Source: a virus. From it: a DNA stretch of 64,000 bases. Under the pieces are notes generated by a model that worked only from the letters and a program-made list of their open reading frames with translations, had not been told where the DNA came from and did not search any database. Made by a program: the position numbers and the translations under genes. Every line of letters begins with the position of its first letter. Positions within the stretch are counted from its first letter, which is position 1. The stretch lies in IMG/VR virus record IMGVR_UViG_3300045988_142085, positions 128,001 to 192,000 of that record, one strand, 5' to 3'. Of the stretch, positions 1-64,000 are shown one piece after another.

Positions 1-3000
1 GCCAACGATACCGTTAAAGATTTGTTCTTCGAAAGCATCTTTTGTAACGCGTGCTTCGATAGCTGTATCGATAGCAGCTACTTTAGTATCGTAATCGGAT
101 TTAGTAACAGTTTCTGCTTTCTTAGCATAAGGAGTTAAATCGACAGAAACGCCAGAAGCTGTAACAGTTTTAGTACCTTCGTCATAAGACAAGCCAGAAC
201 CGAATGTTAATTTATCTTGTTTACCGGCAATAGTCGGATCAGCTTCGATAATATCGGTTACACCTTGAGCTGTTACGTAAGTACCTTTTGGAGCATAAAT
301 ACCGTCTGCAGTTTCACGATCCAAGAAAGATTTTGCCGTAATTGCATTATTGATAGCATTTGTGAAAGCAGGGCTAGTAGCAACATTATCTAAATCGCCA
401 CGAGTCATGTAATCACCACGAGCTTGGAATACGTTTTGAGCTGCAGTTAAATCAAGTTTACCGGCCAATGCCGTATTGATTTCGTCGAACTTAGTTTTAT
501 TTTTACCGATTTGATCGTCGACATATTCGATAGTAGCATAGTTGCCTACGCCTTGATACAAGCGATCAGATTCGTCTTTAGTGATATAACCATCTTTAAG
601 AGTTTTAGTTAACTCTTCTTTAGTAACGTAGTTACCTTTAAGTTGGAAAATACCTTTAAGAGTTTCCAAATTAGTCGCAAGTTTTGCATCGATAGCAGCA
701 TCTGTTTCTTGAGCTGTCATCATGTCGTCTTTGATACGAGCAATTTCTGTGCCGTATGTATCACGAGCCCAGTTAGCAAATTCTACTTTAGTTTGGTAAG
801 CAGCAGCAGCTTCTTCAGATTTGTCGTTAACTAATTTTTCTAATGCAGTTTTAGCAGCAGCTAATGCGTTTTCTTGTGCAGTAATAGCTGTGTTAAGAGT
901 TTGTTTTGCATCTTCAAAATCGGTAGTAGATACCTTACCAGCAACTTCGTCTTTAGTAGCTTTCTTAGCCAATTCAGCAAGAATAGATTCTACGGAAGAT
1001 TTGTTATCGTTAACGCCAGATTGGATATTAGCGATAGTTTGAACGGCATCTTTAATAGCGCCTAATTTGTTATCGACAATACCTTCGACTTGAGTTTGAG
1101 TCAAGCCAGAACCGCCGGCAGCAATAGTTGCATTATCTAACTGTTGTTTTGTCGCGAATGTATCGTCGGCATATTTTTTAAGTTCAGTAGCTTTTGTACC
1201 GATTTCTGTCGTTACTTCAGCTTTTTTAGCGTAAACATCAGCATCGGCTTTTGCTACGTATACATCGCCAAGACCGGCAACAGCTGCAGAAATATCTTCT
1301 GTTACTTTAGCAGATTTAGCATATGGTTCAAGATCGGCAGTATGTACTAAAGTATTTTTATCGAGACCTTCGATAGCAGCTTTGTTAGCATCGGCGATAT
1401 CTTTAACTTCAGTAAGTTTTTCAGCTGTAGCATATTCACCTTTAGGTTGGTAATCACGATCAGCCGCTTCTTTAGTTACGTATTCGCCTTTTTCTTGATA
1501 ACCAGCGAGTTTAGCAGTAAGTTTAGTATCGATTAAATTAGGAACAGTAGCAGTTTCTAATGTATTTAATTTATTATCGATTTCGGTTGCTTTAGCTTCG
1601 AATACTGTTTTATCAGCTTTGTCAGCAAGAGCAGTTACGTCGGCTTTACCTAACAAGTCTGCAGCAGCTTTATCGGCTTTAGCTTGAACAGCAGTTAATG
1701 CGCTTACGTCAGCTTTATCAGCAAGTTTTTCGTTAAGTTTAGCTTCGCCTACGAATTTTTCTTGAGCTACGATAGCATCGACAACTTCTTTAACTTTATC
1801 GGCTACAGCTTGTGCATCCAGGCTAGCGCCTGTGCCAGTACCGCCGTTAAGAGCAAGGTCGTTAACTTTAGTTGTTAATTTACCGAGGTCTTCGATAGCT
1901 TTTTCGACTTTAGTTTTAGCGTCTTCAAGACCTGCAGCGTTTTCAGTCGCTTTAGCTTTAGCTTGTTGAGCAGTCGTATTTACTTCACGAACAGCAGCAT
2001 CGGCAACAGCTTTAGCAGCTTCGATATCTTCAGCTACTTGTACTTTATCAGCTTTATCTTTAAGTTTAGATGTAACGTCGTTTTTCTCTGCATATTCTTC
2101 AAGAGCAGTTACGTCGGCTTTTGTCGCTAATTTTTCGTTAACTTCGTCTTTAGTAAATACTTTATTTAACTTATCGAGTACGGCAGTTAAATCAGCGTGA
2201 CCAGCTAATTGTTGAGCGAGATCTTTAAGAGATTGCAATGTAGTCGGATCTAAAGAACCAATAGCTTGTACTTCAGCTTTAGTAGCATATTCGCCTTTAG
2301 GTTGATATGCTTCATTGGCTACAGCTTTAGTTACATAATTAACGAGAGCAGCCTCTACTTCTTTAGCTTTAGCATCGGCTTCAGCAGCTTTAGTTTTAGC
2401 TTCAGTTACAGCTTCGCCAGTTTTAGCTTCGGCTTTTGCTTCAGCAGCAGCAGATTTAGCAGCTTCGACAGCTTGAGCTAATTCATCTTTAGCTGCTTTC
2501 AAAGCTTCTTTAGTTGCTAATGGTTCAAGTGCAGTAGCGTCAGCTTTACCTTCCAATGCAGTATTAGCTTTTGCAGCTTCTTTTGCAGCATCGGTCGCAG
2601 CTTGTTTAGCGTCTGCAACATCGGCTACGCTAGCTTTACCTTCGAGTGCTGTATTAACAGCTTCTTGGTCCGCCTTGCGGCTTAACGCTTTTTCATTTTC
2701 TACTTTAGCTTGAGCCGCATCAATTTTCAATTTAGATACGTCATCAGAGATACCTTTTACTTTGGCATCGTTAAGAGTATCGGCAGCTTTACGTTCAGCA
2801 GTTTCTGCAGTTACGGCAGCTTTATTCGCATCGGCTTCTGCTTTAAGATTATCCAAAGCAGCTTTATCAGCTTTAGTAGCAAGAGCAGTAGCATCGGCTT
2901 TGCTAGCCAACTCTTCTTTAGTAGCTAAAGGAGTTAAATCGCTAGCGTTAGCTTTTTTAGCAAGCTCAGTATCGATAGCAGCTTTATCGGCTTTATCGGC

Positions 3001-3732
3001 AAGATCAGATTTTTTAGCATATGTAGCTTCTACTTCGGCAGCTTTAGCAAACGGAGTTAAATCGACAATGGCTTTAACTTTTTCAGTAAGTTCAGCTGCT
3101 TTAACTACGTCGTCGGCAGTAGCCGCTTTAGCAATAGCTTTTTCAAGGTCAGTATCTTTATCGTTAAGTTTTTTAATTAACTTATCGATAGCTTCTTTAT
3201 CGTATACTTTATCTTTATCTGCTTTTTTAGCAATTTCGGCAATGCTATCAGGATTATCGCGAAGCAATTCGATAGCATCTCTAAGTGTTTTAAGGTCTTG
3301 AGCAGATACGCCACCAGTTGCTGTTTCGAGTTCGGCTTTAGTCGCGAATTTAGCATCGGCGGCTTGATCAGCTTTACCTTGAGCTTCAGTAATTTTTTCA
3401 GCTACTTTAGCATCGGTGATGTATTCACCTTTTGGTTGATATTGAGCAGCAGCTTCAACTTTCGTTAAGAAAGTAATAACGTCTTGAGCTTGTTTAGCAG
3501 CAAGATCGGCAGCTACTTTAGCAACGGCAGCTTTATTAGCTTCGGCCAACGCCTTATTAGCAGCAGATGCTTCTTTGTTTGCACTAGCTTGTTTCGTTAC
3601 GTCTTCAACAGCTTTGTTATCGACTGGAGTAGTGGAACCACCTTGATTACCAGAACCACCAATTTCGATACCTTTATCACGTCTTGGATCATATAAACCG
3701 AAATGAGCCTTACCTACAAATTTTTTGGACAT
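1..3732 (-). CDS. Giant Ala/Lys/Glu-rich coiled-coil fibre protein, 5' (N-terminal) part; ORF runs off the left edge of the window (>1244 codons)
   Basis: ATG at 3732..3730 preceded by AAGGAG. Hand translation gives MSKKFVGKAHFGLYDPRRDKGIEIGGSGNQGGSTTPVDNKAVEDVTKQASANKEASAANKALAE... No complete minus-strand ORF is listed in 1..3740, so there is no in-frame stop before the window edge. Repeated YQPKGEY-type motifs resemble phage tail-fibre repeats. Confidence 0.6.
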   Translation of the reverse strand, partial: MSKKFVGKAHFGLYDPRRDKGIEIGGSGNQGGSTTPVDNKAVEDVTKQASANKEASAANKALAEANKAAVAKVAADLAAKQAQDVITFLTKVEAAAQYQPKGEYITDAKVAEKITEAQGKADQAADAKFATKAELETATGGVSAQDLKTLRDAIELLRDNPDSIAEIAKKADKDKVYDKEAIDKLIKKLNDKDTDLEKAIAKAATADDVVKAAELTEKVKAIVDLTPFAKAAEVEATYAKKSDLADKADKAAIDTELAKKANASDLTPLATKEELASKADATALATKADKAALDNLKAEADANKAAVTAETAERKAADTLNDAKVKGISDDVSKLKIDAAQAKVENEKALSRKADQEAVNTALEGKASVADVADAKQAATDAAKEAAKANTALEGKADATALEPLATKEALKAAKDELAQAVEAAKSAAAEAKAEAKTGEAVTEAKTKAAEADAKAKEVEAALVNYVTKAVANEAYQPKGEYATKAEVQAIGSLDPTTLQSLKDLAQQLAGHADLTAVLDKLNKVFTKDEVNEKLATKADVTALEEYAEKNDVTSKLKDKADKVQVAEDIEAAKAVADAAVREVNTTAQQAKAKATENAAGLEDAKTKVEKAIEDLGKLTTKVNDLALNGGTGTGASLDAQAVADKVKEVVDAIVAQEKFVGEAKLNEKLADKADVSALTAVQAKADKAAADLLGKADVTALADKADKTVFEAKATEIDNKLNTLETATVPNLIDTKLTAKLAGYQEKGEYVTKEAADRDYQPKGEYATAEKLTEVKDIADANKAAIEGLDKNTLVHTADLEPYAKSAKVTEDISAAVAGLGDVYVAKADADVYAKKAEVTTEIGTKATELKKYADDTFATKQQLDNATIAAGGSGLTQTQVEGIVDNKLGAIKDAVQTIANIQSGVNDNKSSVESILAELAKKATKDEVAGKVSTTDFEDAKQTLNTAITAQENALAAAKTALEKLVNDKSEEAAAAYQTKVEFANWARDTYGTEIARIKDDMMTAQETDAAIDAKLATNLETLKGIFQLKGNYVTKEELTKTLKDGYITKDESDRLYQGVGNYATIEYVDDQIGKNKTKFDEINTALAGKLDLTAAQNVFQARGDYMTRGDLDNVATSPAFTNAINNAITAKSFLDRETADGIYAPKGTYVTAQGVTDIIEADPTIAGKQDKLTFGSGLSYDEGTKTVTASGVSVDLTPYAKKAETVTKSDYDTKVAAIDTAIEARVTKDAFEEQIFNGIVG

Positions 3733-3747
3733 AGAATATTATCTCCT

Positions 3748-4167
3748 TTAATTCCAATAAATTAATTCAGCACTAAGTCTGTTTTTCAAATCATTGATAG
3801 ATTTATTTAAATAATCGTCGACTTGTGCATGAATATATTCTTGCAATGCGTCGCCAATTATTCTTAACAACTGGTCTAATGTTGGTTGATAGATACGTTG
3901 ATTCATTTGGTCGACAAATTTTGTTAACTCATCACGAACAGTATCTCGTACCTGATTAAAATCAGGTTTCTTTTTAAGGGCTTCCATTAAATCTGTATAG
4001 GTATTAATAGAGCCATCTTTTTCGAATTGCTTTAACGTATCAGCCCAGTATTCTAAATCATGAATATCTGGTTTATTATTAACGACACGAATAACTTCAT
4101 TTAATTTATAAACCAGGTATTGAATACTCGTTTCATCTAACGAGGCTTGATCGATAAAATGTTTCAT
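3748..4167 (-). CDS. Hypothetical protein; possible fibre assembly/chaperone, small gene between fibre genes
   Basis: 139-aa ORF packed between flanking fibre genes (5-nt gap to the 4172 ORF). No recognisable motif. Confidence 0.45.
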   Translation of the reverse strand: MKHFIDQASLDETSIQYLVYKLNEVIRVVNNKPDIHDLEYWADTLKQFEKDGSINTYTDLMEALKKKPDFNQVRDTVRDELTKFVDQMNQRIYQPTLDQLLRIIGDALQEYIHAQVDDYLNKSINDLKNRLSAELIYWN

Positions 4168-4171
4168 TCTC

Positions 4172-4747
4172 TTACCTCATAATTACGTTCGTAATAACTG
4201 ACTGTTGATTTCCTGGTTCAATCGAACATTCGTCATCAGTACATTTAATAAGAACTGCAAAATTTCCGTTACCAACAGTAGTGGTCGAGTTCTTCTCTAA
4301 AATAGATACCGGAATAATTAAATCACCGATATTCGATTCTTGATATAAACCAGAAATAACGATTTCAGATTTATTGCTTAATAAGTATGCAGAATAAACA
4401 CCTTCATAACATGAAGTAGAGCAGGTATCATTTTCCAATAATACCTGCTCATCATTCACTAACAATTCATCTGATAAAGATAATGAATTAGAGCCATAAG
4501 AGATTACATCTCCGTCTAATAAATTTTTACCGTTTAGTTTTAATTCTTTTACGAATAAATTGTTAACCATTATCTTATCGTTACGTTGGTTTTTATTAAG
4601 ATACTCGCTATTTATATTACTCAAAGTAATACCATTTTGGTCTAAATGTTCATTAATTTGAGTATGCACTTGATTAATAATTTCGGCCACATTATGATTT
4701 AAACTCATAAGTGAATCATTAATAGCACTTAATGAAATTTCATTCAT
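4172..4747 (-). CDS. Small fibre-like protein, member of a 3-gene tandem family
   Basis: 191-aa ORF with an N-terminal heptad-like segment then a beta-rich Asn/Ser region. Appears related to the 4762 and 5302 ORFs. Confidence 0.45.
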   Translation of the reverse strand: MNEISLSAINDSLMSLNHNVAEIINQVHTQINEHLDQNGITLSNINSEYLNKNQRNDKIMVNNLFVKELKLNGKNLLDGDVISYGSNSLSLSDELLVNDEQVLLENDTCSTSCYEGVYSAYLLSNKSEIVISGLYQESNIGDLIIPVSILEKNSTTTVGNGNFAVLIKCTDDECSIEPGNQQSVITNVIMR

Positions 4748-4761
4748 TGAATAGCATCCTT

Positions 4762-5298
4762 TTATCTTATAAAAATGTTAGAAACCTTTTCGATATTATC
4801 GATAATCAAGTTATTTTCTAGAATAGATACTATAATTGTTTGATCGATATCCTTATAGATACCAGAATTTTTTACGATAAATAAACTAGAGAATTTATTA
4901 TTATTTTTAAAAACAATATTAATTTCATGAGCATGAGATAAATCTATGTTTTGTTTGACAGGGATTTCGACCCAATCATAAGAATTATCGCTTGCGCTCA
5001 ATAATTTTATTCCGTTATATAATTTACCGGACAATTCTCTACCGTTAAGTTCGATAGCATTTTCGTCGATATTTATATTCCCGACAATCTTTTGAGTATC
5101 TAAAGTATCGACAGAATAATCATATCGCTTAGTTTTTTTATAATACTGATTATCGTCGATCGTATAGTTTTCAATATTAAGAAAAACCATATTATCGACA
5201 ATATCATTTTTTCTAGTATTTAAATAATCTTGAATTTCGATAATTTTATTTTGCAAATCGGCAAGGTTAACAGAATCATCATTTATTAAACTAATCAT
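4762..5298 (-). CDS. Small fibre-like protein, tandem family member
   Basis: 178-aa ORF with an N-terminal coiled-coil-like stretch (LADLQNKIIEIQDYLN) and an N/I/D-rich C-terminal part. Confidence 0.45.
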   Translation of the reverse strand: MISLINDDSVNLADLQNKIIEIQDYLNTRKNDIVDNMVFLNIENYTIDDNQYYKKTKRYDYSVDTLDTQKIVGNINIDENAIELNGRELSGKLYNGIKLLSASDNSYDWVEIPVKQNIDLSHAHEINIVFKNNNKFSSLFIVKNSGIYKDIDQTIIVSILENNLIIDNIEKVSNIFIR

Positions 5299-5301
5299 AT
5301 G

Positions 5302-5796
5302 TTACCTTTTATATACCTTAAATTCTTTATCAGACGTAATAACGTTATCTTTTATTGCAATAAGATCGTTCTTAAAATCTTTTCCGCAATAATTAACAAT
5401 TAGCGGTACGGAATATCCGCCAATGTTAACCAGAATATAATAGTCACCTTTTTCCAAAGTGGAAGAAGTATATTCTTTATATTCTGGCAATGCCATGTCA
5501 TAATTATTTTTAACGGATCGATTATTGTAAGATAATTGTTTGTCGAACGATAATGATTTGTTGCCGACTACTATTTCACTGGCGCCAATCTTATCGTTAT
5601 TTAAAAATATAGTTCCAGCAACATCGACAGTATCAATCGATAAATTATTCAACATTTCATTTGTCGAAATAAAGTTGTCGTAAAAATCTAAAGCATTAAC
5701 ATATTGATCATTGCTAATAATAGTGGATTCTAAATTATTAATCTTGGAGATAAGACTATTAATCTCAATTCTTAGTGTATTAATATCTATCGACAT
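5302..5796 (-). CDS. Small fibre-like protein, tandem family member
   Basis: 164-aa ORF with N-terminal DINTLRIEINSLISKINNLESTI coiled coil. Overlaps the upstream gene by 10 nt. Confidence 0.45.
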   Translation of the reverse strand: MSIDINTLRIEINSLISKINNLESTIISNDQYVNALDFYDNFISTNEMLNNLSIDTVDVAGTIFLNNDKIGASEIVVGNKSLSFDKQLSYNNRSVKNNYDMALPEYKEYTSSTLEKGDYYILVNIGGYSVPLIVNYCGKDFKNDLIAIKDNVITSDKEFKVYKR

Positions 5797-6680
5797 TTAA
5801 TAATATATCCTCCTAAATCATCCCAATAATCACTATAGCTACTATGATGTTTTTTACGTTGACGCCATATTTCGTGAAGCTCAAATTTCCAATTCCATGG
5901 ATTTTGATCGATACGAGAAATTGTTTGATAGTTCTTATCGCCACCATAATAGTTTTGAAACGATACGGACATATTCGTCATCGGGCTTGAACTATCATTA
6001 ACTTCATATGGATTATATTTTCGTTTATATGCATCTTTGATCATAAAGAATACAGTATGGTAATCATTTTGATATGGATTATATGCAAATACTTCAGACC
6101 AATCATTCTTATTTTGTTCACCGATAAAGTTACCATCTTTCCATTGTGGAAGCTTAATAAATTTACGATAGTTATTCTTCGTAATAATAGTCTTATCAGT
6201 AGCCAATCCATTATTATTTATTTCTAAATACTTATTATTGTCTTTTGCAATAATAAAAGGCCATACAGAAATATCGACACCATCGATCGTAAATAATACG
6301 CCATTAGATTTATTAAATTTAACGGCTGGTTGATCCCCAGAATCAATCGTTAAATTACCGTTAAGATTTAAATCGTCATAACGAAGATAATCGCCGACAT
6401 TATTTTTATTTAAAAACTTATTGTCAGACTCTTGTTTCGTATAATATCCAGAAAGCTTATTATTAATTAAACTTAGTAGATCATCGATAAACGACGGAAC
6501 AGTATTCGTTAAATAATCTTTCATTTGATTAATACGATTAGTATACTGATTAATCAAACCATTGACACCAGTACCTTCAGCAATATCTCTAAAAGATTTT
6601 ATAGCGTCAATTATTTCATTTATTTTTCTTACTTGTAAGAACGTAGTCGTTCTACTTTTTAAATGTTCTATCATCGCCAT
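5787..6680 (-). CDS. Putative receptor-binding / tail fibre protein, paralog 3 of 3
   Basis: 297 aa. Shares the N-terminal motif KLSGYYTKQESDNKFLNK with the 6671 and 7544 ORFs. C-terminus divergent. Confidence 0.5.
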   Translation of the reverse strand: MAMIEHLKSRTTTFLQVRKINEIIDAIKSFRDIAEGTGVNGLINQYTNRINQMKDYLTNTVPSFIDDLLSLINNKLSGYYTKQESDNKFLNKNNVGDYLRYDDLNLNGNLTIDSGDQPAVKFNKSNGVLFTIDGVDISVWPFIIAKDNNKYLEINNNGLATDKTIITKNNYRKFIKLPQWKDGNFIGEQNKNDWSEVFAYNPYQNDYHTVFFMIKDAYKRKYNPYEVNDSSSPMTNMSVSFQNYYGGDKNYQTISRIDQNPWNWKFELHEIWRQRKKHHSSYSDYWDDLGGYIIKCR

Positions 6681-7534
6681 AACACCTTCATAACATTGCC
6701 GTTATTACGGCTTTGATTATACCCAGTAAACACAGGTCCAGTTTTTTGAGTTAACTTAACATAAGATGCTGTTACTTCGACACCGACCGTAGAATACGGA
6801 GTTAAGAATTTAATCGGAACTTCGGCTCTACACATATATACATAAGCTGGTGCAATACGATGATCGTTTTGTAAATCGTGACCACCTTCATGGTATGTAT
6901 TATCGACAATAAGGACTAAGTCGTTCCATTTTGCCGGTAGCTGAACTGTATCGCCTACATTATTAATAGAGCTATTCGGAATTTCGTTCCAAGCAGCCGG
7001 AATATATTTACGTTCTTTAAGCTGAAAAATATCTTCGCCTAAAGAACGTTGAGTTCCGGTATTAATATTTCTAGAATATAATTCAGATCCATCAGGATTA
7101 ATTAATTTAAGCCAGTCGCCATCGATAATTAATTTAACGCCGTTAAGAGTCATCAATGTATTACCATCTTTATGACCCGTAACTTTATTGTCGCCAGTAA
7201 CTGTAAGCTTATGTTGGTAATCTAAATTTTGATTCTTTAAGATTGCATTATTTAAACTATCTTTCGTTAAATAACGATCATCTTGTTCTTGTTTATTAAA
7301 ATAAGATTTAATAGTTTCATTAAATCCATTTTTAATATTATCTAAAGATTCAGAAAAACTTTTTCTAGCGTTATTATAGATTAAATTAATCTTATTAAAT
7401 TCTTTAATAAAGTCGTTTGTCGAAATCGTCTTATTAGAAGTATCTTTAATAATATCTTTTAAACTATCTATAATTTTATTAATTTCTTGTGTCGCTTTAT
7501 ATGACACAGAAAATTTTTCCATTCGTTTTGCCAT
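6671..7534 (-). CDS. Putative receptor-binding / tail fibre protein, paralog 2 of 3
   Basis: 287 aa. Motif IKSYFNKQEQDDRYLTKD. Central region alignable with paralogs, C-terminus divergent. Confidence 0.5.
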   Translation of the reverse strand: MAKRMEKFSVSYKATQEINKIIDSLKDIIKDTSNKTISTNDFIKEFNKINLIYNNARKSFSESLDNIKNGFNETIKSYFNKQEQDDRYLTKDSLNNAILKNQNLDYQHKLTVTGDNKVTGHKDGNTLMTLNGVKLIIDGDWLKLINPDGSELYSRNINTGTQRSLGEDIFQLKERKYIPAAWNEIPNSSINNVGDTVQLPAKWNDLVLIVDNTYHEGGHDLQNDHRIAPAYVYMCRAEVPIKFLTPYSTVGVEVTASYVKLTQKTGPVFTGYNQSRNNGNVMKVLWR

Positions 7535-7543
7535 ATAAAACTC

Positions 7544-8341
7544 CTATCGATAATAAACTGTTTTTATAATACCGTTAAATCCTTCTTTAGTCCAATCAAG
7601 ATTAATGACGCCATTTTGTAAATTAATCGTACAATCTGCATCTCGATAATATGGTTGACCTAAACTTAGTTCAATCAATATATGATTAATGTATAAATGT
7701 CCATTATTATTACCGTCATGATATTGATATACGATTAACATTTGATTAGCGTCATCACCGTAAACTCGAGAATAATTCACGTTTCGAGTATTTTGGCTTC
7801 CTGGTAATTCTACCCATTCGCCAGGTGAAATATAACTAACACCGGTTACAATTTCTTGACCATTGACATAAGTAACGCCGTTTCTAATTTCGATCGGAAC
7901 ATTTCCGTCTGGAGAAATCATTTTAAAATAACCTGGACGAACTTCCCAGCTGCCACTGCCAAATTGAATGATTGGACCGCTAGTGTTATTTAAATTAATC
8001 GTACCGTTAACATTAAAATTATTGTTAACAGTTTCGTCACGATCTTTACGTAAATAATTATTAGCCGTGCTTGCTGAAGCAAATAAATCGTTACTATTAG
8101 CTTTCGTATAATAGTTAGATAATTTATTGGCGATCGTATTTCGAAGATCATTCAATCTACTTTGTAAACTTTGAATTGAATCTTCGATTATTTTTTTATT
8201 AGTATTAATAAAATCTAATAAAGTCTGTTTCGTAACAGTCGTACCAGAAATACGTTTAAGATCTTCGATCTCGGTATCGAATTCGTTGATCTTCGCATTA
8301 ATTTCGCGAAGACCAACAAGCTCTTTTAACTTTTGAATCAT
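7544..8341 (-). CDS. Putative receptor-binding / tail fibre protein, paralog 1 of 3
   Basis: 265 aa. Motif KLSNYYTKANSNDLFASA. Central ..ISPDGNVPIEIRNG.. resembles ..INPDGSELYSRN.. of the 6671 paralog. Confidence 0.5.
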   Translation of the reverse strand: MIQKLKELVGLREINAKINEFDTEIEDLKRISGTTVTKQTLLDFINTNKKIIEDSIQSLQSRLNDLRNTIANKLSNYYTKANSNDLFASASTANNYLRKDRDETVNNNFNVNGTINLNNTSGPIIQFGSGSWEVRPGYFKMISPDGNVPIEIRNGVTYVNGQEIVTGVSYISPGEWVELPGSQNTRNVNYSRVYGDDANQMLIVYQYHDGNNNGHLYINHILIELSLGQPYYRDADCTINLQNGVINLDWTKEGFNGIIKTVYYR

Positions 8342-9078
8342 ACAGAATCACCGTAATTCAATACATCATTTTGTTGAGTATAATATAGAATATATCCACG
8401 TTCTGGGAATACACTATGAAGAATTACTTTATTTGCATTATATTCAGGAGTAATCGTACTAAGTTTCTTAGAAATACCGTCATAAATTACGACCTGAATA
8501 ACTTCAGCATTCGGAATATCCAAGGATAATTCATAATTATCTTCACCTTGTTTAATCCATTTATTAGTGCCGAATTCTAGTTTTTGAATAATAATGCTTT
8601 GATTAATTTTATCAACAACATTATTAGGAAGAACACTCTTACCATTTCTTACTAAGATCTCCCAATCTGTTCCATTGAATCGATATAGAGAACCAGCGGT
8701 GTCTCCACCGTTCACAGCCACAACGTTGCCGATAGTAGCATCAGGATATGTAGTGTATAATTCCGTTACAGAGCCTACACTATTTTTCCAATCGTTATTA
8801 TCGTTAGCTTTAATAATAGCTGCATATAATTCATCACGCAATAAAAAATCTTCGATAGGATGGCCCATGAATTTACGAGTATCTTCGCTAAGGTCACTTC
8901 TATCTGCAGTACCGGCACGATCAGAGAGTAAAGCATGATCGACAATTAAGCGTCGGAATTTTTCTTCTAACGTTTCACCATCGCTAAACATAACTTGATC
9001 GGCCGTAGTTTTTCCGTAAAACGGATCCTTGCCACCTGCGCCATTGTCGACAAGGATATTACCTTTAATATCTGCCAT
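8338..9078 (-). CDS. Tail fibre / baseplate-associated structural protein
   Basis: 246-aa ORF, ATGA overlap with the downstream gene, RBS AAAGGA 9 nt upstream. Gly/Asn-rich beta-type sequence. First gene after the dnaE terminator. Confidence 0.45.
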   Translation of the reverse strand: MADIKGNILVDNGAGGKDPFYGKTTADQVMFSDGETLEEKFRRLIVDHALLSDRAGTADRSDLSEDTRKFMGHPIEDFLLRDELYAAIIKANDNNDWKNSVGSVTELYTTYPDATIGNVVAVNGGDTAGSLYRFNGTDWEILVRNGKSVLPNNVVDKINQSIIIQKLEFGTNKWIKQGEDNYELSLDIPNAEVIQVVIYDGISKKLSTITPEYNANKVILHSVFPERGYILYYTQQNDVLNYGDSV

Positions 9079-9121
9079 TTTATATTATCCTTTTCATAGG
9101 GTTTAAATAACATCGATTACA

Positions 9122-9160
9122 GAATTATATTACAAAGAAAGCCTGTCTTATGACAGGCTA
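9122..9160 (-). terminator. Rho-independent terminator downstream of dnaE
   Basis: Perfect 8-bp stem AGCCUGUC-AUAA-GACAGGCU followed by UUCUUUGUAAUAUAA on the minus strand. The dnaE stop codon lies inside the 5' arm and loop. Confidence 0.55.
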
Positions 9161-11100
9161 ACTTTCTTAACAATCATCTTAGAATCAGATTCTTTTTTGC
9201 CAGATAAATAGACTGTTTCGCCATACTTAATATAAGGCAAATTATTTAAATAAATAGAACTGAATACGATCAAATCAATTTCGACGCCGCCACCAACATC
9301 GCCTTTACAAAATGCCATAAGATTGCCGGACTTATCTTTTCGTTCATCGACTTTGGTGATTCTAACTTTAACGTTTTCTACTTCTGTTTTATCTTCCATA
9401 GAAAACCATTCTGGTGTATATGTTACCGGGCAATTTAATGTGTCCATTTCAAAGCTCATAATAAGTTCCTTTCCATAATTATCATTATTTAAACGTTCAT
9501 CTTTATCTTTTCTTAAATCATAAAACTGATTCATTAATTTTAAACGATTACTTTCGATATTAGAGAAAGCACCCGACTTAATTAAAGATGAACCAACACG
9601 TTTATTAAACGCTTTTTTACCAATTTTATTCATAGCATCTTCTAAAGAAGTGTAAGGTCGATGTTCAATTATGGCAGGTATGGAAGATAGACCCACGCCC
9701 TTAATGGACCCAAGACCAAATAAGATAGTGTTTCCATTAGGAGTAAAATCGAGATTTGATACATTAATGTCCGGAACTTCAACGTCGATCCCTTCCTTTC
9801 TAACCAATGGAATATAACGAACTAAATCTTCTAAAGATTGCATCGATAAATATGCAGCAAAGAATTCTACTGGATGATACAATTTAAGCCAAGTAGTAAG
9901 CATACTGGTAAATGAGTAGGCTACAGCATGAGATTTGTTAAATAAATAATTTGAATATCCTTGTATTGTTTCAAAATAATCTTCCATTTCTTTCTCAGTA
10001 TAACCATTAGCAAGAGCACCTTTAATTTCAGGACCATATTTACCTTTAGGGTCATACCAAGGAGCTTTATCGTCTTGTTCCCAACCTTCTGGACCTTCAC
10101 AATTTTTCTTGCCATAAATATGACAACGTTTAAGCATAGGCATTTTATCTGCTTTTTTCTTGGCCAGAATTTTTCTAGAAAGTGAATCTGCTTGGTTATC
10201 ATCAAAGCCAGAAACTTGTTTAGAGATCATCATAATCTGCTCTTGATACGGGATTACAGAATATGTATTACTTAAAATATTATCGATACCGCGTAAAGGA
10301 GCAGTTAATTCCTCTTTACCTTGTTTACGCTTAGCATATTGATGGTGCATATTTGCACTTAATGGGCCCGGTCTCAAAAGTGCCGTGGTTGCCGCAATAT
10401 CGTCGAAGCAAGTTGGCTTCATCTCTTTTAAATAATCTTTAAACATATCAGATTCTAATTGGAACACGCAATCTGATTTAGCTTGTGCCAATAATTTATA
10501 TAATTTTTTATCTTCGATATCGAAGCTATCATATAACCATTGAACATCTTTATTTAAATGTCTTAATGTTGTTTCTATTATGGATAATGTTTTAAGACCG
10601 AGGATGTCGAGTTTTGCTGTACCTAGTTCTTCACATTCAGTACCTGTAAATAACGTAATTGTTACGCCGTCAGCATCAGTACGTGTCGGAAAATAATCAT
10701 CGACACGACAAGGCATTGCTAGAATACCAGAAGCATGAACACCGAAGTTACGTTTAAGACCTTCGAATGCACGAGCCAATCTAAATAATTCTTTATTGTC
10801 GACTTCTAATTTCTGCCATTTAGTATATAAAGATTTTTCTGTTTCGTTGCCATCTTTTAATGCATCATAATGTTTAAACTTTGGTTGAGGAGGTACGACA
10901 TCTTTAAAGTCGTCAATAATTTTAGATAATGCATTCATTTTATCGAATGGAATTTTAAGTGCGCGACCAATATCTTTTAGGCCAGATTTAACGCCCATTT
11001 GAGAATATGTACCAATATGCGCTACGTTACTTTCGCCGTATAAATCTTTAATATGTTCAATAACTTTGTCTCGACCAAAGTAGCTAAAATCTGAATCTAT
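9148..11100 (-). CDS. dnaE: DNA polymerase III alpha (DnaE-type), exon 2: C-terminal ~650 aa with palm C-part, fingers and OB fold
   Basis: The frame is open upstream of the first Met back to 11100 and encodes IDSDFSYFGRDKVIEHIKDLYGESNVAHIGTYSQMGVKSG..., which is the canonical continuation of the PDIDIDF palm motif. No start codon or RBS at the 5' end. An in-frame TAA lies immediately upstream, inside the intervening sequence. Confidence 0.8.
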   Translation of the reverse strand: MDSDFSYFGRDKVIEHIKDLYGESNVAHIGTYSQMGVKSGLKDIGRALKIPFDKMNALSKIIDDFKDVVPPQPKFKHYDALKDGNETEKSLYTKWQKLEVDNKELFRLARAFEGLKRNFGVHASGILAMPCRVDDYFPTRTDADGVTITLFTGTECEELGTAKLDILGLKTLSIIETTLRHLNKDVQWLYDSFDIEDKKLYKLLAQAKSDCVFQLESDMFKDYLKEMKPTCFDDIAATTALLRPGPLSANMHHQYAKRKQGKEELTAPLRGIDNILSNTYSVIPYQEQIMMISKQVSGFDDNQADSLSRKILAKKKADKMPMLKRCHIYGKKNCEGPEGWEQDDKAPWYDPKGKYGPEIKGALANGYTEKEMEDYFETIQGYSNYLFNKSHAVAYSFTSMLTTWLKLYHPVEFFAAYLSMQSLEDLVRYIPLVRKEGIDVEVPDINVSNLDFTPNGNTILFGLGSIKGVGLSSIPAIIEHRPYTSLEDAMNKIGKKAFNKRVGSSLIKSGAFSNIESNRLKLMNQFYDLRKDKDERLNNDNYGKELIMSFEMDTLNCPVTYTPEWFSMEDKTEVENVKVRITKVDERKDKSGNLMAFCKGDVGGGVEIDLIVFSSIYLNNLPYIKYGETVYLSGKKESDSKMIVKKVSLS

Positions 11101-12294
11101 CTTTTACACCCTAGCTTTCGCTATATTTATTAAGGAATAGACCATATCTTCACCATATTTTTATTTTTAAAATAAAAACTTAGGTTGCTCCATTTCGGGC
11201 TTATCACCCTACGTCCCTTTGGACTGGCCGTTGAACGTTCCCCTATTCGAGGCTTCGCTGCTGATTTTCCAATCTTGTCTTTTTTTAGCATATCACACTT
11301 TTGCTTATTTCATCAATATGTTGTAGCAAGACAAGCTCTAAGGATGTTCCAGCAATTTAGAGCTCTTTAAACTTTAGATTTCTCTAAAGCACGACTATTG
11401 TTTAAATTGCATAAATCTAAATATCTTTGATATTTTCTATTCAAATATATCGTTGCATTTTTATATAATAGATCTAAAATTTTTTGTGTTTTTAAGTTTC
11501 CACCAAATTCTAAAGACATAACTTCTTGATAATCTTTTCTTTTATAATATTTATTAGCAGAAAAGCCAAGTTTTTCTTCTATATAATTATTAACAAAATC
11601 AAGAAATTTTTTAGTTGAAACTAATTTAAAAGCATAACTGTTACTTAATTCTGTGTTGGTGTGAGCAATAGAACCATTCCCATCAAAATATCCTCGTATA
11701 AAATCTGATACATAATTTTCTAATAAAGATATGTCTGGAGGAATTAAAATATTTGTTTTGTGTTCTACTAAGTTATATTTTAATAAATCATTAAACATAA
11801 TTTCAGAATAATATATTATTCTACTATAGCTATTTTTAGAATAAGAGTTTTTAGTTGCTTCATATGTTTTAATGGGATGATTACTCTCTAAACTTTTATT
11901 TAATTTTTCTAAATGAGTATAATCACAAGTAGACAATGTAAGACCTACTTTGTATGAATTATTATTTTTAGAAATATATCCATCAGCCATTAAAAAACCT
12001 AACCAATATGCTTTTTCTTCTGTGTCTATTTTATTGAAAAATTTTTCATTAAAATGATAGCGTGAATTAGCTTCTCTATGAGATCTAGGCGTTAAATTTT
12101 TCTTAATAAAGTATGAAACTTTTCCAGTACTAATACCTAATTCTTTTGCTATATATGGTGATCCATGTTTTTTATTATATAAATCTACAATTTTATTTTG
12201 AATTTCTTTTGATAATTTTGACATATATGTTACCTCATATTTATATTGATTTATAAATATTATAACATATATAATTATCTTATGCAATCATATA
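11101..12294 (-). mobile_element. Intervening sequence (probable group I intron, ~1194 nt) interrupting dnaE; carries a LAGLIDADG homing endonuclease ORF
   Basis: Exon 1 ends ..CCA GAU (last nt U) and the IVS ends ..UAAAAG (last nt G), matching group I conventions. Joining restores LPD|IDSDF in frame. The 3' 266 nt (11101..11366) is GC-richer and non-coding. The P1-P9 fold was not verified. Confidence 0.5.
11367..12224 (-). CDS. LAGLIDADG homing endonuclease, double-motif monomeric type, intron-encoded
   Basis: Motifs WLGFLMADGYI and IRGYFDGNGSI about 100 aa apart. Probable start is Met22 of the listed ORF (ATG 12224..12222) with GAGGU 8 nt upstream. N-terminal HTH-like region. Confidence 0.8.
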   Translation of the reverse strand: MSKLSKEIQNKIVDLYNKKHGSPYIAKELGISTGKVSYFIKKNLTPRSHREANSRYHFNEKFFNKIDTEEKAYWLGFLMADGYISKNNNSYKVGLTLSTCDYTHLEKLNKSLESNHPIKTYEATKNSYSKNSYSRIIYYSEIMFNDLLKYNLVEHKTNILIPPDISLLENYVSDFIRGYFDGNGSIAHTNTELSNSYAFKLVSTKKFLDFVNNYIEEKLGFSANKYYKRKDYQEVMSLEFGGNLKTQKILDLLYKNATIYLNRKYQRYLDLCNLNNSRALEKSKV

Positions 12295-13686
12295 ATCTGG
12301 CAAGCCTGTTCTGTCGATAGTCAAAAAACGACCGAACAGTAAATCATATTTAATAGGATCGATATTTTTAGTGATGCCAATACACCATAATACTAAACTA
12401 CCTGCAGCGCTCCCGCGTCCAGGACCAGTCATTACACCATTATTATCGGCCCAGTTAATATATTCACGAACGATAAGCATATAATCAGCGAAATCTTTAT
12501 AGTTAATAATGTTAAGTTCATACGCTAAACGTTGTTCATATCGTCTAATATCGTTAGCGATATAATCATATCTTTTTGCTAACTCATATAAACCTTTGTA
12601 AGCTAGTTCACGCAATTTACGTTTAGTATTTTTAACGCCAGGAAGTTTAGGCATTAATGGTACATCACTGCCTAATTTATATTCGCCGACTTTATTTGCG
12701 ATTTCTTGAGTATTATGCATTGCTTCTAAATATAAAGCATATTTTTCACGAGCAACACTTACTTCAGTTTCAGACGTATTAATTAAATATTTAAATCCGT
12801 CTTGCATTTCTTCTTCGTTTTTAAGCCAGAAGTTATGATCGTATTTCATACGGTTAGGATTATAAATATCGGTGCCAGTGCCGACACATACTAATACATC
12901 ATGATCTTTATTATCCTCTTTGAGGACATAATGTACATCGCTTGTCGCAACGAGTTTAATATTATGCTTCGTCGACATTGTTAAATAAAAATTATTTACT
13001 TTGACTTGGTCGTCGAATGCATTAGGTTGAACTTCGAGATAGAAGTCGTCACCGAAAATATCTTTATATTCTAAGATAAGTTCTTCGGCTTTTTCTAAAT
13101 CGTCTTTACGAACACGACTTGCTACCATATTCGCAACACATGCTGTCGTACAAATAACGCCTTCGCTATATTTACGAAGCATCGGCATATCGAACAAAAA
13201 GCGCCCGTTGTATGTACATACTTTAGCAGATTCACTTTGTAATTTAATTAAATTATTTAACCCTGTTTGATTTTTAGCTAATAAGATTAAATGATATTGT
13301 CTTGTGTCGTACATATGTTTTTCTGCACGAGCCTTAATATCTTTAATGCCTTTAACGCCTTTTTTGCCGGACGCTAAATCTTCAGCTTCTTTTTCTGTTA
13401 AGTCTCCGGCTTCTTTCGCCTTCAAAGCCGCATCGGCCCAGCGTTCTTCAACAGGTTTAGATAATGAAAGAGTGTCCCATGTTTGATATCCTTCATAACC
13501 TAAGATAGGCTTAACACCTTGTTTTTTACATTCTTGTAAAAATTCATAAATACCGCCCATATGATTATGGTCTGTGATGGCTAAACTTTCCATACCGAGT
13601 TCTTTAGCACGGCTAACTAACTTCGGTATATGACAATAGCCATCTAAAAAGCTATATGATGTATGTACATGTAAATGCGTAAACAT
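12295..13686 (-). CDS. dnaE: DNA polymerase III alpha (DnaE-type), exon 1: PHP domain plus N-terminal part of palm
   Basis: MFTHLHVHTSYSFLDGYCHIPKLVSRAKELGMESLAITDHNHMGG is a PHP domain. GPGRGSAAGSLVLWCIGITKNIDPIKYDLLFGRFL is a PolIII alpha palm signature. AAGGAGG RBS before the ATG at 13686. The coding frame terminates 5 codons into the IVS. Confidence 0.85.
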
Positions 13687-13748
13687 TTTATTATTCCTCC
13701 TTATAAAAAATATAATTGTTTATCAACAAATATATAATATTATGTATA

Positions 13749-14987
13749 CTATTCTAACCAATAAATTTTATTAAATTTCCAAATTAATTTACATTTTTGT
13801 GCGTTTACTTTTTTACAGTGTTTAGTTTTTGATTGAAAATTCAAAACTAATTGTTCTGGGTATAAAGCTGTAACATAGCCTGTGTGAATCTCTCCATTTT
13901 TATACGTATAAGAAACTAAATCTCTATGCTTAATCCCTAGTACATTATTAGTTTTTGCTTTTGATTTTCTCCTCATTGGTTTAATAGTCCATTCTTTTAT
14001 ATTGCAAGAATCTGGAATGTCATTTGTAATACATATAGCATCATTACTATGAGATTTTTCTATATTCCATTCAATTCTTTTATTCGCAGTTGCGCCGCCA
14101 TTAGTCAAATGCAATAATCCTAATTCAGATATTTTATTTCGTAAATAATTTTTACCTTGCATAACATGCATTGCATAATCGAATCGTTTAGGCTTAGAAT
14201 TAATTATTTTAAAATATTTATCTTCAAAATCTTTTTCTTTACCTTTTGTTTTGTCATGACATTTGAAACAAAGAGTAATTAAATTTCCAATAGTATCTGC
14301 TCCATGATATTTTCTTGCTCTTATGTGATGTACTTCTAATTTGCAATTAGATTTTCCACATTCTTGACATTTATAGTTATCACGAATAATAGTTGCTTTT
14401 CTAAGATTTTCATCTAAACGATTAGATTTTTGATATTGCCATTTATAAGGTTTATAATCGTCTGTCATTGCACGAATATCAATACAAACATCTTCAAGAT
14501 AATATTCTTTAATATTTATCCATTTATTTAGTTGATATAATACTCTTAAAATAGCATCTTTCTTTTGTTTAATAGTTGGTGTTAATCTACCGACTTTTTT
14601 GGAAGATGAGCGATTATTAAACCTCATTGGTCTATGTCTTTTATGGTAACGATGATATTGTCTATATCTACGTCTAGTATCCATCAAATGTTTCACATCT
14701 TGACGTTGTTCAATAATCCCTTTAAATACTACTTTATTTTTAGTAGAACATTTCTGAACAATAGCTATACCAACATGTATAGAACCATCGTCTATACCAC
14801 AAATTATATAACTTTTATCATTTTCATTAAATTCAACTTTTTTATTTAGTTGAATTACCATTGGGTATTTAGATTTTAATTTTGCTCTGCCTTTTCTAAT
14901 TAGATACCAGCCTTTATTCACTTTTGTTGGCGCTAATGGTTTATTATCTTTATCAATTACAAAGCAATATTCAATTTTATTTTCCAT
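13749..14987 (-). CDS. iscB: IscB-like RNA-guided nuclease (OMEGA family; RuvC-I / Arg-rich bridge helix / RuvC-II / HNH / RuvC-III), solo with no TnpA
   Basis: N-terminus [47 protein letters not shown] is PLMP-like. The segment [17 protein letters not shown] is Ruv[24 protein letters not shown] is the bridge helix. LEDVCID is Ruv[38 protein letters not shown] is [13 protein letters not shown] is RuvC-III. RBS AAGGAAGG before the ATG near 14987. The listed ORF extends 81 codons further upstream, probably spurious read-through of the omegaRNA region. Confidence 0.8.
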
Positions 14988-15260
14988 TTCTGGAAACCTT
15001 CCTTTCGGAGTATTTTTCGTCTTGCCAATGTCGTGGATGGTGCATGTGTTTCTCTGTTGTCTATACAGGACGTTAGTATAGTTTCTTGATTGGCACTCAC
15101 AGAGCTTCAGACTGACGAGCACATCTAAAGGTGTGTCTTTAACCTTTTCCATAACGTAGTTCATATCTGCAGCATATCTTTCGATAGCAGCAATCACTAA
15201 GGCTAGAAACCTATTATCAAGCAAATACAAATAAGAAATATAATATATATTCGCCCACTT
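14975..15260 (-). ncRNA. Candidate omegaRNA scaffold for IscB (predicted from position and composition only)
   Basis: IscB omegaRNAs are encoded immediately 5' of, and overlapping, the iscB start. This ~280-nt interval is GC-richer than its surroundings and has local complementarity (e.g. CUCUGU...ACAGAG). The guide would lie at its 5' end near 15245..15297. Confidence 0.3.
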
Positions 15261-15297
15261 TTTCGTATTTTTATTTATAAAATAAATTACTTAATAA

Positions 15298-16962
15298 TTA
15301 GTCCTTAATTATACTTTTTACATTTAAAGTATATAGCCTAGGCTTCATGAAGTTTTTCTCGATATCGCCACACATCGTAATTCTATCGCCAACTTTAATT
15401 CCGAGATCTCCTAATCTCCATGCCCAGATACTTAATTTTGTTTTTCCGTCGAATACTGTATACAATATATTATCAGGATTATTTCCGCTCGGTTTAATAT
15501 CGAGAACACTTAAATCTTTTATTCTAACTTGTGGTTTCGTAAAAGTTAAATTGTCGAACGAGAATAAATTAAATGATTTATAAGATTCAACTGTTAAATC
15601 AGACAATTTAAGATCGATATATTCAGGTTCTTTAATCTCGATAGTAACTTCTTCAGGTGGCACATAGGATGCGATTTTTGCGCTCAGAGCGAGTTTAAAC
15701 TCGTTTTGCATATCTTTATATATCGTAAAGCCACAAGCGGCAGCATGGCCACCATATGAAGCTACAGAAGGTTCATTAAACAACAACCAATCTAATGGAT
15801 ACGTATTACTTCGAGCAGAACCATGAACTACTTCACTATCCGACAATCCAACAAAACTAGGTTTGCCGCTATATTCTTGTAAGCGTCCTGCAAGTATACC
15901 GATAATACCGACCGGTATTTCATCGTTAACGACAAGAGCTATTTCGCTATCATCGTCTTGCTTATCGTATTGTTTAATAATCCTTTCGCTAAAATCTTTA
16001 GTCAATTCTTTGCGTCGAGTATTATATTCTTCGACAGTATTACATGTTTCGATCGGTTCTTCACTTACATCGAATAATTTAATAGAAGCACCGATATCGA
16101 ATAATCGAGAACATGCATTTAACCGAGGAGCAATTTGCCAAGATACAAGATCAGCCGTAATAGCTTCCTTAGTTAGCATATCCAAGAATACTCGTAATGT
16201 GTTCGGTATTTGTTTTTTCTGAATCTGATTAAAACCTTTACGAACGATAGCTTGATTAATGTAACTGCTTAACGGCATTACGTCGGCAATAGTACCGATA
16301 GCCGTTAAATAAAGTAATTTATCGCTTTCATAATGATTATAGCCTAATTCATTTTCTATCGCTCTGCAGAAATAATAAGCGACACCAGCGCCGCATATTG
16401 CTTTTGCCCAGTGATCGCTTTCGGTTATATGTTGGTCAACGATAATTGTATCTGGTAAAATTTCTTGCGGTAAATGATGGTCAGTAATAAGAACCGGAAT
16501 ATTGTATTTCTTACAAAGTTCGACTTCTTCGACTTTAGTTATACCGTTATCGACAGTCATAATAAGCGGTTTAATTCGTCGCTCATATTTTTTATTAACG
16601 TCTTCGATAAACTTAACACTTAAACCATATCCATCGCTTCGTTCTGGAAAATATACTTCGCTATGAGTCGGAACAATTTTATTTAAAAACTTTTTCATAA
16701 TCGTTCCGCTTGTCATTCCATCGACATCATAATCGGCATATACATAAATATCTCGACCTTCTTTAAAGCATTGCACTAAAAACTTAGCTGCTTTATCGAT
16801 ATTTACAATCGGTTCTGTTTCATCGATGTTGAGTATCTTATCTTGGTCGTATAGAATATTATATGCTACGTCTAATGGAATTTGTTTTAGGGCGAGTATT
16901 TGCGCCACTAAATCGTTAACTTTTAAAGTTAACCTGTACTTATCTTTATCTATCATAAGCAA
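15298..16962 (-). CDS. recJ: RecJ-like single-stranded DNA exonuclease (DHH/DHHA1 phosphoesterase)
   Basis: DHH motif VLITDHHLP, Asp-rich metal site YADYDVDGMTSG, and DHHA1 signature YGGHAAACGF. Confidence 0.8.
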   Translation of the reverse strand: MLMIDKDKYRLTLKVNDLVAQILALKQIPLDVAYNILYDQDKILNIDETEPIVNIDKAAKFLVQCFKEGRDIYVYADYDVDGMTSGTIMKKFLNKIVPTHSEVYFPERSDGYGLSVKFIEDVNKKYERRIKPLIMTVDNGITKVEEVELCKKYNIPVLITDHHLPQEILPDTIIVDQHITESDHWAKAICGAGVAYYFCRAIENELGYNHYESDKLLYLTAIGTIADVMPLSSYINQAIVRKGFNQIQKKQIPNTLRVFLDMLTKEAITADLVSWQIAPRLNACSRLFDIGASIKLFDVSEEPIETCNTVEEYNTRRKELTKDFSERIIKQYDKQDDDSEIALVVNDEIPVGIIGILAGRLQEYSGKPSFVGLSDSEVVHGSARSNTYPLDWLLFNEPSVASYGGHAAACGFTIYKDMQNEFKLALSAKIASYVPPEEVTIEIKEPEYIDLKLSDLTVESYKSFNLFSFDNLTFTKPQVRIKDLSVLDIKPSGNNPDNILYTVFDGKTKLSIWAWRLGDLGIKVGDRITMCGDIEKNFMKPRLYTLNVKSIIKD

Positions 16963-16987
16963 CCGCCTTTCTCATATATTATAACAT

Positions 16988-17026
16988 ATAAATAAGAAAA
17001 AGGCGAGCATTATTCGCTCGCCTTCA
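16988..17026 (-). terminator. Rho-independent terminator after the sigma-factor gene
   Basis: Minus strand AAGGCGAGCG-AAUAAU-GCUCGCCUU followed by UUUCUUAUUUAU. The sigma-gene stop codon lies in the loop. Confidence 0.55.
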
Positions 17027-17840
17027 AAGGTTTTAAATATTTAGTTTTTAAGCCGGTAGCTTTTTCTAATTTTGTTAAAGCTAGTCGTCTATGCTTTCTA
17101 TATTTCGCTTCAGATATTCCTAATTCTTGTTGAATTTCTTTAGGACGTTTAGTCTGTACAAATATCTTAACAATGATATTTCGTTCAAGCTCATTAAGTT
17201 CATCGAATACATCGGAACAAGTTAATCCAGATAACCAGGAATCACTGAAGTTTCCGTTATCATCGATCGTAACTTGATCTTCGATATTCATATGATGCAT
17301 TGAATTGTAACCGTTAAGATTAACTTCTTCAAATGCAGTTCTATCATAGCCGTTATTAATTCGATCACGTAAAAATTTAGAAATGAAATGGAATAAGCGA
17401 TACTTAAAAACATACGTTACAAATGTATTGAAACTACGATTAGTCTTCTTATACGTCAATACCATTTGCGTAAATACATAATGAAGATCAGTCATTACGT
17501 CATTATTTTTACCGTAATTATCTCGAATAAGAGACAAAGATCGATTTACTTCGTTGAATTCAGTTTTAGATAACCGAGTATTCTTAAAGATTTTAAATCG
17601 TAAATTTTTATCGGCAATATATAGACAGATAAAATCACGAGAGACTTTATTATTTAAATATGTCTTTTCGTTAACTAAAAGATCGTAGAACATATTAATA
17701 AATGGCTCGAATCTAATGATTAATTCTTGCAATAACTCATCTTTTCTCTTATTATATTTAGTTTGTTGACACTCTAATACGATTGCGTCAATTTCCTCCC
17801 AAGCTTCTTTTTGTCCTTCGAGAACTTTATAGTCAGACAT
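17010..17840 (-). CDS. Phage-encoded sigma-70 family sigma factor (putative late-gene sigma)
   Basis: C-terminal region-4-like HTH ELGISEAKYRKHRRLALTKLEKATGL. Upstream region-2-like helical segment. Start overlaps the upstream gene stop (ATGA-type). Confidence 0.55.
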   Translation of the reverse strand: MSDYKVLEGQKEAWEEIDAIVLECQQTKYNKRKDELLQELIIRFEPFINMFYDLLVNEKTYLNNKVSRDFICLYIADKNLRFKIFKNTRLSKTEFNEVNRSLSLIRDNYGKNNDVMTDLHYVFTQMVLTYKKTNRSFNTFVTYVFKYRLFHFISKFLRDRINNGYDRTAFEEVNLNGYNSMHHMNIEDQVTIDDNGNFSDSWLSGLTCSDVFDELNELERNIIVKIFVQTKRPKEIQQELGISEAKYRKHRRLALTKLEKATGLKTKYLKPLKASE

Positions 17841-18370
17841 TATTTTTTCTTGGTTTTCCTTTTTAATTTTTTAACGTCGTCTAGCTGCATCCATTGACCA
17901 TCGTGAAATTGAATGCATTCTAGAGTGAGTTCGGGGAATTTATATTCGAATAATTTTTTCTTAAGATTAAAGTCGACCGTAGTCTTACCTTTAATATCGA
18001 TGACACGAATACTTTTATCTAAATTCTTTACGACAAAGTCTGCCACGTAATTAATAGCCCGAATCGTTTTTTTGTTCTTTTTAAAACTTGGTTGTAATTC
18101 GTAATTAACTTGTCGTTCAAATCCAGAGATCAATTTATCTTTAAGCTGTTGTTTTAAATAAATATAGTAACTAGCTTCCATTAAACTATCGAATTTAATA
18201 TCGTCGACAATAGGCTTATAAGAGAAGTATCGACTTTTCTTAATTCGATCTTTAACTTGAGGAAGTTCGAATGATTTAATTAATTTTTTCTTTTTATACT
18301 CTTTCCATAGAATATGAGTATCTTTTAAGGCTTTAGTCTTATAGACGCAGCCATCTATTTCATAAGGCAT
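17840..18370 (-). CDS. DUF1064-family protein (restriction-endonuclease-like PD-(D/E)xK fold)
   Basis: Pattern IVDDIKFDS..EA..Y..LK....I..FERQVNYELQPSFKKNKKTIRAINYVADFVV...IRVIDIKGKTTVDFNLKKKLFEYKFPE matches the recalled DUF1064 consensus (..AI.Y.ADF....EDVKG..T.DF.LK.KLF..YP). Confidence 0.6.
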   Translation of the reverse strand: MPYEIDGCVYKTKALKDTHILWKEYKKKKLIKSFELPQVKDRIKKSRYFSYKPIVDDIKFDSLMEASYYIYLKQQLKDKLISGFERQVNYELQPSFKKNKKTIRAINYVADFVVKNLDKSIRVIDIKGKTTVDFNLKKKLFEYKFPELTLECIQFHDGQWMQLDDVKKLKRKTKKK

Positions 18371-18372
18371 TA

Positions 18373-19071
18373 TTATTTTCCCGTAAATGTTCTAGATAAT
18401 TCTGGAATAAATCGACTCTTAGAAGATTCTTCTCGAACCGGGAAGAATATCTTTTGATCGATCCCCCGCAAAACATTATTAGCGATAAAGTTTAATCGCT
18501 CTATCGAGCTTATATCACGATATGCAATAAATGTTTTTCTAGTTTTGGCATAATAAAACATAACGCCGCTTAACTGAAAATCGAATGCATCGTATGCTGC
18601 TTTCCAATGGAGAGTGCAATTAATATTGCTATCACATTCTTCTTGACTGAATGTGTGAGAAAATACTGGATAAAATAAGAAATATTTTCCATTACGATAT
18701 GCGATAGGTCCGATATCGACTTCAATTTCTCCGTGATCAAACTCTAATACATGAGAATGACCGATAGAAATAATATTAAGTTGTTCCTCACTGCAGTATT
18801 CATAAAGACTAGAAAGATAATTAATACCTTTTAATACATCTTTATTATTGATACGATGAGGGGCAGTATTTAAATAATTATCTAACATTTGAGTCATTTC
18901 AGGAATGCCGATAATTTCTTTTTGATAAATACTGCCGAGAAAAGCGTATGCTATATCATGCAAAAACGAGCGTAAGGTACGCTCGTCTGTCGGTATTGGA
19001 GTATTATATTTTATGTTATAGTACCAAGGACTATCGAGATAGTCTAGGAATTGTTCATTAGTTATTTTCAT
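18373..19071 (-). CDS. Hypothetical protein (possible nuclease/exonuclease-like, replication module)
   Basis: 232-aa ORF overlapping the upstream gene by 14 nt. The acidic cluster LEFDHGEIEVDIG and later YYAKTRK could be a PD-(D/E)xK-type site but are not diagnostic. Confidence 0.4.
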   Translation of the reverse strand: MKITNEQFLDYLDSPWYYNIKYNTPIPTDERTLRSFLHDIAYAFLGSIYQKEIIGIPEMTQMLDNYLNTAPHRINNKDVLKGINYLSSLYEYCSEEQLNIISIGHSHVLEFDHGEIEVDIGPIAYRNGKYFLFYPVFSHTFSQEECDSNINCTLHWKAAYDAFDFQLSGVMFYYAKTRKTFIAYRDISSIERLNFIANNVLRGIDQKIFFPVREESSKSRFIPELSRTFTGK

Positions 19072-19534
19072 ATAATTGAGTAATGCAACGAGCTACTTCA
19101 TAAGATTCGGCAAATAAAGCATCTGGAGTATTTAGATTAGGACGTAACTGAGGAATTTCAGTTTTTTGACCTAATACAGATTCAGCAGATTGAGCAATCT
19201 TTAATTTAAGATCTTCGATAAGAGCATTGCCTTCAGCAATTTCTTCATCGCTTAATGCGAGAGCAAGATCTTTATTTAAATAATCGCGCACTTTAAATAT
19301 ATCTAAAGTATTATCTACTTCACTATTTAAATCTAGCACCAAGGTGGATACATATTTAGCCGTTAACTTAAGAACGTCGAACACTACAGGAGCTGTAGGA
19401 AAACGTTCATTAGTTAAACCTTTAATAACCGTAATCCAGATACCTAAGAAATTAGATTTCTCAGTAGTCGTAGCTGGAAAACTATTTAATAGGCTTTCAG
19501 AAAATGCTTCGTAGACTTTTTCGTAAATAGTCAT
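19058..19534 (-). CDS. Hypothetical protein
   Basis: 158-aa ORF in the same-strand array, 2-nt gap to the helicase gene. No recognisable motif. Confidence 0.4.
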   Translation of the reverse strand: MTIYEKVYEAFSESLLNSFPATTTEKSNFLGIWITVIKGLTNERFPTAPVVFDVLKLTAKYVSTLVLDLNSEVDNTLDIFKVRDYLNKDLALALSDEEIAEGNALIEDLKLKIAQSAESVLGQKTEIPQLRPNLNTPDALFAESYEVARCITQLYENN

Positions 19535-19536
19535 AT

Positions 19537-20565
19537 TTAACCTCGAATAATATTATTGAAACGTTCAGTATCTTGTTGATTAGCTTCTGTAGCATAAGAG
19601 AACTCAGGTACAAAATAGAAGAAGCTTCTACCTTTAAATTCACTTCGTTTATTCTTAGCCCAGTCTAATTCTATGACAGGCTGAATGTCGGCATGACCTT
19701 CTCTGTTATAGAATACTTTTGCATTATTTTTGTTTTTGCTTACGTCGTTATGAACAAGGAATACAACGCTCGCATCATATTGATATCGGACTGACTCCTT
19801 AAGATCGTCAAGAGATGGTCGGCCATTATGATTTAATTTTCTTAAATGGGCCGTACCAAATACCGGAATTTGTAAATCGACGTTAGCCAATTTTTTAAGT
19901 TCTTCAGATAATGCCTCATGACGTTCTTGCGGCTTATTAAACGTTCTGTTTTTAAAACGCAAGTCAGATAAGGAGTCAATACCGATAATGATATTATTTT
20001 CCGGATCAATCGATTTGACAAATTCTTGAGCTCGTTTTGCGTGTTCGCAAATATCTTCGAAAGATTGAACTCGAGTTCCGTCGGTCATCATGAATTGATG
20101 ACTCTGCTCCTTTAATAATTGAATACCGTCTTTGCGACGTTGAAGCTGAGCTTTAATTCTTTGAAAATACTCATCTTCTTCTTGGCATCGAGGAGTAATC
20201 GACGATATTTTTTCATAGCGTTTTGGTTTACCGGCAATCGCAATCGGGATTTGTTGATCCATCGCAATAATACGAGGAATAACTTCTCCGACAGTATCGT
20301 CTAGCGTATAGTAAATAGCTAATAATTTATTATCGGGATTCGTTCCCAAATCCTTTAATAAATTAGACATAATAGCTGTTTTACCGCCGTTAGATTCGCC
20401 GGCGAAAATATATAAGCCTTTTGTTAAGCCACTTAGGTTCTTATTGAATGATGGGAACCGTAATGTGTCATAACCTTCTTCTTCGTCTTTTTCGCTCTCT
20501 ATTTCGTATTCTTCATAGATTGTTAAAGACTCTTTATAAAAATCAATACTCATATTTAACTCCAT
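19537..20565 (-). CDS. DnaB-like replicative helicase / RecA-fold ATPase (C-terminal domain type)
   Basis: Walker A FAGESNGGKTA, Walker B-like IIIGIDSLSDL, and a later GTAHLRKL... Arg/His sensor region typical of DnaB_C/RecA-like ATPases. Confidence 0.55.
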   Translation of the reverse strand: MELNMSIDFYKESLTIYEEYEIESEKDEEEGYDTLRFPSFNKNLSGLTKGLYIFAGESNGGKTAIMSNLLKDLGTNPDNKLLAIYYTLDDTVGEVIPRIIAMDQQIPIAIAGKPKRYEKISSITPRCQEEDEYFQRIKAQLQRRKDGIQLLKEQSHQFMMTDGTRVQSFEDICEHAKRAQEFVKSIDPENNIIIGIDSLSDLRFKNRTFNKPQERHEALSEELKKLANVDLQIPVFGTAHLRKLNHNGRPSLDDLKESVRYQYDASVVFLVHNDVSKNKNNAKVFYNREGHADIQPVIELDWAKNKRSEFKGRSFFYFVPEFSYATEANQQDTERFNNIIRG

Positions 20566-21191
20566 CTGTAGAAAACTTTATCTAAACCAGCTCTATGGTT
20601 ATCCCAATAAATAGATTCAACTTTTTCAAGCGTATCTACTTCATAATTAGTTAGGTTAAGTAAAGAACTAACTTCGTATGCATGATCATCGATTAGATAA
20701 AGCAGAATATCTAATGAATCCATAAGTTGACGATTATATCGATTTAGAAGATAGTCAATGGCGCCAACATCTCGTTTTGCATCTCGTATCGTTAAAGGAT
20801 TAGCCTTTTTATAATAATAAGATAGCAACTGTTCTTTAGTGTAAGAAATTTTCATTTCTTTAAAAAACTTAACTTCCTCAACTTGAATATCGAGTCCAAT
20901 ATTAAGCTTAGGTGGTCGTGATAAAATTTGTAATTCTGGATGAAAATAATAAGTATCTCTTTTTATAAGCCCGTTCCAAAGAGAAGATGGCAGATCACAA
21001 TATTTAATATATTCTTTACGAAACGTGGACAAAATTTTTACAATATCGTTTGTACTGTAAAAATTATCGTATAAGTAATCTATCGTATATTGTGTAACAT
21101 ACGTTTTATCTGTTGTATGGCCTAGTATATTTTCTTCGTACCATAATCCACTAACCATAAAATATCCTCCGATTAAAAATAATATCTTCAT
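20556..21191 (-). CDS. Hypothetical protein translationally coupled to the helicase gene (possible helicase loader or primase-associated)
   Basis: 211-aa ORF overlapping the helicase start by 10 nt. Functional call by position only. Confidence 0.35.
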   Translation of the reverse strand: MKILFLIGGYFMVSGLWYEENILGHTTDKTYVTQYTIDYLYDNFYSTNDIVKILSTFRKEYIKYCDLPSSLWNGLIKRDTYYFHPELQILSRPPKLNIGLDIQVEEVKFFKEMKISYTKEQLLSYYYKKANPLTIRDAKRDVGAIDYLLNRYNRQLMDSLDILLYLIDDHAYEVSSLLNLTNYEVDTLEKVESIYWDNHRAGLDKVFYRWS

Positions 21192-21212
21192 AAACTATTA
21201 TAGCATAAGAAT

Positions 21213-21250
21213 TCAAAAAAGAAAAGGCCCGGACACTAAGTCCGAACCTT
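21213..21250 (-). terminator. Rho-independent terminator at the boundary of the structural and replication modules
   Basis: Minus strand GGUUCGGAC-UUAGU-GUCCGGGCC (9 bp with two G-U pairs) followed by UUUUCUUUUUU. The stop codon of the 21236 gene lies in the loop. Confidence 0.5.
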
Positions 21251-22378
21251 TAAAAATTCTATACTATACATTGCTTTTTTAACCGGGATGTCGGCATAGA
21301 ACACTTTTGTATTTCGAGAAATTTGATTAACGATATCTCGAGCATGAGTTTCGATAGGATATAATAAATTACCGTTAGATAAATAACTGTATAGTTTAAT
21401 ATTCATTTCGCTGCATGTCGTATTATGCTTACTGTATCGATTACCGACTTCATCGGCTGATTGATCAGAAATAATAATGTTATCGTTGATATATTTAATT
21501 AAATTTTTATATTCATTTTTAATAACGATATTACTATTCTTCGTATCGAAGTTTGCATTATATAAATAAATATGACGTAATCCGAATGGATACATACCGA
21601 GATTATTTACGAACGTTAGTTTGAAATTAAGAACCATCGTTTTAATACTATATGTATTATCGAATAGAATTCGCGTATCTTCTAACGGTTGATCATAATC
21701 GATAACGATAGCTTTATTACTCAATTGTGTCCCCGGTGTCGTAATAACCGTAATGTTTTTTAAAATAGATGCACCAGCTAAGAACGGAGAAATTTCGATT
21801 GCGTTACAGGTCGCAGAACCAACGATAGGATTGTCGGGAAATTCGATAGTCAATGTAACAGTATCAGAAGAATACTGATGAAATGTCGGCATCTTATTTA
21901 AAATTGTATCATGTTTTAATACGTCGATATATTCTTCTTTAACTTCTTCATTAATAGAAACCGTTGCTGAATTTTTAAAAATATATCCGGCAGCAGAATT
22001 AAAGTTAAGAAGATTATCTAAATTCCCTACAATCTTAGGATGAATACAATTGCCATATTTTTCGTAATTAGAATTTGCTTCTAATACTTTATTTGTGTCG
22101 GCAAATAAAATCTTATTAGAATTATAAATATTCTTTTTAAGTACTGTTTCACCATCGAAAATAGTTTCGTTGATTCGGTTCCCATCTTTAAGAGAATCGA
22201 TATAGCGAGACATCTGATTATTTAAATAATTGCTATATTCTAATACAGCATTCATAATTTCTAATTTTTTATCGTAAGAATTATGTTGTTTAATAATCGA
22301 CGTTTCTAAATTATTATATTCTTGTTGCATAGACTCAACAAGTTCTGTAAAATACTTAGACGTATTTTTTATTTCCAT
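21236..22378 (-). CDS. Hypothetical structural protein (distal end of tail/baseplate module)
   Basis: 380-aa ORF, N-terminal coiled-coil-like region, same-strand array. Confidence 0.45.
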   Translation of the reverse strand: MEIKNTSKYFTELVESMQQEYNNLETSIIKQHNSYDKKLEIMNAVLEYSNYLNNQMSRYIDSLKDGNRINETIFDGETVLKKNIYNSNKILFADTNKVLEANSNYEKYGNCIHPKIVGNLDNLLNFNSAAGYIFKNSATVSINEEVKEEYIDVLKHDTILNKMPTFHQYSSDTVTLTIEFPDNPIVGSATCNAIEISPFLAGASILKNITVITTPGTQLSNKAIVIDYDQPLEDTRILFDNTYSIKTMVLNFKLTFVNNLGMYPFGLRHIYLYNANFDTKNSNIVIKNEYKNLIKYINDNIIISDQSADEVGNRYSKHNTTCSEMNIKLYSYLSNGNLLYPIETHARDIVNQISRNTKVFYADIPVKKAMYSIEFLKVRT

Positions 22379-22388
22379 GCCATACCTC

Positions 22389-22604
22389 TTAATAGAAATT
22401 AGAATACTGACGATATGTATTTGATAAGATATTAGACTCTACTAACTTTTTGTAAACATCGTCGATCGATTTATTTTGAGATTCTAATTTTAATAATTTT
22501 TCTTTAAGCAATTTAATTTCGTTAGCTAAATTATAATAATTTAAAACGAACTTATCATACTCCCAAGAACCATTAAATCTGATGTTATATTTGATCATAT
22601 TCAT
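22389..22604 (-). CDS. Small hypothetical coiled-coil protein
   Basis: 71-aa ORF overlapping the upstream gene by 20 nt. Contains LLKEKLLKLESQNKSIDDVYKKL heptads. Confidence 0.3.
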   Translation of the reverse strand: MNMIKYNIRFNGSWEYDKFVLNYYNLANEIKLLKEKLLKLESQNKSIDDVYKKLVESNILSNTYRQYSNFY

Positions 22605-23748
22605 TATACCTATTCTGTTTGATTACTAAAGAATTAATTTTAACGTTACCGCCAGAAGGATTATCGATTACGGCAACTGGATTATCGTAATTAACTTCTT
22701 TATCGTAAGTAATGATTTCTAACATATTATCATAAGCACCTTCGTAAAACGTTCTAGAATAAATATGATTATCTTTTATAATGCAATTGTCGACAGCCGC
22801 AAAAATAATGCCGTCAGTATTAAAAGATATTTGACCATAAGGCGGCATTCTAAATTTAAAGTACTGTACTTTATCGGTAATTGTAACTAAATGATTGTTA
22901 ATATTAGTTTTAATAGGATCGAGCGTAAAGCTAAAATCGATATGTGTACCCTTATAAATATAAAATTCTACGTCGTGTTCGAAAGGATTTTGAACGTTGT
23001 TATATTGACTTAACTCAACACATTTATTGTCGACCTTAATCATATTATGTCCAGAGTATAAATAATACTGAGACTTATAAGTATTTTCAAATTTCTGTGG
23101 CAACTGATAGCTGCCAAAATATTTATTACCAGAATCTAATGAGAAAAATTCTGTTTTAGTTGTCGGTTCACCAGGCACTTGATACAATGATTCATTAGAT
23201 TCATAGTTAAGGATGTTTTCTGTCGGTGATAACTCTAATACTACGCTTGCATTATTATCTTCGACATTCGCTAAGAAAGCTAATGTCGATCCAGCATATG
23301 TCGTAAATGCAGGAAGCTTAACATAAGTTTTTCCGTCTTTATTTTGCATGTCGAAGTTATTAGATTGGAATACTAATGTATCGCCGAAAATTGCAATCGT
23401 TTCGAGCTTAGATCGATTATAATACTGATTAGCGATGCGCTCTAAATTATTTAACTTAATATTTACTAAGTCTTTAGTATTATTAAATTCTTCGACTGTT
23501 AATTCATATACAGATCGATATAATATCAATAGATCATTATATAAAACAGATAATTCATTATTAAATTCAGATACGTTTAGTTTAGAACCTTCTTGAATAT
23601 AACGATGTTTAAATAATGCTAATTGTGTATCATATTCTTCTAGCGCAGATTCTAAAGCACTATCGCTAATATATTCGCCAGATTTTAATGCTTGATCGAT
23701 TAATCGTTGGCGATAATATTCTAATTTATAAATCTGATCTTTATACAT
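22585..23748 (-). CDS. Hypothetical structural protein
   Basis: 387-aa ORF with N-terminal helical region then a beta-rich Asn/Tyr C-terminus, typical of fibre/baseplate proteins. Confidence 0.45.
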   Translation of the reverse strand: MYKDQIYKLEYYRQRLIDQALKSGEYISDSALESALEEYDTQLALFKHRYIQEGSKLNVSEFNNELSVLYNDLLILYRSVYELTVEEFNNTKDLVNIKLNNLERIANQYYNRSKLETIAIFGDTLVFQSNNFDMQNKDGKTYVKLPAFTTYAGSTLAFLANVEDNNASVVLELSPTENILNYESNESLYQVPGEPTTKTEFFSLDSGNKYFGSYQLPQKFENTYKSQYYLYSGHNMIKVDNKCVELSQYNNVQNPFEHDVEFYIYKGTHIDFSFTLDPIKTNINNHLVTITDKVQYFKFRMPPYGQISFNTDGIIFAAVDNCIIKDNHIYSRTFYEGAYDNMLEIITYDKEVNYDNPVAVIDNPSGGNVKINSLVIKQNRYNEYDQI

Positions 23749-25117
23749 TAGATACCTGCTTTCCTAAACATAATTTTAAATTAGCAATATACGGAGAATA
23801 ATCATAAGCGACGGGAACCGATAAAGCAATTTGGAGAGTCGTAATAGGCTCATCGATATATTCTACATATTTTTCTTTAATAGGATTCTTAGAATACTTA
23901 ATTAACTTAATACCTTTTTTGTCACTATTAACAGGAACAACGTTATATGCAATGCCATTAACGATTAGTTGGTATCCTATGTCTTGACGTAAAGCATCTT
24001 GTATAAAATCTGGGATATATTCATTACAGAATATACCAGCACATACTGCCTTACCTGACGTTATAATATTCTGAGTCGTACCGACACCTTCTTTAAATGA
24101 ATTGCGTCGAGCTTGCATCGCATCGATACGAACAAACTTACGATATACTCCGTCTTTTATCTGATCGTTAATTTTTATTTTCTTAGAATCGACAGCATTG
24201 CTATACATCGTAATTCTTAACAGTTGAGTAACTGGGAACACTAATGCGCCGCTGCCATAGATATATGTAAAATCAGAATAGCTATGATCTTGTTTATTAG
24301 GCTGAACATCGCCAGTAAATACTGTACGCCATTCTACATTATTATCGGAAACTTCGACTTTCGTGATATGAGTCGATGCATCATCGTCGAATATAAGTTC
24401 ATTGAAGCCATCTTCAAATTGAGACTCTAACGTAATTTGAACGGTAGCTGGAATATCGTCGATATTAATTAAATCGCTTTTATTAACTGCGTCATAGCTA
24501 AATAATCGGCTATATTCCCAAGCACTATTTTTAACGCCATCAAATACATTTTGCGTATTAGAAGTATCGAATAATTCTTTCTGCAATACATCATGTTGTT
24601 CAGATACAACATAGTCATTACCGGAATAACCGTTACCATTAATATTTACGATCTTAATCGGAATATTTTTTTCGTAGGTCTTACTCGAAGTAATACAATT
24701 TCTATATTGATATAGATTAGATTTAATAGAAAAATGGTTAGACGTAATTGGAATAATAGAATTAAAATCAGAGATATTGCCACAGATCATATTAATATCT
24801 TTTACGCGTTCATCTTCAGCATCTATCTTCTCTTGGATAGAAGCAATTTTTAAATCGACCTCAGATAATAAGTTTTCGATATCGTATGCAGAATCGATGC
24901 AGTTAAAACTTAAATTCATAATATCGAAAATAGATTCTAATGTATTTTGATGTACTTCAGTATACTTTGGTTCATCTTCTTCACTAAGATAGTTAGGTTT
25001 AAATAAAGGGCTTCGGGGATCTTGCAAGCTTTTCTCTTTAAACTTGTCCATGAGCCCTTCATCAGCTAATGCTTGAAGGTACGCATTTTTAACTGTCGTA
25101 TTCTTTAAATCTTCCAA
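23741..25117 (-). CDS. Hypothetical structural protein
   Basis: 458-aa ORF with 8-nt and 13-nt overlaps with its neighbours. Confidence 0.45.
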   Translation of the reverse strand: MEDLKNTTVKNAYLQALADEGLMDKFKEKSLQDPRSPLFKPNYLSEEDEPKYTEVHQNTLESIFDIMNLSFNCIDSAYDIENLLSEVDLKIASIQEKIDAEDERVKDINMICGNISDFNSIIPITSNHFSIKSNLYQYRNCITSSKTYEKNIPIKIVNINGNGYSGNDYVVSEQHDVLQKELFDTSNTQNVFDGVKNSAWEYSRLFSYDAVNKSDLINIDDIPATVQITLESQFEDGFNELIFDDDASTHITKVEVSDNNVEWRTVFTGDVQPNKQDHSYSDFTYIYGSGALVFPVTQLLRITMYSNAVDSKKIKINDQIKDGVYRKFVRIDAMQARRNSFKEGVGTTQNIITSGKAVCAGIFCNEYIPDFIQDALRQDIGYQLIVNGIAYNVVPVNSDKKGIKLIKYSKNPIKEKYVEYIDEPITTLQIALSVPVAYDYSPYIANLKLCLGKQVSNV

Positions 25118-25821
25118 TTTAATTTTCCTCCATGAGCATTAATAATAATATTATCTATTTTAATCGGATTTTTACCGAAGTAAATTCTCTTAATTAATTT
25201 TACTGCGATACGATTATCGATCGGCTTAATTCTCTTAGCATCGAACGGAATATAACTAATAACCAATTCTTTGGACTTTTCTTTAAGAATATTATTTAAA
25301 GAATTAATATTCGTAAGATATTCATCGTAATTAGCATATGTATTATATAAGACTAAACCGTCTTTTGTTTTTTCATGAATCGTAATCTGATAGTTTTTAT
25401 TAATTTTAAATCGAGTTTCGAGATTATAGAATAATTTTTCATACAATACTTGAGTTTGGTTATATGGTAAAATCGGAACTTCTTTATTGTTATCCAATAA
25501 GTAAAACTCTAAAGAATATTGTTCATCTTTAGTTTGCTCTTTTAATGAAGTTAATAACGTTAAATAATCGCAGTTTTCTATCGTAATAAACTTAGAAACA
25601 GTACCGCTCACATCAGTCGCATTGTTATAAGAGAACTTAATATTATTTATACCGAAATTATAAGAAACAACAGTAGAATCTAATTGAACATTTTTAATCT
25701 CGTCACGTCGAGGGATTGGTCGAGCAGTCGTACTAATTGTATCTTTATCGTCGAGTACGATACCGATATCTTTAACGGTTAAAGACCTACTTATTTTTGT
25801 TTCTTCTGCCATTAGCTTCAC
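25105..25821 (-). CDS. Hypothetical structural protein
   Basis: 238-aa ORF in a coupled array. Confidence 0.4.
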   Translation of the reverse strand: MKLMAEETKISRSLTVKDIGIVLDDKDTISTTARPIPRRDEIKNVQLDSTVVSYNFGINNIKFSYNNATDVSGTVSKFITIENCDYLTLLTSLKEQTKDEQYSLEFYLLDNNKEVPILPYNQTQVLYEKLFYNLETRFKINKNYQITIHEKTKDGLVLYNTYANYDEYLTNINSLNNILKEKSKELVISYIPFDAKRIKPIDNRIAVKLIKRIYFGKNPIKIDNIIINAHGGKLNWKI

Positions 25822-26668
25822 CTATATATTTCGTGACATCATTTTCGTAATAAATTTTAGCCATACGCTCTTCTTCTGTCTTTTCACTACCTTTATCAAA
25901 GTAGGCAATTCCAGCATAAGCGTTGTCCATAAATCCTTTAGATTTTGCATATAATACCTTCTTTTGTTTAACTTCAGGATTGCTAGAATTCAAAGTGACA
26001 ACAATTAAAGATATTTCTTGTGGGTCAAAATAAGAGTTAAAAGAATACTGATTAATACTATTATTAATCGTAAATGAGCCAGTACAGTTTACTAAATCAC
26101 AAGATATATAATTTAACGTGATTGGCTCGCTTAATTTAATCATAAATGTAGCAGTCTTTTTATTTAACTCTGTAACCATATTACGTTCAAAAGATATAAC
26201 TGCAGATCCATGATCTTTATCTATATTAACAGAATAAGCCTTTGTCGAAGAAATATTTTTAAATAAATCTATTTTACCTTCTTGTTGAACGACATAATCG
26301 ACCTGAGATATCTGAGTTCCGTCTCGGTCATAAACAACTTTTGTATCGTCGAAATCTGGAGAATAAGAAATAAAATTTTTATTTTGATATAAAGAATAAT
26401 TATTTTCTAATGCAATTAATTTATCGTTTAATTCTTTATATTTCTTATCGACTATGTCGTTAACATACGTAATCATATATTGATTACAATCTTCTAACGA
26501 TCGTATCATTCCAGTTAAATCGTTAAGAGATTTTTCTATGTCGGCATAATAATTATTATATTCTTCAGAATCCATAATTTTAGAGATATCGTATGCCGGA
26601 ATAGTAATCCCCTGTTTAATTACGTTAAGTTGTTCTAAAAAATCTTTATGATCTATAATCATAGTCAA
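25787..26668 (-). CDS. Hypothetical structural protein
   Basis: 293-aa ORF. RBS-like AAAGGA before the ATG. Overlaps the downstream gene by 35 nt. Confidence 0.4.
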   Translation of the reverse strand: MTMIIDHKDFLEQLNVIKQGITIPAYDISKIMDSEEYNNYYADIEKSLNDLTGMIRSLEDCNQYMITYVNDIVDKKYKELNDKLIALENNYSLYQNKNFISYSPDFDDTKVVYDRDGTQISQVDYVVQQEGKIDLFKNISSTKAYSVNIDKDHGSAVISFERNMVTELNKKTATFMIKLSEPITLNYISCDLVNCTGSFTINNSINQYSFNSYFDPQEISLIVVTLNSSNPEVKQKKVLYAKSKGFMDNAYAGIAYFDKGSEKTEEERMAKIYYENDVTKYIGEANGRRNKNK

Positions 26669-26679
26669 TCCTTTAAAAT

Positions 26680-26715
26680 AAAAAAGCCGAGAGCTTTCGC
26701 CCCCGGCTATAACAG
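26680..26715 (-). terminator. Possible weak rho-independent terminator or attenuator
   Basis: Minus strand AGCCGGG-(10 nt)-CUCGGCU (7 bp including one G-U) followed by UUUUUUAUUUU, between the 26720 and 26668 gene ends. Confidence 0.3.
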
Positions 26716-26719
26716 TTCG

Positions 26720-28777
26720 TTATTCGAAATCAGAAGCAAAGCTTACTGTAATTTCTTTTAGGGAACCCATTTGTTCTTGTTTGGTGATAGAGCTATCACT
26801 TAATTCAGGATTTTCCCAATATACTTGAACTTCGAAATCATTATAGTCAACGACTTCTTGTCCTTCTTCATATAAAGGTGTTTCAAAGATCAAACGATCG
26901 CTAACGCCATCCATATAGCTATGAACGTCTTTAACGACTTCAGTAAGCGGAACAATGAATCGTTTAAACTGACCTTTAGTAATGATACCGTCTTTAAATT
27001 TATATTCACGTGCTTTAATGGCTACTACGTAGCCAACACGATACACAGGATCATTATCGTTAACCAATACTGGATTAATTGTCGTTACAGATTCCGTATT
27101 GAAACCTTTTACTTTAGTAATGTTTTCACCGATAATAACATCGACAGGCATAGAAATATCGGATGGATCACCACGACGTAATTCCATTGGTTTATTAATT
27201 TCAGTTTTTAAACCTAATTCATGTACTGAATTAATTGTACCATTTTTTGGATTTCTTTTCAAGGTAATTGCTTCAGTCGTGAACAAAGATGGAGAACTTA
27301 ATGTGCTGGCTTCATATAAGCCTTCACGTTTAATTCTTAATTCTACACGAGCTTTAGAAGCACGTTGTAATCTACGATTATAAATATGAGCAGAATATAA
27401 ACCTTCATTTACAGGACTAGGTTGATTTGTTAACTTTTGTTGTGTTTTAAATTGGAAATAAAGATCACGTTTTTTAGTTTCGTCTGTTTCTGTTAACGCA
27501 TGAGCAACAGCAACATCGGATTTACGTTCATAATCATAAAAGATATTATTTAATTGAAGATCGGATTTATTATGATTAATCAATTCGATTTCATAGTAGT
27601 TATCTGTATTAACTTCCATGAATTCTACGATCAAGCAATAACGTGTAGGATCTTGATAATAATTATCTGGGATAATAGGATATTTACCGTCTTGTTGGAA
27701 GCTAAATTTTACATACTGACGTTCAACAGTAGCGCTTACTGCTTTAGGCTGTGTCTTAGCAAAGAATTTAAATTTATCATCTTTATTAGCTTGAGAAGAC
27801 TTATAAGCAGCTTCAGCTTGTTGACCGTTTTTAAATAAATCGACATCTCGTGCGTCGATTAAATAACAATTAACTGGGCCTGGGTTACCGTAAGCCTTTA
27901 GGCAAAGCTCGACAGTTTTTAAATAACCAGTTTTGCCTTCGCTAAATTTTAAAGTAGTCGCATAGCCAAAACCTGGCTTCATCATTTTAACAAACTCACG
28001 ACTAGTATCGTCAGTTTCGCCAGATGCATATTCTTCATCGCCCATTACTGTTTCTAAAGGACGAGCAAATAAGAAATCGCCATTATAAATAGCACCATAA
28101 GATTTATATACTTGATAGTATTCTGCATTTTGAAGAATAACGCTATTTGCAATATTGCGATCTAACGTTAATTTAAAATTAGCCTTATCGACAGCTGCTA
28201 CTTGACGAATACATTCTAAACCAGTATTGCTATTTACAACAGCAATGAAATCATACTGAGAAAATTGATCCATATTAGTATTCGCTGGGAATACTAAAGA
28301 TTTTCTATCGAGCTGAACTGTATTTTTAGTGTTAGCTAATTCTTTATTTAAATGAACTTGGTTAAATTCATGGAAACAATCATAATATCCGTCATAATAA
28401 CCGATATCTTTTACGTAACCATTCTTAGCTAATTGGCCACGAAGTTGATATAATTCATCTCGTAATGCTAAGATATCACTACCAAATTTAGATTTAATAT
28501 TTTCAGTTCTTTTATTAAGACTATTACCGGTCGTAGTAGTCATATAATCAGAAGCTAATTTGCCCCCAAGCTTTAAAGAGTTGGGAACTGTTTCACGATC
28601 ACCGTCGATACTTACAGCGATGTGGTCGGCAGCAATGCCGCCGACTTTATCTACATCTTCTGCTTTAGTATCACTATGATCTCTACGGTATACCAAATTA
28701 CCTTTTGCGATGACTGTTTCAGTAACAGCATCCATATCGATTTGGTTTATTGTAACTTTAGTAAAGTCTTGTGCCAT
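26720..28777 (-). CDS. Large structural protein (baseplate/tail component, unassigned)
   Basis: 685-aa ORF, beta-rich, no recognisable catalytic motif. Confidence 0.45.
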   Translation of the reverse strand: MAQDFTKVTINQIDMDAVTETVIAKGNLVYRRDHSDTKAEDVDKVGGIAADHIAVSIDGDRETVPNSLKLGGKLASDYMTTTTGNSLNKRTENIKSKFGSDILALRDELYQLRGQLAKNGYVKDIGYYDGYYDCFHEFNQVHLNKELANTKNTVQLDRKSLVFPANTNMDQFSQYDFIAVVNSNTGLECIRQVAAVDKANFKLTLDRNIANSVILQNAEYYQVYKSYGAIYNGDFLFARPLETVMGDEEYASGETDDTSREFVKMMKPGFGYATTLKFSEGKTGYLKTVELCLKAYGNPGPVNCYLIDARDVDLFKNGQQAEAAYKSSQANKDDKFKFFAKTQPKAVSATVERQYVKFSFQQDGKYPIIPDNYYQDPTRYCLIVEFMEVNTDNYYEIELINHNKSDLQLNNIFYDYERKSDVAVAHALTETDETKKRDLYFQFKTQQKLTNQPSPVNEGLYSAHIYNRRLQRASKARVELRIKREGLYEASTLSSPSLFTTEAITLKRNPKNGTINSVHELGLKTEINKPMELRRGDPSDISMPVDVIIGENITKVKGFNTESVTTINPVLVNDNDPVYRVGYVVAIKAREYKFKDGIITKGQFKRFIVPLTEVVKDVHSYMDGVSDRLIFETPLYEEGQEVVDYNDFEVQVYWENPELSDSSITKQEQMGSLKEITVSFASDFE

Positions 28778-28791
28778 TAAAATCTCCTGCG

Positions 28792-31700
28792 TTATACGCG
28801 ATAATCATAAGTGATATAATGTTTTATACTTGTTGTATATTCTGATTTTCCAGTACGCTTTTTCCATGCTTCCATCTTTTCAGGATTTTCATATAAATCA
28901 ATATATAATGGATCATTGGCTAATAACGCAGCGACTTTTCTATCAGTAAACGTAATACAGCTTTTATATTTATTTAAAACATATCCATTTACTATATTAC
29001 GACTCAAACCAGTAAATAGACCATTTATATAGAATAAAACTTCGTCTTTAGATTCGAGAACTTGAGGATCGATTTTATAATCATTAATCGGGAATTCAGG
29101 AACACGATTATATCGCATTTTGAATGTTTCTTCTTTACGTTTATAATCTTGACGAATTTCGATCGTAATTCTATCTGGTTGATGATGATGCACAGTATAA
29201 GAAGTATCTGTTTCTTTTTTATAGAAGGATTCGTTAGGATAATTACTTGCTGTCGTACCGATATAAGGGCGATCAGAATTAATAATCTGAATTGTTTTAT
29301 TGCCGATCAAAGTCCAATCTTCTTTAGGTAAACGAACGCCGTTACGATATACGACCAATCGACCTGGATATAAATATAATTCAGTTTGAGCCGGAATTTC
29401 GTATACATTGGTACCGATAGAATTAGTATTATCTAAAGTAATAACGTCCATTACTTTAGAAGCACCAGTTTCTAGTTGTTCGATAGTATAATGAATCTTT
29501 TCACCAGGTTTAATATCGTTAGCAGGGCCTAAGAATTTAATAGAGGCACCATCTTCATTTTCGACATAATCGATATCGAGAATTTGACGAACGCCGTTAC
29601 GGAACACTGTTAATGCATTTACACGAGGAGAATATTTATCGTATTGCATATAGAAAGAACGATTTGTCGGATCAGTAGAATCCATAATGAAATCACCAAT
29701 CTTAATTGCGTTTTCACTATCGCCAGCAAATTTATATGCAAAAATATCGATGCTATCTTCTGGTAAAACCGGGATATTCATCTTAACTGCCGATACAGTA
29801 TTTTCATAAGACGTACAAATAGTTTTAATATCCTTAAGTTCTTTATCGGTAGCAAGTCTCCAGATCTTTTTATAATCGTCGTAAATTTGAACGGTTGCAG
29901 CATCTGTTAAGTCATCAGGCATAAATAATACGACTTCACCATCTGCAGTACTTTGTTCACGTTCTTTAGGAGATACTGGAGAAATTAATGGTTGTTGGTT
30001 ACATAATAATTTACCGTTATGATAAACTAAACTGTCGCTTAATGCACCAGTAAAATATGTATCCATAGCACTAGCGCCATCGAATAATCGATCGTCAGGA
30101 TCTCGCAATAATAAATATTGTTGACCTGGGAATAAACCATCTTTTAATGTTAAATAATGGTAATCTTTATTCCATTCAATATTCTTAGGATTAATTAACA
30201 TACCGTCTAAGAATAAAATAATTTCATCGGTATTCGTAATTACACGAGGATCGTAATAAATTACGTTTTGTCCGCTGTGGCCGATTTGACCTTGTTGAAC
30301 GATAAGAGAATGTTCACCGTTATTATACAAGGCAGTCGCATCGATATTTGGTGTGCCAGTTTCAGTTGCTAGAGTACGGTTAGTACCAGCAATAATATTA
30401 TTATCAAAGTTTACAGTACCGGCGGCATAAGCATTTTCTTCGCCCGGAATATATGCTTCAATTACTGTCCATGGCATATTAACTTTAGCACGAGGAACGA
30501 AAATTTTATCGTCACGGAAAATTAAACCACCAAATAATGGATGAATTAATTCACCGGCTACGAATACTAATGGAGATTTAAATTTCTTATGTAAATAAAT
30601 AACGCCTTGATTATCGAGGTTAGTTTCTACGATATAACCAGAGTCTTTAATATAATTTTTAAAGACGTGCACTTCATCTTCTTTATAAATCTTATCTTCG
30701 AGTTTTACGAGTTGATTTTTAACGTCGACATCGTAAAACTGTTCTTCGAGCATTAAGCCATCGAAGAATAGATTAATAGATTCTGGAAGATCTGGAATAT
30801 GGAAGCCTTCGAATAGATTGCCATTATTTAACTTCTTTAAAGAACCAGTATAATTAATCCAGTTAAAATCATAAGTAACTGCTAAGATATAATCATAATT
30901 TTGAACGGTACGATAATTCAAAGAAATTTTCTTATGCAAGATAACATAATCGCCGAAACGATTATCTGGGTCATCTTTCATAGAAATATCTCGACGCATT
31001 GTTCTGTTGTCAACAGTTACCTTATCTGGCTTATTATAATTAATTCCAGGATTTAATTGTGCATTAATTTTATCGACACCTGGAACACCTGACGTATTAT
31101 CTAAAGCTCTTGCTGTACTATGTGTTAATCCTGTTTCTACTTTTTCGTAATAAGGATATAAATGATCGCCTTTATTCTCGCCAGCTCTAAAACCATAGAA
31201 CTCAGTATTATTAGGATTAATATCGATAATAGCATTCGTATTGCTATCGTCTTTATTAATTTTAAATAAACGCTTAGTAATATTAGATAATTTTTGAGCG
31301 TTAATATGTAATGCACTTAAATTCTTATTCTGAGCTTTTACAGTCGGATATTGGAAACAAACAGTATTTACTTTTTCATAATCATTAAGTAAACTGTTCT
31401 CCATAAAGATTCTATCATGATTAACGTTAGGAATAACGTATTGTGTTCTATGATTAGGATCGACTAATTTATCATGAGTCGGAGCCGTAAACGGATCTTC
31501 CCATTCAAAGTCGAATGTATCGACTTCTTCGACAGCATTCTTTTTAGAACGTTGATATCCAGTCTTTAATTCGTTTTCATAGCGTTTAGAATCGCCGTCT
31601 TGTAAACTCGGTACAGTAACATGTCCGACAGAAAGTAACGGGCTAACGAGAGCGAAATCGGCAAACGCTGCTTCATTAAATTGTGCGTCGTCAGCCGGAA

Positions 31701-32070
31701 TCGATTTAATCGGCTTCCATTCTCTGCCGTCGAAATATAACATGATACCGTTATAAATCCATAACTGACCTTTAACAGGATTTACCGGAGTCGTTTCTTC
31801 GGTCAAATGTTCGATAATTTGAAATTTATTATCGAATACATTAACCCATTGTTTCTTGACGCCATCATAATATTTTAATTCATTAGTTCTATCTTTACGC
31901 CATAAAGAACCATGAATATTATTGTCAGGAACTGCATTAGCTCCGACAACTTTTTCTTGCTCGGTGATATCTGGGTTAATATCTTTGACAGCAGTAAAGA
32001 TATCATACAGCTCTTGATTTAAGAGTTGTTCAGATCCACGACCTTGTTTAAATGTTCGATTTTTCTTCAT
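28792..32070 (-). CDS. Large baseplate/tail fibre structural protein (1092 aa)
   Basis: Long ORF rich in N/Y/G/D beta-type sequence. Position within the fibre gene block. Confidence 0.45.
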   Translation of the reverse strand: MKKNRTFKQGRGSEQLLNQELYDIFTAVKDINPDITEQEKVVGANAVPDNNIHGSLWRKDRTNELKYYDGVKKQWVNVFDNKFQIIEHLTEETTPVNPVKGQLWIYNGIMLYFDGREWKPIKSIPADDAQFNEAAFADFALVSPLLSVGHVTVPSLQDGDSKRYENELKTGYQRSKKNAVEEVDTFDFEWEDPFTAPTHDKLVDPNHRTQYVIPNVNHDRIFMENSLLNDYEKVNTVCFQYPTVKAQNKNLSALHINAQKLSNITKRLFKINKDDSNTNAIIDINPNNTEFYGFRAGENKGDHLYPYYEKVETGLTHSTARALDNTSGVPGVDKINAQLNPGINYNKPDKVTVDNRTMRRDISMKDDPDNRFGDYVILHKKISLNYRTVQNYDYILAVTYDFNWINYTGSLKKLNNGNLFEGFHIPDLPESINLFFDGLMLEEQFYDVDVKNQLVKLEDKIYKEDEVHVFKNYIKDSGYIVETNLDNQGVIYLHKKFKSPLVFVAGELIHPLFGGLIFRDDKIFVPRAKVNMPWTVIEAYIPGEENAYAAGTVNFDNNIIAGTNRTLATETGTPNIDATALYNNGEHSLIVQQGQIGHSGQNVIYYDPRVITNTDEIILFLDGMLINPKNIEWNKDYHYLTLKDGLFPGQQYLLLRDPDDRLFDGASAMDTYFTGALSDSLVYHNGKLLCNQQPLISPVSPKEREQSTADGEVVLFMPDDLTDAATVQIYDDYKKIWRLATDKELKDIKTICTSYENTVSAVKMNIPVLPEDSIDIFAYKFAGDSENAIKIGDFIMDSTDPTNRSFYMQYDKYSPRVNALTVFRNGVRQILDIDYVENEDGASIKFLGPANDIKPGEKIHYTIEQLETGASKVMDVITLDNTNSIGTNVYEIPAQTELYLYPGRLVVYRNGVRLPKEDWTLIGNKTIQIINSDRPYIGTTASNYPNESFYKKETDTSYTVHHHQPDRITIEIRQDYKRKEETFKMRYNRVPEFPINDYKIDPQVLESKDEVLFYINGLFTGLSRNIVNGYVLNKYKSCITFTDRKVAALLANDPLYIDLYENPEKMEAWKKRTGKSEYTTSIKHYITYDYRV

Positions 32071-32080
32071 TGACTATCCC

Positions 32081-32701
32081 TTAACCCATATTCTTCGGAG
32101 CATAAATCATATATTGAAATTCGATATTAGCAGCACCGGTATTGCCGACATAAATGAAATTAGAATCTTTTTTAACCCATATATCGCCAGCTTTTGCTGC
32201 GCTATGTAATGGCTTAATTGATACAAAATCAGGAGTGACACCGACATTTCTATCGTCGTGTAAATTATGCGGAATCCTAACTTCGTTAGACTTGCCTAAA
32301 AATGTAGATTGACCTACTTTATATAAAATAATGTTGCCACCAAATAATCTATATTTATTTTTATATTTTAAATAAAAGCGTTTCTCGCCATTATGGAAAT
32401 AAGCGTCGTTATGATTATCGATATCAAAATGATTATCGGTCGTAACAATTTTATCTATCTTATTATTATAGTTATCTTTATTAGCTTTAGATATAAATCG
32501 ATGTAGATTGTTCGTCTTAATCGCTGTCGCTAATATTTTAATCTTTTTAATTTCTTCGATACTGGCAAGTTTATCGAATAAGCCCAAGTTTTTAATCGCT
32601 TGGGCTTTATCGGCTAAATCATTTAAATTATAAAATATAGATACATAAGTAGAAAATGCTAAATCTTTTATTTCGTCTTTTAATTTAATTGACCATTTCA
32701 T
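32081..32701 (-). CDS. Small fibre-associated protein, paralog of the 32698..33342 gene
   Basis: N-terminal ..DKAQAIKNLGLFDKLASIEEIKK.. versus ..DKDAAITNLGLYDKFISKEALQS.. in the neighbour. ATGA overlap. Confidence 0.45.
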   Translation of the reverse strand: MKWSIKLKDEIKDLAFSTYVSIFYNLNDLADKAQAIKNLGLFDKLASIEEIKKIKILATAIKTNNLHRFISKANKDNYNNKIDKIVTTDNHFDIDNHNDAYFHNGEKRFYLKYKNKYRLFGGNIILYKVGQSTFLGKSNEVRIPHNLHDDRNVGVTPDFVSIKPLHSAAKAGDIWVKKDSNFIYVGNTGAANIEFQYMIYAPKNMG

Positions 32702-33342
32702 CGATTAACACTTCCTAACGGATATACAATCATACACTGGAATGCACCAGTAAAGGAACCAGTGTTATAAATATTAATAAGTTCAGAAGTATAAGACACA
32801 GATACTTCACCGAGGTCGCCGCCAGTATATTCGACACATTGAACATCGACGAAGATCGGAGAAATTAATGTACCATCTTCTCGTGTTTTAGTGTTACGAA
32901 TAATAGTCGGTTGAGAATTACCAGAGAAGAACCCGTTAACGATTTTAATGTTATCGAGAGCAGAAGCACCGCCAATAAGGACGTTTTTATTATTTAAACC
33001 GATGTAAAACTTTTCGTTTGCTTCATCGTAACCAATTTGGTTTTCTTCTAATTGCGTCTGAATTTCGACTGGCTTATTTAATTTATTATTCCAATTATTT
33101 TTATCGCTATCGCTAACGAACTGATGGTCGGCATCGGTTTGAATATTTTCTGGTGTAAATACATCTGGTAAAAATCCAGATTGAAGAGCTTCTTTCGAAA
33201 TAAACTTATCGTAAAGGCCTAAATTAGTAATTGCTGCATCTTTATCTTTTACGTCAGATAAGTTTTTATTTCGATCGAGAATTTCGTCGGATGATATCGG
33301 AACCCACTTTTTAAGTTTGTCGACATAAACACTAACTTTCAT
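32698..33342 (-). CDS. Small fibre-associated protein, paralog of the 32081..32701 gene
   Basis: 214-aa ORF sharing an N-terminal motif with the downstream neighbour. Confidence 0.45.
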   Translation of the reverse strand: MKVSVYVDKLKKWVPISSDEILDRNKNLSDVKDKDAAITNLGLYDKFISKEALQSGFLPDVFTPENIQTDADHQFVSDSDKNNWNNKLNKPVEIQTQLEENQIGYDEANEKFYIGLNNKNVLIGGASALDNIKIVNGFFSGNSQPTIIRNTKTREDGTLISPIFVDVQCVEYTGGDLGEVSVSYTSELINIYNTGSFTGAFQCMIVYPLGSVNR

Positions 33343-33355
33343 TTAATCGACCTCC

Positions 33356-34897
33356 TTAAACTACTGCAGGACCAGCTACACGAACAATACGACACATTTG
33401 AGGAAGACCTTCCTTACCTGTAAATGTATATGTTTCAGGAAGCATGATAGTATTAATATTATCACATGCTACAAATGCACCATCTCTAATAGTTTTTACG
33501 GACGGTAAAAATACAGAATGTAAATTAGTACAATTCTTAAATGCAGAAGCATTTACATTTGTTATAGCCGGAAACTCTAAATGCATAATTGTTTCACAGT
33601 CGTGAACAGCATTAGAAGCAATGCCGACATATGCTGTCGTTGTTTTCGCAGCATTTTCTGTATAAGAAGCAGAAATAGTATCGGCTTGAACGATAGTCGT
33701 AGAACCCGTTATGCTAAGAGTTTCGATAGAATCGTCAGACGTAATATCGTCGATTAAAGAATTACCGAGGCCAGAAATATAAGACAATGTTTTAATAACG
33801 TCGATCGCATCAAGATCTTTTAAAGATTTTGCGTAATTACTATTAACTGCCATAGAAGCAAATTGAGTATTAACGTTATTTAACTGTGCATTATTCGATG
33901 CAACAGAAATAGCGACATCTTTTAATCCTTTATATAAAGCGAATAAAGATTGAATAACGGTCGCCTTATTGTTAGTATTAACATTATCTAACAAATTTTG
34001 AATATAAGTCTGATAATCGAGATTGTTAAGTAACGTATAATCACCGACATAAGTCGTTTTTAATGTATCAACAAAACCGGCGGCTAATGCTTGATTAACG
34101 AGAGTGTTAATACGAGAATTAATATTAACATTTAATTGATCGATCGTATTAAGTTTAGCCTGAATACTAGCATCAAGATCTGCCATATTAATATCGTTAT
34201 CTAAACGACGATATTCAGATAAGTCATTTCTAACGACTACATTATCTAATTTACTATAATTAGACTGAAGAGAAATAATTGCAGGACGTAATGTATCATT
34301 AACATCGTTCACGGTAATCTTTTGATCTTGTAAACGGTATCGAGCATCGGCAAAATCTCTTGTAATAGCAGTGTTAGGTAAATCGCTGATAATACGTTTT
34401 AATTGTTCGATATCGTTAGCGACGAAATTAAGGCCAGCAAATGTCGTATTTAAAGCATTTACCTTATCTATAATATTACGGATTTGAGTTTGAAATTCTT
34501 CACTTAAATCTGTTAATTGAAGCTTTTCAGATTTAGCACGATATTTATTATCGGCATCTGAAATATTTAATTTAGTTAATAATGCATCTGCGAAATCTTG
34601 CATATCATCGATAAGAGATTGCATTTCTGCATTAAGCATTTCTTTTGTTAACTTATCAGAAGTTTTATTAAACCATCCAGTTTTCGTAGCAGAGTTTTTT
34701 TCGAGAGAAATTACTCGATTACGAATCTCGGAGTCATCATAAGAGATGACTCCTTGAGATGCGTTTCCGATATTAGTTAACAATGTTTTTAATGAAGCGT
34801 CCAATTGATCCATATGGACTTGAGTTAAATTGCTGACTTGATTGATCTTATCTTGAAGATCTTTAGACAGCATAAATTCTTCTATTTTTTTAGCCAT
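33356..34897 (-). CDS. Coiled-coil fibre-like protein (513 aa)
   Basis: Long N-terminal heptad-rich region (LDASLKTLLTNIGNASQ.., many LxxN repeats) and a C-terminal Cys/Asn-rich putative head domain. Confidence 0.45.
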   Translation of the reverse strand: MAKKIEEFMLSKDLQDKINQVSNLTQVHMDQLDASLKTLLTNIGNASQGVISYDDSEIRNRVISLEKNSATKTGWFNKTSDKLTKEMLNAEMQSLIDDMQDFADALLTKLNISDADNKYRAKSEKLQLTDLSEEFQTQIRNIIDKVNALNTTFAGLNFVANDIEQLKRIISDLPNTAITRDFADARYRLQDQKITVNDVNDTLRPAIISLQSNYSKLDNVVVRNDLSEYRRLDNDINMADLDASIQAKLNTIDQLNVNINSRINTLVNQALAAGFVDTLKTTYVGDYTLLNNLDYQTYIQNLLDNVNTNNKATVIQSLFALYKGLKDVAISVASNNAQLNNVNTQFASMAVNSNYAKSLKDLDAIDVIKTLSYISGLGNSLIDDITSDDSIETLSITGSTTIVQADTISASYTENAAKTTTAYVGIASNAVHDCETIMHLEFPAITNVNASAFKNCTNLHSVFLPSVKTIRDGAFVACDNINTIMLPETYTFTGKEGLPQMCRIVRVAGPAVV

Positions 34898-34941
34898 TGA
34901 TTAACCTCTAGTACTAGAAATAATATATTATCGTTGTTATA

Positions 34942-35604
34942 TTACGGGTTTTCTTCCGTATTAACTTCTTTTTTATCGCTTAAAACAACGGCCATGGATT
35001 TATCGAACAGTTGATCTTCTGGCATATTTTTATCGATAAAAATATTATAACCAGGCTGAGTCATTTTATATATGTCATAATATTGAACATCGACCCAACA
35101 TCCAGGAACTAACACGTCGAGATCGATACCGATTCTTCGACTCGTTAATTCTTGTAGCTTATAATTCTTATCGTTACATTCGATCGTATTATTAATTGTT
35201 GCCGAAATTAAATTCTTATTTTGGATATAAGATCCTTTATCGAGTTCAAATACAGCAAACCAATCTTTTTGATAACGATAAATAAATTTATGTCGACGTT
35301 CATTTCTGTGATTTATATAAGTAATTGTATCGTTTTCTTTATCGATATCGATAACTAAAAATGGTTCTTTTATAATACGATTGCCGTGGATAATTAAATT
35401 AGAATCTTTAGTTAAGACTTCTTCAACCGGAGCCCAATCAGTTTTGCCTTCTAATTTAATTTTTACTTTACCGTTTTCTTCATCGACCAATAAAGATCCA
35501 TTAGGCAATAAATCCCATTTATAATCACTATCGCTATACACAAAAGTAGCACGACCATTACTTATTAATCGAGAAGTTATTTTTTTACTTTGTTTAACTG
35601 GCAT
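34942..35604 (-). CDS. Small protein comprising only the N-terminal module shared with the 603-aa and 1706-aa proteins
   Basis: DYKWDLLPNGSLLVDEENGKVKIKLEGKTDWAPV and FAVFELDKGSYIQNKNLISATINNTIECN match the N-termini of the next two upstream genes. Confidence 0.5.
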   Translation of the reverse strand: MPVKQSKKITSRLISNGRATFVYSDSDYKWDLLPNGSLLVDEENGKVKIKLEGKTDWAPVEEVLTKDSNLIIHGNRIIKEPFLVIDIDKENDTITYINHRNERRHKFIYRYQKDWFAVFELDKGSYIQNKNLISATINNTIECNDKNYKLQELTSRRIGIDLDVLVPGCWVDVQYYDIYKMTQPGYNIFIDKNMPEDQLFDKSMAVVLSDKKEVNTEENP

Positions 35605-35615
35605 TTATTTAACTC

Positions 35616-37427
35616 CTATAAATGATCTAAACTACTACTAGGGAATTCTAATTTTTGGTCGATATAAGAATATGCCGATAATTCAAATATAGTATCTGAC
35701 TTAGTTTCCCATGGGTTATTAGGATCAGTACCAATATGATCTAATATTTGACTATATATCGGAACTAAATAAGTATATGTATTTCCGACTTGTTTAATTA
35801 AACGAACACGGCCTTGAGTTCTTGCATCAGCTATCTTAGGAATAATCTGAACATTCATTACTGTATTCGGAACGATTAAATTTAATTTCTGATACTTAAC
35901 ACCGGCAATTGTTCGAATTGGATCACTACTTAATTGAAGATATGCCCTAATTTCTTTTGTTCGCTTAGGCTGAATGCTTGTTGTCGCTACAGTTGATGCG
36001 GCATTTTCTCTTGCGTCGCTAGCCATAAAAGAAACATATTGCATATTATTAGACAATGATACATTATATTCATAATCATAATATGTTTTGCCATCTTCTT
36101 CACCGTTCGTCGATGTAACGTATCTTAAATTTTCTGGGTTATTAGAAGCCGTAATAAGAGTAAGCTCTTTATTATAAACAGTACGAACAGATAATTTAGC
36201 TGTTTGATTATAAATATCAGGAACAAGATATTCTTTAGATACGATTCTAATCGGAATTTCGACTGGATCTTTTGCTTCGATTAGAATACGTTCTAATTTA
36301 AAAGAAAGTTTTCCTTGCTTATGAGCTGTAATGTCGACATAATAAGATTTATTTTTTCTATCGAAACTAACGTCGTATCCGTTGTTTGGAATAAATCTAA
36401 CGTTAGAAGTATCAGCAGTACTATATATAGTAAACTTTAAATCAGATTCACCGATAAGATGTAAACTCGTTTTATTTTTAGATAATTGCAAATTTTGTAA
36501 TGCAATACTTACTTTAGAAGTAGAATGAATATCTCGAGTAACTTCGTTAGTTAGATAATCATTGTTCTCGCCGACAATTCTTAACGTATAAATTTCATTA
36601 TATGCCAACGGAACTTTAATTGTCGTCCAAGATCGATTACTTATTTTTGTCGCAGCTAAATCATCGCCTTTATAAATCTTAAAAGTACTATTGCTAATAG
36701 ATTTTAACAAAATAGAAAGTTGCATCGAATTATAATCGTATCGAATATATGGAGTAATCGGAAGCTTTTGCTTCATATGTTCACTACGCTTACTATTAAT
36801 CCAAAAATCACCAGGCTCAGGATTAGCAGGCTCGTCTTCTTGATTGTAGAATCGAGGGACTGGATTACCGACACGATATCGTTCGACATAATAGACATCG
36901 ATTTCACATCCTTGCTCTAACTGTGTAGAATTAAGAACAAAATGAGTACTATCAAGTTCTTTAAGAGTTTTAGTGGCCGGAGAACACTCGATCGCATTAT
37001 TAATTAATGCTTTAATATGATGATTGCCAGGAATATATTGACCTTTATCTAACTCAAATACAAAGTTGTCTTGTCGAGTTAATTTAGATTCCTTATATAC
37101 ACCATTAATAGAATAATATAACTTACCTTCTATACGATCATAGTCGATAAAGATAATTTTTTCACAAACCATCCTAGATGATTCCTCAACTATTAATGAT
37201 TCACTAGCGGGTAGCTTAAGTGCTACCCAACTAGGACCATATTTAGAAAATGGATCTTTAGGATCTTGATTATCGACATTGTATTTTAATTTAATACCGA
37301 TATTATTATCTTTAGGATCGACAACTATTGTACCGAATTTTGCGGAGTTCCAATCATATGTTTCATAGTCATGATATATAATAGGAAGACCTATTGTTTT
37401 TTCAAAATAATCATTAAGCTTAGACAT
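35616..37427 (-). CDS. Baseplate/fibre protein sharing the N-terminal module (603 aa)
   Basis: FVFELDKGQYIPGNHHIKALINNAIECS and a ..IGIKLKYN.. motif shared with neighbours. C-terminal ~400 aa unique. Confidence 0.5.
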   Translation of the reverse strand: MSKLNDYFEKTIGLPIIYHDYETYDWNSAKFGTIVVDPKDNNIGIKLKYNVDNQDPKDPFSKYGPSWVALKLPASESLIVEESSRMVCEKIIFIDYDRIEGKLYYSINGVYKESKLTRQDNFVFELDKGQYIPGNHHIKALINNAIECSPATKTLKELDSTHFVLNSTQLEQGCEIDVYYVERYRVGNPVPRFYNQEDEPANPEPGDFWINSKRSEHMKQKLPITPYIRYDYNSMQLSILLKSISNSTFKIYKGDDLAATKISNRSWTTIKVPLAYNEIYTLRIVGENNDYLTNEVTRDIHSTSKVSIALQNLQLSKNKTSLHLIGESDLKFTIYSTADTSNVRFIPNNGYDVSFDRKNKSYYVDITAHKQGKLSFKLERILIEAKDPVEIPIRIVSKEYLVPDIYNQTAKLSVRTVYNKELTLITASNNPENLRYVTSTNGEEDGKTYYDYEYNVSLSNNMQYVSFMASDARENAASTVATTSIQPKRTKEIRAYLQLSSDPIRTIAGVKYQKLNLIVPNTVMNVQIIPKIADARTQGRVRLIKQVGNTYTYLVPIYSQILDHIGTDPNNPWETKSDTIFELSAYSYIDQKLEFPSSSLDHL

Positions 37428-40400
37428 ATTTAATTTTAACTCCTAAGACTGTTTCTTCGTAATTTCTACGCGCTCTTCCTTTAACGATAATTTCTTCAAG
37501 AGCAGGCCATCTCATTTTTTCAATAACTCTCTTATCGCTAATCCAATAACCATTCTTATCATTTAAATAATGAGAACCTCCGACAGCATTACTAATATCT
37601 CTTGAAGGTTTATAATAGCTATCTTCTAATGTTATTGTTAATTTCTTTATTTTTATATCGGATAAGTTTATCGATTTATCGAATAGATAGTATCGATAAT
37701 TTGGAACCAGTATTTCTAGTTCTAAATTATTTATAACGCCTTCGGACTCTTCTTTTGTAAAGTATGAATTATAATAGCCATTAGATTTACCAAGAAAATC
37801 TTCAATAAAATAACTTGTAGGTTTAATAAAATCATAATCATCATTTATCGGGAAGAATTTGAAATTATCTTTTTTCGCAAAGAAAGACATTTTAGGATTA
37901 CCGATGTCTAAATGATTTTTATCGGCGGTGTATCCATATTTTTCACAATAGAAATATTGCAAATTTGGAGCAATAACAATATAATTATCGTTATTACTTT
38001 TCATTAAATCTACATTAAAAACTTTATCTGTAAATTCTAATATTTCTAACGAAGTAGATCTTATATTGATTTTATTAAATTTCTGATAATAGAACGATGC
38101 AGCAATAAGTATATTGCTATTAATATTTAACTCTTTAATATTCTTATTATCACGGAAAGTTGAATATGGAATATTGACGAATCGATTTATTATCTTATCG
38201 ATTTCTTGTTGACTTATATTTGAATTAGCAAATACAGAATCATTTAATGTAATACCTTGATCATCTTGTGGATTTGTTAAACCAAGAAAACTTTTATCTA
38301 GATTAATTTGATTACCCAAATGATCGATGGTTATATTTCTGTTTTTGTAAACAAAAGATAGACCGTCAGAAGAATTGTAGAAAGAAGCATATCTAAAATT
38401 ATCTATATAATTTAAATTAACGTCTGCTTTTAAAAGTTTTGCTCCTCTAAAGAATTCTGCCGGGATAACATTAGTTGCGCATAAGACAAAGTCTAAATTA
38501 TCTATTGTTTTTAAGTTTTGGCAATCATCAAATGGTTCAACAGCAGTATTTCTGTATGTATTTTTTAAGTCTACAGTCGCTAAATATACACTAGGGAAAG
38601 TTATTTTTTTAACGCTTGAAGATTCAAAATCATGTGTATACAAATAATAATTTGTAAAATAAGATAAATCTATTTCTTTTAATTTTCTTGTAAATCTAAA
38701 ATGCCCGAAAAGATCATACCTGCCAATGCCGTCATTAATAATTTTATTTTTATTTAAATTATGCTTTGTAAAATAAAGATCGTAATTTATAGTTAACCCT
38801 AAATAAGTATCGTTATGCTTATTATCATATCTTATCGGATTATGATTTTCATCGACAAATGTTACGCTATCGCAATTATAATCAATTTGTTCGACGGAAG
38901 AATAATTAAAGAATACATCAGATATACCAATATCTTTAGTCGAAGTTAATAAAACCTTAAACGGATCTGAAAGATAATTTGGCAATGGACAAATTTGTTC
39001 GACAATATCTAAATCTTCTTTTATTGGATTTTTTATTGTAGTAAGTCCACTAGAATTACCTAAGAATGGATTATATTTTCTATTCCCAAATTCAAATGTA
39101 TTTGAAGTCCCAATATTAAATGCTGTTATGCCAAAATTAATTGGATACCGAAAAGCATTATCTCCAATATTGTGTAATCTACCATAATTAAAGAAAATTG
39201 AAGAATAATAAGAATTACAAAGAGCACCTTCTCCAATAGAATCTAATTTGTCAGTATAAATAAGATTATTATAAAACCAAACATTTTTATTTGAGTTAAA
39301 GTTACTCGGAATATTTTTCATCTTACAGAATAAAAGTTGATTCTTAGAAGATATTGGATATATTTCAGGATAAAATGAATGAGTCTCGTTAGGATAATAT
39401 TCTTTAAAGATCTTCTTTATTTTTTCTTTCCAATCTAAAGAATTTATCTTATTTCCAATAATGATATCGTCAATATTATCTTGTTCGATATCTAAAACAA
39501 TCGTGTCGTCAACAGTATAATAATCTTCAAAATATCCAGTAGAAAGAATAGAATAAGAAGCATTTAGATAAGCAAACATTTGTGGATACAACAATAAGTT
39601 ATGTTTAAATGTAAGAACTGGAGCTTTCCCATTATCGTCAAATATTTTATTTCCGTAATAAAGATAATTACTCCATATTTCACGAATATCGACGATATGT
39701 TTTGGCAATTCTAAATTATATTTAGTTCTAACTTTAGAAATAAATTCATCACTTTTTTGTTCTGATTCTCTTCTATCTTCTTCTGTGTTATCGCCAATAT
39801 ATTTTGTAAACTTATAAGCAGCAACTATTATTTGCAAAAATAAATTAGGATGAATATACTTTATATGGTCATTAACTTGTTTATACGTAAATAATTCTTT
39901 TAAAAGTATTCTTTGACTATTTGATTTATTAGAAGCATTATTTACATCTGAATGTTTAATCTTGACTGATCTAAGTTTATTTTGAATATCCTGATAATCA
40001 TTAGACTCCGTAGAATATTCACTAAATTTATCTATATTTTTCCAATGTAAGATAGTTGTCGGAATATTAATATCATTAGTTGCTTTATTGTTAACTTTAA
40101 TATTAATATTTCTATTTTCCATTAAGTCATAGAAATTATCGACTTTAAAAATAAAGTAATAAGATCCATTATTGCCTTCATATGCGTTAGATAAATAATC
40201 ATTAATCGTAGGCAAAACCGTTAACGTTTCTTCGTTCGATAAATCATCTTTACCATAAAATTCCAAATAAGAAGATTTGGAGCCATTAATTTTATCTAAA
40301 AGATTTGACCCAAGATATTTAATAGGCTTAGCATTAGAGCCACCATAAGATAACGTTAAGTTATTTTGAATCTCTGGATGAGTATCGAGAGTTAAGTGAA

Positions 40401-42540
40401 CCCTATCTAAATCTTCTGTTGTCTTGTATATTTTAACTTCTAATACTTGATATGCATCAGAATTATACATATCGGCATATGGATTAATAACGTAAGTATT
40501 TAATAACTCGATCTGATGTTCAGGCAGATGAGCGCCAACTACTGTTCTCGTTATTTCTTGATCGTTATATAACGGATGAGTACAAACAAATTTTACTGTA
40601 TAATCGTTATTCTTTTGTCGGAAAGAATAATAACGACCAGCAAAATAACGCATTGTTTCATTTGATGTCGTGACAATACTATCTGTATTATCTTTAGTTT
40701 TAATTATATTATTGTCTGCATCATATGCTGTAATCGTAGAACCTTTCACATAATCGAATGATACGTCCCAAATTCGGTTATTAAACGTTACGTTATTTAC
40801 ATTAAAAGGAGTCGGTGCATTTACTTTTTTATATCCTTCAACAGTAACTGTTTTAGACTCTGGAACTTTATTAGTTTTATTAGCTTCGACAGTAAAGGTT
40901 TTAACCTCGGGATAATAAAATAACGGAATTCTATAAACATGATCTTCTACAGATAAGTTGCTCGGAACTCTCGTATGAATAATTGTCCCAGACGCGTCTT
41001 TAACAACGATAGTAGAACCTGATTCTGCCTGGATGTCTAAAGCTTTCGTGCCTTCATATTCACCAGTTAAGCCATCTCTTCCGTCGACTACACTAACACT
41101 AAGAGGCGTTCTAGGAGTATGAAGTAATATTTCGATATTTTTACTAATTGTATTATCTGCTTTATCGTTAGAAACTGTTGCCGTATATGTTTCAGCTCGT
41201 TCTGCTAAAGGAATATTTACTATATATTTACCGTTATCGTCAACAACAATATCTCTAGCTATTACTCCACCAGAGCCAGGGCCAATACCCATAATAGTAA
41301 CTTTTGATCCAGGTAATGTTGTCACAGTAACTTTTGTCCCGGCAGGTGTCGTGACATAATCGATATCGGCCGTTAAAATAATTTTTCGACGATCGACAAC
41401 TAAAGTCTTTTCTTTACTTAACCCATTACTAGGATTACGAACTATAACAGTAATTTCATATTGATCTTCTTCACGAGGTAAATTATATTGAACTCCCATA
41501 CCAATATTTTGAGAAGCATATAATTTTTTACCGTCACGTTTAAATGTTACGGTATTACCGATTTGAGTTTTTACAGAAGCTCTAGCCATTAGAGAATTAG
41601 GATATAACATTTCAGCATCTAATGTTAGCTTATCTGTTTCAGTTTGAGTGCCTTTAATTAATGCTTTACTATAGTTAGTTTGATAACCAAAGTAAGTCGA
41701 GAAAAGATTTAAATAATAATCGTGTACTTTACGCGGCACTTTAAATTTAGTAATGCTACGTTTAGTAGTATCGTTAAAATATTCGTCTCGACGATGTGTC
41801 GCAATTAATCGAGATTTCTTAGTCGTGAAAACTGTAACTTCGGCATGTGCAGGATCATCGGCTGGATAAGAAACTGTGTAACTCATCGGTGTAATCGCTA
41901 AACCGTCTTCAGAAACATTTTCTGCCGTATTGATCCAAATGTCTTTATCTTCGAAGAACCAAGGGTGTCTTTCTTGAATAAAGATAAACGGATATAATTC
42001 GCTCAAACGTTCATAATTAATATATCGAACTGTAACAGTAGAACCTAATCGGATATCGTCAGCATCGATTTGGAAATACTTCATATTAATTTCTTCGAGG
42101 CTATCGTCTAAAGTGTTACATCTTACAGTATCGTTAATTAATACTTCTAATTGATTTGTTCCTGGAATATATAATCCAGAGCCAACTTTAAATTGTGCTT
42201 TACCGTCGATTAATTTACCGATACGAGTAATTTCTTCACGGTCATGATAATAAAATCGATTATGTTCTAGTTCGAATTTAACGATTGTATAATATTCGAC
42301 ATTGATTACGGCGTCTTTAACAAGCTTATCTGTACCATCTTTACGAATACCCATCGGTACCCAGTCAGATTCGCCAGTTAATTTAATACTAAGATTACCA
42401 GTCTTATCGTTTACTAATAACGATCCATCAGGAATATCGGCCCAATAATAGTTATCTTTTTCGCTATCAGTAATAATAATAGCTGTATCTTTACTTATGC
42501 TGTATTCATTTAATTTTCGAATACCCCAAGTAGGTTTCAT
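37420..42540 (-). CDS. Giant baseplate/fibre protein sharing the N-terminal module (1706 aa)
   Basis: N-terminal NYYWADIPDGSLLVNDKTGNLSIKLTGESDWVPMG and FKVGSGLYIPGTNQLEVLINDTVRCN. Very long Asn/Tyr-rich remainder. Confidence 0.5.
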   Translation of the reverse strand: MKPTWGIRKLNEYSISKDTAIIITDSEKDNYYWADIPDGSLLVNDKTGNLSIKLTGESDWVPMGIRKDGTDKLVKDAVINVEYYTIVKFELEHNRFYYHDREEITRIGKLIDGKAQFKVGSGLYIPGTNQLEVLINDTVRCNTLDDSLEEINMKYFQIDADDIRLGSTVTVRYINYERLSELYPFIFIQERHPWFFEDKDIWINTAENVSEDGLAITPMSYTVSYPADDPAHAEVTVFTTKKSRLIATHRRDEYFNDTTKRSITKFKVPRKVHDYYLNLFSTYFGYQTNYSKALIKGTQTETDKLTLDAEMLYPNSLMARASVKTQIGNTVTFKRDGKKLYASQNIGMGVQYNLPREEDQYEITVIVRNPSNGLSKEKTLVVDRRKIILTADIDYVTTPAGTKVTVTTLPGSKVTIMGIGPGSGGVIARDIVVDDNGKYIVNIPLAERAETYTATVSNDKADNTISKNIEILLHTPRTPLSVSVVDGRDGLTGEYEGTKALDIQAESGSTIVVKDASGTIIHTRVPSNLSVEDHVYRIPLFYYPEVKTFTVEANKTNKVPESKTVTVEGYKKVNAPTPFNVNNVTFNNRIWDVSFDYVKGSTITAYDADNNIIKTKDNTDSIVTTSNETMRYFAGRYYSFRQKNNDYTVKFVCTHPLYNDQEITRTVVGAHLPEHQIELLNTYVINPYADMYNSDAYQVLEVKIYKTTEDLDRVHLTLDTHPEIQNNLTLSYGGSNAKPIKYLGSNLLDKINGSKSSYLEFYGKDDLSNEETLTVLPTINDYLSNAYEGNNGSYYFIFKVDNFYDLMENRNINIKVNNKATNDINIPTTILHWKNIDKFSEYSTESNDYQDIQNKLRSVKIKHSDVNNASNKSNSQRILLKELFTYKQVNDHIKYIHPNLFLQIIVAAYKFTKYIGDNTEEDRRESEQKSDEFISKVRTKYNLELPKHIVDIREIWSNYLYYGNKIFDDNGKAPVLTFKHNLLLYPQMFAYLNASYSILSTGYFEDYYTVDDTIVLDIEQDNIDDIIIGNKINSLDWKEKIKKIFKEYYPNETHSFYPEIYPISSKNQLLFCKMKNIPSNFNSNKNVWFYNNLIYTDKLDSIGEGALCNSYYSSIFFNYGRLHNIGDNAFRYPINFGITAFNIGTSNTFEFGNRKYNPFLGNSSGLTTIKNPIKEDLDIVEQICPLPNYLSDPFKVLLTSTKDIGISDVFFNYSSVEQIDYNCDSVTFVDENHNPIRYDNKHNDTYLGLTINYDLYFTKHNLNKNKIINDGIGRYDLFGHFRFTRKLKEIDLSYFTNYYLYTHDFESSSVKKITFPSVYLATVDLKNTYRNTAVEPFDDCQNLKTIDNLDFVLCATNVIPAEFFRGAKLLKADVNLNYIDNFRYASFYNSSDGLSFVYKNRNITIDHLGNQINLDKSFLGLTNPQDDQGITLNDSVFANSNISQQEIDKIINRFVNIPYSTFRDNKNIKELNINSNILIAASFYYQKFNKINIRSTSLEILEFTDKVFNVDLMKSNNDNYIVIAPNLQYFYCEKYGYTADKNHLDIGNPKMSFFAKKDNFKFFPINDDYDFIKPTSYFIEDFLGKSNGYYNSYFTKEESEGVINNLELEILVPNYRYYLFDKSINLSDIKIKKLTITLEDSYYKPSRDISNAVGGSHYLNDKNGYWISDKRVIEKMRWPALEEIIVKGRARRNYEETVLGVKIKYV

Positions 42541-42555
42541 TATTTAAAGGCCTCC

Positions 42556-42990
42556 TTAATAATACACGATATCACAAGTTAATTCTTTAAGGTCGTTAAT
42601 TTTATATTTAACGTCTTTAGGTAATTCTATTACGATATTAAAATCATAATAATTATGTTCGCTATCTCCTTTATTCGGAGCGCCACTAAGTACGACTTCG
42701 TTAGTTAAGTTAACTGTTAATGTATCACTTAAACGAGTTGTCGGTAACTCAGTAGAATCTGCATTTAAGATTTTAATATAATCTAGCAATACAGAATCTT
42801 CAATATCGGTGAAATAAAAATTAACACCGAAGTTTTTTAGGTCTGGTTGTTTCTCGATACCCATATAATTATTATATAGCCGAACCGGAATTACAGTACG
42901 AGAAGCCGAAGTAATAACTCCGGCTTTATAAGTACTATAAATATTAAATTCTTGTTCGTCGAGAACCATCCATGTCAATGTATTTTGCAT
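42556..42990 (-). CDS. Hypothetical small structural protein
   Basis: 144-aa ORF between large structural genes. Confidence 0.4.
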   Translation of the reverse strand: MQNTLTWMVLDEQEFNIYSTYKAGVITSASRTVIPVRLYNNYMGIEKQPDLKNFGVNFYFTDIEDSVLLDYIKILNADSTELPTTRLSDTLTVNLTNEVVLSGAPNKGDSEHNYYDFNIVIELPKDVKYKINDLKELTCDIVYY

Positions 42991-42993
42991 GAA

Positions 42994-45102
42994 TTACGCT
43001 CCAAAGGAAATAACCATAAATTTAAGTTTTCTTGTATTTCTAATTAGTCCGGCCGATAATTTAATTTTATTATTATCGACATAGACATAATCAGTACCAT
43101 AATTTAAGATCGTACTAATATTAACGTTATCGATTTTATTGTTGCCGACGTATTGATCAAGCAATACAAACGATAATTGTTTATCGGTAACTGTATGCTG
43201 TAATGGGTAAATCGTGCTAGTCGGATCGATCGTGATCTCATATTGTTGAATAGTTTTAAATAAACCATTCTTAACTTCGTCATCCAGCATAGACTTAGTA
43301 ATCTTTTCACTACGTTTAATAAAGTTATCTGTATTAAGTGTCGACGTTTTAAGATCTTGAATCGTCGTTTGCATTGCCGTAATTGCAGGATCGATAGAGT
43401 CTGTAATACGACTATATTTATTGTCGACTGCCGTAATCAAATCTTTAGTTTCTTTAATACCGTTTTGAGCATTAGTAATAATAGATTCTAATTGTTCGTA
43501 AGACCAAGTGTAATGAGAAATCCGATAAATGATGCGGTCGCCATATTTTAAGTTTACGTTATTATTAATAATAAACTTATTCGTTAATGTCGGATTAGGA
43601 TTGTCTTCAGTCGGAACTGGAAGTACTTCACTAAAGTCGACTTCATCAGAAGATCCATTATGTAACTTAATTCCGTTTAAGAATACTTCGATTTGTTGTT
43701 TTCCGTATTCATAATATGTCGGCAACTTAATTACTCGAGTATTGTTAGGATAAGAATCTTCGTTATAAATAATACGTTTCTCTTCGACGAACACTGCAGC
43801 ACGTTGAAAGACACCAGATTCTTTACCTTTTTTAATTGTATGACGAACGTTAACCTGTACGACAGTCGGCTCATTTAATGCATAATTTAATTTAAAGCCG
43901 ACACCCTTTACGATATCGCTCATTTTATATTTTGCACTATCCGGCACAATTAAATGTTTACCGTTAGCATCTTGTTCTTTAAGCATGACCATTTCAATGT
44001 ATTGGTCTTTCATAATATATCCTTGATCGATATATACGTCTAAAGAATTAGATCTCGGGATAAAGAACATATTAACATCGTCTTCATCGAATATGAATGT
44101 TTGCTTTTCGTTTTCTTCGTCGGTTAAATTTTCATCTGGAATGAATAATTTAGTTTCATGAAGATCCATCGTACTGTGTTCATTTACTGGAACCCATTGA
44201 TAATCTTCGCCGTTAAATTGTCGCCAAATATATAAAATATTTGTATCGCTATCATACCATAAATCATTCGGCTCAGGTCGTTCTGGTTGGACAAAGTAAA
44301 TAAATTTACGTTGGTTCTTAGAATATAATTTACCGTAGAAATAAATATCGCCAAATTCATCGACATAAATAGCTCGAGTATTTCTATTGTCATAGAAGAA
44401 CTTAACAGAAATACCTGTTTCATCGACGATCCAATAAGCCCAACCTAATACGATATCGCCAGCGTCTTCAAAGTTTTGCATTGGCGGGAATGCCGGCGAT
44501 GCTGAGAAGATACCATAATGATATTTAGGATACAACTCTGGAGTCTTGTCGTTATAAGTAATTGTATCGATATGAGATGATGCATAGTTATATACGACAC
44601 CAACTTTTCTACCGACATTAGCTTCTGGGTCTACGACATGAATAATTTGCTTATTAATAGAGGCTATTTGTAGAGTTTCTTGAGTTTCTAAATCGTATAC
44701 TCGAAACTCTTTTAAATCTGGAAGTTCACCTTGAACTCCGGAGATATATGCTACTTGTTTTAATTGAGATGGAGCATATACTGGAAAACGTAATGTAATC
44801 TGTCCACTAGCATCGAGCGTAAATTTTTCAAAATACTGAATAGCCTGTGGAGCACCTACATTAATGGACGCAGCGTCAAGATTAATTCGATGGCCTTTTT
44901 TGTTGATTAATTCACCAGCTGCTACATCGATAATAAACTCATCGCCACGTCGAGAGCATTCAAAACCGGACACAACGCCCCAGCCAGCGGACTGAAGACG
45001 TTCTGTGTCGATCCAATCTTGAATCATTTCAAAATTGTCGTTAATAGGTTTAGCTTTTACGCCTTTGGTAAAATCAACCTTTGTTAAATAATTTTGTGCC
45101 AT
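42994..45102 (-). CDS. Large baseplate structural protein (702 aa)
   Basis: Long ORF in a coupled array, no diagnostic motif. Confidence 0.45.
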   Translation of the reverse strand: MAQNYLTKVDFTKGVKAKPINDNFEMIQDWIDTERLQSAGWGVVSGFECSRRGDEFIIDVAAGELINKKGHRINLDAASINVGAPQAIQYFEKFTLDASGQITLRFPVYAPSQLKQVAYISGVQGELPDLKEFRVYDLETQETLQIASINKQIIHVVDPEANVGRKVGVVYNYASSHIDTITYNDKTPELYPKYHYGIFSASPAFPPMQNFEDAGDIVLGWAYWIVDETGISVKFFYDNRNTRAIYVDEFGDIYFYGKLYSKNQRKFIYFVQPERPEPNDLWYDSDTNILYIWRQFNGEDYQWVPVNEHSTMDLHETKLFIPDENLTDEENEKQTFIFDEDDVNMFFIPRSNSLDVYIDQGYIMKDQYIEMVMLKEQDANGKHLIVPDSAKYKMSDIVKGVGFKLNYALNEPTVVQVNVRHTIKKGKESGVFQRAAVFVEEKRIIYNEDSYPNNTRVIKLPTYYEYGKQQIEVFLNGIKLHNGSSDEVDFSEVLPVPTEDNPNPTLTNKFIINNNVNLKYGDRIIYRISHYTWSYEQLESIITNAQNGIKETKDLITAVDNKYSRITDSIDPAITAMQTTIQDLKTSTLNTDNFIKRSEKITKSMLDDEVKNGLFKTIQQYEITIDPTSTIYPLQHTVTDKQLSFVLLDQYVGNNKIDNVNISTILNYGTDYVYVDNNKIKLSAGLIRNTRKLKFMVISFGA

Positions 45103-45105
45103 TTA

Positions 45106-46794
45106 TTAATCCTTGAATAATAATACTGCTGCTTCCGACGAAGAAATATGTTTGTCAATTTGTTCCTGTAACTGGTCTCTATAGCTTTCATATTTTTTAG
45201 GTAATGTGATTACCATAGAAGTACCAATTCTGTACGGTCTGCCAAGTATATTACCAGTATCGATATATTCGTAATTGTCGAATTTACTAGATCCGCCACC
45301 AATTATTCTGGTATCAGTTGGCTCGATTTTTGTATCGAGCTTAATAATTATATTGGCAATTTTAATATCGTTAGATGGCTCATCTGTCGGTAACACATAA
45401 AATCTTTGGTCTTTTAATATACCGGTATTCGTCATATATAAACTATAATTAGTTTTTATATTAGTAATATCGATAACGGTTTCTTCAGATTTAGCGATAT
45501 TATATTTAGAGCTATAATATTGACCGATAATCAACTGAAGTTTTTCCTTGTCATAATTATAACGTATAGTAGGTAACTGTTCAATATTAAATAAAGAATA
45601 GTCGACATTATCGATAAATTTTAATTCTTGATTTACGGTATAAATTAAAGATTCATTATTATCTTTTTTAGGTTCGTCGTCGATTATTTTTTTAAAGTAG
45701 ATGTCACGGGAAGGTGTTGCATAATCGAAGATAACATTCTCATTCGTTGTTTCGACATAAACTAATTTATAATCATGATTATCTAAAGAAGTTAGAGAAG
45801 CTATATCTTTATCTAAATTAATTTGAGGATGTTTCATATTTAATCGATTATTTAAACTATAATAATAGTCGATTAAATTATTAGAAATAAAAGTATTAAT
45901 ATAGCTGTCAGCTTTTTCTGGAGCACGATGATAACCGATGCTATAAGCATAAACAATATTTTCGGCTAAGAACTGAATTAAACGAGGCTCAGTAAAAATT
46001 TCTTTACCACACAATAAAATCGTTTTAAAATTTAATCGATCTTGCATAATCAATATCGGAGTATGATTAATAGTTAACTTAATGTAATCATATGTAGCAC
46101 GAGGGAATACCGACATTTCTAAATCATGATTAAAGATATCCCATGACGGTTCAATTACGTATTCAGATTGATTAAATAAAACAGGTCTTGCTACATCAAA
46201 TATCTTAGGTTTATTATAAAGAATCTTATTACCGTAAGTAGAGTTTACAATATAAATATTGCAATTGTCTTTATAGCCGCCAGCTTTCATTGCCTTTAAG
46301 AATTTATCTTCGCCATTATAATATTTAATATCGGGATTATCGGTTACGCTATTAAACTTAACGTTATTCGGAACAGTAATGCCTTGCAACATTGACTTTA
46401 CTTTTTCTATACCAGTAAAATCGATATTAATATTCCAGCTACGTTCAGAAGAAAACGGAATATTTCTTTGTAAGATATACTTATAACCAAATACTGTCGG
46501 GCGATAAGACGCTTTTTTAGATGTATCTTTTATTGTAATAATGCCGTCTTTATCTAAAAGGTAATCTTTTTGTTCTTTTGCCGGGACATAATTCTCTTTA
46601 AATAAAAGCAAATCTTTATCGATCTTCTGATATAAAGATACAGCTTCTTTTTTATTTAAACTCAATAAATCGTTATTGAATTTAATAACGGTATCCGCAT
46701 AAACAGAGTTATTAGCTAAATAAGATAACGGCATATCTTGATCGTCGAGTAATACAGTATTTGCTATTTTTTTCTTATTTCTATAAATTTTCAT
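45106..46794 (-). CDS. Baseplate/tail structural protein (562 aa)
   Basis: ORF in a coupled array. Confidence 0.45.
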   Translation of the reverse strand: MKIYRNKKKIANTVLLDDQDMPLSYLANNSVYADTVIKFNNDLLSLNKKEAVSLYQKIDKDLLLFKENYVPAKEQKDYLLDKDGIITIKDTSKKASYRPTVFGYKYILQRNIPFSSERSWNINIDFTGIEKVKSMLQGITVPNNVKFNSVTDNPDIKYYNGEDKFLKAMKAGGYKDNCNIYIVNSTYGNKILYNKPKIFDVARPVLFNQSEYVIEPSWDIFNHDLEMSVFPRATYDYIKLTINHTPILIMQDRLNFKTILLCGKEIFTEPRLIQFLAENIVYAYSIGYHRAPEKADSYINTFISNNLIDYYYSLNNRLNMKHPQINLDKDIASLTSLDNHDYKLVYVETTNENVIFDYATPSRDIYFKKIIDDEPKKDNNESLIYTVNQELKFIDNVDYSLFNIEQLPTIRYNYDKEKLQLIIGQYYSSKYNIAKSEETVIDITNIKTNYSLYMTNTGILKDQRFYVLPTDEPSNDIKIANIIIKLDTKIEPTDTRIIGGGSSKFDNYEYIDTGNILGRPYRIGTSMVITLPKKYESYRDQLQEQIDKHISSSEAAVLLFKD

Positions 46795-46798
46795 ACCG

Positions 46799-48874
46799 TT
46801 ACCTCATAACAACATATTCATTTGGAATCATATTTAAATCTGTTATTCTATACTGATCGATAGCTTTAGTTTCTTTATTTTGATCGTAAATAATTTTAAT
46901 ATCTTTTTTATTAGAAGATACTTTTACTTCATAAAGATTAGAAGATTCTTTCCCGATTAATACATTATATTTTAAATCGTTGATACAATAACTATCTGCT
47001 TTTAAATATTCAATAATGTAATATTTATAATTATTATTATGGAGAACGATTTCGTTTCGCCCAAAATCGATATCGAATTGACTATTATCTAACACATCGT
47101 AATTAATAACTGCCATTTTTACATCGGTCGTTTCTTTTTCTTTGCGAACCCGATAGAAATATTTTTCATCGACTTCTTCGTTTGTCGCATATACAATAAT
47201 ATTATTAAACGTATCCAAGATCGGCTTTGCTAATTTTAATTCTTTTTTAGCGTTAGAGAATACTTCACGATTCCAGTTAGTAAATCGATACATATATTCT
47301 TCTGCATGCGGATATACGATAATAATATATTTATATTGTTTTCTTATCTCATTAGAGATATTAATAGAATTATGTTTAATGTCGACATCAGTATTATGAT
47401 TAAAATCTAAATATACATATCCGACATCGGAAAGAATAAACTTATCTAATGTTTTAGCTAACGGATTAACTTCGGTAAACTCTTTAATACCGACTACTTG
47501 TATATCTTCTAATTCATACACGTTAAGTTTTTTAGATAAATTGATCGGTGTATATCGATTAAACATTTCTATTTGAACAGAAGGGATAATAATTTCTCGA
47601 TAAGAAGAACTTAAATCGAGCGGCTCATCATCTTTATCTAAACATAAAATAGGAGACGTCACTTCATCGGTAACATAAGAAACAAATTCGCTAACATTAA
47701 GAATATCTTCGGTTTTATTTTCTTTATTAGTAATAAGCAACTTATATACGTAAGCATCGATATTATAGAACATATCTAAATATCGAGAAGAATATTTATT
47801 TAAATGAACATAACCGCCTAGATATGCAATAGTTAGTGATTCACGATCGTATACGATTCTAACGTCTTCATTTAGAGGAAGTTCAGGAGTATATTCACGG
47901 CCGTCATATTTAAAATAATAATATTTTAATTTGTCGGCAACAGGTAACTTCTGAATATTAATAACGAGTTCTATTCTAGAAATATTATCTAAATCGAAAT
48001 GTAAATAACTTCCTTCTTGTTTAGAACCGCTACCAGATGACGGAACATATTCACTATTTTCATATTCCTGCAATGAAATATTTTTAACGGTACCATTTCT
48101 ACCAGCAAAACGAATAGAAATATCGGCATCTTTTTCAAGAACTATTTTATTGCCGTTTAACAGTTCTTTTTTGTTTATATCTGTACTGTCGCTATTAGAC
48201 TCAAAAACATAAGCAATAATATCGCCTTCAATGTCGGCTTTTAAGTAATACGTTCCCTTTTTAAGCGAGATAAAATCAGTTTCTGTTTCCGCATCATAAG
48301 TACAGTTTTCAAATTGTATTGTATTATCATAATAATAGATCCTACCACCAACAGTACTGATAGAATTAGCAGCCCATCCAATAGGAAGACCAGTTGAGAT
48401 TTTGATAGACTTAATAGTATTTCCATATTGAGAGTAAAATCCTATTTTATAATTATCGATGTCGATTTTAAATTTCTCGATAAATACAACTTTTTCTTTT
48501 TTAGTTTCGAGATAAAAATTAACTTCGTTGTTTATTTTTTCTAAAACTAAAACAGCGTCATTATTATTGATTAAATGTTTAAATTGTACGGTAGAATATT
48601 CTTGAACAGTTTGAGAGCTCGCTCCAAGCATATCTATAATTTTATCGATAACAGAATATTCATTATCGCCAAGTTTAAACATATATTGTTTAGGAGATTT
48701 AAAGATGTCTTCGGCATCTTGAATTAACAAAATGCCGAATCCAGAATTAACATACTTCAGTTGAAGTTCAATTCTACAATCTCCAGAATATAAATAATCG
48801 GCAGTTATAATATCTTGGTCATAAAAATAACACCCATTATTTTTTGTTACACGAGCTTTATTAAAAAATATCAT
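46799..48874 (-). CDS. Baseplate/tail structural protein (691 aa)
   Basis: ATGA-type overlap with the upstream 1695-aa gene. Confidence 0.45.
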   Translation of the reverse strand: MIFFNKARVTKNNGCYFYDQDIITADYLYSGDCRIELQLKYVNSGFGILLIQDAEDIFKSPKQYMFKLGDNEYSVIDKIIDMLGASSQTVQEYSTVQFKHLINNNDAVLVLEKINNEVNFYLETKKEKVVFIEKFKIDIDNYKIGFYSQYGNTIKSIKISTGLPIGWAANSISTVGGRIYYYDNTIQFENCTYDAETETDFISLKKGTYYLKADIEGDIIAYVFESNSDSTDINKKELLNGNKIVLEKDADISIRFAGRNGTVKNISLQEYENSEYVPSSGSGSKQEGSYLHFDLDNISRIELVINIQKLPVADKLKYYYFKYDGREYTPELPLNEDVRIVYDRESLTIAYLGGYVHLNKYSSRYLDMFYNIDAYVYKLLITNKENKTEDILNVSEFVSYVTDEVTSPILCLDKDDEPLDLSSSYREIIIPSVQIEMFNRYTPINLSKKLNVYELEDIQVVGIKEFTEVNPLAKTLDKFILSDVGYVYLDFNHNTDVDIKHNSINISNEIRKQYKYIIIVYPHAEEYMYRFTNWNREVFSNAKKELKLAKPILDTFNNIIVYATNEEVDEKYFYRVRKEKETTDVKMAVINYDVLDNSQFDIDFGRNEIVLHNNNYKYYIIEYLKADSYCINDLKYNVLIGKESSNLYEVKVSSNKKDIKIIYDQNKETKAIDQYRITDLNMIPNEYVVMR

Positions 48875-51800
48875 ATAGCCGTTAATCCTATTCTGTTTAA
48901 TTTAATAGTAGATTTATTATTTAACAATTCAATTTTAAACTGGAATGTATCAGTATCGGTAAACGATACCGGAGTTAGCGTACCAGATCGATATAAATCC
49001 TTCCAAGCAGTAAACTGATTATTTACACCTTGTTTCCGAAGCGATCTTACTTTAATCGATACATCACCGACTATATCGGCATCGATCGTATCTAAGTTAT
49101 AAGTACCTTTTTCAGATACCATAAATAATCGAGAGATAAAATCTCCACCAGCAACCGGTAAAGACTCAATAGCCTGGTCTTCTAATTCATCGTAAATATT
49201 ATACACATCGATAGAACTAATAGAACTATTTGCCGGAATATCGATTTCTAATCTAATATATTGTACTAGTTTATCGTTAGATAAAAGAACAAAGTCTCCA
49301 TTTTCTACAACAGCAATAGTCGCATATTTAGAATAATAATTCTCAGAACCTAATACTCTAATCGTAAATTTATCTTCACTAAGAGTATTTATCTTGGCTG
49401 CCATATATAATATATTTTTAAGGTATTTATACCAATCTTCAGATTTAGCTTTATATTGATTATGGATTAAATCAAAGATTTCTGTCGTAATTGTGCCAGG
49501 CTCATTTAACGTAATTAACTTATTGCCGCGCAATAACACTTTATCTAACTGACAACGTTTTAAGTCGGCTGTCGCTAATAGTGTAGCGTCATAATCGATT
49601 GTCGTACCATATTGAATTACGTCGTTATCATCGACATCAATATTATTATCAGTCATATAATTAAAGGTATCGAAAATGATTTCGTTAGCAACACTATTTT
49701 TCTTTTCAGTTAAATCCCAACTATATTTATCGATATTTTTACTATGAGGTTCTGTTATTAATTTATCAGATAAAACAATTTCTTCGATTGAACCAACTGT
49801 ACCAGTAACGACAATATAATAATAGAAATCTTTATCGACATCAAATTGAAAGAAAGCAAAATCGTCGTTAATAACGAAGTCTCCAATTTTTTCTAAGAGT
49901 GGCTTCTTTTGCAATCTAAATCCATTTAATTTCTTTTCTTTATAAAGACTAATTTTTAGGTTGCCGACTTTTTTAATATAACAATATGACGTAGAGTATG
50001 CATATTTATCGATTCTAAAAATAGCATATCCTTCTTTATCGAATTTAAAATTAATTACATAATTTTTATTTAATTCGATTAATGTAGGATCACAATCTTC
50101 GAATGTCCAATTATTAAATGTATTAGCCGTCGTTAAAGAATGCAACGATGAAATTTCAGAGACTTCTTTTTGTTCTTTAAAGTTGACGTAACAAAGTGGA
50201 TTCAAAACTTTCATGTCCATTAAACTATTCGGAATATAGTTTTGTCTTTCCGTTAACATTTTTACAAGACTACCTTGTTTTTTAGTATTATTTAAATCGA
50301 CATAATGTTCTTTATGATGGTCGACTTCTGTTTCGTATACTGGGAAGTAATATTCCTTACCGGCTTCATAATAATAGCCAGATTTAATAGCAATCTTATT
50401 ATCTAAACTATTACGATATACAGATACAACATTGTTTACGACGACTGCAGTAAAATTAGGATCTAGTGCTTTGGCATATACTTTGTCGATATCGTTATTA
50501 GCGATATTTAGATTTTTAGAATCCCCGTCTTTCACATCTTTAATCGTCATTAAAGTTTCTGTATCGTAAGCGTTAATATTATACTCGACTAATTCATATA
50601 ATTTATCGAGATTGGTAAATACGATTTTAGAAGGATGCTTATAAGTATATGTCGCCTGCAAACTTAATGAATCATAATCGTAAATAGAATTTACTTGAAT
50701 AATACCTGGCGTACCATACAATACATATTCATCATTAGCTAATGCAGTATTAGAAATAGATAATTCAATATTATCAGGAGATACATTAGAATATTTAAAT
50801 TTACCTAACCCATCTTCAGTTAGCTCGATTGTTTCAGTATATCTTTTTTCATTATATACGATAGTAGCATATGAAGGAACAGATAAAATATATTCAGATA
50901 AATTATAATCGATATTGTCGATTTGATATACATCTTGTAAACTCAATTCAGAAGCAAACAACGTTGTCTCTAATTTTTTATTAACAGAGATATTATAATC
51001 TGATTCATTATCGTTCCACATATTAGCGAATATAGAAATTTCTGGCGTAAGGATATTAATATTATTACCTAATAAACACCATTTAGATAATACTTCTTTA
51101 TTCTTATGTTGATATCGAATATATTGTGTCGATTGATTATACCCGTCCGGCAAATTAATTTCGACGAAATAAACTTGTTCTGTCGACAATTTAGGAACAA
51201 AGTTATCTAAAACAATCGGATACTCTTTTTGATTCTGAACAATTGTTTCAGAATGATGTAGCGTATGATTAGAAGAGTTCTTCATCGCTAATAAAATTTT
51301 ATATACTTTGTTTTCTGTCGATGCCTCAGTTGTCTTAATTAAGCCTCGAGCATCGTGAACATAGTTAACTAATAACGTAGTCGGAATCTCCGAGAGAATT
51401 TTATTATATTCAAGTTCAAAGTATGCACCAAGAATATCGACTTCCTTAAATGCCGATTGGTCCATATTTTTATTATAAATAATTACTCGGCCATCATAAG
51501 TAACAAATACAGCATCATTAGATTTATCAAAAGAATAATGGTTAGTTAAAATATTTAATAACGATAATGATTCAATTTGTTTTTCGTAATGATCGAACGT
51601 TAATGTTATATACTTAGTTTCACTATCAACGTTGATATAATCGACATTATGTTTATTTATTTGACCTGTAAGGATAGGGAATTCACTCTTAGATATATTT
51701 TGTTTATCGATGAGTAACGGGAGCCTTCCCGGGCCAATAAATGAATCATAGGTATCATAATTGTCGTCGATAATATTGTTATCTTTATATAATTTTAATA

Positions 51801-53958
51801 TTGTATCTCTCGATTTAATCTTTAAGTTAACTTGACTATTTGGAGGAACCGTAATAGATTTTTCATAGTACTTAAAATTAGCATATTCACCAGCAATAGA
51901 AATATAATTAATTACCGGATTAGAAATACCGAGATAAGAATGAAGAGATAATGTAAGTATCTTATTATCTGGATTATCGGGAATAGAATATGTATTTAAA
52001 GATTTAGATAATGGTTGCCCATTAATCGAGAACACTAAGCCGTTTGCAGTCGCATTAATATATTTAATTTTAAACCCGCGTTGTCCGATTTTAACGATCG
52101 AGATATGTTTTCGTTTCGAGTCTTCAGATTCGAAAGAGAACTTCATATTTTTAGTGTCGGTATTTAATTCTTGAGAAGCTAAAATATTGTTATTGTCGTC
52201 AGTAATTAAAATGCGACAAGAACCTGTGTGTATTTCATTATCTAACTTATCGATTTCAAATTCAAGAGAAGTAATAATCTGATCGATATTAATTTGACCT
52301 TGAACATCGGAATCGATATAAAGATAATTATCGGCTTGATTGTATTTAAAATTATTTAACTTAATTAAGTCAAAACGATTAATGATATTAACAGGAGTAT
52401 CTTTAATAGAATAATTAATCGTTTTAAAACGCATAGCATCTGTTAAAGGAATACTTAAAGTACCAACAGTTGACTTAGAAGTGTCGAGTTTAATACCGTC
52501 TTTAGTATTGATTACGTTAGAAGATGAAGAGAAATCACTAATGCGAGTGCCGTAAAAATAATTATCTAAATAAGATATAGCACCGTTTTCTTTAATAAAG
52601 TAATCATTAGTGAATTCATTATTTAACTGTTCTTGGTTATCGATCTTAAAAGAAGTTAAATAAATATTGCCGCCCTGATGTTTAGGTTGCGCAATAACTT
52701 TATATGTTACATCTTTGTTAGTATCGTTAACTAATAAGCCTTTATTTTTAATCGTAACATTTTTTACGCCGACTTCATAATCGACAAAGTCTTCTAATGG
52801 TAAACGATATTCACCGTTATACGTTTTATATGTTTTAAAATTAATCGTTGCGGGGTCGATTTTAATTGTCGAAGTCGCTTTTAAATTATATTCTACTTGA
52901 ACAGGTTTAAGTTTTAAATCATATTTTTTTAGACCGATACCAATATTAACATTCTTATTGCTATTTAATAAGTATTGACTAATTTTCTGATTAGATTTTT
53001 TATAGCCGATAATTGATACATCGGTAGTGTCGGAAGAACTAATTAAATTAGATGTCGTAACTTTTAAGCTGTCATAATAGCCGACGCCATCTAAATAATA
53101 TTCGACAGGTTGATCCCAGATATGAGGAAGATAATCGAGTTTTTTAAATTCATTTTCCCAAAATGTAATATCCCAGATCTTTTCTCTTGCTATATCTTTA
53201 TTTAGTTTAGCAATATAATCGTAAACTTTCTGATCTTTAATTACTTCTTGGATATTAATATTATTTAATTTATCGATTTTAATATCTTTAAAAGCAATAC
53301 CGGCATAAGCCGATAATAAATTTTTAATTAGATATTTTAAACCAAATTCAGTCGAATTAAATCTATGCTTATACGTATTAAGAATATTAGGATCGTCAAA
53401 TAAGATATTATTATTTTTATTATTCTTAGTTCTTAATGCGTCGTATGTTCTATTAGATAAACTTAAATTAGACTCATTAGGAAGTCGATCGATCCCGGCA
53501 AACCATGCGAACTCATCGAAGATATTCCAGACAGGTTCTTGTTTTAAATTAACTGTATAATGGAACTTGTTAATAGCATATCCGATCGGAGTACCATCTA
53601 CTTCACCGAGTTTAAAGTAAAGATTGCCATTTTCATAATAAGCATACTTTTTATTTTTATAGAACTCGTTTAAGTTTTCTGTAATAGTAAATTCATTATC
53701 TAACTTTAAATTATCTTCAAGTTTGCCAATGTTTGCTACATAGATTTGAGAGATGATAGAATCTTCTCTCCCAGCATAATTAACTAAAAAGAAATCTTTA
53801 GTATAATCATCGACCTCTTTATAGATAGAGGTCATTTCTTCGATTACAGCTCTAAGTAGATGTCCGGATGTAGACTTGTATGGTCGGCGTCTAATTTGCA
53901 TCCACTTTGGAAAATACTGCAAAGCTCTTGCAAAATTTTTATTAGTAATTGCATCCAT
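48871..53958 (-). CDS. Giant baseplate wedge/fibre-network protein (1695 aa)
   Basis: Long ORF immediately downstream of the gp25-like and J-like baseplate genes, analogous in position to large wedge proteins of myoviruses. Confidence 0.45.
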   Translation of the reverse strand: MDAITNKNFARALQYFPKWMQIRRRPYKSTSGHLLRAVIEEMTSIYKEVDDYTKDFFLVNYAGREDSIISQIYVANIGKLEDNLKLDNEFTITENLNEFYKNKKYAYYENGNLYFKLGEVDGTPIGYAINKFHYTVNLKQEPVWNIFDEFAWFAGIDRLPNESNLSLSNRTYDALRTKNNKNNNILFDDPNILNTYKHRFNSTEFGLKYLIKNLLSAYAGIAFKDIKIDKLNNINIQEVIKDQKVYDYIAKLNKDIAREKIWDITFWENEFKKLDYLPHIWDQPVEYYLDGVGYYDSLKVTTSNLISSSDTTDVSIIGYKKSNQKISQYLLNSNKNVNIGIGLKKYDLKLKPVQVEYNLKATSTIKIDPATINFKTYKTYNGEYRLPLEDFVDYEVGVKNVTIKNKGLLVNDTNKDVTYKVIAQPKHQGGNIYLTSFKIDNQEQLNNEFTNDYFIKENGAISYLDNYFYGTRISDFSSSSNVINTKDGIKLDTSKSTVGTLSIPLTDAMRFKTINYSIKDTPVNIINRFDLIKLNNFKYNQADNYLYIDSDVQGQINIDQIITSLEFEIDKLDNEIHTGSCRILITDDNNNILASQELNTDTKNMKFSFESEDSKRKHISIVKIGQRGFKIKYINATANGLVFSINGQPLSKSLNTYSIPDNPDNKILTLSLHSYLGISNPVINYISIAGEYANFKYYEKSITVPPNSQVNLKIKSRDTILKLYKDNNIIDDNYDTYDSFIGPGRLPLLIDKQNISKSEFPILTGQINKHNVDYINVDSETKYITLTFDHYEKQIESLSLLNILTNHYSFDKSNDAVFVTYDGRVIIYNKNMDQSAFKEVDILGAYFELEYNKILSEIPTTLLVNYVHDARGLIKTTEASTENKVYKILLAMKNSSNHTLHHSETIVQNQKEYPIVLDNFVPKLSTEQVYFVEINLPDGYNQSTQYIRYQHKNKEVLSKWCLLGNNINILTPEISIFANMWNDNESDYNISVNKKLETTLFASELSLQDVYQIDNIDYNLSEYILSVPSYATIVYNEKRYTETIELTEDGLGKFKYSNVSPDNIELSISNTALANDEYVLYGTPGIIQVNSIYDYDSLSLQATYTYKHPSKIVFTNLDKLYELVEYNINAYDTETLMTIKDVKDGDSKNLNIANNDIDKVYAKALDPNFTAVVVNNVVSVYRNSLDNKIAIKSGYYYEAGKEYYFPVYETEVDHHKEHYVDLNNTKKQGSLVKMLTERQNYIPNSLMDMKVLNPLCYVNFKEQKEVSEISSLHSLTTANTFNNWTFEDCDPTLIELNKNYVINFKFDKEGYAIFRIDKYAYSTSYCYIKKVGNLKISLYKEKKLNGFRLQKKPLLEKIGDFVINDDFAFFQFDVDKDFYYYIVVTGTVGSIEEIVLSDKLITEPHSKNIDKYSWDLTEKKNSVANEIIFDTFNYMTDNNIDVDDNDVIQYGTTIDYDATLLATADLKRCQLDKVLLRGNKLITLNEPGTITTEIFDLIHNQYKAKSEDWYKYLKNILYMAAKINTLSEDKFTIRVLGSENYYSKYATIAVVENGDFVLLSNDKLVQYIRLEIDIPANSSISSIDVYNIYDELEDQAIESLPVAGGDFISRLFMVSEKGTYNLDTIDADIVGDVSIKVRSLRKQGVNNQFTAWKDLYRSGTLTPVSFTDTDTFQFKIELLNNKSTIKLNRIGLTAI

Positions 53959-53961
53959 TCA

Positions 53962-54753
53962 TTAAACCTCTATCCACTGAATTGTATCGAGAATCATTTT
54001 GGATTTAATATCCTGTAATGATTTTAATGCCGTTATAGATACACCGTCGACAAATAATCCTGTAACATTAAAATAACTTACACCAGTTTCATTAATGCCC
54101 ATCTTATTAATAACTCCGATATCAAGATAAGAATCAGGAGGAATAGCATTAATATATTCTGCAATACGTTGTTCTAAATTCTTTTTAATGTCGGCTAAGT
54201 TAGAATTATCGTTAGATAAAGTAATAGATAATGTAACAGCTTTTAATGCCGGTGTCACATACTCTATATATAATGATGGACTTGTGACATTCTTTAAACG
54301 GTCTTTTGCTTCGTTTAGCGCCGCTTCAATCTTTTCGATAGTATATTCTTTAGGAATAACGTAACAAATAGCTGTACCTGTACCATACACCATCGGCACA
54401 TATGTTACGTTAGATGCATTTTGTAAATCTAATAACGCAGCATCGATTGCAATCGTATTAGATTTTTCATTAATTAAAGACCAATTAATTAATCGATATA
54501 ATAAGTTCTGATCACTTTCGCCTTCGCGACGAGTGAATCCACAGAATTTAACCATATCATCTAAATTGGAGCCTCTTAAATTTGTGTATATATGAGGATT
54601 TTTATTGGACTCAATATACAAATATGCTTCTTCCATTTCTTTGGAATTAGCTAACATAAATAAATCGACAACAGAACCACGCTCAACAGTATCGTTAGTC
54701 AGTTTCTGAAAAATATTTTTAATCGATTCATGAATTTGTGTAAATGTCTTCAT
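53962..54753 (-). CDS. Baseplate protein (possible gpJ/gp6-like wedge component)
   Basis: 263-aa ORF directly downstream of, and overlapping by 4 nt, the gp25-like gene. Call is positional. Confidence 0.35.
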   Translation of the reverse strand: MKTFTQIHESIKNIFQKLTNDTVERGSVVDLFMLANSKEMEEAYLYIESNKNPHIYTNLRGSNLDDMVKFCGFTRREGESDQNLLYRLINWSLINEKSNTIAIDAALLDLQNASNVTYVPMVYGTGTAICYVIPKEYTIEKIEAALNEAKDRLKNVTSPSLYIEYVTPALKAVTLSITLSNDNSNLADIKKNLEQRIAEYINAIPPDSYLDIGVINKMGINETGVSYFNVTGLFVDGVSITALKSLQDIKSKMILDTIQWIEV

Positions 54754-55289
54754 ATAACGAATCCTTTTAAAACCTTTCCAGTTCGTTTATTAATAATCTT
54801 AATATGAATATTATGCCATGCCATAATCTGATGATCATCGACATTAGGTGTAACAAATACATCGTATAATGAAGTGTCGACAATACTGTCGACGATTTCT
54901 TTTATCGCATGTAAATTTGCCTTATCGAATTTATCTTCATGACGATATTCAACGAGTCTAGATCCATAATCAGAATAAGGTTGAACTTCGCCTAATTCAG
55001 TTTTTAATCGTAACATGATTTGTTGAACTTCATAATCTTCGTTATCTTTGCATACGTCGACAGAAGATAATTTTTTATTTAAATAATCATCCTCTTTAGG
55101 CTTCACTTTAAATTTAATACTTAAAGCATTTGTCTTATGCTTTGGTCGAGTAACTGATTCAACGAAAAATTGAATTTTTAACTTGTTTGTTTTTTGACCG
55201 ATATTAAATTGAATAGCTAATGAATTAGATCGTCGACTTGGACCTAATATGATATCATCTTTATTTGTGTCTAATAAGAAATCGATCAT
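54750..55289 (-). CDS. Baseplate wedge protein, gp25/GPW-like
   Basis: Segment QQIMLRLKTELGEVQPYSDYGSRLVEYRHED fits the GPW/gp25 signature (..L.T..GER...P.FGs.l..l.fe..). Confidence 0.45.
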   Translation of the reverse strand: MIDFLLDTNKDDIILGPSRRSNSLAIQFNIGQKTNKLKIQFFVESVTRPKHKTNALSIKFKVKPKEDDYLNKKLSSVDVCKDNEDYEVQQIMLRLKTELGEVQPYSDYGSRLVEYRHEDKFDKANLHAIKEIVDSIVDTSLYDVFVTPNVDDHQIMAWHNIHIKIINKRTGKVLKGFVI

Positions 55290-55298
55290 TTGTTATCC

Positions 55299-56294
55299 TT
55301 AAATTTTAAATTTACCAAGTGCTGATTTAGCAATCTTACCAACCTGTTTACCGATAGCACCTAAAGCTTTTGTCGCTAATTTAGTAACTTGTTCTGTCGC
55401 CCATGTCTTAGCGCGATCTAAAGCTTTTCTAGCAATCTCATTATACTTAACTAAATACTTATTAACACGTTCTACTTGTTTGCTAACATAATCGATTTTA
55501 GATAATTGCAAATTCATATTAACGACTTTTGCAAATCCACTAATCTGTGTGGTATCTAATTTAGATACAGCCGCATTTAATTTATCTTCCAAGGCTATTG
55601 CTTTATCTAAATATGTTTTACTCGTTTTATTAGCAATATCGAGATACTGAGTAGCTTTTGTATATAAATTATCTATTTGTTTTCCACTTTGCTGTTGTGC
55701 AATTAATAGATATTTCTTTTTAGCGTAGTCGACTTCTTGATCGAGTTGTTTATTAATATTAGTCGACAATTCTTTAACGAGAGTATTTGCTAACTCTGGA
55801 TTCGTATTTTTAATATGTTTATACGTTTTAATAATTGCTATAATTTGTGAACGCTTTTCACCGATTGCGGCCGGAACAGCTTGTAGGCTATCGACATGTA
55901 AAGTATCGTAAATACGTTGAGTAATTTGTTTATCTAAAAATTTGTCTAAAGCTAAATAAGCTAAATCTCTTTTATCGACATATTTAAGAATATCTTGCGC
56001 ATTGACATCCTTAGATATTTCAGGAATATTTTTAATATCCTTAAGCACTGCCTGTGCTGCCTTAAAATCTTTTTTGCTTAATGCTTCAGATAATTTAGAT
56101 TGCGTATCTTTAAGTTTCTTACGAATTGTATCGTCGATCTTTATATTTTTATCCTTGAGCAAAGTATTGATTTTATTGTTGGCGCCATTAAAATCTTCCT
56201 TTGTCGGGTTCTTTTTATAAATTTCATGATACTCTTTCGATACTTTTTGCTTAGTTTCTTCGCTAATCTTTCCTAGTATCTGATTGTAGTTCAT
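55299..56294 (-). CDS. Lys-rich coiled-coil tail assembly/structural protein
   Basis: 331-aa ORF, highly charged K/E/D-rich helical sequence. Confidence 0.4.
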   Translation of the reverse strand: MNYNQILGKISEETKQKVSKEYHEIYKKNPTKEDFNGANNKINTLLKDKNIKIDDTIRKKLKDTQSKLSEALSKKDFKAAQAVLKDIKNIPEISKDVNAQDILKYVDKRDLAYLALDKFLDKQITQRIYDTLHVDSLQAVPAAIGEKRSQIIAIIKTYKHIKNTNPELANTLVKELSTNINKQLDQEVDYAKKKYLLIAQQQSGKQIDNLYTKATQYLDIANKTSKTYLDKAIALEDKLNAAVSKLDTTQISGFAKVVNMNLQLSKIDYVSKQVERVNKYLVKYNEIARKALDRAKTWATEQVTKLATKALGAIGKQVGKIAKSALGKFKI

Positions 56295-56321
56295 ATTTAT
56301 TTTTCCTGTAAAAAAATTAAA

Positions 56322-56353
56322 TCTAGTACCGGTATTATTACCAGTACTAGATT
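56322..56353 (-). terminator. Possible rho-independent terminator/attenuator
   Basis: 10-bp inverted repeat (one mismatch) CUAGUACUGG-UAAUAAUA-CCGGUACUAG followed by AUUUAAUUUUUUU on the minus strand. Coordinates +/-2 nt. Confidence 0.4.
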
Positions 56354-56363
56354 TATATTACAA

Positions 56364-57293
56364 TTACTGCTTTTTGTTAGCATAATAATTTGTTGCTGCT
56401 TTTAACAATAAATCATATGCTTGAGTAGCTTGTTCTATTGAGTTTTTAGCACTAGCATCACCTTTAGAAACTTGTTCATTAAAACCTTTAATAACGTTTT
56501 CTTTTTTGGTATCTAATGCTTTTTTAAAATCATCTATAGTCTGATAATCAGAAACTTTTAAATCATAAATATTTGATTCTAAGACTTTCTGTTCAGCAGG
56601 ATTTGCTTTAGCTAATGCTTCCTTCGCAGATTTTTCTGTGATAGGAGAATCACCGGCAAGCATTGCTGCCGTAAACGGAGCAAAATCTGTTACGAGTTTA
56701 GTCGGATCTTTTAGTTTTAATCCTTCTGCAATTTCGACAGTCGTTGTCGTTTTACCGAATAACGGCAAATAAATATCGCGGCGGATTAAAACATAACGAG
56801 CTAAATTAGGTTCCCATGATTTAACGAGAACAGTTCCTTTAACCATAAGATCACCAATGATGGAACCTTCTTGATCAGGGAGTTCTCGGAAGTCGGCAAG
56901 TTCAAAAATTCTATTATTTAATTTATGACCGTTAATAATTAACTCATCACAATCTAAATGAATTCGGTTTGCTTTAATTCTATGTGTTTGAGATATAGAA
57001 CTAATACTTCCCGAATCCAGGGACAACTTTGTATCGTTACCGATAGATAAGCCAATAGATTTACCCATCTTAATAACGATACTTGCTAAGAATCTTTTAA
57101 TCGACCAATCTTTAATCCGATGTGGATGCTTAGAAGATTCTTCCATTTCTGTAGCATTAATTTTTAAATCTTGATATACTTTCTGATTATCTATCGCAGA
57201 ACCGTCATCCGGAGTATCTTTAATTGCTTCAGATACTGCTTTATCGGTTTTAGCGATATCGACATTCTTAGACGTTTGATTGATTTCTGGCAT
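56364..57293 (-). CDS. Hypothetical baseplate hub-associated protein
   Basis: 309-aa ORF between the gpV-like and Lys-rich genes. Confidence 0.4.
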   Translation of the reverse strand: MPEINQTSKNVDIAKTDKAVSEAIKDTPDDGSAIDNQKVYQDLKINATEMEESSKHPHRIKDWSIKRFLASIVIKMGKSIGLSIGNDTKLSLDSGSISSISQTHRIKANRIHLDCDELIINGHKLNNRIFELADFRELPDQEGSIIGDLMVKGTVLVKSWEPNLARYVLIRRDIYLPLFGKTTTTVEIAEGLKLKDPTKLVTDFAPFTAAMLAGDSPITEKSAKEALAKANPAEQKVLESNIYDLKVSDYQTIDDFKKALDTKKENVIKGFNEQVSKGDASAKNSIEQATQAYDLLLKAATNYYANKKQ

Positions 57294-57659
57294 TTAATAC
57301 ACTGAGCCTCCATTATCTTGACCATTTTCATCTGGGAAGATATCGCTCTTTAGTTCGCTTTCTTGGTATATTTCAGAACCGTAATCTGCAATCCAGCGAC
57401 CAGTAACAAGAGGACGATCCCCGTATGCTTCAATTATAACATAATCTCCGCCTTTTGGGAACCAATCATCAGGTGAATTTGTTTGTACTGGCATAGCAGG
57501 CTCAGTTATTGTTTCGCCATTTTGTGAAGTATACGTTACTGTACAAGTGCAAGTTTTAGGGTCAGATCCTAAGACTGACCCTTTCAACTTTGCAAACCCG
57601 TCATTACGGATCTGTTGTCCAGCATATGTATCTTTAAATTTATTCTGTATTACTGACAT
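57294..57659 (-). CDS. Baseplate spike protein, gpV-like (OB-fold)
   Basis: Motif GDYVIIEAYGDRPLVTGRW resembles the Phage_base_V signature (GD.V.v.f..GD...pvvlG). Immediately follows the tape-measure-like gene. Confidence 0.45.
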   Translation of the reverse strand: MSVIQNKFKDTYAGQQIRNDGFAKLKGSVLGSDPKTCTCTVTYTSQNGETITEPAMPVQTNSPDDWFPKGGDYVIIEAYGDRPLVTGRWIADYGSEIYQESELKSDIFPDENGQDNGGSVY

Positions 57660-60600
57660 TATGCACCGAGCTTAGGGATATTAACATTAACTTGATATAC
57701 CTTACCATCGTCATTATCGTATACTTGATAAGTTAACTCATCTTTTTCTTTTAATGTATCCATAATAACTTTAAGATTATCTTTAGATTCACCATGAGCA
57801 ATTAATGTAAAACCAAAACCGGATCCAGGGAATATTTTTTTGGTACCGAACAAATAACAACTTGTTAACGTTATATAATCATTCGATACTTTATTGATAT
57901 ATGTATTTTGGTCGGTCGTAGTCTTATAAGATAACATTTGTTCTGCTTGGAAAATAATCTTACGAAGAGTATTTAAAGCAAATGGATGTAACAATGGAGC
58001 ATCGACGATTTCATTGCCGTCGCCGTCTTTACCTTTAATGCCGATAACCTTAACAGGTTTACCGCCTTGGTTTACAGAGAATTCGACTGTATTCTTAGAC
58101 TCTTCATTATTTAACGCTTTTTCATGGCGTACAACGAAGAATTTAAATTGTTTAAAGATATCGAATTCAGGACCAGGAACAGGAACTAAAGGATCGAGAA
58201 TAGATGTATTATCTTTCTGAACATCTTCGATATTATGCATGAATTGTTCAGCTCTCATCTTAATCTCTTGTTTATCCTTATCGTTCTCTTCGTTATTACG
58301 CATTAACAATTGTTCGACAGAACGAATGCTGCCACGTTGTAATAAGCCATCGACATAGTTTTGATTTACGAGGTACTCATAATCGCCACCCATATTGTTA
58401 GCATACATGTTGCCGTCAGCATTTAATTGATAGCGCTGAAGAGCGTCGGCAGGACCGCCACCCATCGAAGCATTTAATATAAAGCTTAATGAACCAGCGA
58501 TAGGATGATATCCTTCTTGATCTTGGAAACGATGGTTAAATACAGAGTCCATAAGATCTAATACTTGACCACGTTTCCCCCAGTTAGGGCTCATAAAGAT
58601 TGTACCACTATTACCTGCCCATGCTGGTATAAATGGCATACCGCGTTTAAGTAAAGGAGTAACACTTAATGTTTTGTAATTCTGAATAAAATCAGAAATC
58701 ATGTCGCCCCATCTACCTAAAGTATAGGCGGCAGCGACCATTAATACGTTACCACCGATTTTGCTGCCAAAATTTAACGCAGAAGATAAATATCGACCGA
58801 TCGTAGAGCCAGCAATTTTATTAAACAAAGCACCAGCTTTGCTCTTCATCAAGATATCTTTAGACGTAGCATCGATTATCTTTTTACTTATTTCAGGTTT
58901 AGCTTTTAATGCGGCAAGAGTTTCTTGACCTTTTTTAGTATTATTTATACTTTGAACATCTTTAATTAGACTTTGAGTTTCTTTACTATAAGCTTTTAAT
59001 TTATCTATTCGTTTTTTATATTCTTTATTAAATGCTTCTTCAGCCTGTTGCTTATATAAACTTTCTAAGTTAGCTTTTCCACCACGGTCAAATTTATCCA
59101 AATCTTCGACGTTAGCAAGTTCTTCAATTTTTTTCTTTACAAAGTTATCTTTATTGACTTTAAAAACATCTGCTTCATTACTTAACTTTGTAAATTCTGG
59201 CATTCTAAGATTAAAAACTTTTTTAGAAATTTCTAAATTAGCTTTTTCGAAATTAGAGCTAGCTTCTGACCAAGCATTTAATACTTTAGAGATTCCTTCT
59301 CTTCCTTGAAGCTCATATTTACTTAGCGCTAGCGAAGATTTAATAGGATCATATTTTGCTAAACGAGTTTCGACAGCTAAAAGTTTAGCTTCTAGTTCTG
59401 CAATTTTTGCTTCGTCTTTCGCTTCTTTCGCAGCATCCAATGCAGTCTTAATACCTGCTTCTCTTGTTTTTATTTTTTTATAAAAACTTTCTAATGCATT
59501 TTGGCGTTTCTTTATTCTATTTAAATCATTTGAAACTTTTTCTGCATATTCTGCCGCAGCCCAGCCTTTTGCTCGAGCAAATAAGCCCCAACCATCATCG
59601 ATAATGGCACGAACAATATAAGCTCGTTGTAAATTATAAACACCGAGAGCATATATTGCGATACGCATTAATGTAGACGTAATAGCCATATTAACAGCTT
59701 GAGTCGTCTTATCATTAAGCACATCGACAATCGCATCTGGAGTAATTGTCGTAACAAAACCTGTCGTAGCCGATAGTGTATGAACGACTTCTCGAACTCT
59801 CGCTTGACCTGTCATGCTATTAGGCTCATCGAAAATAGAAATTCGGTCATGAGGTTTTACAGTAGGATCACCATAAACTACAAGATTGCCAGAATAAATT
59901 TGTTCGACAGATTTCTTTAATCGAGATAACGTCATTAATCGAGCAGTTTGTGCATGATTATGTTCAGGACCACCATAGTTATCTGGAGCAAAATTAGATA
60001 TTGCCCAAGAAGCAACGTTCTTTAAGCCTAGCTCTATACCTGTGCCAATAGCTCCACCAATGAGAGAACCAGCACCGGCTCCGACTGAACCACCTCTGGA
60101 TCCAATTGCACCACCGACAACCGAAGTAAATGCACCTGTAACTGTCGCATAGCTATCTAAAGAGCCGATTTCACTATCGATTCCGAATGTATTTTCAGAA
60201 GAAGTATGAACTTGAGTTCTACCATGTAACCATGTATCGACTACCATAGAACGTTGATACTCAGGATAAATATCACGATCGAAATAAATATCGGGAGTCG
60301 ATTTTTTAACTTCTTCAAACTGATACATACCTTTAGCTACTGTAGCTACTTTATTAGAATTAGTTTGAATTTGGTTAGATAAAATATCGTGGTCTGACCA
60401 ATACATATGGAATTGAGAATAAGGTTTTCGTTTTTCAAGAACATTTAATTGCTTGTTGTTCTTAATATATTTATAAGCATAATACCAATTAGGTAAGCCC
60501 ATAAATACAGTACTTCTAAATCCGAAGTAATCAGTTGCGCCAATATAAGATGGATTTGCACTTGCTGCAAATTGCAACATATCCCACACTGTTCGGCCTT

Positions 60601-63600
60601 GCGTTTTAATACTAATAAATTGATGACCTTGTTCTGGGGGATCGATACCGATAACACTTCCTAGTGAACGATACCAATGTTGTTGTCCTTGTTCTGAAGC
60701 ACCATTTTCAAACTGTAGACTATCACTATTAAATAAATTAGTAATATCGGTATTTTTTCTAAAGTTATAATAATGAGCAGAAGAGTCATTAGTTACTTCA
60801 TAAATATTTTGTACTGGTTCACCATTAACGAATATATCACGATAATATGGATCGCCATAATGATAAATACCGAATGGATTATTAGAGAATACTCTCGATA
60901 GAATATTCCAATTCTTCTCACGGAATAATTGACTTGCGTAGTTTTGATCTTGACATGTTAAGAATGAACTTACTAATACACGAGGACTTACGCCACCGAA
61001 AGATAAACCATAAGGAGATTCACCTAAGTATTTTACACCACGGTTTTTAATCTTATCGCCGAAATTATCTTCACGAATAGGGTTAGATAATTCTATGCCA
61101 TCGCCTTGACCGACGATACTTACTACGTCGCCACCTTGGATCTCAGTAACAGTACCGTTAAACATAACAGGTAACTTAGCTGCATCAGCAGAATAACCCA
61201 TGCGAATATGCATACGAGCACCGGCTACTAATTTAATAGAATTTCTCTCAGGTATTAACGCTTGTTTTTCACTTAAATTACGAACATAAGTACGAGGATT
61301 AAAAATACTATCGTATAGATTTTCAAGTCCGGCAACACCATATTGTAATTGTGTCGTAAAATTGTCGCCTTGTCCGTCGTCTTCATATTCAGCTAATATA
61401 TTTTGATATAAATTATTTAACTGAATAATAGCTGTATCGGCCGCAATATTTTTAGATTTAACGACTTGAATAGAACTTACTGCATTCGTACTATAGAAGC
61501 TATCATGCATCTTCCAGAATCCCGATGAAGCACCTTCATCGATAAACATAATCTGGAATGTCGGGAATCCTCGAAGCATCCTACCACGAACATCGGTTTG
61601 AACCATGTTAAGATATGAATCTCGAATGCGTCTTGCCAATGCTTTAGGAGTCATTGCATTTGCTTCTAATTCAAGTTGCTGCATAAATTCACGTTGAATT
61701 TGAGCGATAGGATTATCGGTTGCAATATCAATACCGAGCTCTTCGATTTTTTCTACGAGACCGGAAAGAACTAAACCATATAATAGTTTTCGCAAGCTAA
61801 CTTCGTCGTTTGTTAACGGAGCTGTCGTCGTAATATTCGGTGTAATTACTTTATGAGTTAACGCATTTAATGCATTATAATCACGAGTAACGATTTTTTT
61901 AATCAAAGAAGAATCTTTACACATCAACGATAAAGCCGTTGCTACGAATAATTTACCTTTAACAAATTTATCTTGATTATCTTTAACGAAGTTTTTAAGA
62001 GTTTTAACGTTCTTTTCTTGAACGTCGTTAGCAAGTTTCATATCCTTCATGAACTCATATGCAGAAGCTTCGCTTACAGCATTTTGGAACATGATATCCG
62101 TCATATAGTTAGGATAGATATTTTTCTTAATTAAAACACATAACCAGTATAAAACATTTCGTAAGAAAGCATGTTTTGCATAATTCATATCATGCATACA
62201 ATATTTCATATATTGAATTGTTTCATCGTGGTCGGATGTTTGATAATAAGGATCCAAGAAGTAATATCGATCAGAAGCTTCGAAAGTGAAGCCTTTATCT
62301 AAAAACTTTTTACGACGTTTATTATAATCGATCGGTAAGAATTGAAGCATAGGATTTTCTTCGAATTCTTTTTGAGTAAAGCAAGGAATACCGTAAGGGC
62401 CTAATTCAGTACAAGAACCATAACTATAAAAATCAGATGTGTCGTCTAAATGACGAACATAAGTTAAACCATTAATTGTATATCGTGTCGGCTTAAAGTT
62501 TTTTACGTTAAATTCTAAATCACTTTTTTTATCTTTAGAATCATCCTTATCTTTATTATAGTTAGGATCATTAAAGATACTATTTGATTTTCCGTTAAGT
62601 TTTACAGATTGCCCCCATAAGCCATATTGACCGCCATTTTCTTGAGCACCATTAGCTAAAGCTTGACCCATATACATAATAATGCTTTTTGCTTTTTCAG
62701 GTTCAAGATCAGTAGAGAACCCAGAAGCAAGTGCAGACCAAGCAAATTTATTTAACCAATCATTAATGTCGGCATTCCATTTGGAAGTTAAAGTAGTATC
62801 GACAGATTTTGTTTCGACAATAATATTTTTAAAATATTGAATTAAAGCTTCTTCAGAACCTTCATCTTCAATAGAAGTTTCAGATAAGAACTTAAGAGCT
62901 TTATCAGCTTCCCATTGGAATGTATTAATGCTATCAACGATTACAGATTTAAGAGCGTTTTCGCCGCCCTCTTTTTTAACCTCGTTGACTTTTTTCTCAG
63001 CGCCTTCTTTTACGTCATCACCAACGACATCAAATTCTGCATTTTTTTGAATATCGTTTTTAACGACAGGTGCAGCTTCTTCTACTTTTTCTTTGGCCTT
63101 ATCTGCTTCCTTTTGGCCATCTTCTGTGTTTAAGTTATGATATAACCATGCATAATAAGGTTCTAAGAAAGTAACGCCGATAGATTTACCGACCTTCCAT
63201 TGACCGGTCGCAATACCAGATTTGAAGAGTTTCATGCGTTGTTCGTTCTCTTCTTTTTTCATCTGATTTAATTTTTCTTGCGTTAACTGCCAATCTTTAG
63301 CCGTCATTTCAGATATGCCACCATTTTGTGCAATCATACCATGACGCATAGAATATTGAGCAGCCTCACTAAGATCGGAAAGTATTTTTAATTCACCAGA
63401 TGGATTACCGTCTTCATCTGGTTTGGCAAACATTTGTAACATCTTACTATCTTGCAAAATACAGTCTCTTAATAATTCCGAGAATAAATGTTCGTGATAG
63501 AAGAAATAAAAATCAGGATCGACAAATACTTGATCTCGAGGATTTTTATAACGAATGAACTCGAAGCCTAACTCGCCAAGCTCTTTAATCGTTGGCAACT

Positions 63601-63982
63601 CTAAATCTGGATATAATTCAGCTTTAGATAAATTTTGATCGATTTCGAAGTAGCCTAATGCGGCTTGCGCAGCACGTTGAGCCGTAGCTTCTTTAGATGC
63701 AAAATTAGATTGTTCGAATTGTTTATAGATAGCAAATCGATTACGAATCGTTCTATCAGTTTGGCGCAATGTTACATTAATTTGAAATAACCCAGGATAA
63801 TTTACGACAGTCGAAATCGATACTTGTTCGACGATTACTTCGAATATACCTAATAAGCGAGTGAATTCAGAATCAATTCTGAATGGATAACTCGGTAATG
63901 CATTCGGATATTTCTTTTTAAAATAAGAAATAATCTTCGGGATCTTATCGAAGCGATCGACAGTTTCTTTATCATAAGTCAT
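57659..63982 (-). CDS. Tape-measure-like giant tail protein (2107 aa)
   Basis: Very long ORF with extended coiled-coil stretches and Gly-rich hydrophobic segments (GGAIGSRGGSVGAGAGSLIGGAIGTGIELGL, ..GGNVLMVAAAYTLGRWG..). Position directly upstream of baseplate hub genes. Confidence 0.4.
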   Translation of the reverse strand: MTYDKETVDRFDKIPKIISYFKKKYPNALPSYPFRIDSEFTRLLGIFEVIVEQVSISTVVNYPGLFQINVTLRQTDRTIRNRFAIYKQFEQSNFASKEATAQRAAQAALGYFEIDQNLSKAELYPDLELPTIKELGELGFEFIRYKNPRDQVFVDPDFYFFYHEHLFSELLRDCILQDSKMLQMFAKPDEDGNPSGELKILSDLSEAAQYSMRHGMIAQNGGISEMTAKDWQLTQEKLNQMKKEENEQRMKLFKSGIATGQWKVGKSIGVTFLEPYYAWLYHNLNTEDGQKEADKAKEKVEEAAPVVKNDIQKNAEFDVVGDDVKEGAEKKVNEVKKEGGENALKSVIVDSINTFQWEADKALKFLSETSIEDEGSEEALIQYFKNIIVETKSVDTTLTSKWNADINDWLNKFAWSALASGFSTDLEPEKAKSIIMYMGQALANGAQENGGQYGLWGQSVKLNGKSNSIFNDPNYNKDKDDSKDKKSDLEFNVKNFKPTRYTINGLTYVRHLDDTSDFYSYGSCTELGPYGIPCFTQKEFEENPMLQFLPIDYNKRRKKFLDKGFTFEASDRYYFLDPYYQTSDHDETIQYMKYCMHDMNYAKHAFLRNVLYWLCVLIKKNIYPNYMTDIMFQNAVSEASAYEFMKDMKLANDVQEKNVKTLKNFVKDNQDKFVKGKLFVATALSLMCKDSSLIKKIVTRDYNALNALTHKVITPNITTTAPLTNDEVSLRKLLYGLVLSGLVEKIEELGIDIATDNPIAQIQREFMQQLELEANAMTPKALARRIRDSYLNMVQTDVRGRMLRGFPTFQIMFIDEGASSGFWKMHDSFYSTNAVSSIQVVKSKNIAADTAIIQLNNLYQNILAEYEDDGQGDNFTTQLQYGVAGLENLYDSIFNPRTYVRNLSEKQALIPERNSIKLVAGARMHIRMGYSADAAKLPVMFNGTVTEIQGGDVVSIVGQGDGIELSNPIREDNFGDKIKNRGVKYLGESPYGLSFGGVSPRVLVSSFLTCQDQNYASQLFREKNWNILSRVFSNNPFGIYHYGDPYYRDIFVNGEPVQNIYEVTNDSSAHYYNFRKNTDITNLFNSDSLQFENGASEQGQQHWYRSLGSVIGIDPPEQGHQFISIKTQGRTVWDMLQFAASANPSYIGATDYFGFRSTVFMGLPNWYYAYKYIKNNKQLNVLEKRKPYSQFHMYWSDHDILSNQIQTNSNKVATVAKGMYQFEEVKKSTPDIYFDRDIYPEYQRSMVVDTWLHGRTQVHTSSENTFGIDSEIGSLDSYATVTGAFTSVVGGAIGSRGGSVGAGAGSLIGGAIGTGIELGLKNVASWAISNFAPDNYGGPEHNHAQTARLMTLSRLKKSVEQIYSGNLVVYGDPTVKPHDRISIFDEPNSMTGQARVREVVHTLSATTGFVTTITPDAIVDVLNDKTTQAVNMAITSTLMRIAIYALGVYNLQRAYIVRAIIDDGWGLFARAKGWAAAEYAEKVSNDLNRIKKRQNALESFYKKIKTREAGIKTALDAAKEAKDEAKIAELEAKLLAVETRLAKYDPIKSSLALSKYELQGREGISKVLNAWSEASSNFEKANLEISKKVFNLRMPEFTKLSNEADVFKVNKDNFVKKKIEELANVEDLDKFDRGGKANLESLYKQQAEEAFNKEYKKRIDKLKAYSKETQSLIKDVQSINNTKKGQETLAALKAKPEISKKIIDATSKDILMKSKAGALFNKIAGSTIGRYLSSALNFGSKIGGNVLMVAAAYTLGRWGDMISDFIQNYKTLSVTPLLKRGMPFIPAWAGNSGTIFMSPNWGKRGQVLDLMDSVFNHRFQDQEGYHPIAGSLSFILNASMGGGPADALQRYQLNADGNMYANNMGGDYEYLVNQNYVDGLLQRGSIRSVEQLLMRNNEENDKDKQEIKMRAEQFMHNIEDVQKDNTSILDPLVPVPGPEFDIFKQFKFFVVRHEKALNNEESKNTVEFSVNQGGKPVKVIGIKGKDGDGNEIVDAPLLHPFALNTLRKIIFQAEQMLSYKTTTDQNTYINKVSNDYITLTSCYLFGTKKIFPGSGFGFTLIAHGESKDNLKVIMDTLKEKDELTYQVYDNDDGKVYQVNVNIPKLGA

Positions 63983-64000
63983 TACAGAAAATGTTAACGT

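Follow-up and report, generated by a model that had tools for sequence, protein, structure and literature searches.

Selfish elements in genes of DNA metabolism are known both as inteins and as group I introns. Inteins have been described in DnaE, such as the split intein found in cyanobacteria and those of actinobacteriophage DnaE proteins. Group I introns of subgroup IA occur in the td, nrdB and nrdD genes of phage T4, and group I introns in the family A polymerase genes of the Bacillus phages SPO1, SP82 and Bastille are associated with the HNH nicking endonucleases I-HmuI, I-HmuII and I-BasI (as cited within PMC2504315 and PMC2814812). A self-splicing intron within Bacillus phage G's DNA polymerase gene has been mentioned by Iyer et al. 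2021 (PMC7824862), and the dnaE-like locus of this phage (NC_023719) comprises gp329, gp330 ('homing endonuclease') and gp331. Analysis of a 64,000-nucleotide stretch of DNA (hereafter the window) from a large uncultured phage revealed that its DNA polymerase III alpha gene (dnaE) is split by a group I intron that adjoins the codon for the first of its catalytic aspartates. With high confidence, the insert can be read as a mobile, IA-like group I intron located between the codon of D464 (E. coli D401) and the next codon.

Exon 1 (12295..13686 on the minus strand, as are all features described here) comprises 464 codons, covering the PHP domain and the beginning of the catalytic domain of Pol III alpha, as judged from the ORF, its translation, Pfam and alignment to E. 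coli DnaE. The ORF of exon 1 (13686..12280) continues past ...GRFLTIDRTGLPD for the four residues YMIA before its stop codon, and the last exon codon, GAU, encodes D464, the counterpart of E. coli D401 in an alignment to E. coli DnaE 354-569. Exon 2 (9148..11100; 650 codons plus stop; assigned by ORF, Pfam and alignment) reads IDSDFSYFGRDKVIEHIKDLYG... in the frame from 11100 and opens with AUA GAU UCA GAU UUU, encoding I465, D466, S467, D468 and F469. When the exons are joined as GAU|AUA, an ORF of 1114 amino acids results, in which Pfam PHP, DNA_pol3_alpha, DNA_pol3_finger and HHH_6 are all matched; the DNA_pol3_alpha profile is covered from 2 to 104 by the exon-1 ORF and from 104 to 260 by exon 2, the two halves abutting exactly at the junction. 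The junction region could be aligned without gaps to residues 354-569 of E. coli DnaE and 417-631 of Taq Pol III alpha, and the E. coli aspartates D401, D403 and D555, which we take from the literature to be the catalytic residues of Pol III alpha, fall on D464 and, in exon 2, on D466 and the KLD motif. Moreover, uninterrupted proteins of 1114 aa in more than 55 clusters, encoded on contigs of 220-235 kb, are 89-96% identical to the spliced product and run LPD|VDSDF straight through the site. The junction LPD|IDSDF that an earlier note had proposed from the letters alone was thus borne out by its suggested comparison with intronless alleles. The sequence itself confirms its placing of a U at the end of exon 1 (U12295) and a G at the end of the intron (G11101), and its claim that exon 2 has neither a start codon nor a ribosome-binding site, with the first methionine at codon 35.

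The last point bears on a different reading, in which dnaE is a split gene without splicing, its halves being translated apart and assembling into an active polymerase, and the insert being a free-standing endonuclease gene plus a spacer. In public assemblies, gene callers list separate ORFs of 468 aa and of 616 or 597 aa, and a truly split dnaE is found near this position in Cellulophaga phage phi13:1, where the second of two abutting ORFs carries an ATG of its own, upstream of a complete LPDIDTDF motif. In the window, however, an in-frame TAA (11106..11104) lies two codons upstream of exon 2, the earliest ATG, GTG or TTG is the ATG at 10998 (codon 35), and inspection of the frame revealed neither a start codon nor a ribosome-binding site that could serve exon 2 ahead of the catalytic aspartates. 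If translated on its own, the C-terminal half would therefore be missing D466 and D468 (the region of E. coli D403). The break itself falls between two catalytic aspartates spaced by a single residue. Against a split gene, which is considered very improbable, also stand the covarying group I ribozyme in the spacer and the presence at the same site of ORF-less versions of ~305 nt, which lack the endonuclease and would be left unexplained by a free-standing nuclease gene.

Among related phages, three states of the dnaE site were identified at one codon boundary, namely no intron (L002, 95% aa identity), an ORF-less intron (L001 and L037) and an endonuclease-bearing intron (the window, L038, L042 and L022). 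The intronless allele reads GGCTTGCCTGAC|GTAGACTCAGAT across the site, encoding LPD|VDSDF, and the introns measure 304-319 nt without and 1194-1214 nt with the endonuclease ORF. The intron core occurs at the identical site in 13 further loci, whose exons range from 96% down to 47% identity to those of the window, and stretches of ~130-150 nt within the window's core share 73-77% identity with introns of sequenced phages of Bacillus, Enterococcus, Streptococcus and Vibrio. Presence/absence polymorphism at one precise site among closely related alleles is a criterion for a mobile intron, and the alleles compared here point to such an element.

The intron was placed at 11101..12294 (1194 nt) by setting the gene against alleles L002 (intronless) and L001 (ORF-less), with further support from a match to Rfam RF00028 and from covariation; it begins with UAUAUG... 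and finishes with ...GUAAAAG, with the omega-G at 11101. The RF00028 (Intron_gpI) match, at 11414..11119, covers the full model (1-253) with 59.4 bits (E 4e-14; gathering score 50); it appeared only with laxer filters in a 1.7-kb search, and a scan of the whole window at the gathering threshold with default filters missed the intron. The 5' strand of P1 (12292..12297) consists of the last three exon and first three intron nucleotides, GAU|UAU, and pairs with the internal guide sequence AUAGUC (11398..11393), so that the 5' splice site follows U12295 in a wobble U.G pair with G11395. All 13 aligned introns have this U.G pair as well as the terminal G, and the third intron pair of P1 covaries (UA in 11 sequences, AU in one). 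The ribozyme core (11109..11390), mapped by RNAalifold consensus, pair counts and coordinate mapping, comprises P2 (11390-11383/11378-11371), P3 (11363-11358/11192-11187), P4 (11354-11349/11264-11259), P5 (11344-11342/11270-11268), P5a-c (11335-11274), P6/P6a (11258-11235), P7 (11229-11225/11144-11140), P7.1 (11224-11213), P7.2 (11209-11197), P8 (11185-11152) and P9 (11135-11109). No convincing P10 was seen on inspection. Subgroup IA, in the classification of Michel and Westhof, is marked by the extra hairpins P7.1 and P7.2 between the 5' strand of P7 and the 3' strand of P3; two covarying hairpins occupy this position here, and the intron is IA-like.

Covariation was analysed in an alignment of 13 intron sequences from the dnaE site, in which the P1 loop had been trimmed by hand. 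The de novo RNAalifold consensus recovered P1-P9, with compensatory changes in 30 of 83 predicted pairs. After addition of the P7 pseudoknot, the model contained 17 helices and 85 pairs, with 99.7% of cells paired and compensatory (double) changes in 30 pairs. When partners were slid by 1-3 columns, a control that corrects for relatedness, only 36-45% of cells were paired; the shuffle control, which is uncorrected for relatedness, was equally clear, the observed values being reached in none of 500 shuffles. These patterns support the predicted helices P1-P9, including the P3/P7 pseudoknot. The ribozyme looks intact and is predicted to be capable of guanosine-dependent self-splicing. Together with the presence/absence polymorphism, covariation provides independent, additional support for the intron reading.

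The intron contains a homing endonuclease gene (11367..12224, 285 aa) that sits in the P1 loop in a frame different from that of exon 1, with its ATG at 12224, its stop at 11367 and a Shine-Dalgarno sequence (GAGG, 12236..12233) 8 nt upstream of the ATG. Pfam, homologs and AlphaFold/Foldseek characterize the product as a double-motif monomeric LAGLIDADG protein with an N-terminal helix-turn-helix region. LAGLIDADG_3 matches in two stretches (E 2e-11), more than 4000 homologs were found, and the motifs KAYWLGFLMADGY (D81) and FIRGYFDGNG (D181), acidic residues included, are invariant among 32 homologs. The AlphaFold model (pLDDT 91.5) predicts a pseudo-symmetric fold of two alpha-beta-beta-alpha-beta-beta-alpha domains. 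Searched against the PDB with Foldseek, it best matches I-AniI, bI3 maturase and members of the I-OnuI family, with E-values of 3e-10 and above, a probability of 1.0 and a TM-score of ~0.5. The final 11 codons form the guide sequence (within the codons ...N-S-R...) and P2 (11390..11371), which rules out a ribozyme that starts after the endonuclease stop. As the stop lies beyond both elements, translating ribosomes would unfold P1 and P2 on the same transcript. The 266 nt past the stop have a G+C content of 37.6%; that of the ORF is 22.8% and that of the window as a whole 32%. The LAGLIDADG endonuclease and the GC-richer segment behind it had both been recognized in the earlier note, whose preference for a splicing intron over two separate polypeptides is supported by the intronless alleles, covariation, site polymorphism and RF00028, the last being a positive outcome of the Infernal group I search that it had proposed for the insert.

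It is also conceivable that splicing is protein-assisted, with the intron relying on its own LAGLIDADG protein, or on a host factor, for maturase function. In fungal mitochondria, I-AniI and bI3 act as maturases, I-AniI being a bifunctional endonuclease/maturase; both rank among the encoded protein's closest structural matches, and P1 has only 3 bp with the exon and closes over an 893-nt loop. However, the fold resemblance extends to the whole LAGLIDADG family (I-OnuI, I-SmaMI, I-Tsp061I and others) rather than to maturases specifically. Moreover, ORF-less introns with the same core are retained at the site and covary across the loci described above, which implies that the core works without a cis-encoded protein, and a dependence on protein help appears unlikely.

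Homing elements pass through cycles that include degenerate stages, and the element could in principle be decayed, with an intron that splices no longer, a dnaE pseudogene and a phage that replicates via another polymerase. This is regarded as highly unlikely. All 85 modelled pairs are standard in the window's copy, and the endonuclease ORF, which is intact, retains all of the family's invariant residues. Comparison with an intronless allele (dS ~0.6) gave dN/dS values of 0.034 (exon 1) and 0.068 (exon 2), and purifying selection on both exons is strong (dN/dS ~0.05). In addition, at least 23 contigs, drawn from several samples, show the identical dnaE-intron arrangement, and the identical endonuclease protein was likewise found on at least 23 contigs.

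For a functional mobile intron, splicing, endonuclease cleavage and homing are the steps that we infer. Folding of the pre-mRNA would pair GAU|UAU with the guide AUAGUC ~900 nt downstream to form P1, placing the splice-site U in the U.G wobble. Once bound in P7, a free guanosine would attack after U12295, and the released 3'-OH of exon 1 would then attack after the terminal G (11101), ligating the exons as GAU|AUA for translation of the 1114-aa DnaE. RNA left unspliced would yield only a 468-aa fragment with the PHP domain. The endonuclease may cut intron-less dnaE of co-infecting relatives near ...CCTGAC|GTAGAC..., and repair off the intron-bearing copy would spread the element.

Like this element, DnaE inteins are selfish, use LAGLIDADG_3-type endonucleases and reside in the same host gene; one relative of the phage's dnaE (P0070, 1535 aa) carries such an intein with Hint and LAGLIDADG_3 domains. 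Inteins, however, are removed at the protein level, whereas the insert in the window is an RNA ribozyme. An intein was rejected for the window: the exon-1 frame stops four codons into the insert, the endonuclease uses a different frame and has a Shine-Dalgarno sequence to itself, and Pfam found no Hint domain in the insert.

The phage G locus involves the same kind of host gene, a jumbo-phage Pol III alpha gene that includes a PHP domain. Its group I-like intron, of similar size (1207 nt), interrupts the same catalytic motif (KLP|DIDIDF) and likewise ends in G, with the last 48 nt (3' strand of P7 to P9) 81% identical to those of the window's intron. Outside these 48 nt, no similarity between the two introns was detectable and Rfam gave no match in the phage G intron. 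The site in phage G lies 3 nt upstream (CCU|GAU versus GAU|AUA), the ORF is located further 3', just upstream of the 5' strand of P7 and not in the P1 loop, and the endonuclease is of the GIY-YIG instead of the LAGLIDADG type, with no significant blastp similarity between the two proteins (best E 0.37).

The introns of SPO1, SP82, Bastille and T4 are similarly phage group I introns of IA type at highly conserved codons of DNA-metabolism genes, with endonuclease genes in peripheral loops and a patchy distribution among close relatives. In contrast, the host gene in the window encodes a C-family (dnaE) rather than a family A polymerase, the endonuclease is LAGLIDADG rather than HNH or GIY-YIG, and the ORF in the P1 loop overlaps the guide sequence and P2. 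Compared with these systems, the intron is a selfish element of a textbook kind, and its novelty lies mainly in the host gene and the exact site.

The DNA polymerase III alpha gene dnaE occupies two open frames on the minus strand. The exon-1 ORF (13686 to 12280, 468 aa), which ends in ...GRFLTIDRTGLPD-YMIA-stop, contains the PHP domain and positions 2-104 of the Pfam DNA_pol3_alpha profile, and the exon-2 frame (11100 down to 9148), which opens IDSDFSYFGRDKVIEHIKDLYG..., continues with positions 104-260 and then the finger and HhH domains, so that the two halves meet at one profile position. Between them lies an insert of 1194 nt (12294..11101, minus strand) that holds an ORF of 285 aa (ATG 12224 to stop 11367, minus strand; Pfam LAGLIDADG_3), with a GAGG 8 nt 5' of its ATG; the earlier note had described just such a dnaE gene, split by about 1.2 kb of DNA with a LAGLIDADG ORF. 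As it had also stated, exon 2 lacks a start until codon 35 (the earliest ATG, GTG or TTG is the ATG at 10998, and an in-frame TAA lies two codons 5' of 11100), and the 266 nt 3' of the endonuclease ORF are richer in G+C (37.6%) than the ORF itself (22.8%), the exons having about 34-35%. Its other factual statements likewise hold. A scan of 10900-12500 for promoters and terminators detected 0 terminators and 10 promoter-like sites, where 10.8 would be expected, and thus gave no evidence for a separate endonuclease promoter. An intein was ruled out by the stop codons in the insert and the lack of a Hint domain. Fusion of an endonuclease in frame to the upstream exon is common in mitochondrial introns; here it was ruled out because the endonuclease frame differs from that of exon 1, which stops at 12282..12280.

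Joining GAU (ending at 12295) to AUA (from 11100) yields a protein of 1114 aa, and the ligated junction in the spliced mRNA would read ...CUUGCCAGAU/AUAGAUUCAG..., the slash marking the exon boundary. In a large protein collection, the spliced product has uninterrupted counterparts, each exactly 1114 aa long and 89-96% identical to it, in more than 55 clusters; they are encoded on contigs of about 220-235 kb, which indicates an uncultured jumbo phage as the source. Comparison with intronless alleles, which had been proposed as a check, led to the same boundary: the allele in L002 reads ...GGCTTGCCTGAC/GTAGACTCAGAT... (LPD/VDSDF) and crosses it without any insertion. In an alignment with E. coli DnaE (354-569) and Taq Pol III alpha (417-631), the junction region is gap-free, and residue counting along it equates D464, the last exon-1 codon, with E. 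coli D401, D466 with D403, and the KLD motif with D555. These three E. coli residues are established as the catalytic carboxylates; the match of D466 to D403 thus places the insert one codon before the second catalytic aspartate.

Between the window and the intronless L002, dS is about 0.6, and dN/dS is 0.034 in exon 1 and 0.068 in exon 2, indicating that both exons are under strong purifying selection. Such selection would scarcely be expected if the element were decayed and dnaE a pseudogene, a case that is highly improbable. It is equally improbable that the two halves are translated separately, since exon 2 has no start of its own and a C-terminal protein begun at Met-499 would be without D466 and D468; the missing start and the selection on exon 2 together imply RNA-level joining of the exons. 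On sequence evidence, the insert is very probably a splicing-competent mobile group I intron, in which ordinary group I splicing would be followed by translation of the 1114-aa DnaE; during co-infection, the LAGLIDADG enzyme would promote homing of the element into empty alleles.

The group I ribozyme was recognized by a covariance model. A whole-window Rfam scan at the gathering threshold reported no families in 1..64000. When a 1.7-kb region was searched alone with laxer filters, RF00028 (Intron_gpI) matched 11414..11119 on the minus strand over the full model (59.4 bits, above the gathering score of 50; E 4e-14), as the proposal of a group I intron had led one to expect. The whole-window miss is treated as a filter miss and not as evidence against the intron, which was probably hidden by the AT-rich 890-nt insertion in P1 in combination with the speed filters. 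Further structured RNAs in the window may have escaped that scan in the same way.

The intron structure was derived with MAFFT and RNAalifold from an alignment of 13 sequences from this site, each trimmed of the inner part of its P1 loop. Without prior structure, P1, P2, P3, P4, P5, P5a-c, P6/P6a, P7.1, P7.2, P8 and P9 were recovered; the outer stem of P9 and the P7 pseudoknot were then added, and two small competing stems removed, giving 85 pairs, and all ribozyme helices were mapped to window coordinates. Standard pairs fill 99.7% of the cells over these 85 pairs, compared with 36-45% in a control in which the 3' partners were slid by 1-3 columns. Both-sided changes occur in 30 of the 85 pairs, and the observed values were reached by 0 of 500 shuffles. 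The P7.1 and P7.2 hairpins, the hallmark of subgroup IA, lie between P7 and the 3' strand of P3. All 13 aligned introns have the U.G pair at the splice site and end in G. P1 of the window pairs GAU/UAU (12297..12292) with AUAGUC (11398..11393), whereas its intron part in L001, a relative with an ORF-less intron, is a compensatory UAA paired with UUA. Inspection by eye for a P10, formed by the exon-2 start with the 5' portion of the guide sequence (the 3' strand of P1), revealed no convincing pairing. About 130-150 nt of the core are 73-77% identical to introns of sequenced Bacillus, Enterococcus, Streptococcus and Vibrio phages, so the RNA belongs to the common phage intron pool. Taken together, the RF00028 match, the covariation and the seamless 1114-aa product support the splicing intron suggested in the earlier note.

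Related introns reveal several states of this site. The intron of L001 (305 nt, no ORF) sits at the same position, between ...CCAGAU and GUAGAC..., and the window intron amounts to an intron of this type plus about 890 nt placed directly after the first three intron nucleotides. With a degenerate pattern derived from P7, 55 loci were retrieved from IMG/VR, 12 of which share the dnaE codon boundary of the window and have a recognisably related core; with L001 these make 13 loci, whose exons range from 96% down to 47% identity with those of the window. Seven are ORF-less (304-319 nt) and six carry an endonuclease (1195-1214 nt). The empty, ORF-less and endonuclease-bearing states fit a homing cycle, in which either loss or gain of the ORF is possible. 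Splicing that depends on a maturase appears unlikely, as the ORF-less introns keep covarying. Two distant homologs of the endonuclease were located, both in dnaE of other large phages. The intron with the first (L061, homolog 45% identical) lies at the same PD/VD boundary, judged from a splice site deduced from the sequence, and its P1, with UGU paired with ACA, is a further compensatory variant. The other (L063:3440-4685, homolog 41% identical, related core) appears to be inserted after the second Asp codon (PDVD/LDC), 6 nt downstream. Both in L063 and in the window, exon pairing in P1 is limited to GAU.

Other dnaE insertions in the clade were noted in L058 (L058:7122-8659), in L061, and in the protein classes P0072-P0077, P0084-P0105 and P0070. 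In some relatives, dnaE stops at residue 706 and is followed by a 350-aa ORF without Pfam match and then a 361-aa C-terminal part; other alleles of the clade stop at residue 753. An Rfam search of the second insertion of L058 (L058:7000-8800) gave no match. An intein containing Hint and LAGLIDADG_3 domains is present in the P0070 allele (1535 aa), and dnaE of L061 has at least three interruptions with two LAGLIDADG ORFs. The dnaE gene of this phage clade is an insertion hotspot, and the window's own allele carries a single intron only.

Very distant dnaE genes (about 25% identity) were also found in five loci, L045, L007, L012, L051 and L005, the last of which holds the exon-2 side only. The other four have an insert of about 1.1-1.3 kb some 13 codons upstream of the PDxD motif. 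At the exon-1 end, the DNA of L045 (L045:11096-12330) is about 84% similar to that of Bacillus phage SPbetaL4, and the insert of this locus encodes a homologous LAGLIDADG ORF with the helix-turn-helix domains C-terminal instead of N-terminal. The core and the window intron have P6-P7 and P7-P9 stretches in common.

The endonuclease has more than 4000 homologs, and the identical 285-aa protein was found on at least 23 contigs, the longest of 236 kb. Both LAGLIDADG motifs, KAYWLGFxxADGY (D81) and FIRGYFDG(D/N)G (D181), are invariant in 32 aligned homologs. No PDB entry matched the endonuclease sequence at E up to 1. Its high-confidence AlphaFold model (pLDDT 91.5) has a fold that matches the monomeric LAGLIDADG enzymes I-AniI, bI3 maturase, the I-OnuI family and I-Tsp061I at probability 1.0. 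A helix-turn-helix region of about 55 residues lies N-terminal to the nuclease core. The protein is a member of a large uncharacterised LAGLIDADG clade with such an N-terminal region, and could, with its defined natural target, be of interest as a meganuclease scaffold.

The endonuclease ORF fills the P1 loop, and its last 11 codons (NNSRALEKSKV, stop) coincide with the guide sequence and P2. We tentatively consider that the gene and the ribozyme are interlocked by design and mutually exclusive on one RNA, although this is rather doubtful. Any ribosome that translates the ORF to its end would open P1 and P2 of the RNA it is reading, and these helices, once folded, would in turn obstruct that end of the ORF; given this conflict, each RNA could serve either endonuclease synthesis or maturation of the polymerase mRNA, which, if true, would provide a built-in switch between the two. 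In keeping with such an interlock, most endonuclease homologs down to about 40-45% identity retain the '...(N/H)SR...' tail, whose position is that of AGUCGU in the guide sequence. The two located homologs also fit it: L061, with a conserved tail, is at the same dnaE site, and the L063 homolog (P0200) is unaligned in the '(N/H)SR' column, with AGUCGU kept and an apparent site 6 nt downstream. In a related and similarly tentative reading, an exon pairing of 3 nt (GAU) could enable introns of this lineage to move from one Asp codon of the catalytic motif to another; within PDxDxD, the apparent site follows the first Asp codon in the window, the second in L063, and CCU, before the first, in Bacillus phage G.

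Directly upstream of dnaE lies an IscB-like ORF (13749..15230, minus strand; Pfam RRXRR E 8e-43, HNH E 3e-10). The 5' end of this ORF is overlapped by a weak match to the HEARO/omega-RNA family RF02033 (15010..15218, minus strand; E 4.5e-4; 31.3 bits, the gathering score being 83), and the true start is therefore probably an internal ATG. A DHH-family gene abuts dnaE directly in L001, L002 and L058, which implies that this unit of about 1.6 kb is an insertion specific to the window's genome; it is a predicted IscB/omega-RNA element in a jumbo phage. In a megablast comparison with sequenced phages, no match was found for the dnaE region or a 24-kb neighbouring block, and the best relative at the protein level was Moorella phage MTATph1 (36%). 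Judged by such comparisons, this is a phage without a close cultured relative.

In public assemblies, this locus and its many relatives are called as two polymerase fragments and a hypothetical protein, which should be one DnaE of 1114 aa. Homing introns are known to occupy the best-conserved catalytic codons in genes of DNA metabolism, a rule that is here extended to a C-family replicative polymerase. The three-state site, with occupied-site exons from 96% to 47% identity, could be used for studying the homing cycle and ribozyme covariation. The mechanism is rated as ordinary and the current understanding of group I introns is unchanged; what is new is the host-gene site and the large uncultured lineage.

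Group I introns with homing endonucleases are classic in phage DNA polymerase and nucleotide-metabolism genes, examples being polA of SPO1, SP82 and Bastille and td, nrdB and nrdD of T4 (cited in PMC2504315 and PMC2814812). Full-text literature searches of incomplete coverage turned up no account of such an intron at the present position in dnaE or of this lineage, an absence that is weak evidence. In Bacillus phage G (NC_023719), gp329 is annotated as a DnaE-like N-terminal part, gp330 as 'homing endonuclease' and gp331 as a 'DNA polymerase' fragment, and a self-splicing intron within this phage's DNA polymerase gene was mentioned in one line by Iyer et al. 2021 (PMC7824862), the sole related remark that was found. 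Its insert (L059:3294-4500, 1207 nt) splits KLP/DIDIDF 3 nt upstream of the window site, at a sequence-inferred splice site. It contains a GIY-YIG-type ORF, gave no match in Rfam, and resembles the window intron in the last 48 nt only. A genuinely split dnaE is found in Cellulophaga phage phi13:1 (KC821625; L060:1292-4892) as two abutting ORFs, the break falling a few residues upstream of this catalytic motif. There, the first ORF has a tail of about 50 aa without similarity to other DnaE and the second, unlike the arrangement in the window, has an ATG of its own and an undivided LPDIDTDF motif.

Follow-up and report, generated by a model that had tools for sequence, protein, structure and literature searches.

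Gene content of the iscB locus

The window (the whole 64-kb stretch of DNA that was analysed) belongs to the replicon of an uncultured phage of about 236 kb. On its minus strand, a recJ-like gene and dnaE are separated by an element that carries an omegaRNA gene and iscB. The DHH/DHHA1 and PHP/DNA_pol3_alpha domains of the flanking genes confirmed the location reported in an earlier note on this DNA, and recJ, iscB and dnaE are co-oriented, as stated there. The features of the locus are given below, with the element boundaries being placeable only to within the shared (A)AGGA.

15298..16962 (-), recJ-like gene (DHH/DHHA1), upstream flank, from whose 3' end transcription presumably reads through
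15307..15322 (-), putative 16-nt guide TGTAAAAAGTATAATT, inferred, in the last recJ codons just outside the element
13703..15306 (-), whole mobile element of ~1.6 kb (left junction motif, omegaRNA gene, iscB, right end), from filled versus empty sites
15301..15306 (-), left-junction motif AAGGAC, which resembles a TEM and nearly repeats the target AAGGAG
15209..15301 (-), P1 stem of the omegaRNA (5' arm 15288..15301, 3' arm 15209..15224)
15273..15287 (-), hairpin A inside the P1 stem
15225..15268 (-), hairpin B inside the P1 stem
14988..15209 (-), core omegaRNA scaffold with the long-range pairing GCC..AGUG/CAUUGGC; the last hairpin overlaps the iscB ribosome-binding site
13749..14987 (-), iscB coding sequence, 412 aa
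13703..13748 (-), right end of the element, AT-rich with weak palindromes, ending ...ATATTTTTTAT
13697..13702 (-), AAGGAG, the dnaE Shine-Dalgarno and putative TAM/insertion-site motif
12280..13686 (-), N-terminal part of dnaE (PHP and the start of the DNA_pol3_alpha domain), downstream flank, ATG at 13684..13686

The IscB protein

The iscB coding sequence starts at 14987, a start shared by all 67 viral homologues of the window IscB, and the gene call on a 236-kb ENA contig with an identical protein (ERZ27263288 k119_70580, 236,270 bp) also gives 412 aa. As for the host, MAG binning is the only pointer, and it suggests Gemella. The earlier note had opened the gene at 15230. This start is spurious: it belongs to a longer minus-strand ORF (13749..15230) that opens at TTG and whose extra 81 codons overlap the omegaRNA. 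The 243 nt added 5' of iscB in this way are non-coding and are omegaRNA.

Searches against profile and structure databases identified the protein as a full-length IscB with intact catalytic residues, in agreement with the first reading of the sequence. Pfam matches were obtained for RRXRR (5.9e-43) and HNH (PF01844, 2.6e-10), and the NCBIfam equivalog NF040563 ‘RNA-guided endonuclease IscB’ was passed with 274.4 bits (cut-off 175). The best PDB match was HfmIscB (9k2z_A; E 1.8e-235, ~87% identity across 409 aa). OgeuIscB (7xht/7utn) was also matched (E ~1e-22), and its GIDPG, LE, YHH, N and H..DA blocks line up with the window motifs in the phmmer alignment. All catalytic motifs are present, and the RuvC-I aspartate lies where it had been placed, at about 14790 (412-aa numbering).

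Residues 17-20, PLAP (N-terminal PLMP domain)
Residues 64-68, RuvC-I GIDDG, with catalytic D66 at nt 14790-14792
Residues 105-126, Arg-rich bridge helix
Residues 164-170, RuvC-II LEDVCID, with catalytic E165
Residues 207-210 (CQEC, C207/C210), 220-221 (HH), N235 and 240-244 (CFKCH, C240/C243), HNH domain within RuvC
Residues 313-317, RuvC-III HSNDA, with catalytic H313/D316

The sequence FNNR runs straight into LTP, and the protein is thus without a REC lobe. The first H of the HH pair is an A in the PDB homologue, a change that fits a catalytic role of this residue. The ORF is intact in 65 of 68 copies and the median dN/dS across 19 iscB copies is 0.106, demonstrating that iscB is intact and under purifying selection. 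The window IscB is a putative RNA-guided nuclease with predicted TAM-dependent cleavage of dsDNA; the locus is without a CRISPR array.

The omegaRNA and its putative guide

An RNA had been predicted upstream of the nuclease gene at 15290..14980 on the minus strand, and two lines of evidence support it. The Rfam family HEARO (RF02033) matches 15010..15218 (-) with 31.3 bits and an E-value of 0.0011, which is far below the gathering score of 83; relatives score far under it as well. RNAalifold analysis of 21 homologues revealed double compensatory changes in 19 of the 30 predicted pairs, e.g. from GCC/GGC to GGG/CCC. The P1 stem was seen in the MFE folds of 30 copies, and each of the three frames is stopped within its 5' arm, TAATTATTAAGTAA. 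The best pairing partner of the 18 nt preceding the core is, in 14 lineages, the sequence that starts at the AGGA-x-C boundary. The stem sequence varies by lineage and the architecture is fixed across these 14 lineages (3 bp, a bulge, then 9-12 bp). The conserved omegaRNA scaffold accordingly begins at the element boundary.

With the scaffold starting at this boundary, we expect the final ~16 nt of recJ to act as the guide, transcribed by read-through. IscB elements take their guide from the sequence that flanks the IS end on its 5' side, with transcription coming from outside the IS (PMC10055086). Between recJ and the omegaRNA scaffold, neither promoters nor terminators were predicted. In copies L001, L006 and L007, the 16 nt left of the junction recur unchanged at the empty sites of L006, L001 and L008, showing that guides of other element copies can match real empty sites. 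For the putative guide of the window, a perfect match was found in none of the 35 sampled relatives, each having at least one mismatch, mostly at the TAM-proximal positions 1, 3 and 4; no present-day target was thus seen for the window copy. Diversity among the relatives peaks locally at the 16-nt target.

Filled and empty sites

The recJ|dnaE junction is empty in 35 of 35 sampled dnaE relatives of the window phage, and in these empty genomes the dnaE Shine-Dalgarno falls within the last recJ codons. None of the 67 viral homologues of the window IscB is flanked by recJ/dnaE. The 68 copies (viral loci) fall into 29 site clusters, usually with one copy per contig, and eight pairs of filled and empty sites were obtained, the window's own included. 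Copies L030 and L031 are 96-99% identical within the element and ~35-40% identical (unrelated) outside it. The window element is therefore a discrete mobile unit and not a fixed phage gene, and the idea of a domesticated nuclease embedded in the replication region, raised in the earlier note, is not supported by these comparisons. The insertion is common to five contigs with an identical IscB protein. For L051 and L052, which share a site, the element is no more similar than the flanks, leaving no direct trace of recent homing in this pair. Neither second copies nor miniature derivatives of the element were found in the 64-kb window. A near-identity DNA search with a 5.8 kb region gave no match among cultured phages, of which the closest DnaE is merely 38.5% identical to that of the window.

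No IS ends had been recognised previously, but the comparison of copies revealed conserved termini, an AGGAC/AGGAG junction pair and subterminal hairpins at both element ends. The left junction reads AGGAC in 22 of the 28 junctions listed, with the variant AGAAC at three different sites, and AGGA-x-C is also found at the boundary of Staphylococcus phage, Clostridiaceae, Virgibacillus and Bacillus copies. The right end is kept for ~45-60 nt past the stop codon in most copies (the Staphylococcus phage copy has ...AAACACATTTTA), and the right junction reads AGGAG in 22 of 28, the other six having AGGGA, AGGGG, AGGAA or GGGAG. All copies adjoin the AGGAG-type Shine-Dalgarno of a co-oriented downstream gene, and AAGGAG occurs once in empty sites. 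By analogy, the AGGAG/AGGAC pair corresponds to the TAM/TEM pattern of IS200/IS605 IscB elements, and we infer from the junctions that AGGAG would serve as TAM and the recJ 3' end as guide. Compared with the empty sites, AAGGAC and the following TAA (the recJ stop, 15298..15300) turn the RecJ C-terminus from ...KEE* into ...KD*. As the left end stops all three frames and the right end leaves the Shine-Dalgarno intact, insertion should be nearly harmless to recJ and dnaE. Promoters were not predicted in the right end (for dnaE) or inside the element (for the omegaRNA).

A 19-nt subterminal inverted repeat is present in some copies (95% in L012) and was not detectable in the window copy, whose ends are more degenerate than those of other copies. 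We know of no description of such a repeat as an IS200/IS605 feature. The shared (A)AGGA at the junctions is indistinguishable from a short target-site duplication. A fixed-length duplication (apparent 4-9 nt ending in GGA) was rejected as the main reading because the AGAAC variants recur at three sites. The apparent duplication at L006 consists mostly of the conserved right-end sequence CATTT, and at L008 the empty site overlaps the filled junctions by GGA only. Duplication by fill-in of a staggered IscB cut was also rejected, as no common motif lies 3 nt past the junction on either strand.

Search for a transposase

Weak tests detected no transposase in the 64-kb window (of ~236 kb) or in any fetched locus. 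Pfam found no Y1_Tnp in ten small window ORFs, and tblastn with IS200/IS608 TnpA queries against the window and all loci, itself a weak test, gave matches with E>0.7 only. A left-end scan of viral contigs returned IscB-bearing or decayed copies and no other cargo. The ‘transposase’ near the Staphylococcus phage IscB proved to be TnpB, not TnpA. The earlier observation that no TnpA is encoded nearby is thus upheld, but it is not the peculiarity it was taken for: tnpA lies nearby in only about 1.5% of iscB genes and is absent in cis from ~98.5% (PMC10055086), and >16% of HEARO/IscB loci are classed as viral or prophage (Goltsman et al., PMC9755519). A missing tnpA in cis is the rule for iscB, so the lack of TnpA here is normal.

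Proposed mechanism and alternatives

We regard the locus as probably an IS200/IS605-type (ISC) insertion element, non-autonomous and built from IscB and its omegaRNA, which cuts empty sites and is copied into them by recombination (homing). The framework is provided by elements in which iscB is co-oriented with the upstream gene, transcription starts outside, the TAM hardly differs from the TEM and cleavage takes place at the donor joint (PMC10055086). In this phage lineage, the element would have inserted directly 5' of the dnaE Shine-Dalgarno. Read-through from recJ would yield an omegaRNA with the last ~16 nt of recJ as its 5' guide, and the IscB-omegaRNA complex would recognise those 16 nt followed by AAGGAG. 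The two are expected together nowhere but at an empty recJ|dnaE junction, which could be offered by a co-infecting relative or by a genome copy that has lost the element through excision. IscB would cut this junction, and recombination with an element-bearing genome would copy the element in, resulting in homing or retention. The filled site would be spared, with AAGGAC-TAA standing in place of AAGGAG-GAA. Guide-directed homing, one of the roles suggested in the earlier note, is plausible on these grounds. Movement to new sites would need a transposase in trans, for which a Y1 TnpA is the likeliest candidate. Within the hexamer, TEM AAGGAC and AAGGAG differ by one base, and discrimination between self and target is assumed.

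The same observations can be read in other ways. An immobile IscB, kept by the phage as a weapon to destroy competing phages or plasmids, would agree with the intact ORF under purifying selection, with the insertion common to five contigs with identical protein and with the somewhat degenerate ends of the window copy; moreover, cutting relatives too diverged for gene conversion would amount to competitor killing, a concept known from phage homing endonucleases (PMC13565253). However, a selfish homing element should keep its IscB under purifying selection just as well, and a domesticated gene accords poorly with a junction that is empty in all 35 relatives, with a family spread over 29 sites mostly as one copy per contig and with near-identical copies in unrelated flanks. 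The guide position is moreover taken by whichever gene lies upstream, with no conserved selected spacer, and we regard this reading as quite improbable. Somewhat less improbable, yet still unlikely, is transposition without a Y1 enzyme, either by an IS607-like serine recombinase with crossover at the shared GG or by another double-strand mechanism that reads the subterminal inverted repeat, with the role of IscB unchanged. GG is found at both junctions and once in empty sites, GG is where IS607 elements integrate, with TnpBs whose TAMs are AGGAG/GAGGG (PMC13565253), and the repeat of L012 as well as the failure of the weak searches of the window and loci to detect Y1 TnpA point in the same direction. 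Against this, an association of iscB with serine recombinases was not found (PMC10055086), nor was a recombinase found here, and a TAM/TEM-like pair together with subterminal hairpins is typical of IS200/IS605. In several loci, the right-junction bases 5' of GG also follow the target and not the element (CA in L052, TA in L001/L039), for which a target-derived pentamer is a better fit than a GG crossover.

Two further readings concern the guide. A constant guide could lie inside the element, in the ~16 nt that directly precede the core scaffold (...TTGCTTGATAATAG), with a promoter inside the element and a target resembling the element's own left terminus. Reverse-complemented, this segment nearly matches the left terminus CTAATTATTAAG, with which it covaries, and several lineages conserve a AAGTGGACA motif directly upstream of it. 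The complementarity is, however, better explained by the P1 stem of the RNA with its fixed architecture in 14 lineages; sense-strand G-U pairs are tolerated, and the segment sits where the HEARO 5' hairpin sits. In addition, no sigma-70-like promoter was predicted there on the minus strand, and a 1-nt indel in the seed separates the ‘guide’ from its would-be target, making an internal guide very unlikely. A plain protein-only HNH homing endonuclease without RNA guide would be in line with the annotation of homologues as ‘HNH endonuclease’ in public phage records, but we give it practically no credence: it is already contradicted by the profile and structure-database matches, i.e. the full RuvC-BH-HNH-RuvC architecture, the IscB equivalog and the ~87% identity to a solved IscB, and a conserved, covarying 5' RNA is present.

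Relation to known systems

The preferred reading, a homing IscB/omegaRNA insertion element, reveals no new kind of system, and virus-borne IscB has already been reported. The domain order and catalytic residues are those of the IscB-omegaRNA (OMEGA) systems of IS200/IS605-type ISC elements (nearest solved HfmIscB 9K2Z; OgeuIscB 7XHT/7UTN), and as in these the omegaRNA lies upstream, is structured and overlaps the 5' end of the ORF, without CRISPR array or tnpA. The window differs in that its omegaRNA is a divergent HEARO subtype (31 bits versus 83), whose first stem is enlarged by two internal hairpins, and in its replicon, the ~236-kb genome of an uncultured phage. With ISGst IscB/TnpB of Geobacillus stearothermophilus (Meers et al., PMC10055086) it shares a putative flank-derived guide, presumed transcription from a co-oriented upstream gene, a predicted TAM beside one end with a near-identical TEM inside the other, an empty site composed of guide target plus TAM, and a mostly non-autonomous nature. 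In contrast, the window motif is AGGAG/AGGAC, a Shine-Dalgarno, whereas ISGst has the AT-rich TTCAT/TTCAC; the window element is also without a known cognate TnpA, and the part of the ‘sister chromosome’ would fall to a second copy of the phage genome or to a co-infecting phage.

IS607-family TnpB elements are similar in their AGGAG/GAGGG TAMs and insertion at GG (PMC13565253), and the IS607-related RAGATH-18 RNA occurs with TnpB in Staphylococcus phages that also carry IscB/HEARO (PMC13346280). The window effector is instead an IscB, no serine recombinase was found, and the guide would be at the 5' and not the 3' end of the RNA. Phage homing endonucleases (T4 Seg/Mob; LAGLIDADG in group I introns) likewise are selfish nuclease genes between conserved replication genes, present or absent among relatives, and like them the window element is expected to spread in mixed infections. 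Target recognition would, however, rely on an RNA guide plus a short motif and not on protein, and the element family occupies many non-homologous sites, unlike classical homing genes. IscB with HEARO RNA is found in other phage genomes as well (PMC9755519; Silviavirus phages, PMC13346280), and homologues 51-59% identical to the window IscB occur in Herelleviridae Staphylococcus phages. Those reports concern presence only; the present analysis adds the element boundaries, the empty sites, the motif at which insertion occurs and the spread over many sites.

The locus represents a well-delimited natural IscB element active in phage genomes, with defined ends, filled and empty sites, a predicted guide, a predicted AGGAG TAM and a homologue of solved structure. 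It makes directly testable the idea that OMEGA nucleases may drive ‘non-restorative’ homing between co-infecting phages, and it shows that RNA-guided nucleases are hidden under many phage ‘HNH endonuclease’ annotations. Tentatively, and with more doubt than confidence, we suggest that the element family may be a phage-adapted RNA-guided gene drive, in which the Shine-Dalgarno would be both landing pad and TAM and the upstream gene would supply the guide by read-through. While encoding no transposase itself, it would spread between co-infecting phages of the human microbiome, or kill competing ones. If so, any gene start would be a potential site with harmless insertion, and an arms race would have left its mark in relatives as the diversity peak at the 16-nt target.

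As a separate observation, dnaE in the window is also host to a group I intron that contains a LAGLIDADG ORF.

The IscB nuclease and its gene

Profile and structure searches confirmed the IscB identity that the earlier note had proposed for the product of an open reading frame between recJ and dnaE.

Genes at the recJ-dnaE junction of the window
15298..16962, minus strand: recJ, flanking the iscB ORF
TTG 15230 to stop 13749, minus strand: ORF that includes iscB, from ORF reading
ATG 14987 to stop 13749, minus strand: iscB CDS proper, from homologue starts and a gene call
12280..13686, minus strand: first ORF of dnaE, flanking the iscB ORF

The protein matched Pfam RRXRR (5.9e-43) and HNH (2.6e-10), the solved HfmIscB structure PDB 9K2Z (E 1.8e-235, ~87% identity) and OgeuIscB (E ~1e-22). 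Against NCBIfam it scored 274 bits, over the cut-off of 175, for the equivalog 'RNA-guided endonuclease IscB'. The catalytic blocks of OgeuIscB have their aligned counterparts in D66, E165, H220/H221, N235 and H313/D316, and the motifs listed in the earlier note proved correct. The start at TTG 15230 was not supported. All 67 viral homologues begin with MENK... at the equivalent of ATG 14987, preceded by a GGAAGG ribosome-binding site, and on a 236,270-bp ENA contig, where recJ, iscB and dnaE follow one another as they do here, the called gene encodes the identical 412-aa protein; the predicted iscB gene is only the stretch from this ATG. Intact iscB ORFs were found in 65 of 68 copies, and the nuclease evolves under purifying selection (median dN/dS 0.106). 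Decaying copies have premature stops (L007, IscB 4724..; L023; L024) or an internal deletion (L159).

Besides the solved structure, several relatives of this system are already known: IscB/HEARO loci were previously reported in viral contigs (>16% of loci; PMC9755519), HEARO is listed for Silviavirus phage genomes (PMC13346280), PHROG families labelled 'HNH endonuclease' match the window protein full-length, and Herelleviridae Staphylococcus phages carry homologues 51-59% identical. New here is the natural history of the element, namely its boundaries, empty sites, Shine-Dalgarno-type landing motif and dispersal across 29 sites of uncultured phages (IMG/VR viral contigs up to ~230 kb).

A covarying guide RNA scaffold upstream of iscB

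The GC-richer 240 nt upstream of ATG 14987, read as codons in the earlier note, gave the only notable Rfam match, to HEARO, the family of the IscB guide RNA (omegaRNA), at 15010..15218 (-). Its score (31.3 bits, E 0.0011) is far under the gathering score of 83; relatives scored 37-42 bits. Stronger, independent support for a predicted omegaRNA comes from covariation among 21 aligned homologous upstream regions (protein identity 53% to 92%), in which 19 of 30 predicted pairs kept pairing through two-sided changes, including those of a long-range GCC..AGUG/CAUUGGC helix (GGG/CCC in one lineage).

In 14 lineages, the 18 nt adjoining the upstream side of the core pair with sequence that opens right at the conserved region's left boundary; the scaffold thus begins at the element's edge. 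The layout of this first stem (P1) is constant across these lineages (3 bp and a bulge, followed by 9-12 bp) and its sequence varies (ATTATTAAG, CTAACAGTTAAT, TCAAATAGTT, CTGAACAG, TAAATAAGTA and others). In the window's clade, P1 has two additional hairpins within it; in the copy of Staphylococcus phage vB_SsapH-Golestan101-M, it is a simple hairpin. Hairpin B, one of those within the enlarged P1, contains an AAGTGGRCA motif (window 15251..15260 (-)); this motif is kept at equivalent positions in L104 (twice), L106, L066 and L040 and is absent from the Golestan101-M copy (L113).

Element boundaries

Empty sites read ...N16-(A)AGGAG-N5-12-ATG, where (A)AGGAG is the Shine-Dalgarno sequence of the co-oriented downstream gene. 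Filled sites read ...N16-(A)AGGAC-TAATTRTTAAG... at the left junction and ...ATTTTWW-(A)AGGAG-...ATG at the right. The right motif was AGGAG in 22 of 28 cases (the remainder AGGGA, AGGGG, AGGAA or GGGAG) and the left AGGAC, likewise in 22/28. An AGAAC left variant recurs at three different sites (L007, L008, L039), which suggests that the left motif is part of the element; AGGA-x-C also stands at the boundary of distant copies from a Staphylococcus phage, Clostridiaceae, Virgibacillus and Bacillus. Cut points can be placed only to within the shared (A)AGGA, and the L008 empty site has just GGA in common with both junctions.

Element and landing motif in the window
13703..15306, minus strand: element, from comparison of filled and empty sites
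13697..13702, minus strand: dnaE Shine-Dalgarno, left intact, from junction comparison

The left end of the window element carries stops in all three frames and adds GAC TAA, whereby RecJ ends in ...KD* and not ...KEE*.

IscB elements of the IS200/IS605 type are bordered at one end by a transposon-adjacent motif (TAM) and contain, just within the opposite end, a transposon-encoded motif (TEM) nearly identical to it; the TEM adjoins the omegaRNA, whose guide is the flank beyond the TEM (PMC10055086). The present element follows this pattern, with the AGGAG-type motif beside its right end and the near-copy AGGAC inside its left end. No transposase was found in the window or the fetched loci, in agreement with the earlier note; tnpA accompanies iscB in only ~1.5% of cases and its absence in cis is normal (PMC10055086). 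A 19-nt subterminal inverted repeat joining the ends of L012 (5706..5724 / 7251..7269, 95%) and L016 (5707..5725 / 7251..7269, 79%) is not a described IS200/IS605 feature, and was not detectable in the window copy. Because of this repeat in some copies and the GG common to both junctions, movement by an IS607-like or other double-strand mechanism is conceivable, and AGGAG TAMs are used by IS607 TnpBs (PMC13565253); given the TAM/TEM-like motif pair, we consider it unlikely.

The cultured Herelleviridae phage Golestan101-M (L113/L115; LC557520.1 126135..129904) has an IscB with the same AAGGAC boundary, annotated as HNH endonuclease. Downstream of it, at a distance of 1.4 kb, is a TnpB (OrfB_IS605) whose annotation reads transposase.

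Distribution and mobility

When sorted by right flanks, 68 copies fell into 29 insertion sites, and none of 67 viral loci (IscB 59-92% identical) had recJ or dnaE as a neighbour. L030 and L031 are 96-99% identical over ~1.6 kb and unrelated outside it. The recJ/dnaE junction was empty in all 35 viral contigs with 76-98% identical DnaE, the dnaE ATG following 8-10 nt after the recJ end with no insert. These observations do not bear out the domesticated phage nuclease suggested initially; on comparative grounds, the IscB unit is a mobile element rather than a resident gene. Synonymous divergence of the window iscB from its nearest copies was 0.45-0.56 and did not exceed the 0.57-0.83 measured for dnaE in the same phages, so the insertion is lineage-specific, though not necessarily very recent.

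Seven more filled/empty pairs were found besides the window's own. The window itself holds, at 42538..42576 (-), the empty site that is filled by the element in L004 and L005 (...TGTGATATCGTGTATTATT/AAGGAGGCC...ATG (42540)), and the L004 flank that would be the guide differs from it at 2 of 16 nt. The right end of L007 contains ~30 nt of foreign ribosome-binding site, ATG and first codons, as if flank had been carried from a former site. Elements 87-90% identical occur in genome contigs (one of 208 kb) from uncultured Gemella or Veillonella MAG bins (L103, L105, L108), which may be phage contigs binned with their host, hinting at host range.

Proposed RNA-guided homing

From the anatomy of the element and the published mechanism, we hypothesize the following. 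No promoter- or terminator-like site was predicted between recJ and the scaffold, so the omegaRNA would be cut out of transcripts reading through from recJ, with the final ~16 nt of recJ (15307..15322) as guide. Only genomes that lack the element at this site would offer a matching target followed by AAGGAG; once such an empty site was cut, its repair by recombination with a genome that bears the element would insert a copy there. RNA-guided homing between phages is thereby a concrete, testable prediction.

Sampled empty sites include exact matches to the 16 nt beside the junction of three other insertions. The window's putative guide has at least one mismatch in every sampled relative, and most of these fall on positions 1, 3 and 4, which adjoin the motif. 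Over the putative target (window 15307..15322 (-), compared with the corresponding site of dnaE relatives L068-L082 and L098), diversity reached pi 0.144 (rank 4 among 44 windows), versus 0.007-0.064 in the surrounding 150 nt among close relatives, and the differences cluster beside AGGAG. Escape from cleavage could underlie this local peak, but so could a C-terminus that is simply relaxed.

Other insertions in dnaE

The window dnaE (9148..13686 (-)) is split into two ORFs by ~1.3 kb.

Insertions in dnaE
11119..11414, minus strand: group I intron, from an Rfam match of 59.4 bits (gathering score 50)
11367..12287, minus strand: LAGLIDADG homing-endonuclease ORF, in the ~1.3 kb split

This LAGLIDADG ORF is present in only 5 of 35 relatives (L068, L079, L080, L084, L096). 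In L074, L082, L102, L101 and L083, either the C-terminal dnaE match begins ~2 kb further on or there is a different LAGLIDADG-like match within, which suggests that dnaE has a second position taken by other mobile insertions.

Follow-up and report, generated by a model that had tools for sequence, protein, structure and literature searches.

A 1604-bp iscB and omegaRNA insertion element between recJ and a dnaE-like gene of a jumbo phage, with a predicted guide in recJ

Genes and features of the locus

The window analysed here is the whole 64,000-nt stretch at positions 128,001 to 192,000 of the IMG/VR virus record IMGVR_UViG_3300045988_142085. A 1604-bp mobile element is inserted in it between recJ and a dnaE-like gene, and its cargo consists of an omegaRNA and iscB only. 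No transposase was found in the 1604 bp or among the genes neighbouring P0016, and a second IscB element was not found in the window. The features are listed below.

13703..15306, minus strand: mobile element of 1604 bp, inserted between recJ and the dnaE-like gene
13749..14987, minus strand: iscB coding sequence, ATG at 14987, 412 aa plus stop
14997..15004, minus strand: ribosome-binding site of iscB, AAGGAAGG, within or beside the conserved UCC-GAAA-GGA hairpin (15009-15000) that lies at the scaffold 3' end
15305..~14976, minus strand: omegaRNA scaffold, ~330 nt, with 5' start AGGACUAAUU and 3' end at or just past the iscB start codon
15207..15304, minus strand: stem P1, pairing GGACU (15304-15300) with GGUUU (15211-15207) and UUAUUAAGU (15297-15289) with GCUUGAUAA (15222-15214)
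15024..15203, minus strand: long-range pairing of GCC (15203-15201) with GGC (15026-15024), corresponding to the HEARO pseudoknot
15306..15321, minus strand: predicted 16-nt guide, 5'-GUAAAAAGUAUAAUUA-3', in flanking DNA (the last codons of recJ)
13696..13701, minus strand: predicted TAM AGGAGG on the far flank of the element, also the Shine-Dalgarno sequence of the dnaE-like gene (ATG 13686)
15300..15305, minus strand: element-internal junction motif AGGACU, at the TAM place of the occupied site, including the start of the recJ stop codon

An IscB is recognised by a PLMP/RRXRR N-terminus, a split RuvC with inserted HNH, no REC lobe and a length of about 400-500 aa. The phage protein has this N-terminus and this split RuvC with inserted HNH in 412 aa, and its RuvC motifs (GIDDGS 64-69, LEDV 164-167 and SHSNDA 312-317) and HNH motif (EVHHI 218-222) are intact. 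Among structure-database sequences it matched HfmIscB of PDB 9K2Z over its full length (E 1.8e-235) and OgeuIscB, IsrB and Cas9 partially. By homology, the phage IscB/omegaRNA locus belongs to an already characterised IscB family, with HfmIscB-2 as a close homolog. HfmIscB-2 and its omegaRNA scaffold are listed with the TAM RNRRRD and marked as tested (Kannan et al. 2025, Nat Biotechnol, PMC13180657, Supplementary Table 1), and we infer from the 81% identity of the two proteins that the phage IscB would likewise carry out RNA-guided, TAM-dependent DNA cleavage.

The omegaRNA scaffold and its covariation

A HEARO RNA or omegaRNA is expected on the strand of iscB, within about 500 nt upstream of it or overlapping its 5' end, and here the scaffold (15305..14976) and the iscB ATG (14987) are arranged in this way on the minus strand. 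HEARO (RF02033) is the Rfam family of IscB omegaRNAs (Weinberg et al.; Altae-Tran et al. 2021). An Rfam search of the whole window at gathering thresholds gave no match. With permissive filters on short stretches, HEARO was matched at 15218..15010 (minus strand) over the full model span of 1-211, so the covariance-model comparison proposed in the original prediction returned a significant hit (31.3 bits, E 1.4e-4), but one that lies below the Rfam gathering score of 83; HEARO hits down to 15 bits have been accepted if they lie upstream of iscB (Meers et al., bioRxiv 10.1101/2023.03.14.532601). A group I intron match also appeared in the Rfam search, likewise only with permissive filters on short stretches.

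Like HEARO, the phage RNA immediately precedes an HNH/RuvC IscB gene and shares its strand, and the full model length could be aligned. Its core is kept as the AGCC...GGC long-range pairing, the ACACC...GCUCUGU hairpin and the CAUUGGCAAGACGAA 3' segment. Unlike the model, P1 of the phage RNA encloses an AT-rich insert of ~75 nt with hairpins at 15287-15273, 15269-15224 and 15250-15238, and the first helix of the model is left unmatched. Because this insert splits P1, the Rfam model misplaces the 5' end of the omegaRNA, and the scaffold is ~330 nt rather than ~250 nt, whereas the model has 211 positions and the RNAs upstream of iscB average 242 nt (Meers et al.).

An alignment of 43 loci supported 17 helices with 86 pairs, which were 97.5% paired and had compensatory changes at 34 of the 86 pairs, whereas slid alignments were 29-46% paired and none of 500 shuffles was as good. 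Compensatory changes fell in P1 (columns 32/118 and 38/112) and in six of the nine pairs of helix 4. The long-range GCC/GGC pairing was kept in 100% of cases, including a GG/CC double swap in one lineage (L040/L041/L049/L050), and it aligns to the [[[[[ ]]]]] columns of RF02033. Helix 17, the UCC-GAAA-GGA hairpin, was invariant in 43/43 sequences and therefore was not tested by covariation. That the helices keep pairing through compensatory changes points to ongoing selection on the RNA. The complementarities cited in the original prediction are not the pairs supported by covariation: GGC at 15026-15024 covaries with GCC at 15203-15201 and not with GUGCC, and for columns 236 and 282 of alignment A1 the compensating changes lie in partners other than those proposed.

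The single-sequence minimum free energy of the region was not unusually stable (z = -0.66). The GC content was 41-42% at 15000-15200, 20-30% at 15200-15300 and 20-31% in most of iscB. The segment 15000-15200 thus stands out from iscB but not from the genome, because the flanking phage genes themselves have 32-45%. The scaffold of HfmIscB-2 is 86.4% identical to that of the phage, and both begin with AGGACTAATT and end at the iscB start codon. Judged by family-specific covariation and by this published, experimentally used scaffold of a close homolog, which together settle its identity, the DNA upstream of iscB encodes a structured omegaRNA of an already characterised IscB family, placed directly upstream of iscB and overlapping its 5' end as originally proposed.

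Boundaries of the element and its empty sites

A megablast of 12300-17000 against deposited phages gave no match, and related DNA was reached through protein-seeded IMG/VR searches. The extent of DNA similarity to 67 loci agreed with the element boundaries, which can equally be written as 13698..15301, because AAGGA occurs at both junctions. In 16/16 sibling jumbo-phage contigs the recJ|dnaE junction was unoccupied and read ...AAAAGTATA(A/T)T(C/T)AAGGAGGAATAG..ATG with nothing in between; the empty site is GTAAAAAGTATAATTA|AGGAGGAAT and the occupied junction ...|AGGACTAAT. Thus, a defined mobile unit, as expected for a transposon of the IS200/IS605 type (ISC), is absent from otherwise identical sites in all 16 siblings. 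Four of the 16 sibling contigs carried the element at other positions. It was found at at least 5 positions within one phage lineage and at about 25 overall, and its movement is therefore recent. At 22 of 25 sites the longer upstream open frame lay on the iscB strand, and this orientation bias, together with the geometry of boundary and guide, is in line with Meers et al. (bioRxiv 10.1101/2023.03.14.532601).

Hairpins lie near both ends of the element, and the ends read as inverted repeats (19 nt, 95%, in L012). In three loci (L002, L006 and L015) the junctions had repeats of 9-12 nt, which a simple 5-nt TAM/TEM model does not explain. An IS607-like serine-recombinase mechanism was considered by analogy and may be at work, with GG at both junctions as in the IS607-type GG core. 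The GG at both junctions and the inverted-repeat ends are features that would go with mobilisation other than by a Y1 TnpA, which is possible but not expected.

Predicted guide and TAM

Conservation among the 43 loci, which have unrelated flanks, ended sharply at 15305/15306, and the same AGGACTAATT boundary recurred in about 25 unrelated genomic contexts. The published scaffolds of HfmIscB-2 and QtwtIscB1 also start with AGGACTAATT, that is, at 15305 here. Because conservation stops at this point, the guide is predicted in the adjoining recJ sequence at about 15321..15306, and at about 25 sites a variable predicted guide begins in the same way at the predicted 5' end of the RNA, where the transposon end stops. 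The register of the guide is uncertain by about 1-4 nt and its length (13-20 nt) is assumed from other IscBs, for which PMC13180657 gives 16 nt as the optimum (OgeuIscB) and about 13-15 nt as the effective length. A second guide match with up to 2 mismatches was not found in the window, the sole match being the site itself. If the boundary were set after AAGGA instead, the guide would move 4-5 nt downstream and end at about 15302-15301. This was rejected as the main reading, since AGGACTAATT opens the published scaffolds and, with the boundary placed there, AGGAGG fits RNRRRD.

At 25 distinct insertion sites the far flank read A-G-G-[A/G]-[G/A]-[G/A/T], and 24 of the 25 fit the published HfmIscB-2 TAM RNRRRD at position 6, as does AGGAGG at the present site. 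A conserved transposon-adjacent motif on one flank thus doubles as the predicted TAM, and in the loci an ATG follows it 5-10 nt downstream. In the occupied site, AGGACT fails RNRRRD since position 5 is C; that a transposon can encode a motif distinct from its TAM is a concept taken from Meers et al. (bioRxiv 10.1101/2023.03.14.532601).

All 16 empty sites carried a guide-like sequence with 1-4 mismatches, mostly TAM-proximal, followed by AGGAGG. Natural sibling alleles at the target included ATATTCA, ATGTTTA and ATAATCA variants. The target-site polymorphism of the sibling phages placed the site only in the top 5-10% of windows, and target escape by these phages is not claimed.

Self-homing as the proposed mechanism

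We are highly confident that the locus is a non-autonomous IscB insertion element of 1604 bp in a ~230-kb phage, with an omegaRNA scaffold, a predicted recJ-derived guide and a proposed homing to the empty site. The original prediction had left a host locus, a competing phage or a self/homing site as possible targets, and the empty sites with guide-like sequence and AGGAGG favour the last, so that the element is most likely self-homing. A consensus promoter scan gave fewer sites than shuffles and none upstream of the scaffold inside the element, and an internal promoter is therefore not claimed. The omegaRNA would most likely be made by read-through from recJ and then trimmed, because no own promoter is detectable upstream of the scaffold and recJ lies on the same strand. 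The trimmed RNA would carry about 16 nt of recJ (15321..15306) as guide at its 5' end. IscB with this omegaRNA would recognise a guide-matching sequence followed by the TAM AGGAGG, a combination expected only where the element is absent, namely at the recJ|dnaE junction of a sister genome or in the own genome after excision. The occupied site would be spared because the guide match there is followed by AGGACU. IscB would cut the empty site with its RuvC and HNH domains, and recombination repair from the occupied copy would then restore or spread the element. Whether the 16 sibling genomes would be cleaved is uncertain, because each has 1-4 guide mismatches.

A further reading, which we find possible but would not expect, is that the element acts as an RNA-guided homing endonuclease between co-infecting gut phages of ~230 kb and not merely in transposon retention, that its Shine-Dalgarno-core TAM (AGGAGG) steers it into co-directional gene gaps, that the TAM-proximal substitutions are escape alleles and that the mobiliser is perhaps other than a Y1 TnpA. 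If so, read-through in co-directional gaps would supply the guide while the downstream gene keeps its ribosome-binding site, and the cluster of TAM-proximal substitutions in the siblings would reflect an ongoing contest of drive and resistance. As a close homolog was tested and solved before, this locus leaves the knowledge of IscB and omegaRNA unchanged. It offers a clean natural case in which the IscB guide, the TAM and self-avoidance can be read from sequence with 16 empty-site controls, and a phage lineage with recent movement of the element is a convenient system for testing RNA-guided homing between phages.

Alternative readings

The element may be a stranded relic that no longer homes or moves, its upstream DNA being kept as a transposon end or iscB leader, or its IscB may have been co-opted as an anti-phage weapon or a regulator. 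Such an explanation would suit an element without transposase, with no perfect guide match in 16/16 sampled empty sites and with subterminal hairpins and inverted repeats, which might serve as signals in the DNA. Not every member of the IscB family has been shown active either, since no TAM is given in the published table for the close relative QtwtIscB1, which yielded none in that screen (PMC13180657). Against this stand the intact ORF and catalytic motifs, the compensatory changes that keep the RNA helices paired, the recent movement recorded in the many insertion positions and the fact that IscB tolerates guide mismatches but depends strictly on the TAM (Meers et al., bioRxiv 10.1101/2023.03.14.532601), and we consider a relic or a co-opted IscB improbable.

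It was also proposed that the omegaRNA carries its guide at the very 5' end, at about 15245..15297, just after the recJ stop. The first part agrees with the unrelated flanks that begin upstream of AGGACTAATT, but the coordinates do not, because 15245..15297 is conserved scaffold (the P1 5' strand and the hairpin insert) with compensatory changes across loci that have unrelated flanks, and therefore cannot be a locus-specific guide. The element does not begin just after the stop but reaches 8-9 nt further, to 15305/15306, and supplies the recJ stop TAA (15300..15298) itself; in the annotation, the recJ end and stop codon should be marked as coming in part from a mobile element. A guide at 15245..15297 would go with an RNA made from an internal promoter and a target in a host locus, a plasmid or a competing phage unrelated to the insertion site. 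The AT-rich stretch 15224-15300 might hold such a promoter and the Rfam HEARO alignment begins only at 15218, but the consensus scan detected nothing promoter-like on the minus strand there, P1 is formed by 15304-15289 with 15222-15207, and the published scaffolds of close homologs include the stretch from AGGACTAATT on. This reading is very unlikely, and the recJ-derived guide at about 15321..15306 is preferred.

The six-frame ORF runs from a TTG start at 15230 to 13749 on the minus strand (493 aa), and, as originally noted, its Met82 is the ATG at 14987, preceded by a strong ribosome-binding site (AAGGAAGG, 15004..14997) at the correct spacing. Pfam domains (RRXRR, 8e-43, 146.7 bits; HNH, 3e-10, 40.5 bits) were found only from residue 90 of the 493 aa, and the iscB homologues have 412-415 aa and cover 84% of the query, so the first 81 codons indeed lack an IscB counterpart. 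In 65/65 related loci checked, the frame upstream of the ATG was open for just 5-40 codons before in-frame stops. Minor-allele fractions by codon position were flat upstream (0.055/0.077/0.056), compared with 0.082/0.046/0.230 inside iscB; thus, the extension is not conserved as protein. That the 81 codons are a real N-terminal extension with protein-coding conservation, for which only the open frame from 15230 in the window speaks, can practically be dismissed, and on these alignments they are a chance open frame overprinting the omegaRNA. The annotation should be changed from the 493-aa ORF to 412 aa, with a ~330-nt omegaRNA and a 16-nt guide added.

Relation to known IscB systems

The phage IscB and HfmIscB-2, 81% identical from end to end, have the same domain order and their catalytic motifs at the same positions. 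The phage copy differs in lying at another genomic site and in 45 of the 331 scaffold positions aligned, most densely in the AT-rich insert of P1. Two of the related loci (L027 and L032) contain the first 200 nt of the HfmIscB-2 scaffold exactly.

Like the phage element, ISGst5 of Geobacillus stearothermophilus (IS200/IS605 family; Meers et al.) is non-autonomous and carries an omegaRNA and iscB only. In both, the omegaRNA is bounded by one transposon end with the abutting flank as guide, a TAM on the far flank makes the empty (donor-joint) site the only target, the element-internal motif resembles yet differs from the TAM, and the element is co-oriented with the upstream gene. The two differ in the TAM, which is AT-rich in ISGst5 (TTCAT) and purine-rich in the phage (AGGAGG, the Shine-Dalgarno sequence of the downstream gene), and in the host, which is a jumbo phage and not a bacterial chromosome. 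Unlike in ISGst5, no cognate TnpA lies in or adjoins the phage element, the ends resemble inverted repeats and the 9-12-nt junction repeats occur in some copies; according to Meers et al. (bioRxiv 10.1101/2023.03.14.532601), only about 1.5% of iscB genes have tnpA next to them.

By analogy, OgeuIscB-omegaRNA (PDB 7XHT, 7UTN) offers the likeness of an RNA-guided RuvC and HNH nuclease with a large omegaRNA for the REC lobe, a 5' guide and a 3' TAM. It is a distant relative (E about 1e-22, partial alignment) of 496 aa compared with 412 aa in the phage, and it has the TAM NWRRNA and a shorter scaffold of different sequence. PDB 9K2Z holds a chain near-identical to the phage IscB; the construct has EVAHI where the phage protein has EVHHI, which looks like an engineered change at the histidine pair.

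Coding sequence of iscB

The IscB element lies on the minus strand between two phage genes, in the following order.

16962..15298, minus strand: recJ (DHH/DHHA1/RecJ_OB), upstream neighbour of the element
15230..13749, minus strand: six-frame ORF of 493 aa, between recJ and the PHP/pol III alpha gene
start 13686, minus strand: PHP/pol III alpha gene (dnaE-like), downstream of the 493-aa ORF

The Pfam RRXRR and HNH domains of this ORF begin at residue 90 at the earliest, ATG 14987 is preceded by AAGGAAGG at 15004..14997, and the best 120 of about 1800 homologs of the whole ORF were 387-452 aa long (nearly all 405-424 aa) and spanned 82-87% of the 493-aa query, so the real protein is a 412-aa IscB. 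The original prediction had treated the first 81 codons as non-coding, and this was borne out. Among 65 related loci, only 5 (5 loci), 23 (51), 24 (1), 28 (5) or 40 (3) codons were open upstream of the iscB ATG, and variation there at codon positions 1/2/3 was 0.055/0.077/0.056, without periodicity. The first 600 nt of iscB gave 0.082/0.046/0.230, the third-position excess expected for coding sequence.

Structure of the omegaRNA

Rfam at gathering thresholds gave no match in the whole window. A permissive search of 14700-15500 aligned the entire span of the HEARO model (RF02033) to minus-strand positions 15218..15010, with 31.3 bits (E 1.4e-4; below the gathering score of 83). A protein-seeded scan of IMG/VR recovered 67 loci encoding IscB relatives of 59-92% identity, and the DNA similarity of these loci to the window ran from ~15305 to ~13690-13750 and ended there. 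Upstream of iscB the aligned flanks were unrelated, and conservation set in abruptly at (A)AGGACTAATT(A/G)TTAAG. RNAalifold analysis of 43 loci predicted 81 pairs, and 32 of these showed compensatory changes; with one more hairpin there were 86 pairs, 97.5% paired, 34 of which had changed on both sides. None of 500 shuffles matched the observed pairing values, and when the 3' partners were slid by 1-3 columns, just 29-46% of cells paired. A structured RNA is present upstream of iscB, and the main idea of the original prediction was right, as indicated by the HEARO match, the covariation and a published homologous scaffold. The single-sequence fold was uninformative on structure (z = -0.66). 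The RNA structure begins at G15304, and two of its helices are as follows.

GGACU 15304-15300 and UUAUUAAGU 15297-15289 with 15222-15207, minus strand: stem P1, the long first stem, by covariation
15203-15201 with 15026-15024, minus strand: long-range GCC/GGC pairing; one lineage has a GG/CC double swap

P1 encloses an AT-rich insert of ~75 nt, itself with covarying hairpins, because of which the Rfam model misses the first helix and sets the 5' end at 15218. The guide had been expected at 15245..15297; this segment cannot be the guide because it sits within P1 and the insert and is conserved among unrelated insertion sites. The complementarities quoted earlier were also replaced by others: the covariation partner of GGC 15026-15024 is GCC 15203-15201 rather than GUGCC 15096-15092, and where alignment columns 236 and 282 change, the compensation comes from columns 201 and 246 and not from the CUCUGU/ACAGAG pairing. 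The reported GC-richness is genuine against iscB and the AT-rich insert (41-42% versus ~20-31% across most of iscB), but the adjacent phage genes themselves have 32-45% GC.

Boundaries, empty sites and predicted target

A RecJ scan yielded 16 contigs of sibling phages, with 93-96% amino-acid identity and, in several cases, a length of ~230 kb. Their recJ runs ...AAAAGTATATTCAAGGAGGAATAG, followed by the dnaE ATG within 0-6 nt, and the element was absent from this junction in 16/16, so the window carries an insertion, of 1604 bp, with AAGGA at each junction (15306-15302 and 13702-13698). The element contributes the recJ stop codon (15300-15298) and encodes no transposase. Four sibling contigs, recovered by both the IscB and the RecJ scan, bear it at other positions, which means that it has moved within the phage lineage. 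Overall there were ~25 distinct insertion sites, whose far flank reads A-G-G-[A/G]-[G/A]-[G/A/T] with an ATG 5-10 nt on; at 22/25 the longer of the upstream open frames is the one on the iscB strand.

The 16 nt upstream of scaffold start A15305, GUAAAAAGUAUAAUUA (15321..15306), are the predicted guide. At the empty site a guide-like sequence is followed by AGGAGG, which matches the transposon-adjacent motif (TAM) RNRRRD; at the occupied site the guide sequence is followed by AGGACU, which fails it at position 5. Within the window we found no other guide match with <=2 mismatches and no second IscB element. Sampled empty sites (L068-L083, about 5130-5160) mismatched the guide at 1-4 positions, mainly the four TAM-proximal nt, and guide position 15 was one of just 8 four-allele columns among 2262 in the sibling phages. 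Among 16-nt windows the target ranked in the top 10% for diversity, and among 6-nt windows in the top 5%; this is a raised but unexceptional level, suggestive, though not significantly so, of escape or relaxed constraint.

The element ends read as subterminal inverted repeats (in L012, 2706-2724 and 4251-4269: 19 nt, 95%). Their window counterparts, 15287-15273 and 13748-13711, overlap hairpins, and the left repeat, inside the P1 insert, may serve the mobilising enzyme as a DNA signal in addition to its role in the RNA. In locus L006 the left end is the usual one and the right end is unrelated; both junctions (near 2683 and ~4250) carry the 9-nt CATTTGGGA. Junction repeats in L002 (12 nt) and L015 (9 nt) likewise exceed the 5-nt AAGGA common elsewhere, and such 9-12-nt repeats are unexplained by a simple TAM/TEM model.

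Relation to known systems and proposed mechanism

The window IscB matched PDB 9K2Z 'HfmIscB' over its full length (E 1.8e-235); its matches to OgeuIscB, IsrB and a Cas9 were distant. HfmIscB-2, from an infant faecal metagenome, has TAM RNRRRD and a scaffold from AGGACTAATTATTAAG to ...CCAGAGATGGAAAATGAA; QtwtIscB1 (Ruminococcus sp. AF18) and CspIscB share the scaffold start and have no TAM entry (Kannan et al. 2025 Supplementary Table 1, PMC13180657). The HfmIscB-2 scaffold was 86.4% identical to window 15305..14976 and its protein 81% identical to the window IscB, and L027 and L032 carry an exact copy of the first 200 nt of this scaffold. The system belongs to an already characterised IscB/omegaRNA clade; given its phage setting, Shine-Dalgarno-like TAM and set of natural empty sites, it serves as a tidy example and is not a discovery.

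The locus has exactly the geometry described by Meers et al. (bioRxiv 10.1101/2023.03.14.532601), in which the transposon end bounds the omegaRNA upstream of iscB, the abutting flank is the guide, the TAM is on the opposite flank so that the donor joint alone is cut, and an internal near-TAM motif, unequal to the TAM, shields the occupied site. They also reported that elements share the orientation of the upstream gene, that tnpA rarely adjoins iscB (about 1.5%), and that no iscB-serine recombinase link was found. GG at both junctions of the window element recalls IS607-type elements.

The evidence best supports a non-autonomous IscB element that would have its omegaRNA made by recJ read-through. 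Upstream of the scaffold, a consensus promoter scan found no promoter-like site inside the element, and the sole candidate in recJ was weak (15549..15521). Transcription and processing would leave the last ~16 nt of recJ as the guide; the IscB-omegaRNA complex would then cut an unoccupied recJ|dnaE junction, and homing would be completed by recombination copying the element into the cut.

Homologs and neighbouring elements

The homolog seen most often, P0016 (its name taken from Ruminococcus sp. TF12-2), occurs at loci L084-L090, on human gut metagenome contigs of 209-383 kb. Its surroundings are a phage-like replication module (Sak single-strand annealing protein, DnaB, DnaG, PD-(D/E)XK, pol III alpha); it is co-directional with its neighbours, with an upstream gap of ~305 nt and no transposase nearby. 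Isolated ~140-kb Staphylococcus phages carry full-length homologs with 51-59% amino-acid identity (LC557520.1 126135-127367; OQ129426.1 94145-95377; OP940114.1; others), for which GenBank gives only the labels 'HNH endonuclease' or 'hypothetical protein', and presumably no omegaRNA annotation.

In the dnaE-like gene directly downstream of the IscB element, the PDIDxDF motif is split by a ~1.2-kb insert.

10998-12293, minus strand: insert with a LAGLIDADG ORF and a group I intron core
11367-12287: LAGLIDADG ORF, within the insert
11414..11119, minus strand: group I intron core (RF00028), Rfam 59.4 bits, exceeding the gathering score (50); not returned by the whole-window gathering search

Exon 1 of dnaE therefore lies between two different homing-type elements, the IscB element on one side and this insert on the other.
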